Positions 1 through 64,000 of a DNA stretch of 64,000 nt are shown in pieces (the stretch's first letter is position 1; the number at the start of each line of letters is the position of its first letter). The DNA comes from Callorhinchus milii. Lineage: Eukaryota. The notes under the pieces were generated by a model. The model worked only from the letters and a program-made list of their open reading frames with translations. It ran no database searches and was not told the origin of the DNA. Both the position numbers and the translations under genes were made by a program. The stretch spans positions 93,560,001-93,624,000 of the forward strand of contig NW_024704742.1 of assembly GCF_018977255.1 (NCBI RefSeq), given 5' to 3'.

Positions 1-1626
1 GAGATTAACATTAGTAAAGAGATGGTTCTAGGTAAATTGTCGGGTCTTAAAACCGATAAATCCCCTGGACCGGATGGCCTGCATCCGAGAGTTTTAAAGG
101 AGGTGGCTACTGAGATAGTGGATGGCATGTCTATAATCTTCCAAAAGTCTGTGGATACTGGAAAAGTTCCCATTGATTGCAAACATAACTCCACTAATTA
201 AGAAGGGTGGGAGAGAAAATAGGGAAACCTTTAGACCAGTTAGTTTGACGTCAGTTGTAGGGAAGATTCTTGAGTCCTTAATAAAAGACGTAGTTATGGG
301 ATACCTGGAAGACCATAAAAAGATTAGGCAGAGTCAACATGGCTTTACAAAAGGGAAGTCATGCTTGACTAACCTTTTAGAATTTTTTGAGGATGTATCC
401 AGCAGGTTGGATAAGGGGGAACCAGTAGATGTGGTATATTTGGATTTTAGGAAGGCATTTGACAAGGTGCCACACAAAAGGCTGTTACTCAAGATCAAGG
501 CCCACGGGATTAATGGGAAAATATTAACATGGATAGAAGAGTGGCTATCGGGTAGAAAGCAGAGAGTAGTGATAAACGGATCATTCTCGAATTGGCAGGA
601 TGTAACTAGTGGAGTGCCACAAGGATCAGTGCTTGGGCCTCAGCTATTTACCATTTACATCAATGATCTGGACGAGGACATTGAATGTAATGTGTCTAAA
701 TTCGCGGATGATACTAAACTAGGTAGCAGAGTGAGCTCTCAGGATGATGCAAAAAGATTGCAACAAGATATAGATAGGCTAGGGGAGTGGGCAAGTAGGT
801 GGCAGATGGAATTCAATGTTAGCAAGTGTGAAATTATTCACCTAGGTAGCAAGAATAAAAGAACAGATTATTTTCTGGAAGGGGAGAAGTTAGATAGTGT
901 TAGTATTCAAAGGGATTTGGGTGTCCTTGTACACCAGTCCCAAAAAGTTAGTTTGCAGGTGCAGTAAGCAACTAAGAAGGCGAACGGCATGTTAGCGTTC
1001 ATTTCGAAAGGTTTAGAATATAAGAGTAGGGAAGTCTTGCTGCAACTGTATAGGGCTTTGGTGAGACCGCACCTAGAGTATTGTGTGCAGTTTTGGTCTC
1101 CTTATTTAAAAAAGGACATACTTGCCCTAGAGGGGGTGCAGCGTAGATTCACTCGGTTAGTTCCTGGGATGAGGGGACTGACCTATGAGGATAGGCTGAA
1201 TAAACTAGGGCTGTATTCTCTAGAGTACAGAAGAATTAGGGGGGATCTTATTGAAACTTATAAGATTCTTAAAGGGCTGGATAAAGTAGACACAGAGGGA
1301 CTGTTTCCCCTGAGAATCTATAACCAGGGGTCACAGTCTTAAAATTAAGGGTCAGCCTCTTAGAACAGAGTTGAGGAAACATTTCTTCACTCAGAGGGTA
1401 GTGAACTTATGGAATTCACTACCCCAGAAGGCTGTAGATGCTCAGTCCTTGAACATTTTCAAGGCTGAGACTGATAGATTCTTGAAAAATAGAGGGATTA
1501 GGGGATATGGGGATAGCGCAGGTAATCAGAGTTAGGTGAGAAGATCAGCCATGATCTTATTGAATGGCGGAGCAGGCACGAAGGGCCGAATGGCCTACTC
1601 CTGCTCCTAATTCTTATGTTCTTATA
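1..1626 (+). mobile_element. CR1-clade LINE, 3' part of ORF2 (reverse transcriptase) plus 3' UTR; disrupted
   Basis: ORFs 173-967 and 989-1342 contain RT motifs RPVSLTSVVGK, QHGF..GKSCLTNL, YLDFRKAFDKV, SGVPQGSVLGP, KFADDTK and [15 protein letters not shown]. Stop at 965-967, frameshifts near 173 and 1310. Ends in a TTCTTATG-type tail at ~1611-1625. Runs off the left edge and lies in HSD17B3 intron 3. Confidence 0.95.
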
Positions 1627-1673
1627 ACTAGTAAATTCTAATGATACACAACTAATAAATAATAATAAACACA

Positions 1674-1800
1674 AGGCAAAATACTGCAGATGCTGGAAAT
1701 CTGAAAGAGAAAGTCGCTGGGAACACTCAGCAGGTCAGGCAGCATCTATGGATAGAGGACAGTGAGTTAACATTTCAGGCCGATGACCTTTCGGCAGAAA
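1674..1800 (-). mobile_element. Penelope-like element terminal-repeat fragment with degenerate minimal hammerhead motif
   Basis: Near copy of 25958-26091. Minus strand reads CTGcCGA-AAGGTC-ATC-GGCCT-GAAAtGTT-AACT followed by ...GATGCTGCCTGACCTGCTGAG. Confidence 0.6.
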
Positions 1801-1802
1801 AA

Positions 1803-2210
1803 TAATAATACTTGCATTTGGTATAATGCCTTATCACATCATCGAGACATCTCAAAGGGTTTCACAGATATACTGTAATGTATTGATTGTATTCTCTGGG
1901 CAAGCTCAGGACCAGTTTATACACACAAACAGCTATGGAGTGTGTGAACAATTTTATTTGGGGGAATTGTTGGCTAGGACACTGGGAGAAACTCCCTTCT
2001 CTTTTTGAGTAGTCCCATGGGATCTTTAACATCCACTTGATCAGGCAGACAGTACCTTGGTTTAACATCTCATCTGAAGAGATATTACCTCTGACAATGC
2101 CCAGAACTACACTGGAATGTTAACTTTGGCTATGTGATTCTAACACGAGTCTTGAACCCACAACCTTCTGACTCAGAGGCTATATTGCTACCACTGTGTC
2201 AGACTGACCT
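1803..2210 (-). mobile_element. Old tRNA-headed SINE (HE1/SacSINE1-like, Deu-domain type)
   Basis: Minus strand has GCCTCTGAGTCAGAAGGTTGTGGGTTCAAG head, CAGATGAGATGTTAAACCAAGG core and an L2-like tail. Related copies at 5897, 18470, 20070, 23820 and 36124. Confidence 0.7.
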
Positions 2211-2301
2211 ACACAAACATTACCTACTTGTTCACAAAGTCGTAAATATTTTTGATGTTTAACTGGAAAAATATTACTAACAGAAAACATGATAACCTTA
2301 C

Positions 2302-2377
2302 CAATTTCATCTGCAACCTTTGTTAACTTCTCCTGAGTTCTGCTAACAAGTACAATGTTTAACCCACGTCTGGCAAG
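2302..2377 (-). CDS. HSD17B3: 17-beta-hydroxysteroid dehydrogenase 3, coding exon 3 (LARRGLNIVLVSRTQEKLTKVADEI)
   Basis: 76-nt exon with acceptor ttccctgcAG and donor G|GTAAG, in phase with exon 2. Matches the SDR segment LAKRGLNVVLISRTLEKL of vertebrate HSD17B3. Confidence 0.9.
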
Positions 2378-2501
2378 CTGCAGGGAAGAATATTGTTTCA
2401 TAACATTATCAGTTTTGAAAGGCAGTTGGTCGAATAAATGGCAATTTCTAAAGTGATTACTTAATAAAGAAACTGGAAGCAATTCAGAACTCCACTCCAA
2501 T

Positions 2502-2818
2502 ATAATAATAATAATCCTTGCATTTGATATAGCGCTTTTCACGTCGGGTGGACGTCCCAAAGCGCTTCACAGAACACACTGTAAAGTGAACTGACTGTAT
2601 ATTTGTGGGCAAACGCGGCAGCCAATTGAGCATAGCAATGTCCCACAAACAGTCGTAGGTTGAAAATGACCAATTTATTATTGTTTTGGGTTTTGGAGGG
2701 ATTATTATTAGGCGTGTGGAGTAAGGAAACTAGCCCAAGGTTTCGCCCTGCCTGGAATTGAACTCAGGTCTCTCGCTTGCAAAGTGAGTGCTCTAACCAC
2801 TGAGCTACAGGACTCCAC
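2502..2818 (-). mobile_element. Young tRNA-derived SINE (short subfamily), full length
   Basis: GTGGAGTCCTGTAGCTCAGTGGTTAGAGC head (A box), GAGTTCAATTCC (B box), L2-like 3' end and (ATT)n tail. Confidence 0.9.
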
Positions 2819-4570
2819 GATATCATATTGACGCAGAATTCCTGTGGTTTGGCAGAACATGCTTCATATGAAGAAGTGCACACTTGAATTCTTTATAATA
2901 TTGACTCTTATTAGCCCCCATTTTATTAAAATTAACAAAATGATCCTTTTCATCATTAATATCCTGCAGGTTGCAGGATGTTTTGCAGGCTTAGAAATGC
3001 AATCTGTAAGTTTTTAGAGCTCCCAGTATACACTTTATGGGGATTACAATTGTTCGATGTGGTAATGTGATAACCGTGTGATAACCACCAGAAGTAACAG
3101 ATTCAAGTGTGTCTGTTTAGCACTGAACAACATCAACCGATTTTTCTCCTACAAATTGTTTTCCCATTAGCTTTGGCTCAAGTAGCAAATGTAAGAAATA
3201 TAAATAATTTTTGTTGAATAAGTATTTTCCAGCCAAGAAGCATGATATCTGTGCTCTGAATATTTCTTATATAAGAGTCTCCCAATTGGGCTGAGGCCTT
3301 AGGTCTCATAAAATGTGCACCAGTACCTCTAAAAACTTAAGCAATTGACGTCATCTTGCGAACTTGCAGACATGAAAAGGATCATTTTCTTGTTGTAACA
3401 AATTGGGGACGGATAAGCATCAATAAAATTAGATTTTAAAAATTAGCATCAAGTACTCTGAATACAACAAAGTGCCTATGGACAGCTATATAAGTCTCCC
3501 CTGCCTGGTATAGTGAAGCCTATTAGAATGCAGTGGTTCTGATCCATAATTTAAAAAAATCAGGGTAGCATCTCAGAGCAGGCCTTCGTACTTTCCACGT
3601 GATTTTCGGGGCATTAGATCACTAACATCACCTTTCGTTTGCTGCCCATGCCCAAAGCAGGAAGTGATGTTGGTGGTGACCCGATGACCCGAATGTTAGG
3701 CCATTTTAGCTTTCACACTCTAAAAACTGGCCGGTCAGTACTCATAGAACGAACCAGCTGGCTGCGTGAAGGGTGCTATATAAATCCAAGCTGTTGTTGT
3801 TGAATGGGTGCAATATAACCAAATTTTGATGGAAAAGAGGCGCTTTACAGTATATTGTGTAAAGTGCTTAGAGACGTCTCAAAGACGTGATAAGGCGCTA
3901 TATCAAATGCAAGAATTATTATTATTAACAATGGGGCTGCATTGTAATGTAGCTCACAATTCCACTTAGTGTTAGACAGTAAGACTATTTGTCCTACATT
4001 TTAAGAAATTCAATATTAATTTTTGCAGATGGTTCTTTTTAAGAACTGCAAAAACAGCTTCCTAATTAAACGCCATCTTGTTTTGCCTCTGGTTTTATGG
4101 ATATGAATCACTGTGTTATTACAAAGCTCTACGAGAAGCATTTGTGTGAATTAATTGTGAAAAAAATCAGAAGATATACGTTGTATCTGGTAAAAATGTA
4201 ACTTTTAAAGCTTTGATGTTTAATTTAAAAAAGTGCATTCATTTGCATTTCACCCTCAAAGTAAATGATAGATTTTCTTGCTTTGATCACACTGACATTT
4301 GACCTTTAGCCCACAAATATACAGTCAATTCACTTTACAGTATATTCTGTGAAGCGCTTTGAGACGTATAGAAGACGCGAAAAGGGCTATATCAAATGCA
4401 AGGATTATTATCATCATTATTTTCTAATACCATTTTCCTAATTAGCTTTGACCTTTTAATAACATTTTCCAGCATTATTACAATGGCAGAATACCAATAG
4501 GAAATTGAGCTGCTGGAATTACAAAATTAATTATTCAACCTTGTAATACGAAGAAATTCTGGTAACTTAC

Positions 4571-4617
4571 CTCATGTGCGTATTCCTTACCAATTCCATC
4601 TGATGCACCAGTGATAA
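4571..4617 (-). CDS. HSD17B3: HSD17B3 coding exon 2 ([V]ITGASDGIGKEYAHE; Rossmann TGxxxGIG motif)
   Basis: 47-nt exon with acceptor tttttAG and donor GAG|GTAAG. Completes the split Val codon from exon 1. Confidence 0.92.
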
Positions 4618-5256
4618 CTAAAAACAAATACATTTGGACAATTTACTGCAGGATTTACCAAGTCAAAAGGTCACACTTTCTGACTGATTGAGAAACCAAG
4701 AAAGCCAAGTCACCATCAAAATTCAAGACAGTAGGAGAGAGGATAAAATTAAAAAGTGGTGATTAGATGACACTGAGATTGGGTTTCAAATGCAGGTTGA
4801 AACAGGAAGGGAATACTCAATGAGAAAATAAAATCTCTTTTATACAAACTGAAAACTTGTTTGTTACCATAGCCAATTTTTAAAGGGAAGTGGCTAAATT
4901 AATCCCTAGAAGGTGACCTCATTGGAAGGTGGCCCAATTCAGCCCATTTTTACATCATGTTTCAGCTTCTGGTACTGTATTGAAATTTCCCCCCTATATT
5001 AAGTAACAATGAAGTATGTTCTGGCCAAATTTCCTACCTAATCCAAACGTGTTTCAATTGGCTTCTCAATATATCTTTGTGGATGTTGCTTACATGAATT
5101 ATAAATAAAAATAATATTGTTATCTCATTCAGCAAAGCTATTCAAGACCTGTATTTCGTGTGAGGTGCCATGTAAATGTATATTATGTTGTAACGTTTCA
5201 GTAAAGTAAATTGATTGATAAATCTACAAGCAACCACATACTTGGATGCAAGGAAA

Positions 5257-5571
5257 ATAATAATAATAATAATAATCCTTGCATTTGATATAGCGCTTTT
5301 CACGTCATGAGGACGTCCCAAAGCGCTTCACAGAACACACTATAAAGTGAATTGACTGTATATTTGTAGGCGAACGCGACAGCCAATTGCGCACAGCAAT
5401 GTCCCACAAACAGTCGTAGATTGACAATTTAATTATTGTTTTTGTTTTTTGGAGGGATTATTATTAGGCGTGTGGAGTAAGGAAACTTGCCCAAGGTTTC
5501 GCCCTCTGCCTGGAATTGAACTCAGGTCTCTCACTTGCAAAGCGAGTGCTCTAACCACTGAGCTACAGGAC
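5257..5571 (-). mobile_element. Young tRNA-derived SINE (short subfamily)
   Basis: Same family as 2502-2818. Confidence 0.9.
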
Positions 5572-5896
5572 ATAGCTTTCATATGCTTGTTTCATCTTTT
5601 AAGAAAAAAATATTGGGTTAAAGATATAATGCTATATCAGGATTAATTGTGTTTGAGTTATTAATAAAAAGGGACCATTTGGCAATTAATTAGCATATTT
5701 ACAGATACTATCAACAACATTCCACATGAGCATTTAAGATAATCCGCAGCTTGTTTTCAGATTCATCTGGTTCCTGCATTTGAATGAGGGTTGATAGAAA
5801 AGACAAGCTTCTATCCTTCCGTCTATCAATGCAAATTTTGAGACAACTTGATCATCCACATTTCTGCGGCACTAATTGGGCAACACTATCGTTTTG

Positions 5897-6428
5897 GTGT
5901 CAGCCTGGCTCAGTTGGTAGGACTCTCGCCTCCGTGTCAGTAGGTTATGGATTGAAGTCTGATGTTGGGGACTTTAAGCTCACGGTTTATGCTGCCACTT
6001 AGTACAACATTAAACCAAGGTCCTGTCTTCCTGCTCAGGTAGATACTAATGATCCTATGGCATTATTTAAAAGGAGAAGGGATTTTCACCTTTTGCCTGG
6101 CTAACAATCCTTCAGAAAAATTGCTCATTCGTTCATTCATTGCAAGTGAGAGTCCTGAGTTCTATTCTAGGCAGCGCAAAATGTTGGGCAAGTTTCCTTA
6201 CTCCATATGCCTCTGTTTACCTAGCAGTTAGTAGGAACCCAGTTGTTAGTTAATTCGCGGATTGCTTTTCTGGGGATAATAATCATTCAAAAAAAACAAT
6301 AAAATTTGGTCACTCAATCCACGACTGTTTGTGGGACGTTGCTGTGCGCAATTGGTTTCCACGTTTCGCCCACAAATGTACAGTCAACTCACTGTACAGT
6401 ATTTTCTGTAAAGCGCTTTGAGACATTT
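5897..6428 (+). mobile_element. Deu-type SINE fragment followed by a partial long-subfamily tRNA SINE
   Basis: GTCAGCCTGGCTCAGTTGGTAG head at 5898. From ~6148 matches the SINE body with the CTCTGTTTACCTAGCAG segment. Confidence 0.7.
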
Positions 6429-6454
6429 AGTTTCTATAGAGCCAACTTTCTATA

Positions 6455-7100
6455 GTTGAATGTCAGCAAGACCGAGGCTCTCCTGATTGGCTCACATCAG
6501 TGCCTCTCCACCTCATGAACTCGCACATTGCACAACTCCTCCACTCCCTCACCCTTCAGGTTTCCAAAACCCTTTAGATTCCTTATTGCAACCAGGCTCA
6601 ACTATGTTAACTCTTTCCTCCACGAGCTGCAGATCATCCAGAACTCTGCCGATCGTGTACTCTCACGCACCAGGCTCCGTGACCCCATCACACCCACCCT
6701 CGCCCGACTCCACTGGCTCCCCATCCCTCAGAGGATCGAGTTCAAAATTCTTGTACTCATCTTCAAGGCCCTCCATGGCTTTGCTCCCTCCTACCTCTCC
6801 GACCCTTATCAATCTGTCTGCTCCCTCCGTTCAGCAGGCTCCAGCCCGCTTCATGTTACCCACCCCGCCATCGACGATCAGGACTTCAGTCTCTCTGCCC
6901 TCACCCTCTGGAACTCCATCCCACATTCCTTTCGCCTCACTCCCTCCCATGCCTCCTTCAAGGAATGCCTCAAGACCCTCCTCTTCAACCATGCTTTCGG
7001 CCACTCTCCTACTCTCTCTGCCCTCCACCCTCCCTGATACCAACCGCCACCACCCCCCGACTGTTCGGTGCCCTGGGATGTGAAAGGCGCTTTACGAAGG
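6455..7100 (+). mobile_element. L2-clade LINE 3' fragment
   Basis: ORF 6528-7037 has LQIIQNSA..., ITPTLARLHWLPIPQRIEFKIL and APSYLSD. Tail GATGTGAAAGGCGCT. Confidence 0.9.
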
Positions 7101-7507
7101 TAATTTAGTATTGTATCGTCTAGAAGACGTGAAAAGCGCTCCATCAAATGCAAGGATTATTATATCAACCACGAGGATAATTAGTATTAACCTTTAAAAC
7201 ATCAGGTGGGGGATACGAGACAACAGACGAGGGCAATTCATGGGTCAGGACAAGTTACACGTTCAATTCGGCTACGTCTCCTGAAGTTTTTCATCTGCCG
7301 CCGAAATAAAACCTGACCCAATTGAGAACTGCCAATTCCGGGCAGGAATATTTCTGACCAGCAACGAAGACTCGAAGCAAAATAAGTCTCATACCCGAAA
7401 AAGGGGGGGGGGACAGCAAAGCGATGAAGAATTTACTGAGGTGAGCATCAGAGGTAAACCTGGGACTAAGACACATAAAAGTTCAGAGTCAGTTGTCCAG
7501 TTGTCCA

Positions 7508-7558
7508 GTCACTCACAACTCACTCACACACACTCACACTCACACTCACACTCACACA
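7508..7558. repeat. (CA)/(CTCA) microsatellite just inside intron 1
   Basis: cactcacacacactcacactcac... beginning a few nt from the exon 1 donor. Confidence 0.85.
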
Positions 7559-7564
7559 ACTTAC

Positions 7565-7709
7565 CTGCCCATTCACCCATGCCACTGAAAAACGAATGAG
7601 GGACTTTGTGCCACCTGGTGAAATATAAATACCTCAGGCACTTCATTACTTTCAGGAAAAAATGCAAAAGGGTGAGAACCCCGAACGCAGTGAAGACGAG
7701 CTCCGACAT
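7565..7709 (-). CDS. HSD17B3: HSD17B3 coding exon 1 (MSELVFTAFGVLTLLHFFLKVMKCLRYLYFTRWHKVPHSFFSGMGEWA)
   Basis: ATG at 7709-7707 in GCAATG context, hydrophobic N-terminal anchor, phase-1 donor G|GTAAG. W..VP.SFF..MGEWA matches HSD17B3 (WKVLPKSFLRSMGQWA) better than the paralog HSD17B12. Confidence 0.88.
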
Positions 7710-7875
7710 TGCAGCTGCGACTCGAGCAGCAGCGCAACACCTCCACTCACAGCGCCCAAACCCCAACTCCACTCCACTCACTCCACTCCCGGTTGGTTTT
7801 GACGGTCAGGGCTTTCTGCGGTGTCTCCCAATCTGTCAGTCACACACTGGGTGGCCACGGTAACCTCAAACCGGC

Positions 7876-7885
7876 GACCAATCAG
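7876..7885 (+). promoter_or_regulatory. CCAAT/NF-Y box in the putative HSD17B3 promoter
   Basis: GACCAATCAG, a full RRCCAATSRG consensus ~170 nt upstream of the ATG in a CpG-enriched stretch. Confidence 0.6.
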
Positions 7886-7912
7886 CAGCGGCTCCACCTC
7901 TCAACTATCTCT

Positions 7913-8354
7913 CCCCCCCACCACACCCATCTCCTCCCCCCCCCCCCCCCACCCCACCCCACCCAACTCCCCACCCCACCCCACCCACCAAACACCCCAC
8001 CCCACCCACCCAACTCCCCACCCCAACCAACTCCCCACCCCACCCACCCAAACACCCCACCCAACTCCCCACCCCACCCACCAAACACCCCACCCCATCC
8101 AACTCCCCACCCCATCCAACTCCCCACCCCACCCCACCCAACTCCCCACCCCACCCCACCCAACTCCCCACCCCACCCATCCCCACCCCACCCAACTCCC
8201 CCACCCCACCCCAACTCCCCACCCCACCCCACCCAACTCCCCACCCCATCCAACTCCCCACCCCATCCAACTCCCCACCCCACCCACCCAACTCCCCACC
8301 CACCCAACTCCCCACCCCCACCCACCCAACTCCCCACCCAACTCCTCCCCCCAC
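7913..8354. repeat. C-rich/G-rich minisatellite, main unit 17 bp CCAACTCCCCACCCCAC (short copy)
   Basis: Direct inspection; interleaved shorter (~13-bp) and CCATCC variants. Confidence 0.95.
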
Positions 8355-8425
8355 AACTGGATGGTGGTACAATTTTTATTTCAAATTACCAGGGCATGAT
8401 GGCAGCCATAGATAGGCAAGTGTCC

Positions 8426-8476
<51 letters not shown>

Positions 8477-8877
8477 CCTCGCATTCCAAGAATTAGGAAG
8501 CAAGGATATGATTATAATAATATTATTATTATTATTATTATATTCAGGGATATAATAATAATACTCCTTGCATTCGATGTAGCGCCTTAACATGCCTTCG
8601 GGATGGCTCAAAGCGGTTGTCTAGTTACCCGACAGTATGCATTATTCTCACAAACGGGCGGCTGTGATCAGGGTCTCGGAGATGGGTTCAACTTGCTGAC
8701 GACCTGTGCTGTTGCCTCAGGTGGTCCTCACTCAACTAACTGCATGCACGCTACATTATAGTTGATCTGTAATTCCAAAGTGAATGATAACTGAGATGCA
8801 ATGGCATATAAATCTAAATTATGGGCAGAACAGCAATAGATTTGTTTCTGAACTGTATGTCACCAGGTTTGAGCGCC

Positions 8878-9118
8878 TTGCAATCTGTCTTTATGTTCCT
8901 AGCTAGTTTGCCCTCATAATCCATTTTCCCCCCCTTTCTAATCAGTTTCTTAGTTTTTCTTTGTTGGACATTTTGAAGCCCTCCCAATCCTCGGGTTTAC
9001 TGCTCTTTTCGGCAGTATTACAGGTCTCTTCTTTTAGTTGTTTACTTTCCCTAACTGCTCTAGTTAGCCCTAGTTGAATCACTTTTCCTATGATATTTTT
9101 ATTCCTCAAGGGAATGTG
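8878..9118 (-). mobile_element. CR1 ORF2 internal fragment (duplicated at ~13150-13390)
   Basis: Minus strand translates, across frameshifts, as IPLRNKN...KSSKPEDWEGFK...MDYEGKLARNIKTDCK, the CR1 endonuclease-RT linker. Confidence 0.75.
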
Positions 9119-10345
9119 TGATTGGATATGTGATCCTTTACTCAGGAACCGAACAATTTCGACTGCATAATAGCTTATTTGACTACACTTGTGTGTTTTG
9201 AATACGTGACAGCTTATCTCCTTCTTCCCAAGGCTGGTGTTCGTCTTTCCTCAACTTTTCATGCAGACTGCTCCCTCTTAACTGATAGAAAAACATTCAT
9301 GTTATTAACAGATGTTTGTAATGGTTCGGGTACGAAATGGTGTTATTCGCCATTTTGATTCATATAAGCAAGAATAACAACTTAACATTTATAATTTGAT
9401 GCGGCCCTGCCTTACAACATTTCATTACATAGATGATATTCTAAGACCTGGGACCGATTCTGTGTGAGGGCTGACAGCGCAGACTCTACGACTGATGTTG
9501 CAACCAAGGACTTTCTTGCTTCTGCAGCTGAAGAGTTCCAAACCTGGATTCTCCAACTTGCCTTGGAGTTATCTAGCGCTGGTCAACAAGACTCTCTGTG
9601 AGGCACGCAATCCGTCAGTGTTCCAGAGTGCACTGTGTTTTCTTACCACAAGGAGGGTGAACCTAATGTGACTGAGATCTACAAAGGAATCACTGATTTA
9701 GATAGATTTTAAGGTGGTGCTCACTGCACATGTGTGGCATGCATTGGAGGCTCATGGGTTGATCAGGAAGGAATAGGCTGGCATCTGTGTAGGACAGGTG
9801 ATGGAGAACATCAAGATATCTGGCACTTCACAAGCTGTCATGTAAAGGTCCTCCCTGAAGGTAGATATTTTGCCATTGAAAGCTCTGTCGCCCAATTCCA
9901 GAACAGATACGTTTGTGAGACATTTCTGTGCACAAATTCACCTACAAAATACAGTCGCTACACTTTACCTCCCAGCATGAAAGGTATTATATCAAATTCA
10001 AGGATTATTAATTATAAATAATAATATTATCATAATATGAAGTGTTTTCCAGCATTAAGAGTTAATCAAAATTTCAAGCCCCATAGTCAGATAGGTTGGG
10101 GGCTTATTGATAATGTGTCTGAATAGTTCACACCTCTGGCTCTCAGGTTTGGGATAAATAAATTAAATTAACGAAAGATATACTACATGTAGAAAGATAT
10201 ACTACATGTAGAAAATACATGTGCTCCATGAATGGGACACAACTTGTTGAAACAAATCTATGGGTTCACTCATTACTCACCAAGTCAAAACAATGTGAGG
10301 CAGCAATAAATTAATCAGCAGCGGCTCCACCTCTCAACTATCTCT

Positions 10346-12647
10346 CCCCCCCACCACACCCATCTCCTCCCCCCCCCCCCACCCCACCCAACTCCCCACC
10401 CCACCCACCAAACACCCCACCCCACCCCACCCAACTCCCCACCCCACCCACCAACACCCCACCCACCCCACCCAACTCCCCACCCAACTCCCCACCCCAC
10501 ACTCCCCACCCAACTCTCCACCCCACCCAACTCCCTACCCCACCCAACTCCCCACCCCCACCCCACCCAACTCCCCACCCACCCAACTCCCCACCCCACC
10601 CCACCCCACCAACTCCACCCACCCACCAACTCCCCTCCCCACCCAACTCCCCACCCCACCAACTCCCCACCCCACCCACCCAACTCCCCACCCCACCCAA
10701 CCAACTCCCACCACCCCCACCCCACCCAACTCCCCACCCCACCCACCAACCCCCACCCCACCCAACTCCCCACCCACCCAACTCCCCAACCCCCCACCCA
10801 ACCCAACTCCCACCCCTCCCAACTCCCCACCCCACCCAACTCCCCATCCACCCAACTCCCCATCCACCCAACTCCCCATCCACCCAACTCCCCACCCACC
10901 CAACTCCCCACCCCACCCAACTCCCCACCCCACCCACTCCCCACCCCACCCACCAACCCCCACCCCACCCAACTCCCCACCCCACCCACCCACCCCACCC
11001 CACCCACCCAACTCCCCACCCCACCCAACTCCCCACCCCACCCCAACTCCCCATCCACCCAACTCCCCATCCACCCAACTCCCCATCCACCCAACTCCCC
11101 ATCCACCCAACTCCTCCCCCCCACCCACCCCACCCAACTCCCCACCCCACCCAACTCCCCCCACCCCACCCAACTCCCCACCCCACCCCAACCCCCACCC
11201 CACCCACCCCCACCCCACCCAACTCCCCACCCCACCCCCCCCCCACCCCACCCAACTCCCCACCCACCCAACTCCCCCCACCCCACCCCACCCAACTCCC
11301 CACCCCCACCCCACCCACCCCCACCCACCCACCCCCACCCACCCACTCCCCACCCCCCCCCACCCCCCCCCACCCACCCAACTCCCCACCCACCCAACTC
11401 CCCACCCCACCCAACTCCCCACCCCACCCAACTCCCCACCCCACCCAACTCCCCACCCCACCCAACTCCCCACCCCACCCAACTCCCCACCCCACCCAAC
11501 TCCCCACCCACCCACCCCACCCCCCCAACTCCCCACCCACCCAACTCCCCACCCCACCCCAACCCAACTCCCCACCCCACCCAACTCCCCACCCACCCAA
11601 CTCCCCACCCACCCAACTCCCCACCCATCCAACTCCCCACCCACCCAACCCAACTCCCCACCCCACCCACCCAACTCCCCACCCCACCCAACTCCCCACC
11701 CCACCCAACTCCCCCACCCCACCCAACCCCAACTCCCCACCCCACCCAACTCCCCACCCCACCCAACTCCCCACCCCATCCAACTCCCCACCCCACCCAA
11801 CTCCCCACCCCACCCAACTCCCCACCCAACTCCCCACCCCACCCCAACCCAACTCCCCACCCCACCCAACTCCCCACCCCACCCCCCCCACCCCACCCAA
11901 CTCCCCCCCCACCCCACCCAACTCCCCACCCCACCCAACTCCCCACCCACCCAACTCCCCACCCACCCAACTCCCCACCCCACCCCAACTCCCCCCACCC
12001 AACTCCCCACCCCCCCACCCACCCCCCCACCCAACTCCCCACCCCACCCAACTCCCCACCCCACCCAACTCCCCACCCCCACCCAACTCCCCACCCCACA
12101 CCCCACCCAACTCCCCCACCCCACCCAACTCCCCACCCACCCAACTCCCCACCCCACCCAACTCCCCACCCCACCCAACTCCCCACCCCACCCAACTCCC
12201 CACCCCACCCAACTCCCCACCCCACCCAACTCCCCACCCCACCCAACTCCCCACCCCACCCAACTCCCCACCCCACCCAACTCCCCACCCACCCAACTCC
12301 CCACCCACCCAACTCCCCACCCACCCAACTCCCCACCCCACCCACCCAACTCCCCACCCACCCAACTCCCCACCCACCCAACTCCCCACCCCATCCAACT
12401 CCCCACCCACCCAACCCAACTCCCCACCCCACCCACCCAACTCCCCACCCCATCCAACTCCCCACCCACCCAACTCCCCACCCCACCCAACCCAACTCCC
12501 CACCCACCCAACTCCCCACCCCATCCAACTCCCCACCCCATCCAACTCCCCACCCCACCCAACTCCCCACCCCACCCAACCCAACTCCCCACCCCACCCA
12601 ACTCCCCACCCCATCCAACTCCCCACCCACCCAACTCCTCCCCCCAC
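10346..12647. repeat. C-rich/G-rich minisatellite (expanded ~2.3-kb copy)
   Basis: Same 17-bp unit and same flanks as 7913-8354. The long G/W/V-rich ORFs here are by-products of the repeat. Confidence 0.95.
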
Positions 12648-14908
12648 AACTGGATGGTGGTACAATTTTTATTTCAAATTACCAGGGCATGATGGCAGCC
12701 ATAGATAGGCAAGTGTCCCATTATTATTATTATTATTATTATTATTATCCTCGCATTCCAAGAATTAGGAAGCAAGGATATGATTATAATAATATTATTA
12801 TTATTATTATTATATTCAGGGATATAATAATAATACTCCTTGCATTCGATGTAGCGCCTTAACACGCCTTCGGGATGGCTCAAAGCGGTTGTCTAGTTAC
12901 CCGACAGTATGCATTATTCTCACAAACGGGCGGCTGTGATCAGGGTCTCGGAGATGGGTTCAACTTGCTGACGACCTGTGCTGTTGCCTCAGGTGGTCCT
13001 CACTCAACTAACTGCATGCACGCTACATTATAGTTGATCTGTAACTCCAAAGTGAATGATAACTGAGATGCAATGGCATATAAATCTAAATTATGGGCAG
13101 AACAGCAATAGATTTGTTTCTGAACTGTATGTCACCAGGTTTGAGCGCCTTGCAATCTGTCTTTATGTTCCTAGCTAGTTTGCCCTCATAATCCATTTTC
13201 CCCCCCTTTCTAATCAGTTTCTTAGTTTTTCTTTGTTGGACATTTTGAAGCCCTCCCAATCCTCGGGTTTACTGCTCTTTTCGGCAGTATTACAGGTCTC
13301 TTCTTTTAGTTGTTTACTTTCCCTAACTGCTCTAGTTAGCCCTAGTTGAATCACTTTTCCTGTGATATTTTTATTCCTCAAGGGAATGTGTGATTGGATA
13401 TGTGATCCTTTACTCAGGAACCGAACAATTTCGACTGCATAATAGCTTATTTGACTACACTTGTGTGTTTTGAATACGTGACAGCTTATCTCCTTCTTCC
13501 CAAGGCTGGTGTTCGTCTTTCCTCAACTTTTCATGCAGACTGCTCCCTCTTAACTGATAGAAAAACATTCATGTTATTAACAGATGTTTGTAATGGTTCG
13601 GGTACGAAATGGTGTTATTCGCCATTTTGATTCATATAAGCAAGAATAACAACTTAACATTTATAATTTGATGCGGCCCTGCCTTACAACATTTCATTAC
13701 ATAGATGATATTCTAAGACCTGGGACCGATTCTGTGTGAGGGCTGACAGCGCAGACTCTACGACTGATGTTGCAACCAAGGACTTTCTTGCTTCTGCAGC
13801 TGAAGAGTTCCAAACCTGGATTCTCCAACTTGCCTTGGAGTTATCTAGCGCTGGTCAACAAGACTCTCTGTGAGGCACGCAATCCGTCAGTGTTCCAGAG
13901 TGCACTGTGTTTTCTTACCACAAGGAGGGTGAACCTAATGTGACTGAGATCTACAAAGGAATCACTGATTTAGATAGATTTTAAGGTGGTGCTCACTGCA
14001 CATGTGTGGCATGCATTGGAGGCTCATGGGTTGATCAGGAAGGAATAGGCTGGCATCTGTGTAGGACAGATGATGGAGAACATCAAGATATCTGGCACTT
14101 CACAAGCTGTCATGTAAAGGTCCTCCCTGAAGGTAGATATTTTGCCATTGAAAGCTCTGTCGCCCAATTCCAGAACAGATACGTTTGTGAGACATTTCTG
14201 TGCACAAATTCACCTACAAAATACAGTCGCTACACTTTACCTCCCAGCATGAAAGGTATTATATCAAATTCAAGGATTATTAATTATAAATAATAATATT
14301 ATCATAATATGAAGTGTTTTCCAGCATTAAGAGTTAATCAAAATTTCAAGCCCCATAGTCAGATAGGTTGGGGGCTTATTGATAATGTGTCTGAATAGTT
14401 CACACCTCTGGCTCTCAGGTTTGGGATAAATAAATTAAATTAACGAAAGATATACTACATGTAGAAAATACATGTGCTCCATGAATGGGACACAACTTGT
14501 TGAAACAAATCTATGGGTGTTAGTTCACTCATTACTCACCAAGTCAAAACAATGTGAGGCAGCAATAAATTAAGCAAACAAAATGCTGGGCTGTGTTACT
14601 AAATCAGTTGAGTTCGCAGCCTCAGAAGTCATGCTCAAAATCTGGTTAGGCTGTACTAAAGTCCTGCATGCAGTCTGGTAACTTAGGGATGGAGGGGTTG
14701 CTTCAAATCAATTTTTACCAACAGAGCTTTAAAATCAAGGTCCGTTTTTCCTCACTATCAATGTTTTGGTATTTTGTTACTTATTTACTTTGTTACTTTG
14801 TTACTTATTTCTAGCTTTGTTTTGTTTGATTTCCATTTGTTGTTTAAACTAATTTGGTTGCTTTGGCTAATGCCTGTGTGTAAAGAGTGTAATAGTTTGC
14901 TTTATTTA

Positions 14909-15212
14909 AGGCGAAACCTTAGGCAAGTTTCCTAACTCCACATGCCTCTGTTTGCTAGCAGTAGGTAGGAACCCAGTTGTTAGTCGATTGGTGGATCGCT
15001 TTTCTGGGGTAATAACCTCTTGGAAAATAAGAATAATTTGGTCACTCAATCCACAATGTCTGTGGGACACTGCTGCATGCAATTGGCTGCCATGTTTGAT
15101 CCACAAAATACACAGTCGCTCCACTTTACAGTATATTCTGTGAAGCGCTTTGAAACATTTCAAAGACGTGATATGGCGCTATACCAAATGCAAAGATTAT
15201 TATTATTATTTA
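14909..15212 (+). mobile_element. tRNA SINE, long subfamily, 5'-truncated
   Basis: Starts GGCGAAACC, contains the extra CTCTGTTTGCTAGCAG...GCTTTTCTGGGG segment, (ATT)n tail. Confidence 0.85.
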
Positions 15213-15506
15213 TTAAGTACAACAACAACAACAATAAGTTGCAATTATATAGAGACACTACCATGCCATTCTCACTCAAGGTAGTGTCTCTGAGCGCTTA
15301 AGTAGTGACTCGGCGCAGTGAAAGACCAAGTAATAATATTAGATGCTGTTAACTGCTTGCTTAACAAACAGGATGTGTTTCAATGGCTGCACATTGTGTG
15401 TAAGTCTTGGATGAATGGTAAACCAAAGTTCCTGTCTGCCTACTCAGGTGACACTAAAGATCCCATGACATTATATTGGGAGAAAAAAAGGGAGTTTCTC
15501 CCAAAG

Positions 15507-17150
15507 TTCTGGATGAGAGCCGACCTTCTCCAATTGAATGTCAGCAAGATGGAGGCTCTCCTGATTAGCTTGTGCCACCGCTTCCGCACCTCAGGCACTG
15601 GCAGCATTTCTGTCTTCCCCCACCTCCGCAACTCCCTCACTGCCTCACCCCTCAGGCTGCCAAAACCCTCATACACTCCTTCATTACATCCAGGGTCAAC
15701 TATGCCAACTCCCTGCTTGTCGGCCTCCCCAACTCTTCCCTCCATAAACTGCAGATAATCCAGAACTGTGCAGCTGGTGTCCTCTCGCTCACCTGGATCC
15801 GTGACCCCATCACACGCCCCGTTCGCCCGGCTTCACTGACTCCCCATCCCTCAGAGGATCAAGTTCAAAATTCTCGTCCTTACCTTCGTGGCCTTGCCCC
15901 CTCCTATGTCTCCGACCTGCTAACCCCTTATCAACCTGTTCACTCCCTCCGCTCAGCAGGCTCCAGCCTGCTCCATGTTCCTCGCCTGGCCTGCCCCACC
16001 ATTGGCGGTCGGGCCTTTAGTCTCTCTGCCCCCACCCTCTGGAACTCCATCCTATATTCCCATCGCCTCGCTCTCTCCCTTGCCTCATTCCAGGCTTGCC
16101 TCAAAACCATCTTCTTCGACCCAACTGCAGGAAGACATAGACAGAATGGTAAAATGGGCAGACTCATGGCAGATGAGTTTCAATGTAGAGAAATGCGAAG
16201 TAATGCATTTTGATACAAAGAATGAGGGGAGGCAATATAGGCTGGTAATACAATCTTAAGGGGGTTAAAAGAACAGAGAGACCTGGGGGTGCAGGTAAAT
16301 GAATCCTTGAAGTTAGCTGGACAGGTAGATAAGGTTGTAAAAAGGGCAAATGGGATTATAGGCTTTATAAATAGGGGCATAGAGTACAAGAGTCAGGAGG
16401 TTATGATTAACCTATATAAAACACTGGTTAGGCTTCAGTTGGAATACTGCACCCAGTTCTGGGCACCACACTATAGGAAGGATGTTAAGGCATTGGAAAA
16501 GGTGCAGAGGAGATTTATGAGGATGGTACCAGGAATGAGGGACCTTGATTATGAGGAAAGGCTAGAGAGGCTGGAATATTCTCATTGGAGCAGAGAAGGT
16601 TACGAGGAGACCTAATAGAGGTCTTCAAAATCATGAGGGGATTTGATAGGTTAGAAAGGGAAAAACTGTTTCCACTGGTGGGTGTGTCGGTGACTCGAGG
16701 TCACCGATTCAATATAGTCTCTAAAAGAAGCAGAGGGGAGGTGAGAAGAAATTTTTTCACGCATCGAGTTGTTCGAATCTGGAACGCATTGCCTGAAAGG
16801 GCGATCTATAAATGGAATCTTGTTGTTGTTGTTGTCGAGGCCGATTCGATAAAAACTTTTAAAAACTCGGTGGACGGGTATTTGAAGAGGACAGGTTTGC
16901 AGGGTTATGGGGAAAGGGCTGGGGAGTGGGATTGACATTAATTGCTCTATTCAAAGAGCCGGCACAGACTCGATGGGCCGAATGGCCTCTTTTTGTGCTG
17001 TACAATTCTATGATTCTATGATTCTATGACCCTGCCTTCGGTCACCCTCCCGATTCCAACCCCCCCACCCCATGGGTCGGGGCTCGGGTCCTAATCCCTG
17101 ACTGTCCTCTTGACATGAAAGGAACTTTACAAATGTAATTTTATGTTTTA
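15507..17150 (+). mobile_element. L2 3' fragment (15507-16122, resuming 17028-17150) split by a CR1 insertion
   Basis: ORF 15572 has AAKTLIHSFITSRVNYANSLLVGLP...IGGRAFSLSAPTLWNS. L2 sequence resumes at gaccctgccttcggtcac. Confidence 0.88.
16123..17027 (+). mobile_element. 5'-truncated CR1 LINE nested in L2
   Basis: LQEDIDR...WQMSFNVEKC, LVRLQLEYCTQFWAP, RRLRGDLIEVFK; (ATTCTATG)n tail; flanked by GACCC at 16118-16122 and 17028-17032. Confidence 0.92.
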
Positions 17151-17747
17151 TTGTAATGACCTATCCAACAATTAATAGGTGTTTGTGGGAACCTACTATG
17201 TGCAAATTGGTTGCTGAATTTGCTTAAAAATACACAGTCAGTACAGTTGAATATTGATATTAGTGAAGTGTTTTGAGATATTCTATGCCAAATGCAAGGA
17301 TTATTTTTGTTACTTTAAGATAAGATTCTGAAAGCCTTTGCAAAATCTTATTTTATACATCAAAGAATACAGCCAGTACTACGATTAGGTTAACAGACAG
17401 ACAGTTTGCCAATAAGCCAACAAAGTCAAAATATGAACATTCACAGATACATTGATAGAAGTATAAAGAATTGGAGATTAAAGCAAGCAAAGGGAACCTT
17501 CACTTAACTCTGTTTTGGTTCTTCTCTCCTCACCTAAAGCACAGGGTAAAGCAGAAAGCTACCTAATTAAAATTCTTCAGTCTTCCAGTCATATTCCTGT
17601 AATCTGCCTCATATTGCTGACACTAACTTAAGTCTTGTCTGACACTCTAGTGCAGTGTTAGGTGTCACTTTTCAATGATTTTCTTCTTGTTTGATAGTGT
17701 TTTGCTGGAGCAATTTTCTTTTAGGTGGACATTTCCTTAAATGACTT

Positions 17748-18060
17748 AGTGGAGTCCTGTAGCTCAGTGGTTAGAGCACTCGCCTCGCGAGCGAGAGATC
17801 TGGGTTTGATCCCAGCAGGGCGAAACCTTGTGCAAGTTTCCTCACTCCACATGCCTGATAATAATACCTCAAGGAAAAAAAATAAAATAAATTGGTCACT
17901 TCAATCCACGACTGTTTGTGGGACACTGCTGTGTGCAATTGGCTGCCGCGTTTCGCCCACAAATATACAGTCAATTTACTTTACAGTATATTCTGTGAAG
18001 AGCTTTGAGACGTCTCGAAGACGTGAAAAAGCGCTATATCAAATGTAAGTATTATTATTA
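17748..18060 (+). mobile_element. tRNA SINE, full length
   Basis: Head, A/B boxes, body and ATT tail. Confidence 0.9.
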
Positions 18061-18809
18061 GATAGTTGTTTTGTTCGCATACAAAATACACAGTCACTTC
18101 ATATAACAGTAAGATTTGATTATTTTGAACATCTATCACATGGCTTTAAGGTTTTGCATTGGTGTCTAAGGCAAGCTGGTCACAAACTCATGTAATGCAT
18201 CCCGTTGAGGGACACATCTAATACCTGAGAGAATTAGCCACAGGTTGGAGAGCCAAGGCTTGGGATTTGCAGAGTATGCATTGGGGGCACTGCTGGAGTT
18301 TAATCAGATTAAACCACATAGTTTGCCACATATAGCTCCTTAATCTCCAAGGAGATCTGCTAACCTTGCAACTAAGGAGCACAGTCACACGATCATTGCA
18401 ATTAATATAAAGTTTTATCATGTTGAAATATTTCAAAGTGTTTCACAGAGTTTTCTGTAAAATATAATTACGTAGGCAAAGGCAGCAGCCAATTTGCACA
18501 CATCACAGCCTTGAAGTGAAGGACCAATTATATCTGGAGGATTGTTGGCTAGGATATCAAGTCCTTTCTCTTGATGTCTCTTCTCTTTTTATATATTGCC
18601 CTTGGATCTTCTACATCCACCTGACCAGAAGGACAAACCCCCCCACCCTGACGCTGCATTAGAATATTGTATCAGCCACAACTGAGGCAGAGGAGTTCAA
18701 AGTTCTGATGTGGGGCTTGAGAGAATGCCACCAACTGAGCCAGGCTGCCACCTCCAATAATGTGATGCTTGATAGGGTATGCACATGGGCAAATGAAGTT
18801 AATACAGAT

Positions 18810-19295
18810 AAACAACAAAATAACTTGCATTATGTAGCACCCCTCACACAGGGTAGCATCCCAGAGTGCTTGACAGTGGCGGAACATGAATCCAAGCCAG
18901 AGGAAGGGTAAGGTTACCAGAGACACGGTCAAAGAGGACGATCTTCAGGCGCAACCTCAAGATGGGGAAGGAGGGTACAAGGCAGCAGGATAGAGGAATA
19001 GTGTTCCAGAGATTTGCGGCATAGTGGCTGAAAGTGTGGCCACTGATGCTGGAATAGAGGGCATGAGGGGACAAGCAGGAGGCCAGAGCCAGTTGAGCAG
19101 AGACAGTGGGTAGTGGGTTGGGGAGTAAACAGGTCGGAGGGGTAGGGAGGTGGCAAGGCATGAAGAGATTTGAAGACGAGTGCGAGGATCTTGAAATCAA
19201 TCCATTCGGTAATAGTAGCCAGTGGAGCCTGGCTACGACTGGTGTGATGGGGGTACGGAGTTAAATACGGGTCAGTACTTGTGCAGCAGAGTTTT
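18810..19295 (-). mobile_element. L2 3' fragment
   Basis: Minus strand HTFSHYAANLWNTIP...LKIVLFDR and (GTT)-type tail. Deu-type SINE remnants adjoin at ~18470-18750 and ~20070-20420. Confidence 0.8.
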
Positions 19296-20832
19296 CAAGG
19301 GCAGCATAAATGAAAGAGCAGCAGAAGATCCAAGGGCAGCATAAATGAACATATAGTAGATAGTCTACTGCAAATGAATGCTGTGAATACTAACAAGGAT
19401 TGTAATGTATATATATATATTTTAATAATGAAATATTAGGCATAAAGCAATGCAATTATAAGAGAAACTGTTCTGAAACATGATGGCGAATTGTTCCTGG
19501 CAGAAAAATGATATATGCTAGAGGAATATACTAGTACTAAGCTTTGCCAGCACTGTAGACGATGATATGGTGTCAAGTTGATCGTTATGATATGTATCGT
19601 TTTGCTTTATGGCTCTCACAAACTGTGAGCACAAAATCTGGAGAGCATCAGAGAAAATGGCAGCTACGTTTCGAGATTCACACGAGAATTTAGTAAGAGT
19701 GAATTCTGCAGATACCCAGATGTGCCTCAGGCTGACCCTCCAGAACTCTGCTCCCATTCCCATTTCAGTTCTGCTTCTGTGAAGCCAGAGTCCTGCCATG
19801 GGAAGATCCTCACAACCTGCAGCAGATTGGTGTGTCAGAGGGTCAGATCCGACACCCGCCGGTACCAACAGGATCCACTATTTACAAATCCTATTATGAA
19901 TCTAGTAAATTATATGTCAGTATACTCAGGAGGTCTGTACTGTACTATCTGATAGCATTCTGTAGCGGCATCCTGCATCTTATTGTAGCTACAACTCCAC
20001 TGTGGACACAAAGGCTGCCATCCTGTGGTCAGTTAGTATCATTGCTGTTGTTTTGAGGGATTTATAATAATAATCTCTAGATTTGATTTGGTGCCTTATC
20101 ACGTTGAGACGTCGCAAAGCACTTCACAAACTTTCACTGTAAAATGTAGTAACTGCATATTTGTAGGAAATCACGGCAGCCAATTTATGCACAGTGAATG
20201 ATCAATTTTATTTGGGGGATTGTTGGCCAGGACATCGAAGAAACTCACTTCTCTTTTCAAATAGTGCCCTGAAATCTTTAACTCCAGGCAGACAGGACCT
20301 CAGTTTTACGCCTCACGTGAAGGCCAGCATCTCTGATAATGCAGTGTATTATTATCCCAAACAGTGCATTGGAGTGTCAACCTAATATATGAGTATAAAG
20401 TCCCAAAGTGGGGCTATAACAACAACAAATTGCATTTATATTTATATTTCACGTCGGAGGATGTCCCAAAGCACTGAAACAATTCTCTGACTCAGAGTTG
20501 GAAGTGCTATTTGATGTGTCATAAGGACATAAGAAAGCAGTGAATAAGAAAAAGCCACACAGATTTTCTAGCTTGACTTTCCACAGCCATGTAAGACTCA
20601 GCATATCATGGAACTCGCTCATAAACATCCTGTGTAGCACATTTGGTTGAGCACTGGACTTTAGAGCTGTAAAACACTATGTTCCTTTCCTCACCACTTT
20701 CTATAAGTGTATCCTTTCCTGAAACCCAAGTCTTACCTGTCTACTCAGATAAACATTCACGATCCCTTGACATTATTCAAAAAGGGAAGAAAGATTCTCC
20801 CCTGAAGGTGGTGATCAACAATGCCCACAAAT

Positions 20833-21160
20833 GTGGAGTCCTGTAGCTCAGTGGTTAGAGCACTCGTTTTGCAAGCAAGAGACCCGAGTTCAATTCCAGT
20901 CAGGGCGAAACCTTGGGCAAGTTTCCTTACTCCACACGCCTAATAATAATCCCTCCAAAAAAAAACCAAAAACAATAATTAAATTGGTCATTTTCAATGT
21001 ACGACTGTTTGTGGGACATTGCTGTGCGCAATTGGCTGCCACGTTCGCCCACAAATATACAGTCAATTCACTTTACAGTGTGTTCTGTGAAGCGCTTTGG
21101 GCCGTTCTCCCGCCGTGAAAAGCGCTATATCAAATGCAAGGATTATTATTATTTATTATT
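20833..21160 (+). mobile_element. Young tRNA SINE (short subfamily), full length
   Basis: Same family as 2502-2818. Confidence 0.9.
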
Positions 21161-22899
21161 AAATAATTAGTTGTTTACCTCAAGACTGTTTGTGTGGCCT
21201 TGCTATGTGAAAATTGCTGCTGTGTTCGGCTGCAGAAATAGGTATTACTATTTAAATAGTAAATAGCTGAGGTCAAATGCACTGCTCAATGATTGTTAAT
21301 GACAATGGCAGCACTGACATTTTATTGGGGCTGGTTTTGGGCCAGTGTTGGGGGTGGGAGGAAACTCACGCTGACTTCAGCATGATGTTAGGTCAGAGTA
21401 TTTCAGCTATGCCATTGTTCTTTTTTCAGACCTGCAGAAAATCAGCTCCCAAAACGAGATTGAATTTAAGAATTGGCAAGAATTCTGCACAATTTGAAAT
21501 TTTGATACCAAAATCTTGGGCTTTGTGACTTGTGTTTTTCTCCTGCCAGGTTCCTGCATATCAATTTTTTTAAAACGCAGAATATTGTATATCAGTAAGT
21601 TCATAACCTATGTGTCACAAATGCATTTACTTTGTTAATAAACCTCTTGGAAAAAGACAGCTAGGCAGAGGAAAGTGAATCGAAAGAAAGTGAAAGAAGA
21701 ACTTAATTGATGTGCCGCTAATTGACATTGTCTGTATTTAGTCTGGATCTGGAGGTCAGTATTTACAGAGCTGTTTGTAATTTTAAAGTTTTGTGAATTT
21801 ATTTACTGAGTGAGTGAAACTGCCCACTGAGTATATACTACAGGGCATTATTTAGTTTTGAGAAAAATATTGATCAAGTTAACAGACAAGCATCGACCGC
21901 AGATGTTTCTGGGGGGGTGGGGGGAGGCATTTTTTTGGGGGTGTTGGGGGGGTTGGGGTGGGATTCAGCATGGAAGTGGTGTTCGATTGAATATTTGCAG
22001 ACTTTAAATTTGTTTTTACTTAGGTAGCGTCCCAGAATGCTTGACAGTGGAGGAGCACATAGCCGAGCTGGGGTAGGAGGGAGGCACCGTAAGCACTTCT
22101 TACTTAAGTAATGAATTAGTTAAGTAAGCATAGTCGAAGAGGAAGGTCTTCAGACGCTATTCACTAATAAATAATAATAGTTAATAAATAATAATACATA
22201 ATAATAAATGCTAATAAGTGACTAAGACAATAAGGTGCAACATTTACAAATTGTTAGATTAAAACTCTTATGTGGGTTTGCCCTGGGCTAATGTCTCCTG
22301 ACACAAATGGGAGGAAGAGGAAACTAAATGTGAAAGTATTGTTTCACAGAATGATTTATATATAAGTTTGCCAAAAAAAAACACAGTGACACCACTTTAC
22401 AGTATATCTGTGAAGCTCTTTGGGATGTCCTCCCAGTGTAAAATGTGCTATACTACATATAAAGATCATTTAAGATGCTAAAATAAATAGAAAAAGCAAA
22501 CCTGCAGCAAAATATTTTGCAGTGAAAGGTTGTGAAAGTTAATTTTGGAACAGAGACCAGGAAATAATTATTTACAAGGAGGAAAATCAACAGGTGGAAT
22601 TGGTTACCAGGAAGGTTGTTCAGCCCAGAACGCAGGATTTTTAAGAAACAGATTGAATCTGCAGTGAGAATCAGGTAGATTTGGTATTTTGAAGAGATTA
22701 AATCAATTGGTCTAAGGTGCCTTTATCTTCCATATGCACCTTAACCAGTGATTCCAATATCCCTCCATTCCTCTATTGTTGATGGATCTCACTACCAAGA
22801 TTTGTTTGGCTTTTGGATTTCTATTAACAGAAGTAAATATCAAAGCAGCAGGCTGGGGGGTGGGGGGGATCTGGACTGTTGAGGAATTGTTATAAAAGG

Positions 22900-23190
22900 G
22901 TCAGTTTGTGCTAGAACCTGGGTTTGATTTGATTAGGCACGTTTCCTTACTCTGTTTACCTAGCAGTAAGTAGGAACCCAGTGGTTAGTCAATTGGTGGC
23001 TCGCTTTTCCTCAAACAAATGTGGTCACTCAATCCACGAGTATTTGTGGGACACTACTGTGCGCAATTGACTGCTGCATTTTGCCCACAAAATACACAGT
23101 CAATCCATTTTACAATATATTTTGTGAGACACTTTGAGACATCTCAACAACATGATAAGGAGGTATATCAAACGCAGTGATTATTATTAT
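22900..23190 (+). mobile_element. tRNA SINE, long subfamily, degraded
   Basis: CTCTGTTTACCTAGCAGTAAGTAGGAACCC segment and tail. Confidence 0.75.
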
Positions 23191-23895
23191 TGTTAATATT
23201 ACTATAGATTACATCGGTGTCCTGGAAACCTGTTGGCTTTGCAGGGACAGCAACAAAGCAAGTCTTTTAGTCTCACGTGAAACTTGTTGACTAGCTATTG
23301 ACTCCACAAGACATGATCTATGTGGATTAATTTGCTTGTTTCCATGATGCTGGTTTCATAACGCATCTGGTTGCAATCAGCGCCTCTGGGAATCAGTAAC
23401 TATACCACAGTTGGGAGATGACTGATAAACCGCTCTCACCAACTGCTGCAATAGCAATACTATAAGGCTCAACTCATTTTGGGCTATTCTGGAGTCCTTC
23501 GAGAGGTAGAGTATATGGGGCTTCCAGTAGGGAGGAGCATTCCTCAATATCCAGCGCCTTGGGACGTCCTCCTGATGTGAAAGGCGCAATACAAATGTAA
23601 TTTGTTGTTTGTTGTATTCCACCAAGGGAAAGCAATACTGTAGTCAATGTAGAGCAGGGCTTTGCAATAGGATTTGTGCTGGAATAAGGAGGCTCAACAT
23701 TAAATTAGGTTCAAAACATTGCTAAAGATTTTTACATTTGTTCTCCACACAGGCTCAGGCCTGTTTCATAAGTTTACTAAATTTTTCAAATGCAGCTAAA
23801 TAAATTTCAGTGTACATCAACAAATCAACCTGACTCAATTGGCAGTGCTCTTGCCTCTGGGTTAGAAGATTGTGGGTCTATTTCCTACTTCAGGG

Positions 23896-24220
23896 CTTTT
23901 TTTTTCAGCCGAGTGTCTGACACATGCAGAAACCCATCACAATGCTGAAAAGCATCCAAACCAAACGGAGAATTCCATGCATCCCAACTTCACATGGAAA
24001 TTCCAGAGATAGATTGTTGGAACCTGAACTCTATGCCTGGAGGGACGCATCAAGCTTACCTAATTCTGGAAAGTATTAGGTGCAGGTTGGCAAGAGCTGA
24101 GGCGTGTGTGTTGGGGTACTGCTTGGAGCCTAACCAGCTAAAACTGTATAGCTTGCCATTGTATAGCTGATGGCAAGCTTTCCTGCTGCTTGTCCAGCTG
24201 GGAGCATCCTACCCATTAAG
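23896..24220 (-). mobile_element. Unclassified interspersed repeat, copy 1, inserted into a Deu-type SINE
   Basis: Homologous to 32740-33118, 48185-48393 and 61950-62306; A-rich tail on the minus strand. Confidence 0.75.
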
Positions 24221-24526
24221 TCCTGTATCATTTAATGTCTCATCCAAATGTTAAAATTCCCATTGCACTCTTTGAAAAGAGGATTTTTTCCTGGTGTCCT
24301 GGCCAACAATCCCCACTTAAAATCAGTCATTTACTTGAATGCGACTTTGATGTGCGCAAGTTAGCTGCCATGATGGCCTAAAAATACACAAAAAAGTGTT
24401 TTGAGGTCTTTGACGTTACAGGCTCTAAATCAAATACAATTATTATTATTAATTCCCTGCTTTTAACTAGCTGAGCAGAATAACTCATTGGACATGTTGC
24501 CACAATCCACCCAGTGGATCCATTCT

Positions 24527-24540
24527 CCAGCAGGTGGCAC
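24527..24540 (+). promoter_or_regulatory. CTCF core motif
   Basis: CCAGCAGGTGGCAC matches CCASYAGRKGGCRS, in apparently non-repeat sequence. Confidence 0.5.
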
Positions 24541-25374
24541 TGTTCTTCTGTTCGCTGATCCTCTTCCCAATACAGCAGCAAAGTATCATGAACTTTATGC
24601 CATGACATTTCTACCAGAAATAACACAGACCTGTCAAGCCTACAATGGAATGGAATTATGTGATCATTTAACAAGAGAGTTATCAATACATTTAAAATTG
24701 GGCTTCATAATCATCAGATGTATTTGAATTTTGTTGCTTGAGCGACCTAAGAGGCATTTACTACTATTTCCTTGTCTCAATTTGCAAAGCCTCCAAAAAT
24801 AGTGAAAATGTGGTGCAATATTTCCTAATAAGGAATTCCAGTGGAGTTTGTATTGATGTGTGGGGATTTCGCTCCTGAAGGAGATTGAGTCAGATTCGGA
24901 ATTCCAGAAGATTGCTGTGATGTACGTGGAGTTACCAGGAGACTTCCTTAGTTGCACAACTTTGTTTCCTCATTGCATGGCAGCAAACCATCACAAACCT
25001 TATGTAATGACATCTTGGCCGGGGTATATTAGACTGTCACATTAAGAAGCACCACAAACCTGACCCCTATGTTAATGAAACACACCTACAGAAAAGTTTG
25101 GATCCTTAATAAACTCAGTAGCACTTATGAAGGTTCCTCACGTCGAGTTTTCAGGGCATATTCATAAATCCTATCCAGGTTACCGACTGAAAAGCGCCAG
25201 AGAACCACATGGGCTGATGTTTGGCAAATTAAGTTCAATACAGATAATTGCAAGGTACTACATATAGTACCAAAGAATAGGAAATGTATGTAGTGTTTAG
25301 AACCCCAGAAATTGTATTCAAGTTGTGTAGTGCTCTGGTCAAGCCATCTCTGGATGTTCTGGTCAATGTGACAT

Positions 25375-25750
25375 GTGGAGTCCTGTAGCTCAGTGGTTAG
25401 AGCACTCGCTTTGCAAGTGAGAGACCTGAGTTCAATTCCAGGCAGGGCGAAACCTTGGGCAAGTTTCCTTACTCCACACGCCTCCAAAAAATAAAACAAT
25501 AATAAATTGGCCAATTTCAATCCATGACTGTTTGTGAGACACTGCTGTGCGCAATTGGCTGCCGCGTTCGCCCACAAATATACAGTCAATTCACTTTACA
25601 GTGTGTTCTGTGAAGCGCTTTGGGATGTCCTCCCGATGTGAAAAGCGCTATATCAAATGCAAGGATTATTATTATTATTCTGTGAAGCGCTTTGGGACGT
25701 CTAGAAGACGTGAAAAGTGCTATATCAAATGCAAGGATTATTTATTATTA
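25375..25750 (+). mobile_element. tRNA SINE with a second 3' tail appended, inserted in an old CR1 remnant
   Basis: Full SINE to ~25678, then a second TCTGTGAAGCGC...ATTATT tail. CR1-like remnants on both sides (~25190-25370 and ~25760-26220). Confidence 0.85.
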
Positions 25751-25957
25751 GAGACTGCCCTCAACGCAGTGTAAAACAGAGCAATGAGAATAATCTCCAG
25801 CGTTGGAATGAGCTATGATGAGCGATGATCAGAAAAACTTGGCTCTTGCAGACCTTGCAGAAGTTTACAAAATTTTAAATGTGAATGAGAAAACCCAGAT
25901 CAATACTTTATGACATGCAGAGACAGCAGAACAAGACGACACAGATTAGAGTTGCAA

Positions 25958-26091
25958 AGGGCAAAATACTGCAGATACTGGAAATCTGAAATAAAAACAG
26001 AAGTTCTTGGGAACACTCAGCAGGTCAGGCAGCATCTATGGAGAGAGGAAAGTGAGTTAATGTTTCAGGTCGATGACCTTTCGTCAGAACT
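25958..26091 (-). mobile_element. Penelope-like element terminal-repeat fragment with minimal hammerhead ribozyme motif
   Basis: Minus strand AGTT-CTGACGA-AAGGTC-ATC-GACCT-GAAACaTT-AACT. Confidence 0.65.
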
Positions 26092-26599
26092 TTTGTTAAG
26101 GTTTCAAAGGGCAATTTCAGGATAGAAACCAAAAAGTATTTCATTACACAGAAGATAATGAATAACTGGAACAGGCCAGGAAGGGTGATTGAGGCCAGGA
26201 TGTTGGACTCAGCAAACACAGCAGCTTGATGCTGTGATGAGAACGAACAGTGCATTACTAGGCATTGTAACACAGTCAGCACTGTACAGCTACAGATTTC
26301 ACACTTTCCCAAATAATTACAGGGGTTAAGGGTAGTTTGAGGACCTGACTCAAGGTAAACATCTACTTTTTTAGGTGGTCAAACACAGTATACAGTGTTG
26401 AAAAAAGAAGGCAGATTTTATCAGCATCCTCTAGATAAAACTGATCATTCATTTCATGGCCTTTTATAGAATATTGCTGTGCATACTTTGTCTGCTGCGT
26501 ACACCTACAAAATACACGGTTACTACACTTCATAGTAAATCCCGCATAAGCGGTTTGAGACGTCCTCCTGATTTTAAAGGTTTTAATATTAAATGCGAG

Positions 26600-27350
26600 G
26601 ATTTTTTTTCTGTTTGTTCTTTATTCTTAAACTGTAATTTTATTGACTTCTTTTAAAACATGTACAGTTTATCATACAATACAAACTTTAACGTACCCAG
26701 AGGGTAAACATCTTCGTAACTTAGACCATGGGAATCGCTCCAATCAGTAACAATTATATAGAATCATTATGTAACTCAGGAACCAATTTACACAAATAAA
26801 ACACAAGCTCAGGTCCCTGGAACCTCTCCAACATTTACTGCCAACTCAAACTTTGTTATTAGTATGGCTGCCAAGTTAATAGCAATAGGAATTTCCCCAT
26901 CCAAAGTTAAGCTCCTTGCTTCCCTAAACCCTAACCCTATCCCTATTCACTCTCCACTCTCCATTTACTTGTAGCTCACTTCTTTTTTGTCACACTGATA
27001 TTGAGGTTAATGTCCGATAAAGTAAAGTGTTTTGAATAGGTATATGTATACAGGCACGTATGTGTAAATATTTGTTTGTGTATGTATATATTTATGTTAA
27101 GATTGTGTGTGTGTTTGTGTGTTTGAATTTGTGTGTTTATGTGTGGGTCTATGTATGTGTTTGTGTGTGTATTGGTGTCCGTGTGGAGAATGTGCTGAAT
27201 AGGTTTCCATTTTTTAAGTATACCTACAGACCGTTTTGTCTCTGTAAAAAAGTGTAAAATAAATGTAATCCAATGTTGTCTAAATGATGAATACAATCAA
27301 TTGAAAGCATCAAGTGACCCAAGATTTTGAGAGCTTCTCTTTCCACTTTA
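26600..27350 (-). mobile_element. Probable L1/Tx1-like LINE 3' end
   Basis: ORF 26976-27296 begins FRQHWITFILHF...KKWKPIQHIL, resembling L1 ORF2 C-termini. It is followed by a (CA)-rich UTR, two AATAAA and an A-rich tail near 26600. Confidence 0.4.
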
Positions 27351-30300
27351 CTATTTGTTGGTATCTGCATACATAAGGTGAATAATAAGTTTACATTTTT
27401 TCCAGGCCCTTGGGAGGTCCTCCAAATGTGAAAGGCGCTATATAAATGCAATTTTTTGTTGTTGTTACTATACTTTACCTGAGTGCCGTTATGACGGAAT
27501 TAATTTAAATTGGCAGCCACACAGATCCTGTTTGCATGTAACTTTTTGTCTTATATCCACTGTTAGAGGTGGTGTGCGTACATATGATACCTTACAATCT
27601 TTGTACATTCTGTCAGAGACTGATTTGAATAAGGTTTATGTAGCCAAGTTATTGAAGTAAGGATGTGCAATGACAGACTGCAGCCAGTGCAGAGTAGATT
27701 TACAAATAAACAACAACTTGCATTTATATAACGCCCTTCACATAGAATAATGTCCCAGAATACTTAAATTAAAGAATCCGTGATTATGAAAGTGGTATCA
27801 AATGGCACTTGTGAGAAATAAATGGCTTTGTTGATCAGTGCAAGTTCATGCAGGGCTCTGAGAATCTATTTGAAGAGAAAGGCACTCGCTTCTCAGCTCC
27901 AAATCACTGAATCAACCAGCATTGTGTTTCACCTGCCTGCTGTAAAACATGCCGACAGCCTGAGTGCTCTCACAACTGTTCCCACTGTCACTGCAGGCAC
28001 TGGGGGCTATTCTGGGAAACCTGTGTTTGTGGGAAGATTTGCGGTACAAGTTTGAGCTCAGATATAACCAGCCCAAAGTGGGTGAGGCTGCGCTTTTCAA
28101 CCTGGGTGGTCTTTTTATTCCCTGATCTTTATAGACTGGAGATGCTCAGAATTGTATCTGAGGTTAACAAGGTTCAAGTGTGGGCCACCCATGCTCCGAT
28201 GTATCTACAATTCCTTTTTTTGGGGAAAGTTTTGCTTGCTTGTATTTGCAAGAATTTCTATTCATGTTAAAAAAATGACATATTCTTCAACCTTCTTGAG
28301 TCCGTTCATCAGAAACCCATACTTTTTTTACTGTCCTTTGCACATTTCTTTGTTTGTCCTCCGTTTCAATATATTTTCTTGTTTCTTGTTTAGTTCTGTT
28401 GCTTATTTATTTGAAATAAAGGAATGAAAGTGCTTGAAGTATTTGGAAATAACTGGAAGCGAAATGCATGTAGACTGCAGCTGTGAAACCTGTGACCCGG
28501 TCAATTCGATTAACCCTTTGTGAGATTTTCTTTGCCCAATTGCAGTAGAGACCAAAGTATAATTTTGTCTCAAAAAAATTAAGGTGGTGCAGAATTGCAA
28601 GCAAAATTCTTAAATTCAGCCTTAATTCAGAAGGCTAGTTTTCCACAGTTCTTAAAAAGAACGAACTTCCAAATTCTCCTACAAAAAAATGTCATTACAC
28701 TTTACAGTTTATTCTGTAAAGCACTTAGAGACATTCTCCTGATGTGAAAGGCGCTATATCAAATGTAAGGATTATTAATAGTAGTGGTAAGACTGGATTT
28801 AAGATTTTTTTGCAATTCTGTGCATCTTACATTTTAAGGCAAAATACACTACAAAATTACATTTGTATAGAGCCTTTCAAATGTAATTTTGTATTATACT
28901 CTATTGACCAGCCAGACTAAGACTAGATAAAATTATGAGCCTTTGGAAAAAATTGAAAAAAGAATGCAGGTCCAGATTAGAACAGAGTAAATTCGGGCCC
29001 TTCTGTGCCAAGAGTGATGCCAGAACATTCACACTAAACTAACGGAAAGACATCTGATGCCTGGTTTAGGTTACTGCTGCAACAGCGATGGCATCTCTGA
29101 CTATACCGTTATGTCCAGAAGCTAAGCAAGGCTACTGTGGTTACTTTGCTCAATAGCGATCAGTTGTAAGAATCCTGTCTAATTTCTTTTCCCCTCCCTA
29201 ACACAAGGTGTTGAGGCCAAATGCAGTGCCATTCCATCTAGGAGCAACTATCTCGACAACTATGTGCAAATATAGTGCATTTTACATAGAACATTGTGGA
29301 GCCCAAGGAGAGAGGGAGAAGAGGGAGTAGGAGCGAAGTGGCTGAAGGTACAGTCAAAGAGGAAGGTTTTTAGATGTTTTTTCAAAGTAGAGAGGGAGAA
29401 TGCAAGGTAAAGGGATTTAAGGAGAGTGTTTCAGAGAGGGAGGGCATAGTGGCTGAAAGCTGATCCACAGAAGGTGGATCAGAGAGGGTAGGGGAAGGTT
29501 AAGCAGGCCTGAGTTAGCAGTGTGGAGGCAGTGAGCGGTGGAATATAACCACAGTAGATCACGGAGCTAGGGTAGCACAGGCTTAGAAATTAAACCTGGG
29601 ACCTTCCAAAACATAAAACAATCACAAGAGCACATCATCTCTCGTCTTCAGTTTCTTCTCAAGCAAATGGTTTGAGGTGAGTTAAGATCAGTTTGGAACT
29701 TGGAGACCCTGCAAGAGTCAATCTTCCCAAATGGATATGCTTGTTTTGATACAAATCCAACTTCTTTGCATAAACTAAATATTCTGAAAGAGGTTTTGTG
29801 GTAAACGTCCCTCATAATTAAAATCATTCAGCTATTTCCCATATCACTGGTGAATCAATGTATATCAGGGGAATTTCAGCATGTTTATATCAGTGGTTCT
29901 GTTGTGTTATGTGGTTTGACGCCGTGCCACAAATTTGGCTAGAATTAGATTTTATAGCTACGGTATTTGTATTCAGCCTGTGTGAGTATGTTGAAATAAA
30001 AGTCAAAAGTCTTATTTCAAGTGAGCTTTTTGTCTCAGTCTCATGCAGGCTGGATATACCCCACACAATGGGTAAATCAAAACTCTATTGAAACCTCATC
30101 AACCTTTGTCAAATTTGGTTAAAGCAGGTGAGAGTCAGAAAGGACATTTTGCTATTGATACAGCAAAGGGCAACTAGATTGATGCCTAGAATCAGGCATG
30201 AATTATAAGGAAGGACCAAGGAAACTGGGAGTATTCACATTTGGAGAAGAGAAGCTAAAATATAATAATAATCCTTGCATTTGATATAACACTTTATCAT

Positions 30301-31364
30301 GTTGTTGCGATGTTTCAAAGCGCTTCATTTTTTTTGTTGAAGGAATTATTATCCCCAGAAAAGTGATCCACCAATCGACTAACAGCCAGGTTCCTACTTA
30401 CTGTTAGGTAAACAGAGGCGTGTGGAGTAAAGAAACTTGCCTCCGAGCACTCTGAGATGCTGCTGGGGTGAAGGGTGCTATATAAATGGAAGTTGTTGTT
30501 GTGCCTAGTGTTTTGATTCCTCCTGGAATCAAACCCAGGCCCCCTCCCTTGCAAGGCAAGGGGTCTAACTAATACGCTGCAGAACTCCACTGTTAGCTTA
30601 TATAACCTTATTAAAGTATTCAAGATCCTGAACCTTATAAAAATGAACTTAACACTAATAATGCTTAAACGGTGAGACAACCAAGAACTTGATGGGAAAA
30701 CAGCAATATGAACTCCAAAAGTGATAGGACATTTGCCTTTCTTATACTGTATCTAATTGATCTGGATTTGGCAGAGACTAGCAAAACTGTTTTGGTTACT
30801 AGAACACAGTTTGAGAGGAGACCTAATAGAGGGGTCCAAAATTCTGAAAGGTTTTGATAACCTAAATGAAGAGATGCTACTTCTATTTGGTTAGTGAGTT
30901 AGTGAGTTACTAGAAAAACATAGGGAAAGGTCGAGACTTCTTTTCCCCAAATTTGGCAGATAGGCAGCAGTGGTTTAATGAAATAGTGTATTGGAAAACA
31001 ACAGCATAAATTGTACCTTGTGCCAGAAAAAGCAATTTGGGATGTAAAGTATATTTTCCAGGGAACAAGATATGTGCATCACCAACTCATGAAAACTCAA
31101 TGTTGACCCAAGATCTCTTCGGAGCTGAGTTCTCACAGCTCAAACATGGGAGATGCACTTTAAATCTTGTGGTTCTTTTCCCAGCATAAGTTTCACTGCT
31201 GCATTTTCAATGAATGCTTTTTCAACCACATTGTCGAAAAATGTGGTGTCGTTAATTTGAGGAGAAGAGAGCAAAAGAAGGAAATATACCCTAAACACGA
31301 GAATTCAATGATGGTGAGGAACAGAGAAATCCAGCAATGCAGGTGCATAGATAATAGTAGTAGG

Positions 31365-31860
31365 TGCACTTGATATAGCACCTTATCATGTCTTCGAGAT
31401 GTCTCAAAGCGCTTCACAGAATATACTGTAAAGTGAATTGACTGTATTTTTTGTGGGCGAAACGCGGAAGCCAATTGAGCACAGCAGTGTCCCACAAACA
31501 GTCATGGATTGAGTGACCACTTTATTTTTCTTATTTTTTTTTGAAGGAATTAGTACACCCAGAAAAGCAACCCGGCAATCGACTAAGAACTGGGCTCCTA
31601 CTTTCTGCTAGGTAAACAAGATTGTGTAGAGTAAGGAAATCTTCCCAATGTTTCGTCCTGCCAGGACTTGAACCCAGATCTCGCTGGTGAGCTTAATATA
31701 TGTAGAAAAATATACAGGTAAAAAATGTAACAGTAACATTTCGCCCACAAAATATACAGTCAATTTACTTTACAGTATATTCTCTGAAGCGCTTTGAGAT
31801 GTCTCAACAACGTAATAAGGCGCTGTATCAAATGCAAGGATTATGATTATTATTATCTTT
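31365..31860. mobile_element. Long-subfamily tRNA SINE (-, 31365-31690) and SINE tail fragment (+, 31740-31860)
   Basis: Matches to family body and tail. A further mosaic copy lies at ~30260-30590. Confidence 0.8.
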
Positions 31861-31869
31861 ATTTTATTA

Positions 31870-32490
31870 TATACAGGTAGAAAGACCATTGAAAAAGAAA
31901 GTGTAATAATGTGTTTTATATATAGGGGTGTTCAATACAAAACCAAAAAATGATATTAAATTTATAGAAATGTTGTTTGGGTTATAATTAAGAATATTTT
32001 GTCCAGTTCTGACAATTCCATTAAAGCCATAGGGAGAGTGCAGCCAACCCTCACGTTAATGATAATATGGGTGAAGGGCTTTAATTATGATGATTTTCGA
32101 CTTGAAACCTTGGACTGGTTTCACTGGAACAATGGCGATTAAGAGAGAATCTAATAGAGATCTTCAAAATTTTAAAGGTTTTGAGATGATAACTAGAATA
32201 GATTACTCTTGCTGGTTGGTGAATCAGTACCAAAGGTGCAGAAACTCAAGATTGTCTCTCGGTGGTTACAGGGTAGACGTTTTCTATTCAGAATATTATT
32301 AGAAAATAGAATGCTTTGCCACAAGTAACTATTGAAACTAGGGTCATAACAACATTTAAAAGGCCTTTGGGTAGTATTTGAAAGAAAATAACATAGAAGT
32401 ATGAGAGAAAAGAGCAGGAAATTAGGATGAAATCCATTGGAGGGGATAACACTAACATGGTTCTATGTGCTGTTAATTCTGTGAAACTAT
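31870..32490 (+). mobile_element. Highly degraded CR1 3' fragment
   Basis: Residual motifs gtccagttctg, gattaagagag..tctaataga and a CR1-like tail. Confidence 0.55.
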
Positions 32491-32739
32491 GCTTCTACTC
32501 AGCCTTACAATTGACCAACTAGTAACTATCCTCCTTGAGAGGGAGGTAAGTGGTGTCTCCTTGGGGCTGAGCTGGCTCCAATGTTACATTTGGTAACGGA
32601 AAATTGGAATCGAATAAATTGTCTGTACCTAGTGCATTAGTCTGGTTCCTGAGTCAGGCTCATCCGCAGTACTCCAGGGCACTGATGATTACGCCCTAGC
32701 CAGTCTGATTCATGTGCAGGACTTATTTGGAGGGGTAAA

Positions 32740-33118
32740 AATGTTGCTGGGAGCAGGGATTCTTCCCACTCATTGCCTACTAACCCTGAAAGACAAAGCC
32801 CTAACGGATAGCTTGGTCCCAACTGGACAAGCAGCAGGATGCCAGACAATATTCACAATGGCAAGCAATGCTGTGTCAGCTGGTTAAACTCTACCAAAGC
32901 CAGTGTGCAATCTGGGTTCCCATGCCATGGCTACTGTCAACCTGGAATTAATCCTTTTTGGAATTAGGCAGCAGGATGTATCTTTCTCAGAAGAGCTTGT
33001 GCATTCCAGTTGAGGCACAGGTGTAGGTGGCATGTATTTGTTGATCTCTGTCTGGCTTGAATACTTAAGCACGGTGATGGGTTTCCGTATATGTCAGACA
33101 TCTGGCTGACCAAAAAAA
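32740..33118 (+). mobile_element. Unclassified interspersed repeat, longest copy
   Basis: Ends GTCAGACATCTGGCTGAC-CAAAAAAA; reverse complement of the other three copies. Confidence 0.7.
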
Positions 33119-33153
33119 GCACATCTTGGGAATGTTTATCTATTAGAACATAA

Positions 33154-33512
33154 TACAGTGAAGCCTCGTTACAATGTTGTATTTGGGATTCATACAATCT
33201 CACTCTGTGTTACAGTGAGGCATGATAGCACGTTTTCTTGAACATACGTTCAACTGGCCTGCACAAAAGTTTGTCAAGTTCATCTACAAAAATGCACTGT
33301 CACTATACTCTGCTGTAGTAGTGACCAGTCTCTTTGGTCTCCCAACAAAATCAATTTTCTTGATTGAATATTTTTCTTGATATATGCCATCAATCAAGAA
33401 AAACCTGGAAGCACACTGCCGATTGAACACAGATTTATCCATACTAGTGTGAATGTCTGATCTTGACGGCCCCAATGGGCCGAAACTGGCCCACGGGCCG
33501 TAGTTTGGCTGG
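33154..33512. mobile_element. Possible DNA transposon remnants (Tc1/pogo-like end at 33156; hAT-like end at ~33487-33512)
   Basis: TA|CAGTGAAGCCTCGTTACAA and GGCCCACGGGCCGTAGTTTG resemble common TIR-proximal motifs; partner ends not found. Confidence 0.3.
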
Positions 33513-33642
33513 CAACAACAATAAATTACATTTGTATGTGCCTTTCACTTCAGGAAGACGTTCCAAGGCACTAGTCTACAGCAATTCCTGTGAAGTGCTT
33601 TGAGATGCTCTCCTGATATGAAAGGCCCAATAACAAATTCAA

Positions 33643-33935
33643 GTGGAGTCCTGTAGCTCAGTGGTTAGAACACTCGCTTTGCAAGTGAGAGACCTGAGTT
33701 CAATTCCAGGCAGGGCGAAACCTTGGGCAAGTTTCCTTACTCCACACGCCTAATAATAATCCCCCCAAAAACAATAATAAATTGGTCATTTTCAATCTAC
33801 GACCGATTGTGGGACATTGCTGTGCGCAATTGGCTGCCATGTCCGCCCACAAATATACAGTCAATTCACTTTACAGTGTGTTCTGTGAAGCGCTTTGGGA
33901 CGTCCTCCCGACGTGAAAAGCACTATATCAAATGC
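33643..33935 (+). mobile_element. Young tRNA SINE truncated just before its tail by the inverted-duplication junction
   Basis: Stops at TATATCAAATGC; lacks AAGG(ATT)n. Confidence 0.9.
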
Positions 33936-36879
33936 TAGAAGCAGAGAGTTACTGCTTCTCTATCTGACTCTCTGCAATTTGAGGCTGCACCAGCTTTAGG
34001 AATTGATGTCAGGCACTGATTCCATTTCCTGGTAGGCTCATTGTTGTCTTTAGATCCTGCACTGGAGAGCAATGAAAATTCAACTGCTTTTGCACTGGTA
34101 GCCAGGCAGACTTGATAATTGTCTAAGACCTATGTGTAATGCAGTATGAGGTGAGAAATGCAGGATGTGATGGGATGATCATCATCAGTTTAATTATCAT
34201 TCAGTGGCACTGCTGGGGATGTTCCTATGAAATCTATTCCGGGAGGACCAACTGCCCCCAGATTTTTGTACAAAATGTTTCTGTGTAAGCGTGGTTTCTG
34301 CAGCGATTAAACCATTGGGCAGCTATTTTGGCTCTGCCAATACATGGACGTAACATTTCAGTGCCAGTTTGAGGAACACTGCCTCAACTTGCATTAGGGT
34401 CACAGGAGGTCACAGAGGTGGGGTATTCCGTTTGAAATATTGGGTTGAAGCTTGTGACGTTTCATCATAATTATTCTGAGGAATGTGTCATGAAAGGTCA
34501 TAAATTTATCCCTCTTGGTAGCCTGGGTGTGAAAAGTTGCTGTATGAATCTCAGTCCATGTCCTAGGTTACCCTTTAGTGCTGTGGCACAGATCAGGGAG
34601 ATGCTTCTAGAAAGCAATGAAAGGTTTTGACTTCAATTAGATCATCAGTGTCTTATGTTTGACACAATGGTGCATCTCTTGAAATCTCACTGTGCCAATG
34701 ATTAAAACTTTCATTTTGGAGCTCAGTAAAATCTCAAGGTAATTGAAAGTGTCTCTGTTTAAGCGTGTAGGATTTAAGAGGAAGCGTGATGCATACGTAA
34801 GGGAGAAGAGAATATATGGGTTTAGGAGGCATGGAGGTGTTTGTGGACAGTAAAGAGGGGTATGGACTAGTTGTGCCCAATGGCCAGTGTCTGTCCTGTA
34901 TCATACTATGTAATTTCTTCAAAGTCTCACTGTTTCAGCAAGATCTAGGAGCCTCTCGGGTAATGTATAGCCAGCGCATAACTGCACTGTTACATTGTAC
35001 CATAGGCACTGTCTCACTCAATGTAAGCCACTCACTCCAACAGTCCTGTGAACTGAGCCAAATGCTCAATGTTGCTTGCTTTTACGCCATTCATTGGCCA
35101 TTGGGCACAGTTGGAGTGAAAGCGAAGAAGAGAACAAATGTGTCTGTGACAGGAATAATTAGTGCTCAGACAGCAGAGCATGGGTATGGGTTTCCCCAGA
35201 GCTTTGCTTTCTATTTGCTAAGTTGCACTCCATTTCCACTAGAGGTTACTGTGACACTAAGGGACAGGAAAGCTGCTTCTAACCATGCTCCTTGTACCTT
35301 GTCTAGCAGACAACACTTGAGGGAGTTGAAAATTTGGTAGTTTCATGAGTGCCTGTTGAATTAGTCATCACTTTTGTCCAGCAGATCTACATTGCTGAGC
35401 GGTATGCTTATTCTTACCAAAGGAACTGTGTGCCCTTTGATGACCTACTGGAATGGCTTTAAGCAAGTAATTCCCACACAGCAATGTCTCCAACATTTCC
35501 CATCATTGTTCCGACAACCAAAAGTAAGTACTGTACTACAAATGCGCTCAAATAAATTGCTCGATGTACAGGTGGAACGGAACACTTTGCGGAATGATCT
35601 ATGAAAGGGACATTTTCTTTCTTAAAATGTGTCTAGCAATTATTTTGGGTGGCGAGAGAGAATAGCCAAAAGAGCCACACATCGTATTTGTTAGAATAAC
35701 ACACATTGATGATTTTTGACACTCTTGTGTCGCTACATTCTGTGCTCGCAAATAAACAAAAGGTTTGCCAAATATCTTTTACACAGCTCGGGGGCTTTTA
35801 AAATGTTGAGCTGTTTGAAGGATGGGAAAAATTTAAATAGAAAATTGGTACAGCTTATTCTTAGAATGCTTATTCTATAGGAAGAAGTGGTTTCTTTTCC
35901 TACTGCACTAACCTATTGTATCAGACGGAGCTCGCTTCTGAATCTGCTGCAGTGTTTAACTTACTTAGTAAGTCCCATGATCAAGTATTTCCGGTCTTTC
36001 AGGTATAAAATGTTACATATGCTGTTTTTATACAGGACGACCCCGCTGTTAAGTCCCTCAGTAGAGTGTGAATTTTAGTTTAACAAGGGAGCCCTGTGGG
36101 AGTGTCAGAACTGTTTCCCAAGGTGTCAGCCTGGCTTGGTTGGTAGCATTCTTGCCTCTCTGTCAGAAGGTTGTGGGTTCAAGCCCCAAAGAAGGTCTTT
36201 GAGCATGCAGTCTGGCATGATACTCCATTCCTCCATGCCTGAGGAATGCTGTGTTGTCAGAAGTGTCGTTCTTCAGATGAGATGTTAAACTGAGGTCCTG
36301 CCCGTCTGATCAGATTCCGTGACACTATTTGAGTTTCTCCCAGGGTCGTGATCAACACTACCCCATATAAAATCGGCCATTCACTTCATGGCTGTTTGTG
36401 GGACACTGCTGAGAACAAACTGTCTGACACACTTGCCTACAAATACAATCACTGTACTGCACAGTAAAATTCTGTGAAGCACTTTGAGTTGTCTTGACAA
36501 CATGATTAGGTGCTATATTAAAGATTATTATTCATGTTCTTGTTATTGAATGTGGTACAATTTCAGCTCCTACTGGGGCCTGGTCAGCTCTTGGTACTAA
36601 AAATGGATGACTTTGAATTGTCAGGTCACTGCTAATGTTACTGGAGGCACACTGAACATGTGCTCTGTATGCAGGATGTACCACTTTTCACTAGTCAAGT
36701 GACATCAACAGACACTTGGGCATCACAACATTTATCAACATGCCTCCTGTTATTTGTGTGTAAGATTTTCCATGAGGAAATTTAACATTTTACAATAATA
36801 ATCGCACCAAATGAATGAATTTTCTATTTAAAAATTTCCATCCTTCAAAAAAATATAACATTTAAAAAAGGCCCTGATC
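33929..36879 (+). repeat. Left arm of 2.95-kb inverted duplication
   Basis: Reverse complement of 51913-54864. Identical predicted ORFs on opposite strands, e.g. 34816-35340(+) and 53452-53976(-). Confidence 0.97.
36124..36530 (+). mobile_element. Deu-type SINE, near full length (mirror copy ~52262-52668, minus)
   Basis: GTCAGCCTGGCTTGGTTGGTAGC head, CAGATGAGATGTTAAAC core, L2-like tail. Confidence 0.75.
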
Positions 36880-36964
36880 TACATTTAAAAGAATATTTGG
36901 CAAACCCTTTGGTTACTCTTCAGCATTTCAAGATTCTACCCTGTGAGGAAGGTGCTATATTAAA

Positions 36965-37420
36965 ACAGCAACTTGCATTTATATAGCGCCCTTCATGCAA
37001 GGCAGTGTCTCGGGGTGCTTAACAGTGGCTCCGACACTGAGCCAAGGGGAGGTGAAGGTAAGCATGTTCGAAGAGGAATGTCTTCAGGTGTGATCTAAAA
37101 ATGGGGAAGGAGGGGGCAAGGTGGAGGGATTGAGGGAGAGAATTCCAAGGTTTTGGGGCATAGTGGCTGAAAGCACGGGTGCCTAAGGTGGAGGGGACAA
37201 GGGGCAAGCAGGAGACAGAGCCAACCAAGTGGAGGCAGAGGGTGGTGGTAAGCAGGTCGGACAGGTAGGGAGGTACCAGGGCATGAAGGGATTTGAAGAA
37301 AAGTCTGAGAATTTTGAAGTTATTTTGTTCTGTGATAAAGAAACATTGGAGCCTGGTGAGGACTGGTGTGATGCGGTACGGAGTTTTGAGAGGGTGAGTA
37401 TACAGGCGGCAGAGTTTTTA
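36965..37420 (-). mobile_element. L2 3' fragment
   Basis: LGTRAFSHYAPKPWNSLP...LKTFLF. Confidence 0.8.
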
Positions 37421-38446
37421 AACAAGCTCTTCCATTTTGCATAGTTTGCCTTTTTTAGATCCTCCTTTCTTGATCTTTCACCTTTTATCCCAGTCCTTTT
37501 GCAGAAAATTAGCTTTATAAAATCATGTATACCATGATGTGTTGCAGAAGCACGTGAAGATCCAGAGTTTTGCATAAGATTTTCTTCAGGACACTGTGGG
37601 GGAAAGAAGATCTTGTCTTGTAAAAAAACGCACAAAAGTGGAGGACCTTCTGCCTCTATTAAATTGTCTATTAAATTATCTATTATCTATTAAATTGTAA
37701 GTCAACAGAGAGCGGAGCTGGTAGATTAGGAAAACTCAGTTAATTATACAATAATATGAGATGACATTGATGTAGGGCTGTAATGGGCAGTTTCAGAAAA
37801 AACACCAGAAATTACCCAGTGGATAATTAACGACTGGAACAGGTTATCAGGGAATGGTGATTGAGGACAGGACACTGTAGGGAAGTGCCTACTATCATTA
37901 ACAAAAAGCTTGATACTGTGATTAGAGGATGTTCAAGTGAGTATTTTGAAGGATTAAGAATCAAATGGGCCGAAGAGCCTCCTCATCCGAACTTCTCTTG
38001 TGATCTTGTGAATGAACTTACATTTTTCTAGCATTTTATGTGGAAAGTGCTTCATGAGGAATTACATTTCTTTCATCTATCATTTTGTGTTCATCAAGGT
38101 CCCACGAACCAATATGAGGTTAATGTTCAATTTATCTGGCGGATTGTTGACCAGGAAGTCAGGAGAGATTTTTCTCTTCAAATGGTATCATGGGAACTCT
38201 GACAACGCAGCACTCCTCCAACAAGGTCTGACTGCCTGTTCAGGTGTTAATTGAAAAGTGAGAAGACTTTCTCTTGGTGCTCTGAACAACAATCCCCCAG
38301 ATAAATTGGCCATTCACTTCATAAACTATGAGCAGATTTGCAGTCGCTGCAATTGTGAAGCACTTTAAGATGTTTGAGTGTTAGAGGTTCTATGCCAAAG
38401 GTTAGGATTATTATTGGTAATACATAAAGAACATATGTTCTGTAGA

Positions 38447-38838
38447 CAACAACAACAACTTGCACTTATATAGCACCCTCCATGCAGGGTAGCGTCTCAT
38501 AGCGCTTAACAGTGGCGGAGCCTGACTCTGAGCCAGGGGGAGGGGAGGTGGCCGTAAGCACGGTCGAACAGGAAAGTTTGAGGGAGGGTGGGTGTTCCAG
38601 AGCTTTGGGGTGTAGTGGCTGAAAGCACGACCTCTGATGGTGGGGTGTAGGGTGTGAGGGACAAGCAGGAGGCCGGTGCCAGTTGAGTGGAGGTGCCGGG
38701 TGGTGGATTGGGAAGTGAGGAGGTCAGAGAGGAAGGGAGGTGCCAGGAAGTGAATAGATTTGAACACAAAAGTGAGAATCTTGAAGTTGATCCGTTCGGT
38801 GATGGGGAGCCAGTGGAGCCTGGCCTAAGCTGGACTAC
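38447..38838 (-). mobile_element. L2 3' fragment
   Basis: LAPPFLSDLL...IRGRAFSHYTPKLWN; (GTT)n tail. Confidence 0.85.
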
Positions 38839-41800
38839 GCTTGACTTCTTTATGAACATCCCCTTTAAAGCCTTCAACAAAGTATATTTTCCAACAAAAC
38901 ACACAGTCACTACACTTTACAGTATATCCTGTGAAACTCTAATAGACGTGAAAGGTGCTGAATCAAATGTAAGGAATATTATTATAGTAAACTGATAACT
39001 CAACCCTGGTTTAACTTGTCATTACTACTTAAGTCATCATACTGTCAACATCCCAGTGGCATATATTTATGCATTTATACATATGCCTAACTCGCTACTC
39101 TGGATAACTTGTCACTGAGCCCTTTTCCCTTGGAGTGACGAGTTATCAGGATTTACTGTATTATTTCTTCTACGTATAGATCGTATACACGTTGTTGTTG
39201 ACTGATGTTCCGTTCTCCTTTTGCCCAGCAGAACCATTATCAGCTGCTTTGGGGGGATAACAAATGTACATGACCAAAAGGAGGTGTTGGGGGGGTGCTG
39301 GTGGGGGGGAGGACATTTGCTAGCAAGCTCTAGCAAGCTTCCTGTTACTTTGGCCAAGAAGCAACTTTGTAAGTGTTTGTTCTCTCATAAAGACAAATGT
39401 GGATACAAAGGGTTAATTCTAGAGGGAGGGGAAGAGAGAGACAATAAAATGTTTCCAAAATAAACAAAACTCAGGGAAAAATCATGCAGCTAGAAAACAC
39501 AGTAATATTTCAGCGTGAATTCTTTTGAAGTGAACATTCATAACAAATGAAAAGCAAAAAAACATATTTTATAAGGCAGGGTATTCACGAAACAGGAATT
39601 GACTGTGGTCTAACAACCATTTTGTGACTTGTTTCTGGCTGACGTGTGAATACATACATAGAGGCATTTCCTTGTTGCAAGTCACCTACGGACATGTCTG
39701 AGGCTATGTGGGTGGGCAGCAGTAAAGACAGTGTCTCATCCTATTCAGGATGTGCCCTCTGCTGCCGCACTTGTTTCAGGGCTGGTTGTTTGTTATTTAA
39801 ATAAATAAACTGGTTACTGTCTGAGGTTGGCCATGAATGGCCGTGCTTTGAAAGCCTAGCGAGGGCCTGTGTTGCCCACCCACTAAGCCTAACCTTCAGC
39901 TAATCACTGAGCAAATGTTCTCAGTGTACCCCGGGCCGCCATCTGCACTCACTTTTCCAATTAGAAATCCCTTCCTGACAGCAGCATTACAGTCATGAAC
40001 CAAAATAGGAAGGATTGCCATTGCTCGCATTTCCTTTCTATTACCATCTTGCTGACTCGCGAGCAATTAGCAAAGTCGGACTTTGTTTCCTGTGTCCGCA
40101 TGTGGGTTAAAAGAAAACTTGTAATTTTCTGGAGATTACAGAAATAAACAACCACAGAGAGGTAAAAAATGTCTGGCGTCTCCTAAAAAGCTGGGTATAA
40201 TACATACAATCTCCCCCCCCAGCCCCAGCCTCCATTTGCAGTTCTTTAAAGAAATCAGTGTTCTTTCTGTTTGATAAATGGGTACAATTATCAATCTTAC
40301 TGTAGAGTTTTACTGTTAATTTTAAAGAAGGTTTAGTCACAGTGTTTCCATTCATTTTCTCAATAAATAACAAAGCGTAATCGAAAATGGTTGTCGTTTC
40401 ATGAGAAAACATGTACAGGGCAGAATTTCTGGCATTCTAAGGCAATAGGGAAGAATCTCATCCCCTAGCGATGGGATTGCAATTGATTAGGAACGTAGGA
40501 AAAGGAGTAGACCATTCAGCCCATCCAATCTGTTTCAAATCATTCTATTTGATCATGGAAACTCTTTTAATTCCATTTTCCATTTTCCTTCCTTAGCCCT
40601 TATACCATTGTTTCCCTCCAATTTATCTATTTTAAGTTCCCTATCTTATGTTGGCCCACAATGTACACAGTCACTCCACTTACAGTAAATTCTGTGAAGC
40701 GCTTTGAGACAACTTCCTGATGTGAAAAGGCGCTACACCATACGTAAGGATTATCAAACATCCCGATCGATTTTGCATCTACAGCTGTTGATGGCTGTGA
40801 ATTCCACACTCTCACAAGCCTCTATGTGAAGAAATGTTTTCTGATCTCACTTGCAACTGGCCCAGCTCTACTTTTCTTGTCCCCTTGATTTGGATTAATC
40901 AAAATATTACAATATAATGGAAAGAAATTCCAATTAGTGTGTTGGTCTGTCCCATCGAAGTTACTTGCAGGCAAAACATATGTTCGGCTGGTCCTTCTTC
41001 AGTCTTAATCTATACACGGTTCTTGGTAGAATTTCCCTGTTGTGGATTTATAGCATTTTTGGGGGGTTTATTTCAGATTTCTGAAACGTTTGCTTTGTCC
41101 TGCTACAGGTTATACACAGCCAATGCTATGGAGACTACTTGAAGCCATCTGTTTGACAGCACTAAGCCTGACATACTGCACAGATAAAAAGAAACACTGC
41201 AGATTCTGGAAATCAGTAATAAAAAAAACGGAAAACACTGCAAATCCACAGAAGGTCAATTGCATTTGAAAAAGGAGATTGGAGGGCAGGATTGTGCTGG
41301 AACAAAAAAGACCATTACATTCTGTTTAGCGGGTCTTGATTTTAAGTGACTTTTCCCCTTATCTCACCCAGCTCTCACTTCCCCTATCTCCTTCATCAGC
41401 AAAGCCGAACCCCCCCCACCATTCTGAGTCTGTGATGACAGCCCCTTGTTGTTGACCTTCTGACCATATTGAATGAGTTGTTAGAATCCAGCTTATCAAT
41501 ACTTTCAGCGTCCAGAACACTTCAATAAGAAAAGTGCTTTATTGTCTCCCCTCCAGCCCCGCAGTGCTTCTCCAATCTTTTCTCAAAGTTCTAGATGTCC
41601 AATCTAGAAATTTCCTGTAATTCTCTCGCAATGTAATAATTCAAAACTATTTGGGGAAAAAAAACTTAAGACTGATTTGGGGAAAATACACACCAAATTC
41701 CATAGACCTTTTTTATGTGGTGCAAAAATTTGCCATGTTAGTAGAGTACACTGCTTAATTATATTTCATTAAAGTATGATCAAAGTGGGGGGGGGGGTGT

Positions 41801-43735
41801 GTGGAAGGAGGTTAGGATAAATAGAGTTGAGGTCCAGGTCAGCCATGATCTAATAGAATGGTGGAACAGGCTCAAGGGGCTGAATAGCCTACTCCTGTTC
41901 CTATGTCAGAGCTTCATTATTTTCCTATTTAAGCTCCACCTTTTCAGAAGCTTTGAACACCTTTGCTATTTAATACACGGCTACTTGGCCTTGGCATTAA
42001 CAAGTTACAGGCCACTGTTCTGTTCAAGGAACCATCATGGCGGAACTATTTAGGCACTTCCTCACATGCCAGACTGGGATTGGCTCTGTTGATTCCCACT
42101 TGCTGAAAGTCTTTAAGAAAGATATATGTCCCTCCCAGAATATTTGAGCATTATTTAACCAGTGGAAAAGAATTGGTGAATTAATGTGAAATCTTTCAAT
42201 TTTTGGCTTCGAGCATTTTGGGCCACACATATACTAATTTAGTCACCTACAGCTATACTTTCTCCAAAGACAAGGAATATATAATTCAGACATACACTGT
42301 ACTCTTGATCAAAGGGAGGATTTCACAACTCCTCTGGAATCCTCACAAGGACATCCATCTCTGAACCACCATACGTACCTGAGAGACCATTCAAATTCAA
42401 CAAAAAAAATCAGAGTAAAGTTATCCTACTAAGCATTTTCCAATGGTGATTCGGATCTGTGTCGGAACCTGTGTGGGTGTAGACCAGTCAATAAGTTAAG
42501 ATCATAACTGGTCCAGTTTTCAGTTTCCAACTACGTGTTCATTGAGAAAGCGCAGGTTGCAATTTTCACCTTCTTTATTGCCATAATTTGAATACTTGAT
42601 TCAGTATCCGGTCATGAACTTAGAACAAAAACTATCACCACAGGAGCTTCCAACTGACCAGCCAGCAAACTAAGGGTTAAAGCTAATAAGTCTTTAACAG
42701 CACAGTATATTTGTTGTTTATATTACTGCAGGAATCTGAAACAGAGCAAGGTCTTTATGTGTTTTAGGATTAAATAACAGCTCTGATTTACTGTTCCTCC
42801 CTGGTAACCAGGTGAAGACCTTCCGCATCTGTGCTATTTTCTTTTATGATACAGATAGGAAGCAGAGGTATATACAGCAACATTTAATAAGGTGCATAAT
42901 ACAGCTGACTGACATACACCAGGCAAAGTCTACTGCTAACTTCACGTCACACTCGTGTTTGCCTACATTATTCATTAATAACGTGGCCTTAGAAATTATA
43001 CCTCCCTGTTGCTTATCCAGCTAAGACCACGCTATTATTTAGCACTGGTTAGTAGGGACTGAACTGAGTGGGAAGATTCCCTACCCCCAGAGGGCGTTCT
43101 CCTTTAAGTCCTGCTGAAAACCAGGCTGGCTGGTCCATTATCAACAGTGCTTTGGAGTACTATGGGTCATGCTAGGGCAGTAACCAGACTATTGATTGAC
43201 TTGATTTTGATATTCTATTTCTCAGCACATCACTCTGGAGTCAGCTCGGCTCCAACGACCCCGCTTGCCTCCACCTCAAGACGTATAGTCACAAGTTGGA
43301 TGCTACAACATCTCAACAAGTGCAGGTTTAAGACCTTGCTAGTAGGTACCAGGGACTCTTTACGAGCCACATTATCATACAGTTGCAGACATGTTTGAAT
43401 GGATTCATTTCTGCAAACTGTGTAACAAAGTGATTCGCAGGATGGAGTGATTAGTTCCATCTAACCCAGCCTCCTGTTGAGAGCTTGCCCAGGTTAGACA
43501 GATCTTTATAGCAACCTGTGTGCCTCCCAGGAGCAGAGGCTTCAAGTGTACACCTTGCTGACATTTCTACCTGGTTCCCAAGTCAGTGGTTTAACTGATG
43601 GGTTAAATCTAGCCCTTGTCAGCTACAAATTATACCTGACAGTTTTGTGTATACAATAGACATTAACACAGCACATCTCTGAACAAATTTAAATCAAATG
43701 GCAATTGTATGGTCAGGAAAATTAGCTGTAACTGT

Positions 43736-44650
43736 TTCATAGAATCATAGAATTATACAACACAGAAGGAGGCCATCCGGCCCATCGTGTCCGTGCTGGC
43801 TCTTTGAAAAGAGCTATTCAATTCAATCCCACTCCCCCGCTCTCTCCCCATAGCTCTGCAAACTTGTCCTCCCCAAATAATTATCTACTTCTCTCTTAAA
43901 TGTTGTTATCAAATCGGCTTCCACCACACTTTCAGGAAATACATTCCAGATCCGAACAACTTGCTGTGTAAAAAAAATTCTTCTCACCTCCCCTCTGTTT
44001 CTTTTAACAACTATTTTAAATTGGTGTCCTCGGGTTAACGACCACCCGCCAGTGGAAATAGTTTCTCTTTGTTCACCCTATTGAATCCCCTCATAATTTT
44101 GAAAACTTCCATTAAGTCTCCTCTTAACCTTCTCTGCTCCAAGGAGAATAATCCTAGCTTCACTAACCTCTCCTGATAACTGAAGTTCCTCATTCCTGGT
44201 ACCATCCTGGTAAATCTCCTTTGCACCCTCTCCAATGCCTTATCATCCTTCCTAAAGTGTGGTGCCCAGAACTGAACACAGTCTCTAGATGTGGCCTAAC
44301 CAGTGTTTTATAAAGGTTTATCATAACTTCCTTACTTTTGTATTCTATGCCCCCATTTATAAATCCTAGTATCCCGTATGCTTTTTTAACAGCTTTATCT
44401 ACCTGTCTTGCCACCTTCAAAGATTTACATATATGAACCCCCAGGTCTCTCTGTTCCTTCACCCTCTTTAAGATTCTGTCATCAGCTTATATTCCCTCTC
44501 CTCATTCTTCCTCCCAAAATCATCACCACATTTATCCACATTAAGCTTCATCTTCCATGGGTTTGTCCATTTTACCAGTCTCTCTATGTCCATTTGCAGT
44601 CTGCTACTATCCTCCTCACTGTTTACTACTTTTCCTAGTTTGATATATGT
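43736..44650 (-). mobile_element. 5'-truncated CR1 LINE
   Basis: ERVQRRFTRMVPGMR...RRLRGDLMEVFK and LYKTLVRPHLE; (ATTCTATG)n tail at ~43736-43753. Confidence 0.92.
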
Positions 44651-45224
44651 TAAACTAATTGAAGGGATAAAGCTAATCTGTGAATGTCTTTTGCTTTGAA
44701 CCTGTTGCAATATTGGACTGAGCAAAGTAGAACAGTTGGCAAAACACCAGAGAGATTCTTCATTACTTTTAAATTGGTTAACACATGCCTAGCAGGGACA
44801 AATATAGCCAATCCCACCAGATTATATGGGCCAGATGGAATTTGTCTCAAGCGCGTTGCCCAAGGATGACGCATTTCTCAATTTATTTTTCCAAAAGATC
44901 AATATTTCCCATTAAACTGGGCAGATTGGTTTTCCATTTTCCCTGTAACTTTTTGTTCTGTGTTTGTTGCTGTGTTGTAGTTCTAATTTTAGCATTTTAA
45001 AAACTGGTAATGTATCTAATTAGATTTCCAATTCTTCCCCACAGTTGCCTCGCGGTCCTGGTCTTCTCCTGGTCCCCAAGCTCCTAGTGCTGGAGTATAG
45101 ATCCACATGAGCTGGTACCCCATCCCAGTGGCCATTATTCACGTGTGAGCCTTGCTATTGAGTGTTGGAGGGCATCACAACCAAGCCTGAGCCTCTTCTC
45201 ATTTGGCTGCCACAAAGACAGTGA

Positions 45225-45238
45225 CCAGTAGATGGTGC
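45225..45238 (+). promoter_or_regulatory. CTCF-like motif
   Basis: CCAGTAGATGGTGC. Confidence 0.35.
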
Positions 45239-45599
45239 TGTAGAGAGATGAGGAATCCTGGCTGTTTTGATTGCACTATTTTGTTTCCTCTATTGATGCT
45301 CCTGGGTGAGCTCTCGGGTCAGTAGCTCGAGCATCCTGCAAGACCAAAGTATCCCTTCCACCTGGGCAAATAAACAAGACATTTGTTAGGTTTGGCCTGA
45401 CTTCCTACTTAGGCCAGGATTTGCAGTAATGAGCAATATGCTCATGACATGATCTGATTCAAATGTTTAGAATAATGAAGAGAATTGATAAATTACGCAA
45501 GGGACAACTCCTTTTCTCTGAAAGAGGGAACCAAAAAAATGACATAATCTTCTAATCAAGCTGAGCCCATTAGAATTGAGATCAGAAAACATTTGCTCC

Positions 45600-48020
45600 T
45601 ACAACAACAGCAACAACAACAAAATTACATTTATAGAGCGTCTTTCACGTCGAGAGGACTTCCCAAAGCGCTGAACAGTCAAGTGTCGAGGTCCGAGCAT
45701 GGGGAGGGGTGGTGTAGGGGTGAGGGAAGGCAAAGAGGTGGGAGGGAGACCAAAGGCACGGTCGAAGAGAAGGGTCTTGAGACTGGCCTTGAAGGAGGCA
45801 AGGAAGGAAGCGAGGCGAAGGGACCGTGAGTTGGTGTCCCAGAGTGTGGGGGAAGAGAGGCTGAAAGCCCGGCCACCGATGGTAGGGCGGATTGGGCGGA
45901 AGACATGGAGCAGCCCGGAGCCCGATGAACAGAGGGAGCGGGCAGGTTGTTAGTGAGTCAGCAGGTCAGAGAGGTAGGAGGGGGCAAGGCCATGGATGGC
46001 CTTAAAGGTGAGGACGAGGATCTTGAACTCGATCCTCTGGGGAAAGGGGAGCCAGTGGAGTTGGGCGAGGGTGGGAGTGATGGGGTCACGGAGCCTGGTG
46101 CATGAGAGTACATGAGCTGCAGAGTTTTGGATGATCTGCAGCCCGTGAAGGGAAGAGTTGGCAAGGCCGATGAGAAGGGAGTTCCCATTATCGAGCCTTG
46201 AGGTGATGAATGCATGGGTGAGGGTTTCGGCAGTCTGAAGGGTGAGGCAGTGGTGGAGTCTGGCAATGTTATGGAGGTGGTGGTAGGCAGTACAGGTCAT
46301 GGCGCAGATGTAGGGGAGAAAGGACAGTTCAGGGTCAAACAAGACACCCAGGTTCCTGACTGGCTTAGTGAGGTTGAGTGTGCAGCCGTGGAGGCTGATG
46401 CTGCCAGCACCTGAGGTGCGGAGGTGCTGGTGCGATCCAATCAGGAGGGCCTCGGTCTTGCTGATGTTGAGTTGGAGAAAATTGTCCCTCATCCAGGACT
46501 TGATGTCGGACATGCAGTCAGTCAGGACGCCAATCGTGCTGGAGTTCAGGGTGGAGGCAGAGAGGTAGAGTTGAGTGTCATCCGCATACATGTGGAAATT
46601 TACCCCATGTCTGCGGATGACGTCACCTGGGGGGAGCACGTAGAGGGTGAAGAGGAGGGACCGAGGACAGAGCCCTGAGGAACACCACACGAGACGGTGT
46701 GGGGGCTGAAGGAGAAGATGTTTGCCGCGACAAAGTGGAGGTGGTGTGAAAGGTAGGACCTGAACCAGTCAAGGACAGAACCTTGAAGGTTGAGGTAGGA
46801 GTAGAGGCGGTGGAGGAGGATTGAGTGGTCCACGGTATCAAAGACGGTGGAGAGGTCGAGGAAGACGAGGAGGCAGAGAAAGCCCTGGTCACACATGGTC
46901 AGGATGTTGTTTGTGACCTTGACCAGAGACAACACGAAAACCCGATTGGAGAAGTTCATGGAGGGAGTGAGAGGAGAAGAAAAAGTGAAGCTGGGAGGCA
47001 CCGGCTCTCTCAAGGACCTTGGATAGGAAGGGGAGATTAGAGATGGGCCGGCAGCTAGATAGCTGTGACGGGTCAAGGGAGGGTTTCTTCAAGGTGGGGG
47101 TGATAGTGGCTGTTTTGAGGGGGGAAAGGAACAGTGCCAGATGACAGGGAGAGGTTAATGATATCGGCGAGTAGTGGGGCAAGGAGGTGGAGCTGGGATT
47201 TAAGGAAAGGGGTAGGGATAGGGTCGAGGGAGCAGGTGGTGGACTTCATGGAGGTTACCGTGTTGAAGACAGAGGAGGGGGTGACAGGTTCAAAGGTGTG
47301 GAGGGAGGGATGGGTAATTGTCGGATGGGTAATTGTGTGGGGTGGGGTAGGGAGGGGGTGGAAGTTGGGGGGGCAGTGGCAGCTGAGCAGATTCCCTTGA
47401 TTTTGGACTTGAGGAAGTCCAGCATTTTCTCGCAATGAGAATCAGAGGAAAGTGTCTGCGAGGCATGTCGGGGAGGGTGGAGGAGCCGGTTAGTGGTGGA
47501 GAACAGGAGCCTGGGATTGCCTTTCACCTCCAGGATTAACCTGGAATAGAAGGATGATTTGGCTGAGGCGAGAGCAGAACGGTAGTTCTTGATGAGGTCC
47601 AGCCAGATGTGGCAGTGGACAATTAGGCTGGATTTGAGCCAAGTGCGTTCGGCAGCCCGCACCTGGCCCTTAAACAAGCGGAGGTGGCTGGTGAACCAGG
47701 GTGAGGATCGGGAATAGGAGGCAGTTCGGGAGGTGAGGGGGGCAAGAACGTTGAGTGCGTTGGAGATGGTGCTGTGGAGATTAGTGAGTGCAGCGAATGG
47801 GTTGTTGCAAGAGGTGGGGCAGAGGGGGAGGAGATCAGAGGACTCCAGGGCAGCGGAGAGGTATTGCGGGGAGATCTTCTTCCACGGGCGGTAGAAGATG
47901 GTGATAGGTTTGGAGGCAGTGGGGAGAGGGATATGGGAGTTGAGGGAGATGAAGTGGTGGTCAGAGATGACCTCGTCAGTGATGGTGACATCCAAGACAC
48001 TGAGGCCACGGGTGATCAAT
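45600..48020 (-). mobile_element. L2 LINE, ~2.4 kb of ORF2 (endonuclease end + RT) and 3' tail, frameshifted
   Basis: ISDHHFI, SPWFT, TCSLDPIPT, RPISNLPFLSKVLE, LDLSTVFDTVDH, GVPQGSVLGP, MYADDTQLY, LHWLPFPQRIEFK; (GTT)n tail. Confidence 0.95.
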
Positions 48021-48184
48021 CCTACCGAGGATTGTGCGGCTGTACTGCCTCAGAAGGTTGTAAAGACAGAATCAATCAAGTTTTTTTTTTAAAAATGGAG
48101 ATAAACACTGGGAGTTACAGGAAGAAAGGTGGATACATTAGATTAAAAGATCTGCCATGATTTTAATAAATGGTGGAATAATTT

Positions 48185-48393
48185 TGTTTTGTTTTTTGAT
48201 TAGCTGGGTATCTGACACATGCGGAAACTCATTCACCATGTTTAAGAGCATCCAAGCCAAACTGAGAATTCCCACCTACACATGGAAATTGCAGAGATAG
48301 GTTGTTGGAATGGAAGGCACACTCTCTCTCTCTGGAGGGACTCATCCTGCTTACCTAATTCCAGAAAGTATTAGACGCAGGTTGGCAAGAGCC
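48185..48393 (-). mobile_element. Unclassified interspersed repeat, copy 3
   Basis: Homologous to 23896-24220. Confidence 0.75.
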
Positions 48394-49094
48394 AGAAATT
48401 GGGAGCAAACTGGTGGAATGAGTTTGATGGGCTAAATGTCCCTCTCCTATTCTTGTATTCCTTTGAAAATATTTTTAAAATAAACCTCTGCAACACTATC
48501 CCTTTCACGAGTTATAACATTGTCAAAATAAATAATTGGAGAAGTAAATGGTTATTTTTTTACAGGGGCCTTGTGGGGTTGCTAACATTTTATAGGAGTC
48601 ATATCTGCTTTTTTTTGGAAAAAAAATGTGCTCCTTTAATTGCACATATCTGTAATGTACACATAATATTTCACTTTTATTTATTTAGTGTTTAACATAA
48701 CCTCCAAGATTCACATGAATGCCTGGCAAAAAAAAGTATCAAAATTCTCAATCTGTTAAGTTCTGAATCCATAAAGATGACCTTTCAGAGGTTGAGCTCT
48801 GTATGGGTCACTAGACTAGATATGGAGAACATATGAAAGGGAAATGACTTTCTCGGTCCAGCATTATGTCTTCATGTTTATTGTCTCCATACTTCAGGGA
48901 TTTATTGATGACTGACCAGCCAGCCTGGCTTGTCAGCAGGACTTAGAGAAACAGACCAGTCACGAGGGAGCTGGGATACTTCCCACTTAGCTCCTGATAA
49001 CCTGATAGACAAAGCCGTAACAGATAGAATAGTCTTAGCTGGACAGGCAGAGGAAAACTTGCCAGTGTTTGTAACGCTGAACTGCGAGGATTTT

Positions 49095-49470
49095 ATAATA
49101 ATAATAATCCTTGCATTTGCTATAGCGCTTTTCACGTCTTCTAGATGTCTCAAAGCGCTTCACAGAATATACTGTAAAGGTAGTTGATTGTATATTTGTG
49201 GGCGAAATGCAGCAGCCAATTGGGCACAGCAGTATCCCACAAACAGTCGCGGATTGAGTAACCAAATTATTATTGTTTCTTTTTTTGAAGGATTATTACC
49301 CCCGGAAAAGCAATCCCCAATTGACTAACAACCGGGTTCCTACTTACTGCTAGGTAAATAGAGCTGTGTGGAGCAAGGAAACTTGCCCAACATTTCACCC
49401 TGCCGGGAATCGAACCCAGGTCTCTCGCTTGTGAGACGAGTGCTCTAACCACTGAGCTACAGAACTCCAC
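49095..49470 (-). mobile_element. tRNA SINE, long subfamily, full length
   Basis: Head with GGTTCGATTCC B box, extra internal segment, (ATT)n tail. Confidence 0.9.
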
Positions 49471-50429
49471 AATAGTTTGATAGGATAAAAGGGTACAATT
49501 TTTGTTAAACTCGAAGAAACATCCCTATTACGTAATTTGGGCCCCCAAGTCATGGCTCTTGCCAACATGCACTTAAACTCTCCTGGATTAGGTAAACAGA
49601 GAGCGAGTGTGAGCTCCATAGTGGAATATGTGTATCCTCCTGTAGTTTGGTGTAAAGTCTCTTAAGCAGGGTCATGGGTTTCCACATGTATCAAATAATA
49701 TGGTAACTAACTCCCACCCCTCTGTAAACCTTTTAATGTTGAATATCGAATAGAGCATATAACTCTTTGGTATAAATATACAGAAGTAAATTCTCTCCTC
49801 CAGATCTGGAGTGGTTTAGATTTGCATTTATACTTTTGGGGTTGGGAGAGGATTAATTGTACGTCAATGTTCATGAATTTAAATGAAAACAAACAGTTAG
49901 AACAGCTGAAATGCATCTTCATTTATTGTACATCAATGAAAGGCCATCAGTTCAATACTTAAATATATCACAAAATAAACCATTCTACAGAACTTTGTTT
50001 TTTTTAAAAAAATTGTACAAAGTAAACATTACTCTCAGGATAAAAGGGTACAAATTTGTGAAGAGCAGAGTGCTGGGAATCTGCCCGCAACTTTGCTGAA
50101 CCACAAAATGGAAACATTTGGAAAGAGGTTTTGATGAGGGGAGTCATCTTCCTCTCATGATATAAATCGAAAATAATACTATGATTTTATGAAGCTAATA
50201 ATCAGAGTAATAATCACATACAGTATTTATGTGATTCGGACAATCTATGTGAGGGTGTCCTTTCATTTGGTCTTCATCTCCATTTTTGGTTTTATTCTTC
50301 ATCTCTCTATTCCCCCCTTTTTATCCTTCATTTGAACTCCCTGTAGCCAGCAATGTTCCTCCACTGGAAGCAATAGAGCAGCAGGAACTAGGGAAAACAT
50401 GTTCAAATATCTGTTCAATGCTTACTGAT

Positions 50430-51655
50430 TGATTCCTGAATGAGAGATAACTTTCTCCAGCTGAATGTCGACAATACAGATACTCTCTTGCTTGGCCTTG
50501 CTCAGTGACTTCTCACCTCAGGCGCTGACATCAATCTACAGGAGTCCTGTAGCTCAGTGGTTAGAGCACTCGCTTTGCAAGCGAGAGACCTGAGTTCAAT
50601 TCCAGGCAGGGCGAAACCTTGGGCAAGTTTCCTTACTCCACACGCCTAATAATAATCCCTCCAAAACAAAACCAAAAACAATAATTAAATTGGTCATTTT
50701 CAATCTACGACTGTTTGTGGGACATTGCTGTGCGCAATTGGCTGCCGCGTTCGCCCACAAATATACAGTCAATTCACTTTACAGTGTGTTCTGTGAAGCG
50801 CTTTGGGACGTCCTCCTGACGTGAAAATCGCTATATCAAATGCAAGGATTATTATTATTATTATTATTACACGGATGCACTCTCCACCTCACAGAGCCAG
50901 TGCAGAACCTGTTCAAAACACAAAATACTGCAGATACTCCCAGCATCTGTTGAACCTGTTTGACTTGTTCGACTCTCAACTGTCCTTTAAATCCCACATC
51001 TGTGCCCTGATCCGTTCAGCTTTTCCCCACCTCAGCAACATTGCCTGTCTCCACCACTACATCTCCCCTCAGGCCACCGAGGCCCTTTTATCCATGCTTT
51101 TGTCATGTCCAGGCCTGCTAATGCAATTCTCTGCTCACTGGGTTTCCCAACTCTTCTTTCCACAAGCTACAGGCCATTCAGAAATCTGTAGCTCGTGTCC
51201 TTTCCCAGACTAGGCTTCAACCCTATCCTAGCCTGGCTCCACTGACTTCCCGTCCCCAAAGGAATTGAGTTCAATTTTTGATTACCTCCATGAACATGCC
51301 CTCCCTCACCTCTGCAAGTTTCTTAAACCACCAGCCCACGTGCTCCCTCCACTCAGCATGTACTGGCCTGGTTCATGTCCCCTCAGCCTGCCCACCTTCA
51401 ACCTTTCTGCCGCCATTCTCTGGAACTCTATTCCAGAGTCCCTTTGTCTCGCTGCTTCCCTTGCCTCCTTCAAGGTCAGTCTCAAGACCTTGCTTTTGGA
51501 GTGTGCCTTCGGTCAACAACAGCAACTTGCATTTATATTGCGTCCTCCACGCAGGGCGATGTCTCAGAGGGCTTAACAATGGTGGAGCCCAAGGCTGAGC
51601 CAGGGGGAGGGGGAAAATGACAGTCAAAGGGGAAGGAGGGGGCGAAAGAGGAATA
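50430..51655 (+). mobile_element. Degraded L2 fragment interrupted by a young full-length tRNA SINE (50541-50868), followed by an opposite-strand L2 tail
   Basis: L2 motifs ctccagctgaatgtc, FDSQLSFKSHI, LWNSIP; SINE with intact head and tail. Confidence 0.85.
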
Positions 51656-51656
51656 T

Positions 51657-51914
51657 AATAATAATAATCCTTGCATTTGATATAGCACTTTTCACGTCGG
51701 GAGGACGTCCCAAAGCGCTTCACAGAACACACTGTAAAGTGAATTGACTGGATATTTGTGGGCGAACGCGGCAGCCAATTGCGCACAGCAGTGTCCCACA
51801 AACAGTCGTAGATTGAAAATGACCAATTTATTATTGTTTTTGTTTTTGGAGGGATTATTATTAGGCGTGTGGAGTAAGGAAACTTGCCCAAGGTTTCGCC
51901 CTGCCTGGAATTGA
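51657..51914 (-). mobile_element. Young tRNA SINE truncated within its B box by the inverted-duplication junction
   Basis: Ends at CCTGGAATTGA|TCAGGG; head missing. Confidence 0.9.
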
Positions 51915-54864
51915 TCAGGGCCTTTTTTAAATGTTATATTTTTTTGAAGGATGGAAATTTTTAAATAGAAAATTCATTCATTTGGTGCGATTATTATTGT
52001 AAAATGTTAAATTTCCTCATGGAAAATCTTACACACAAATAACAGGAGGCATGTTGATAAATGTTGTGATGCCCAAGTGTCTGTTGATGTCACTTGACTA
52101 GTGAAAAGTGGTACATCCTGCATACAGAGCACATGTTCAGTGTGCCTCCAGTAACATTAGCAGTGACCTGACAATTCAAAGTCATCCATTTTTAGTACCA
52201 AGAGCTGACCAGGCCCCAGTAGGAGCTGAAATTGTACCACATTCAATAACAAGAACATGAATAATAATCTTTAATATAGCACCTAATCATGTTGTCAAGA
52301 CAACTCAAAGTGCTTCACAGAATTTTACTGTGCAGTACAGTGATTGTATTTGTAGGTAAGTGTGTCAGACAGTTTGTTCTCAGCAGTGTCCCACAAACAG
52401 CCATGAAGTGAATGGCCGATTTTATATGGGGTAGTGTTGATCACGACCCTGGGAGAAACTCAAATAGTGTCACGGAATCTGATCAGACGAGCAGGACCTC
52501 AGTTTAACATCTCATCTGAAGAACGACACTTCTGACAACACAGCATTCCTCAGGCATGGAGGAATGGAGTATCATGCCAGACTGCATGCTCAAAGACCTT
52601 CTTTGGGGCTTGAACCCACAACCTTCTGACAGAGAGGCAAGAATGCTACCAACCAAGCCAGGCTGACACCTTGGGAAACAGTTCTGACACTCCCACAGGG
52701 CTCCCTTGTTAAACTAAAATTCACACTCTACTGAGGGACTTAACAGCGGGGTCGTCCTGTATAAAAACAGCATATGTAACATTTTATACCTGAAAGACTG
52801 CAAATACTTGATCATGGGACTTACTAAGTAAGTTAAACACTGCAGCAGATTCAGAAGCGAGCTCCGTCTGATACAATAGGTTAGTGCAGTAGGAAAAGAA
52901 ACCACTTCTTCCTATAGAATAAGCATTCTAAGAATAAGCTGTACCAATTTTCTATTTAAATTTTTCCCATCCTTCAAACAGCTCAACATTTTAAAAGCCC
53001 CCGAGCTGTGTAAAAGATATTTGGCAAACCTTTTGTTTATTTGCGAGCACAGAATGTAGCGACACAAGAGTGTCAAAAATCATCAATGTGTGTTATTCTA
53101 ACAAATACGATGTGTGGCTCTTTTGGCTATTCTCTCTCGCCACCCAAAATAATTGCTAGACACGTTTTAAGAAAGAAAATGTCCCTTTCATAGATCATTC
53201 CGCAAAGTGTTCCGTTCCACCTGTACATCGAGCAATTTATTTGAGCGCATTTGTAGTACAGTACTTACTTTTGGTTGTCGGAACAATGATGGGAAATGTT
53301 GGAGACATTGCTGTGTGGGAATTACTTGCTTAAAGCCATTCCAGTAGGTCATCAAAGGGCACACAGTTCCTTTGGTAAGAATAAGCATACCGCTCAGCAA
53401 TGTAGATCTGCTGGACAAAAGTGATGACTAATTCAACAGGCACTCAAGAAACTACCAAATTTTCAACTCCCTCAAGTGTTGTCTGCTAGACAAGGTACAA
53501 GGAGCATGGTTAGAAGCAGCTTTCCTGTCCCTTAGTGTCACAGTAACCTCTAGTGGAAATGGAGTGCAACTTAGCAAATAGAAAGCAAAGCTCTGGGGAA
53601 ACCCATACCCATGCTCTGCTGTCTGAGCACTAATTATTCCTGTCACAGACACATTTGTTCTCTTCTTCGCTTTCACTCCAACTGTGCCCAATGGCCAATG
53701 AATGGCGTAAAAGCAAGCAACATTGAGCATTTGGCTCAGTTCACAGGACTGTTGGAGTGAGTGGCTTACATTGAGTGAGACAGTGCCTATGGTACAATGT
53801 AACAGTGCAGTTATGCGCTGGCTATACATTACCCGAGAGGCTCCTAGATCTTGCTGAAACAGTGAGACTTTGAAGAAATTACATAGTATGATACAGGACA
53901 GACACTGGCCATTGGGCACAACTAGTCCATACCCCTCTTTACTGTCCACAAACACCTCCATGCCTCCTAAACCCATATATTCTCTTCTCCCTTACGTATG
54001 CATCACGCTTCCTCTTAAATCCTACACGCTTAAACAGAGACACTTTCAATTACCTTGAGATTTTACTGAGCTCCAAAATGAAAGTTTTAAATCATTGGCA
54101 CAGTGAGATTTCAAGAGATGCACCATTGTGTCAAACATAAGACACTGATGATCTAATTGAAGTCAAAACCTTTCATTGCTTTCTAGAAGCATCTCCCTGA
54201 TCTGTGCCACAGCACTAAAGGGTAACCTAGGACATGGACTGAGATTCATACAGCAACTTTTCACACCCAGGCTACCAAGAGGGATAAATTTATGACCTTT
54301 CATGACACATTCCTCAGAATAATTATGATGAAACGTCACAAGCTTCAACCCAATATTTCAAACGGAATACCCCACCTCTGTGACCTCCTGTGACCTTAAT
54401 GCAAGTTGAGGCAGTGTTCCTCAAACTGGCACTGAAATGTTACGTCCATGTATTGGCAGAGCCAAAATAGCTGCCCAATGGTTTAATCGCTGCAGAAACC
54501 ACGCTTACACAGAAACATTTTGTACAAAAATCTGGGGGCAGTTGGTCCTCCCGGAATAGATTTCATAGGAACATCCCCAGCAGTGCCACTGAATGATAAT
54601 TAAACTGATGATGATCATCCCATCACATCCTGCATTTCTCACCTCATACCTCATTACACATAGGTTTTAGACAATTATCAAGTCTGCCTGGCTACCGGTG
54701 CAAAAGCAGTTGAATTTTCATTGCTCTCCAGTGCAGGATCTAAAGACAACAATGAGCCTACCAGGAAATGGAATCAGTGCCTGACATCAATTCCTAAAGT
54801 TGGTGCAGCCTCAAATTGCAGAGAGTCAGATAGAGAAGCAGTAACTCTCTGCTTCTAGCATTTG
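51913..54864 (-). repeat. Right arm of 2.95-kb inverted duplication
   Basis: Reverse complement of 33929-36879. Confidence 0.97.
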
Positions 54865-54940
54865 TTTCTAGAATAAAGCTACAGTGCTTGTTGGTTATTG
54901 TTTTCTTGAAATGTAGTGTTCAATTTGAAATGAAATCCTT

Positions 54941-55265
54941 ATAATAATAGTAATAATCCTTGCATTTGATATAGCGCTTTTCACGTCGGGAGGACGTCCC
55001 AAAGCGCTTCACAGAACACACTGTAAAGTGAATTGACTGTATATTTGTGGGCGAACGCGGCAGCCAATTGCGCACAGCAGTGTCCCACAAACAGTCGTAG
55101 ATTGAAAATGACCAATTTATTATTGTTTTTGTTTTTGGAGGGATTATTATTAGGCGTGTGGAGTAAGGAAACTTGCCCAAGGTTTCGCCCTGACCTGCCG
55201 GGGATTGAACTCAGGTCTCTCACTTGCAAAGCGAGTGCTCTAACCACTGAGCTACAGAACTCCAC
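54941..55265 (-). mobile_element. Young tRNA SINE, full length
   Basis: Family head, body and tail. Confidence 0.9.
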
Positions 55266-56886
55266 TGGAATGCGGTCATCTTCCCACTCCATCCTATTTG
55301 CCCTCCCCCCACTCCCTCAACTGTCTAGCACCTCGGGATGTTCTCCTGACGTGAAAGGTGCTGTGCAATTTGTTGTTGTTGATGTTCTTGTTGATAACCT
55401 GTACCTAATATGATAGTCATTCACTGCCTGCAGATGTGTACCAGCACAAGAGACTATGCTCCTGGGAGAGTTGTGCATTACAGAGATTGCAAATGGCAAT
55501 TTCGGGACAGATATCAGGACGTTTTTGATTACTCAGAGAGTAATTAACGACTGATGGGTGTGATGGGAAGATGGTAAGGTGGGTTCTCTGGAAGGATGAG
55601 ATCCGATAGGCTAAAGGGCTTTCTTCATTCAAACCCATCTTGTGATCTTGCATAATTATGGGTGCATGTGACTTTTTGTGATATCTTGTGTAAGGAATTT
55701 ATTTGACCATTACCCAACAGGCTCCAATTCAATGAAATCCTGGTAGTGGAGCAATTCAGGTTTGAATCTATCTGGGCCTGGGACCAGTTTAAGGAAAAGA
55801 AGGTTCTGCTGCCTGAATATCAGGGCATAGATTCTCTCCTACAATTCTTCACATTGTAAACTCAGTAACCTTAGTGCATTATCCATTGCTGGGAATAGCA
55901 GATCAATGACAAATCTGTCAATCCACTCAGACAAATGCTAGTGAGTAATTTTGTGAGGTTGAACTCAGTTCCTAAGTGCTTTATGGCTGAAGGAGCAAGA
56001 CATTTTTCTGCTGATCACCCCAGACTCCAGTGCTGTCTGATGCAAGTGCAAAGGGAAGCTGGTTAATTATCATCCAATTAATTTTTTAGATGTAATTTAA
56101 ATTGCTTTAGTATTAGTTTTGTCTTGACAATATTTTGAACATCAATTTTCTCTTTATTAAATATACTTTACATTTGGACCACCTACTGATGAATGTGTTA
56201 GTAAAGGGAGTTAGTCCAAGGTAGAAGAAAATACCTTCATACTTGACACCAGGGTCATTTCTGAGTATTCTGGTCCTAAATGCATCTTACTTGTCAATTA
56301 GATGAAAAAATAACGCCGTTTTAGAGTTACAAGAGTTCATTTCTAGACCATTTGATTTGTTGAAGGTTGAAAGAGCCATATTACACCTACTTAGGGTTAG
56401 TACATAGAAATGTATAGGAATTGAAAAGACTATTGAGATCTATCTAATTCTTCCTAAAGTGTACATCTAGAACTGTCAATTGTTACTATTTAAGAGTGAT
56501 GGTGGTTCAAACAGATTTCAAGACATAATTTATATTTGATGCAGACTTTATTGAACACGGCTTGTAAGCTACATCACCATTGATCTGTTCCCAATGTGGA
56601 CACCTCTGAAACATCACTGCAGCAGGAGAGGACTGCACAGATTACAGTTGTGAAGGGAATCCTTTAGGGCAGATACCAGTAGTATTCTTTCTACCAAGAG
56701 GGTATTGAACAGTTGCCAGCAAGGTGGATTGAGGTAAGGACACTGGACTCATTTAAGAAACAGCTTGTTGCTGTAATGGGAGGGTGATATATTGGGCATT
56801 CATCACAATCGGGCTCGACTACGCAAACTCTATGCTTTTCGGTATCCCCAATTCCTCCCTCCACAGCCTGCAGGTCATCTAGAACT

Positions 56887-57230
56887 CTGAATTGACCGTA
56901 TATTTGTGGGCGAAATGCGGCAGCCAATTACCCTAGCAGTGTCTCACAAATAGTCATGGATTGAAAATGACCAATATATTATTGTTTTGTTTTGGAGGGA
57001 TTATTATTAGGTGTGTGGAGTAAGGAAACTTGCCAAGGTTTCGCCCTGCCTGGAATTGAACCCAGCTGTCTCGCTTGCAAGGCGAGTGCTCTAACCACTG
57101 AGCCACAGGACCCCTACCCCTACCCTCACCACCCTCCACCCCTCCTGATCCCAAGCACCAGCGACAGTCTAGAGCCTTACAATGTCCTTCTGACGTGAAA
57201 GGCGCTATACAAATGTAATTTGTTGTTGTT
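56887..57230. mobile_element. tRNA SINE (-, 56887-57110) between L2 remnants (+)
   Basis: SINE head and body; L2 tail GACGTGAAAGGCGCTATACAAATG at ~57192-57230. Confidence 0.75.
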
Positions 57231-58304
57231 TTTATTCTGAGGCAAATACCCAGAGAGTCTTCTTCATCTGAACCTTTCTTGATCTTATGCTTGCTCTCTT
57301 CCATTAGCGGAAGCTCTTGCAACATTTCTGATGTTTTTGCAAAATGGAGTGTAGAGAGGTCTGACTGAGGCTAATACTAATGGAACATAATTCTGAAAAT
57401 GAATCAGTTTTGCCATCTACTTATCAGGTTTGTGTGGTGTGATACTTTTCAGAAAATACTGCAGTCTGAACTGACTACTAGCAGCTGTTATTTTCTGGTT
57501 TGTTTATTTTAATTGTAATTTTTACTGCCTTCAACTACAGAAGAAGTCTCCAAACACAAGATCTGGTACGAATGCTGTAGGAGCCCTCTGCATTATCTCT
57601 TTTTTTTACTGCCATGGCCTCTATATAGAAGATTGGGTTACACCCTCGCTTTTTCCTAGTCCCAATGAATTCATGTTTACAGTGAGCCCATGCACGACGT
57701 ATCCTAGCGAGTGAGACTGATGACAGGTTCTGGGTAACATTTAATAGTATCCAAGTGAAAGAAATGGGGAAACAGTACATTCCGAACAGTCAGGGCTATA
57801 GACATGTAGCTTATGGACATTGCAGTGTAAATTCTACACTGTTACTGACTCCAGTTTCAATTTCAATTTTGAACTTTTCTTTTCAACAATGAGAGTTATT
57901 TTAAAAAAAGAAGAAAATCTAAACTTCACCTGTAGAGCAATAGTAAAAGGGCACAGGCCTATCAGACTGGCTCATGTGAGCCTCATTGCCTGTGTTTGTG
58001 GATTTAGATGACTAACTTTTGATATTCAATCAAATATTGGCGAAAGGGGTGGAAAGAACAAATTGAAACCTCCTTGCATGCCTGAGACATAGCGATGTAT
58101 AAAAGCTGCTAACAGTGCAAAAAAATCAATGGGATGGGGAACTTGTAGTTACTCAACATTCACCTTCCAACAGAGGTCACCAAATAATGTTAGCAGTGGG
58201 GACATAGCTGATCTTTCTGCTCTTTAGTTCAGAGACACAATTATAGTACCTCTGGCTCACAATAGCTGACTCCGTGCACATTGAAGTTGGGGTATTCCTG
58301 TTGT

Positions 58305-58852
58305 AAGTAGCCCTGCTTGTCGGCCTTCCAACTCCTCCCTCCACACGCTGCAGATAATCCAGAACTCTGCAGCCTGTGTCCTCTCCTGCACCAAACTCCG
58401 TGACCCCATCTCCCCCATTCTCGTCCAACTCCATTGGTTCCCTATCCTTCAGAGGATCCAGTTCAAAATCCTGGTCCTCACCTACAAAGCCTGCCATGGC
58501 CATGCCCCACCCTACCTCTGTGACCTCCTAACCCCCTACTAACCCACCCACTCCCTCCGCTCAGCCGGCTCTGGCCTGCTCCATGTGCCCGACCCACCTG
58601 CCCCACCATTGGTGGGAGAGCCTTCCGTCTCTCTACCCCCAACCTCTGGAATTCCATCCCCCAATCACTTCCCCTCGCCCCCTCCTTAGCCTCCTCAAGA
58701 CCCTCCTCTTCGACCATGCCATCGGCCACCTCCTTTCCCCTCCCTTCCCTTCTCCTCCCCTGACCCCAGCTCGGGTCTGAAATGCTGTACACTGTCCAGC
58801 GCCTTGGAACGTTCTCCCGACGTGAAAGGCCTATACAATGTAATGTTGTTGT
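58305..58852 (+). mobile_element. L2 3' fragment
   Basis: ctgcagataatccagaactctgc, ctccattggttccc, ctctggaattcc; (GTT)n tail. Confidence 0.88.
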
Positions 58853-61800
58853 TTGTGCCACACAAGTGCTGCATTTTTCCACTGAGCAACTTTTCCAACA
58901 AGCTTCTCAATGGACCAGCCCAGGAACAGTGCACTTTCATTGTACCTTTCTAACGGGATTCCCACCATCTTTCCCTACACATTTTTTCTATGCATATATA
59001 ATATGTTATTTAAAATATTCAACGTATGATGATGTCAAACTGGTATGGAAGAATTGCTAAGGATTTGCCATTTTCCTCTGCCTGAAGTTACACATCTTAG
59101 TTACAGATCTTAGTATCTAATTATAACAAAACCTCAACAAAGCAATTTGCGAATTGCCTCATTGTACAGCAGGAAACATATGGTTATTTTCAAACCTCCT
59201 ATGTTTTAACCCTTGATAAACACTGTTCTTTTCTATTTAATGTACATATATTAACTGCTTCAAATTAACTTTTCTGATTAAAGAAATCTTCATCATATTA
59301 AACTCTTGACAATTTCACAATATTCTGGTCAATACTCTCCTCAAATCAGCCTATTTGTGAAAAAGATGATTCCTCTATAACTCGACCTACACTGGAGATG
59401 GCAGGACATATCGCCAAGCATTTTCACTTTCATGGCTTACGAATGGTATTGAGTCAGTGACTTGAGGGCATCAACTTGAAATAGTCAGAATCTACATTAG
59501 TTTCCATAAAGGGAATTAGATAGATAGCTAAAAAGGAGCAAAATACAGGGAAAGAGCAGGTAAATGGGACTGAAAGGACTGCTCTTAAAAGAGGCAGCAC
59601 AGACACAATGGTCCAAATGGCCACCTTCTATACTATAGAAATCTACAACACAGAAGGAAGTAAGTTGGTCCATCAAGCCTTCACAAAGCAAGGAGATCAC
59701 TTCCCACCACTCTGCCTTTATCCTCAAACCCCTTCAAGATCCCCTCCAACACATGGCTGTCTACTTCCCTCTTGAAAGCTATGGTTCTAAGAAATAACAC
59801 ATTAATGGGTAAAAATGCATTGAATTGTAAGATGATTCCTATTGGGAATAATGATAAAAATAATAACTTGTACAGTATTTATACATAATTGGAGATATGC
59901 AAGTGGAGACTCCTGATAACTGGCAATACTTAATTGTATTTTGTGGGAGTTCCTGTGGGTCAGTGGGAATTTGAACAAGATTTTTTATTAAGGAATCTTG
60001 GTAGAAATCACTGTATTTTAAACCCCAACAGTGAGCAGAAAGTACTAGTTAATACTGAAATAAAACTGTACTTTTGTTGCATGGGAAATGTCTTGAACTG
60101 ACTACTGTGGATTGACTTCAAGATCCTCATTATAGCTTTTAGATGCCTTCAGTATCTTCCTCTACCTAAGCTCTGTGATCTCATGTGGTCCAATATCAGC
60201 ATAGCTGAAGAGATGGGCCTTATGGCGGGTTTTAAAGACAGAAAGAAGTTAGGGGCAGAGGGCCAAAGGCATAGCCACCCATGGTGGCACAGAGGTGGGT
60301 GGGGGTACCCTGCAATCTTTCAGCCTCTGTGTTCTACGATCTTGTGAACTCTGAGACCATTTTTTAACTATTTGAAACTTAAAGTTATATAACAGCCTTG
60401 CATTGACTTCTATTGTACTTCTTATACAATGTGTACTGAGTTTATTCAGGCGTGAGGTTATTTAATTTCCACTTATATCTCATGATGCCCACACCAAAGG
60501 GCTAAGGTAATCTCTGAGATGTGTCTCAACTGATGATCAGCAGATTATATTTGGGAGACAACACAGCGAAGGAAGTGTAAATAAGGAATAAAACGCGGCT
60601 TGCGATGTGCTAATTATCACCAGTGACAATCATCACATCACAAGTCACACTTTTCACCCCAATATCATATAAGTTTTCTAAAATGCAATTAAAAGAGGTC
60701 AGGTGCAATCCCTATAATATTCTTCCCAAAAGTTCTCAACTGAACAGAGTGAAAGGGGAGAAATATGTATCAAAAGATCAGTGAAGTATGCTGTGTCAGA
60801 TTACATCTGTTCCCATGCTATAATTTTCCATTTTTAATGCTTAATCGTAGCAGTGAGTATAATGACAGTACCTCAGTTGTTGATGTGGAGGCATTCAGTT
60901 TGGTCTGATGGGATCTCAGCTAATGAGAAAATAGAGACCTTCAACTTTGGAGTCAACACATCATTAATAGAACTGGCTGAACTCTGTTGAGGGGAACCTT
61001 GATCTTTGACCTTTACAATCATTCTTCAAACTCCCTGCCCCCCCCATTACAGAGTTGGGAATAAATTGATAAGGTACTATTAACTATTAACTCCTGGATC
61101 AAGGTAATTTCCCAATCTCAAAAGTTAATGCAGCATTTTGCTTTTTTAGGTACATTTCTAGCTTTTCGCGTACTGAAAATACATGTTTATCCTATTCAAG
61201 TAAAGGTTCCATTACTGAACAGGCAGTGCCTTGGAGGCTGAAAGATTGTGTAACACAGTAACTAGACTTTCTGAATTGTTTTAAATTGGTCAAATGCTCC
61301 AATTGAAGTGTGATTTTTTGGGACAGAAAATAATTATTGCAATGGCAGAAAATCGCAGTGTGTGATGTGATAATTATCATGGTGATAATGATCATATTGC
61401 TGGAGAATGAGATAAACAAACAAGCTGATGCCCTGACTCACGTACAGGCTTACTGTCTGGGAGCAGCAGACAGATAAACAGGGTCCCCCCCTGTTGCGGA
61501 TGTTCCAAAGGTTGACCACTATAAATGAATAAAGACCGTTTTTAGTGTGCAACTCCCTTGTTCTAGTTATAATATGTCTAAGACTGTCTTACCTTATTAC
61601 AGTACTTTAAAAAATAAAACTCTTTATTTGGTGCAAACTGAGAAGACGCCCCTCATAAGTGACCATTAATTTGATTGTGTATGATATGTTTTACAAGCTT
61701 GTGCAAATGATAATCACATTTCGTCATGTGCACAAATGGTCACGTTCCCACGTATTAATGTTTGTAGACAGTGGGCACCTTCAAGGACATGTTTACATGA

Positions 61801-61949
61801 TAACTATCTAATTTAATTTTTCTATTTTAGAAGTGTTCCACTGACTTTTGCCCTCATTTCATTTCTCTTTACTCTCACTGTGCTGCTTGGAAATCAGGAC
61901 AGGATTTCATGGATGCTACCTTGAGCCACTTCCTGCTTAATGTCAATAA

Positions 61950-62306
61950 GTTGCTTTTTGCTTTTTTTCAGTCAGCCGGATGTCTGACATACGTGGAAAG
62001 CCATCACCATGCTTAAGAATATCCAACCCAAACTGAGAATTCCATGCATCCCAACTTACACGTGGAAATCCCAGAGATAGTTTGTTGGAAAGGAATGCAC
62101 ACTCTCTCCCTGGAGGCATGCATCCTGCTTACCTAATTTCGGAAAATATTAGGCACAGGTTTGAAAGAGCCAAGGATTTTGGACCCCAGAGTGTGCTGAC
62201 TGGCAAGCTTTCCCGCTGCTTACCTAGCTAGGAGCGCCCTACGCATTAGGGCTTTGGCTTGCTGGGTTAAAAGGAGCTGAGTGGGAAAAATCCCTGCTTC
62301 CAGCGA
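61950..62306 (-). mobile_element. Unclassified interspersed repeat, copy 4
   Basis: Homologous to 32740-33118 in reverse; terminal GTCAG...CTGAC hairpin and A-rich tail. Confidence 0.75.
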
Positions 62307-63267
62307 CTGGAACAGTGACTTTACAGAGAACAGTGACCATGTTCAATGAACATCCTAGGGAGGTAGTAGAGACTCACTGTTAATGGCTATGAGAGGTAGG
62401 TATACTGTGTGATTTTTTGGGGGGATAGAGATTGTATAATGAGCTTTTCTAACCCTATGTTTCTAAGCAATTAAAGCTCAAACCAACACAACTCTCGGGG
62501 TTAGTACAATTCCTGAACATTAAAGTGTAATGAATGGAATACTTTGAATAATAATAATATTCTAATTTCCTTATAAGAAGGTGGACAGCTTAACTAATAA
62601 AATATATAATCGTCATAAAACAATCATTTAATAGTTTGGAAGAATAAATCTCAGTTTAAGATTTAAAACGTTCTAATATTTTTAGTCTTCCATTATTGTT
62701 CTTATTGAAGGATCAGGCACATTGTAGTATAAAGCAGCTGATTTAAGTCTTTCCCCAGGTGTCTAGTTTCTTTCTCAGTAAAAGCTCCAATTTCCTGGCT
62801 TCATTCACAGTAACCTTGATGAGTGTTGGCTCCCTGGCAGCTGTTTATACATTCTGTTAAATGCACATGTACAGTACGTTTTAGATAATGGACGTACAGC
62901 AGCGAGGATCCAACTGAGAGTCAAAATGTTGCAATAATCTCTATTAATACAGCTCAAGCCGCTTCTATCCAGGGCTTGAAGTCTCTCCTCCGTATCTATT
63001 ATTTTCTACAATATTGTACAGTATAAACAATTTTAATGTTTGGCGCCAAAGATATTTAAGCATTGAAGTCTATGTCTCATTGCCTCAAACCTGGGATATT
63101 CTACAGAACAAAGAAACCCATTATTGGTAATCTGCCATAATAGTTATGAAGGTTAAGAACATTTGTGCTTTTTTAGTTTGATATCTTTAGTGAATTATTT
63201 GTGCTCTTCAAAAATGAGTAATGCCAGTGCTGAAAGTGGAATATTTTCCACTTTAGGTCCAGACTTA

Positions 63268-63492
63268 TGGAGTCCTGTACCTTAGTGGTTTTGATTTAGC
63301 ACCTTATCATGTCATTGAGACATCTCAAAGCGCTTCACAGAATGTATTGTAAAGTGAATTGACTGTGCATTTTGTGGAAGAAACACGGCAGGCAATTGTG
63401 CACAGCAGTGTGCCACAAACAGTCGTGGATTGAGTGACTGATTTATTTTTCTTATAATTTTTTTGAGGGTTTATTACCCCTGGAAAGCGATC
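63268..63492. mobile_element. Rearranged tRNA SINE: 22-nt head (+) fused to tail/body (-), cut at 63492
   Basis: TGGAGTCCTGTACCTTAGTGGTT then TTGATTTAGCACCTTATC...GGAAAGCGATC. Confidence 0.75.
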
Positions 63493-64000
63493 TGTCACGG
63501 TTGCACTATTCTTGCAGTCTTTTGTGATGTGTATATATGTTTTATAATTCTATAATATTATTTAAGGGAAATGGGGAGTCCTGCCCTTTCTGTAGTTGCA
63601 GAACCTGCTTGCAGCAGAGAGGTAGCATGCAGCATGCACGAGTTTGCAAGAAAGTATAGATCCAGAGCTGCTTGATTGACAGTCAGCTAAACAAGCAGCC
63701 TGCAGAGTAAAATAACATGCGGGCGCTAGCGTGGGAAAAATCCCTCGCATTTACATCATACGGTGGGCAGAGCCATACGCATATATAAGGCAATGCTCAG
63801 CGCTCCTCGTGGTCGCTAACTAATGGTCGTCATCCAATATGTACTGACGTGAATAGGACAACTGTACAGTCAGGGTTGTTTTTCATGTTTCTTTACTAAT
63901 GTAGTTTTGTGCTGCCAGTTGTTACAGTTATGTGTGATTGTTATGTTTGATCGGATTGTTGTATATCTTCCATTGTTGTGTTCCTTATATTACAAATTAG
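63493..64000 (+). mobile_element. Probable LTR (Gypsy-like) starting TGTCACG, running off the right edge
   Basis: Abruptly interrupts a SINE, begins TG, retains many CpGs, and has a TATA-like ATATATAAGG at 63781. No CA end or internal genes visible. Confidence 0.45.

Follow-up and report, generated by a model that had tools for sequence, protein, structure and literature searches.

In primates, the LCR16a segmental duplication is SINE-associated, with a SINE at 9 of 14 boundaries and SINEs at both the donor and the acceptor (PMC7419210), and oppositely oriented Alu pairs mediate inversions in humans (Balachandran et al. 2022, PMC9675761). Many Drosophila inversions carry inverted duplications at one breakpoint (17 of 29, of which 12 are one-sided; Ranz et al. 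2007, PMC1885836), and such inversions are catalogued among human complex variants as INVdup and delINVdup (PMC5338099). Human NAHR inversions are flanked by repeats of 654 bp to 24.2 kb with >90% identity, and most of them recur (PMC6748972). All of these studies are drawn on here for the passages cited. Here, we describe a locus in Callorhinchus milii, the elephant shark, at which a SINE-bounded segment has gained a copy, as seen from its two copies in the assembly and from contig depth.

The window, i.e., the whole stretch of DNA that was analyzed, comprises 64,000 nt of contig NW_024704742.1 (assembly GCF_018977255.1, positions 93,560,001 to 93,624,000). Self-BLAST of the window returned a single minus-strand match of 2952 columns (33929-36879 versus 54864-51913) with 99.56% identity, 12 mismatches and 1 gap, and a global alignment of the two arms gave the same 12 substitutions and the 1-nt indel (34702/54091). 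A preliminary description, made from the sequence alone, had reported reverse-complementary arms with about a dozen substitutions and one 1-nt indel, and both alignments agree with it. The inverted repeat is far above chance expectation. The arm differences look like real mutations, since 9 of the 12 substitutions are transitions and 4 of the 12 stand in a CpG context. Five of the 12 lie within 215 bp at the outer end, a clustering that did not reach significance in a scan (P 0.10), so that gene conversion between the arms is not claimed.

The arms are located upstream of HSD17B3, with 26.2 kb between the start codon and the left arm (Table 1). That the gene downstream of the arms is steroidogenic, as stated previously, was borne out by the 48-aa identity of exon 1 and by tblastn for two more exons, while the exon 1 ORF (7566-7709) had no match in the atlas search and exon 3 gave only weak SDR matches against the PDB. 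A crude splice-site scan yielded 40 candidates, none of them recognizable in the arm or spacer. Pfam analysis of 148 arm and spacer ORFs (147 of the 169 listed plus 1 more, the 22 omitted lying mostly within the LINE) returned reverse transcriptase twice and 4 weak matches below the cut-off, in a coding search that exons of <36 aa would escape. The duplicated segment is non-coding, and no function is indicated.

Table 1 Features of the HSD17B3 upstream locus (positions in the window; J1-J3, junctions)
Feature	Position	Strand	Basis
Further HSD17B3 exons	near 4565-4618 and 2303-2413	-	tblastn
HSD17B3 coding exon 1	7566..7709	-	48 aa, 100% identical to P0001/P0002, the Callorhinchus milii proteins that bear the name testosterone 17-beta-dehydrogenase 3
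3' part of an older SINE-type element, ending just before its tail; SINE1 insertion site	33560..33642	+	Aligned to 3' ends of older tailed copies (4393, 28760, 31829, 38964)
SINE1, young tRNA-Ala-headed SINE without tail; donor-side SINE	33643..33935	+	Alignments, Rfam
J1, single CAAATGC, probably left when 104 bp were deleted between a pair of 7-nt direct repeats, both kept in the right copy	33929..33935	+	Alignments
Left arm, putative donor (ancestral) copy; non-coding, old repeat remnants inside	33929..36879	+	Self-BLAST, global alignment, Pfam
One of the two halves (other half 35753-35846, 80%) of an old 99-bp inverted repeat, spanning the left arm/spacer boundary J2	36818..36915	.	Alignments
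Spacer, 15,033 bp; remnants of SINEs and LINEs, among them a LINE piece with reverse transcriptase near 45950-48050; search for host coding exons negative	36880..51912	.	Global alignment, splice-site scan, Pfam
SINE2, body with tail, broken off within the B box; putative 3' part of the acceptor SINE	51655..51912	-	Alignments
Right arm, putative new inverted copy; inner end is junction J3 (2-nt exact microhomology)	51913..54864	-	Self-BLAST, global alignment, contigs
104-bp block, right side only: unique flank, SINE tail and second CAAATGC; probably the original SINE1 tail and 3' flank, copied with the arm	54865..54968	-	Alignments
SINE3, full-length; putative chimera of acceptor SINE head/body and SINE1 3' end (switch within 54962-55053)	54944..55265	-	Alignments

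SINE1, SINE2 and SINE3 belong to one tRNA-Ala SINE family and are 92-98% alike, so that the same family is found at the donor and acceptor ends; Rfam recognized only 4 tRNA-like SINE heads. A tRNA-derived SINE, which may not be the same family, covers 7-8% of the C. milii genome according to the section cited (PMC1845163). The earlier description of the junctions stands in the alignments of the arm ends and SINEs: the outer end of the left arm starts in the last 7 nt (CAAATGC, 33929-33935) of the tail-less SINE1, the inner end of the right arm adjoins a SINE cut in its B box (SINE2), where the microhomology is 2 nt long when exact and ~7 nt when gapped, and these two junction SINEs, said to differ at about 10 sites, show 10 differences over 234 aligned sites, and one gap. 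A GATC at J3 raised the question of a Hi-C ligation artefact, which was set aside because the SINE side lacks such a site.

SINE3, which was absent from the preliminary description, has its CAAATGC exactly 104 bp outside the right arm. The inverted similarity runs past the arms through the SINEs (33637-33938 versus 55271-54959, 92%), and in the alignment of the left and right sides SINE1 stands opposite SINE3, followed by one 104-bp gap on the left, bounded by the exact 7-mers, and then by the arm. The chance of finding a young, correctly oriented SINE tail ≤104 bp from an arm end is roughly 0.0065, a post hoc figure based on the density in the window. J1 is better read as a local 104-bp microhomology deletion in the donor copy, which would have removed the SINE1 tail and ~80 bp of flank.

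The flanks of the SINEs point in the same direction. The 5' flank of SINE1 is the tail-less end of an older SINE, and among the 20 SINE tails in the window the flank that restores this older element best is that of SINE3 (score 9.1, rank 1 of 20), whereas the flank of SINE2 does so worst (-12.0, rank 20 of 20); a second AAGGATT directly after the tail is present in SINE3 only, among the 20 tails. A stretch of 152 bp is the same in SINE2 (51752-51903) and SINE3 (55041-55192), the sole identical pair of the 28 pairs among 8 young copies, with 3 differences in the next-best pair and 7 sites plus a gap between SINE1 and either of the two. Outside this block, 1 site separates SINE3 from SINE1 and 2 sites separate it from SINE2, in a 3' stretch that is near the consensus. 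Overall, 4 substitutions in 240 sites (2 at the B box and 2 near the 3' end) and a 5-nt insertion separate SINE2 from SINE3, and it is at the coordinate where SINE2 is cut that the B box of SINE3 shows its 2 substitutions and the 5-nt insertion. The head flank of SINE3 and the tail flank of SINE2 have the 5 nt ATTCC in common, the longest such match for that flank among the 20 tails. The partner LINE of the young tRNA-Ala SINE is presumably L2-like. Target duplications of the L2 clade peak at 3-5 bp in the data cited (PMC4245944). This target-duplication argument counts little, since the score of the ATTCC match is equalled by 16 of 155 mismatched head/tail pairs; among 7 intact copies, only 2 reach it.

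The polarity of the inner boundaries was indicated by the old 99-bp inverted repeat, which aligns across J2 with a score of 118 and stops at the inner end of the right arm with a score of 75. Since the repeat is continuous over J2 but broken off at J3, the former is the ancestral boundary and the latter the derived one, an order that fits both an inversion of the spacer and a spacer that stayed in place.

Based on these sequence relations, we favor, with a probability of about 0.68, a SINE-guided inverted duplication in which ~3.1 kb was copied in inverted orientation into one SINE, through a microhomology switch in the B box and a homeologous SINE-to-SINE switch, and in which the spacer kept its orientation. 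Ancestrally, the older SINE end would have been followed by a tailed SINE1, then ~80 bp, the arm and the spacer, and last by one oppositely oriented acceptor SINE. Pol III-bound tRNA boxes pause forks. Copying may have stalled or broken within the acceptor SINE at the B box; the microhomology, 2-nt exact or ~7-nt gapped, would then have allowed a switch to the opposite strand, at the arm's inner end 15 kb away. From there, 3.05-3.15 kb would have been copied back through the arm, the 80 bp and the SINE1 tail into SINE1, before a return to the acceptor SINE by SINE/SINE homeology somewhere in 33844-33935 / 54962-55053. The predicted outcome is an acceptor SINE body that is present twice, as SINE2 and SINE3, around the new inverted copy, with the spacer unreversed; a 104-bp deletion between the two CAAATGC, later or on the other homolog, would have cost the left copy its SINE1 tail along with the 80 bp. 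We infer the ancestral order, the direction and number of the switches, and a replication-based (MMBIR/FoSTeS-like) process over end-joining repair.

Several observations speak against this course of events. The putative ancestral order rests on repeat archaeology within the window, built after looking at the data. SINE2 and SINE3 consist mostly of consensus bases, and near-master copies could be identical by descent from the master, while the differences between the two exceed those predicted by the 0.4% divergence of the arms. A second event, the deletion, is required and is apparently common to all four of the sequencing runs considered below. By eye, an old LINE remnant next to the tail of SINE2 is not continued beyond the head of SINE3.

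The possible, if unlikely, alternative is that of the preliminary description, in which 15 kb were inverted and 2.95 kb duplicated at the breakpoint on one side, by staggered breaks or template switch, an event of the INVdup/delINVdup type. Formerly unique sequence does lie in an inverted duplicate on both sides of the spacer, as in INVdup variants, and an ancestral J2 with a derived J3 fits an inversion equally well; a reversal of the spacer relative to the ancestral order is not indicated by the evidence at hand, which is indirect and internal to the window. The 7-nt microhomology at J1 is accommodated and no separate deletion event is needed, at the price that the mirror position of SINE3 and the ranks of the SINE1 flank (1 of 20 with SINE3, 20 of 20 with SINE2) become mere coincidence. 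In its plain form the inversion also leaves the 152-bp identity of SINE2 and SINE3 unexplained and has to assume lost sequence; its variants take SINE1, SINE2 and SINE3 as independent, or SINE2 as the tail of SINE1 with a body copied from SINE3. The frequent Drosophila inversions with inverted duplications and the catalogued human ones are precedents, but the staggered-break duplications in Drosophila have a median of 321 bp, with none above ~1.9 kb in the part of the study cited (PMC1885836). Since J1 can be read as a local deletion and SINE2 pairs with SINE3, the left flank, left arm and spacer would be contiguous ancestral sequence. What remains of the preliminary description is one ancestral copy that was duplicated recently by repair or template switch, with SINE-associated microhomology junctions. 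Its inverted spacer is disfavored by indirect, internal evidence that joins the left flank, the 104-bp block, the arm and the start of the spacer as one ancestral run, and the loss of sequence that it assumed between the junction SINEs gives way to a pairing of SINE2 with SINE3, not SINE1, and to a local deletion at J1.

Further evidence on the two copies came from assembled contigs of four runs (X1-X4) from four samples of one study, each with 90-95% of the arm's words, which were compared over 36810-56000. The 24 runs listed bore a single species label and included no RNA, from which nothing follows for expression. Across 27 spacer contigs, the window differed from the contigs at 60 of 24,282 bases (0.25%; five arm-overlapping records were excluded, and the table favors long contigs), as compared with 12 of 2951 (0.41%, 95% interval 0.21-0.71%) between the arms; the two values do not differ significantly (Poisson P 0.068, Fisher P 0.125). 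As arm divergence is not significantly above spacer divergence, either the duplication dates from about the time of allelic variation or from slightly before it, or the arms come from two homologs, or the arms have been exchanging sequence. The duplication would in any case be more recent than the acceptor SINE, which is near the family consensus.

The second of these options belongs to a two-step route, in which ectopic recombination between SINE1 and the acceptor SINE gave an inverted allele, and a microhomology join of the ancestral and inverted homologs at J3 then gave the present chromosome, with the spacer still in ancestral orientation and the arms, taken from different homologs, starting out with allelic divergence. 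We regard this route as improbable. It predicts the same SINE mosaic, the 104-bp deletion could simply be an older allele, and its first step has a precedent in the oppositely oriented human Alu pairs (PMC9675761, in the passages cited). It also requires an extra, unobserved allele, and the allele-level divergence of the arms, which agrees with it, is likewise expected from a near-coalescent age or from gene conversion between the arms.

The depths of the arm contigs were 18.7 in X1, 15.8 and 10.3 in X2, 15.7 in X3, and 16 and 17.1 in X4, against median depths of the spacer contigs of 11.3 (X1, n=9), 7.9 (X2, n=7), 7.9 (X3, n=8) and 7.1 (X4, n=8), corresponding to arm/spacer ratios of 1.65 (X1), 2.0 and 1.3 (X2), 2.0 (X3), and 2.25 and 2.4 (X4); contig depth is a rough measure and not a copy number, and the spacer contigs were picked by hand from the tables. 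Contigs end exactly at 54864 in all four runs (listed for X2 and X3, and via the distances to the contig end for X1 and X4), as expected for an arm with two outward continuations. One contig of X1 (51893-52407) crosses J3 with 20 letters of the SINE and does not stop at 51913, where a branch is expected, an observation that counts against the favored duplication. No listed contig of X1-X4 bridges J2 or J3 by 31 letters on each side. At the five listed sites of arm difference, the left-arm base was found in 13 and the right-arm base in 7 of 20 run-site cases. The change 53695 C>T is present in all four runs but in neither arm of the window, which is only a hint. We conclude that the arm is present in two copies, common or fixed among these animals and compatible with all four of these other data sets; the contigs, in which the arms are collapsed, do not give the orientation of the spacer, and the rows shown of the joint and loose-end tables, where SINE and LINE matches predominate, yielded nothing on the four arm ends.

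These data bear on the concern that the two alleles of one arm were written twice by the assembler. Arm divergence is near the allelic level, J2 and J3 lack a 31-letter bridge in the listed contigs, which derive from short reads, and one of the four runs could itself be the source of the assembly. The preliminary description had expected such an artefact to show as arm depth at half the flanking level with no reads across both junctions; the arm contigs were at 1.3-2.4x the spacer in all four runs. With arm contigs at about twice the spacer depth that stop exactly at the outer end in each run, J3 with 20 letters of its SINE in a contig of X1, and left-type and right-type bases both present across the runs, we consider such an artefact very unlikely, and it would not create microhomology junctions together with a 152-bp SINE duplication. 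A 21-kb DNA transposon (Polinton- or foldback-like) with 2.95-kb terminal inverted repeats, suggested by size and terminal symmetry only, can practically be dismissed, since no informative target-site duplication was found (only the palindromic AT, GC, TA and CTAG, within the arm), the 148 arm and spacer ORFs include no transposase, integrase or polymerase family and only a LINE reverse transcriptase, the depth of 10-19 at the arm ends means about two copies, unlike a dispersed family, and at the inner ends an old repeat and a SINE are interrupted.

The locus warns against taking every inverted repeat with two odd junctions as the trace of an inversion; J1 appears here to be a small later deletion. 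With 2951 bp and 99.56% identity, the arms fall within the range of repeats at NAHR inversions (above ~0.65 kb, >90% identical), and the inverted pair is a possible NAHR substrate, such that toggling of the spacer is plausible by analogy with the human data. If the spacer toggles, this would be a structural polymorphism near the gene of a testosterone-forming enzyme. A far-reaching conjecture, to which we give little credence, is that the abundant tRNA-Ala SINE acts like Alu in primates, with forks that stall at the B box and restart via neighboring SINEs, routinely pasting inverted kilobase copies close by, and that the pair, young and apparently common, flips the 15-kb segment 29-44 kb upstream of HSD17B3 recurrently, untagged by SNPs and with altered expression; if true, a stalled fork would have left its scar in the altered B box of SINE3. 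Among the papers listed, mainly from open journals, on this locus and on elephant-shark structural variants, no such case was found in this lineage.

Among inversions flanked by inverted repeats, the closest human geometry is that of HsInv0114, with 2.7/2.7-kb repeats and 14.7 kb, which was judged to be of single origin in the passage cited from the 2014 study (PMC3961182); unlike such human inversions, the elephant shark locus showed no second orientation of the spacer in the short-read contigs, in which the arms are collapsed. Staggered-break inversions (PMC1885836) and human INVdup/delINVdup variants (PMC5338099), as far as described in the passages cited, have a similar end product, a formerly unique segment in two inverted copies, and the duplications at the ends of herring inversions are similar in appearance (PMC11499932, in the part cited). 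However, the data here do not support an inverted spacer, the duplicated segment exceeds the Drosophila size range, and its junctions lie in repeats, which is rare in the part of the Drosophila study cited. LCR16a, in the passages cited (PMC7419210), is alike in that unique sequence was duplicated with a SINE exactly at the insertion junction; it differs from the elephant shark case, where only ~3.1 kb, two copies and no gene are involved, and where the acceptor has a short duplication of the SINE body, whereas LCR16a sites lose 3-80 kb. Alu-Alu and other TE-mediated rearrangements (PMC9675761, in the passages cited) join a diverged pair of SINEs (92% here) through short homology into a chimeric element at the junction, as SINE3 may be in this case, and include extra small deletions and insertions near the breakpoints that were attributed to MMBIR-like repair. 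The differences are that a fish-type tRNA-Ala SINE in a chimaera is involved, and that one putatively homeologous and one microhomology junction are combined, with the inverted copy pasted 15 kb away. The kind of event is already known, an Alu-type repeat-mediated duplication and an ordinary repair accident, of which the three neighboring SINEs are a well-preserved record, showing how a segmental duplication formed in the chondrichthyan elephant shark lineage.

A tandem duplication lies closer to the HSD17B3 promoter than the inverted repeat does; it begins at a CCAAT motif ~170 bp 5′ of the start codon. The unique parts of its two units differ at 5 of 1923 sites and by three gaps, and both units are headed by a C-rich 17-bp minisatellite, which is 0.44 kb long in unit one and 2.3 kb long in unit two. 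The tandem duplication is about as young as the inverted repeat, and it could also represent a haplotype duplication in the assembly. Farther upstream of HSD17B3, a crude scan of ~49 kb (14600-64000), which short exons would escape, recognised neither a host coding exon nor SLC35D2, the neighbour expected from vertebrate synteny.

Within the inverted repeat, position 53695 is T in all four short-read contig sets and C in both arms of the window, and this T may be a variant that the two arms share through conversion, or one that is frequent in a single arm. The B box of SINE3, the SINE just outside the right arm, carries a 5-nt insertion and two substitutions at the SINE coordinate matching the cut in SINE2, which adjoins the arm's inner end; these changes are possibly a scar of the duplication event.

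Additional sequence features of the window
Feature	Positions	Identity	Distance apart
Tandem duplication	7877-14576
Unique parts of the tandem units	8355-10317; 12648-14576
Young SINE	25606-25750
200-bp dispersed repeat, three copies	23897-24097; 48187-48394; 61956-62172	77-78%
Old 99-bp inverted pair	35753-35846; 36818-36915	80%	~1.16 kb
SINE3 B box	55193-55207

Among the other repeats, a young SINE has its 72-bp 3′ end in tandem duplicate, as from slippage during reverse transcription, and an unnamed dispersed repeat showed no kinship to the main SINE in a self-BLAST. An old inverted pair, one half of which crosses the boundary of left arm and spacer, encloses an old SINE, and the two halves may mark where a decayed miniature DNA element began and ended.
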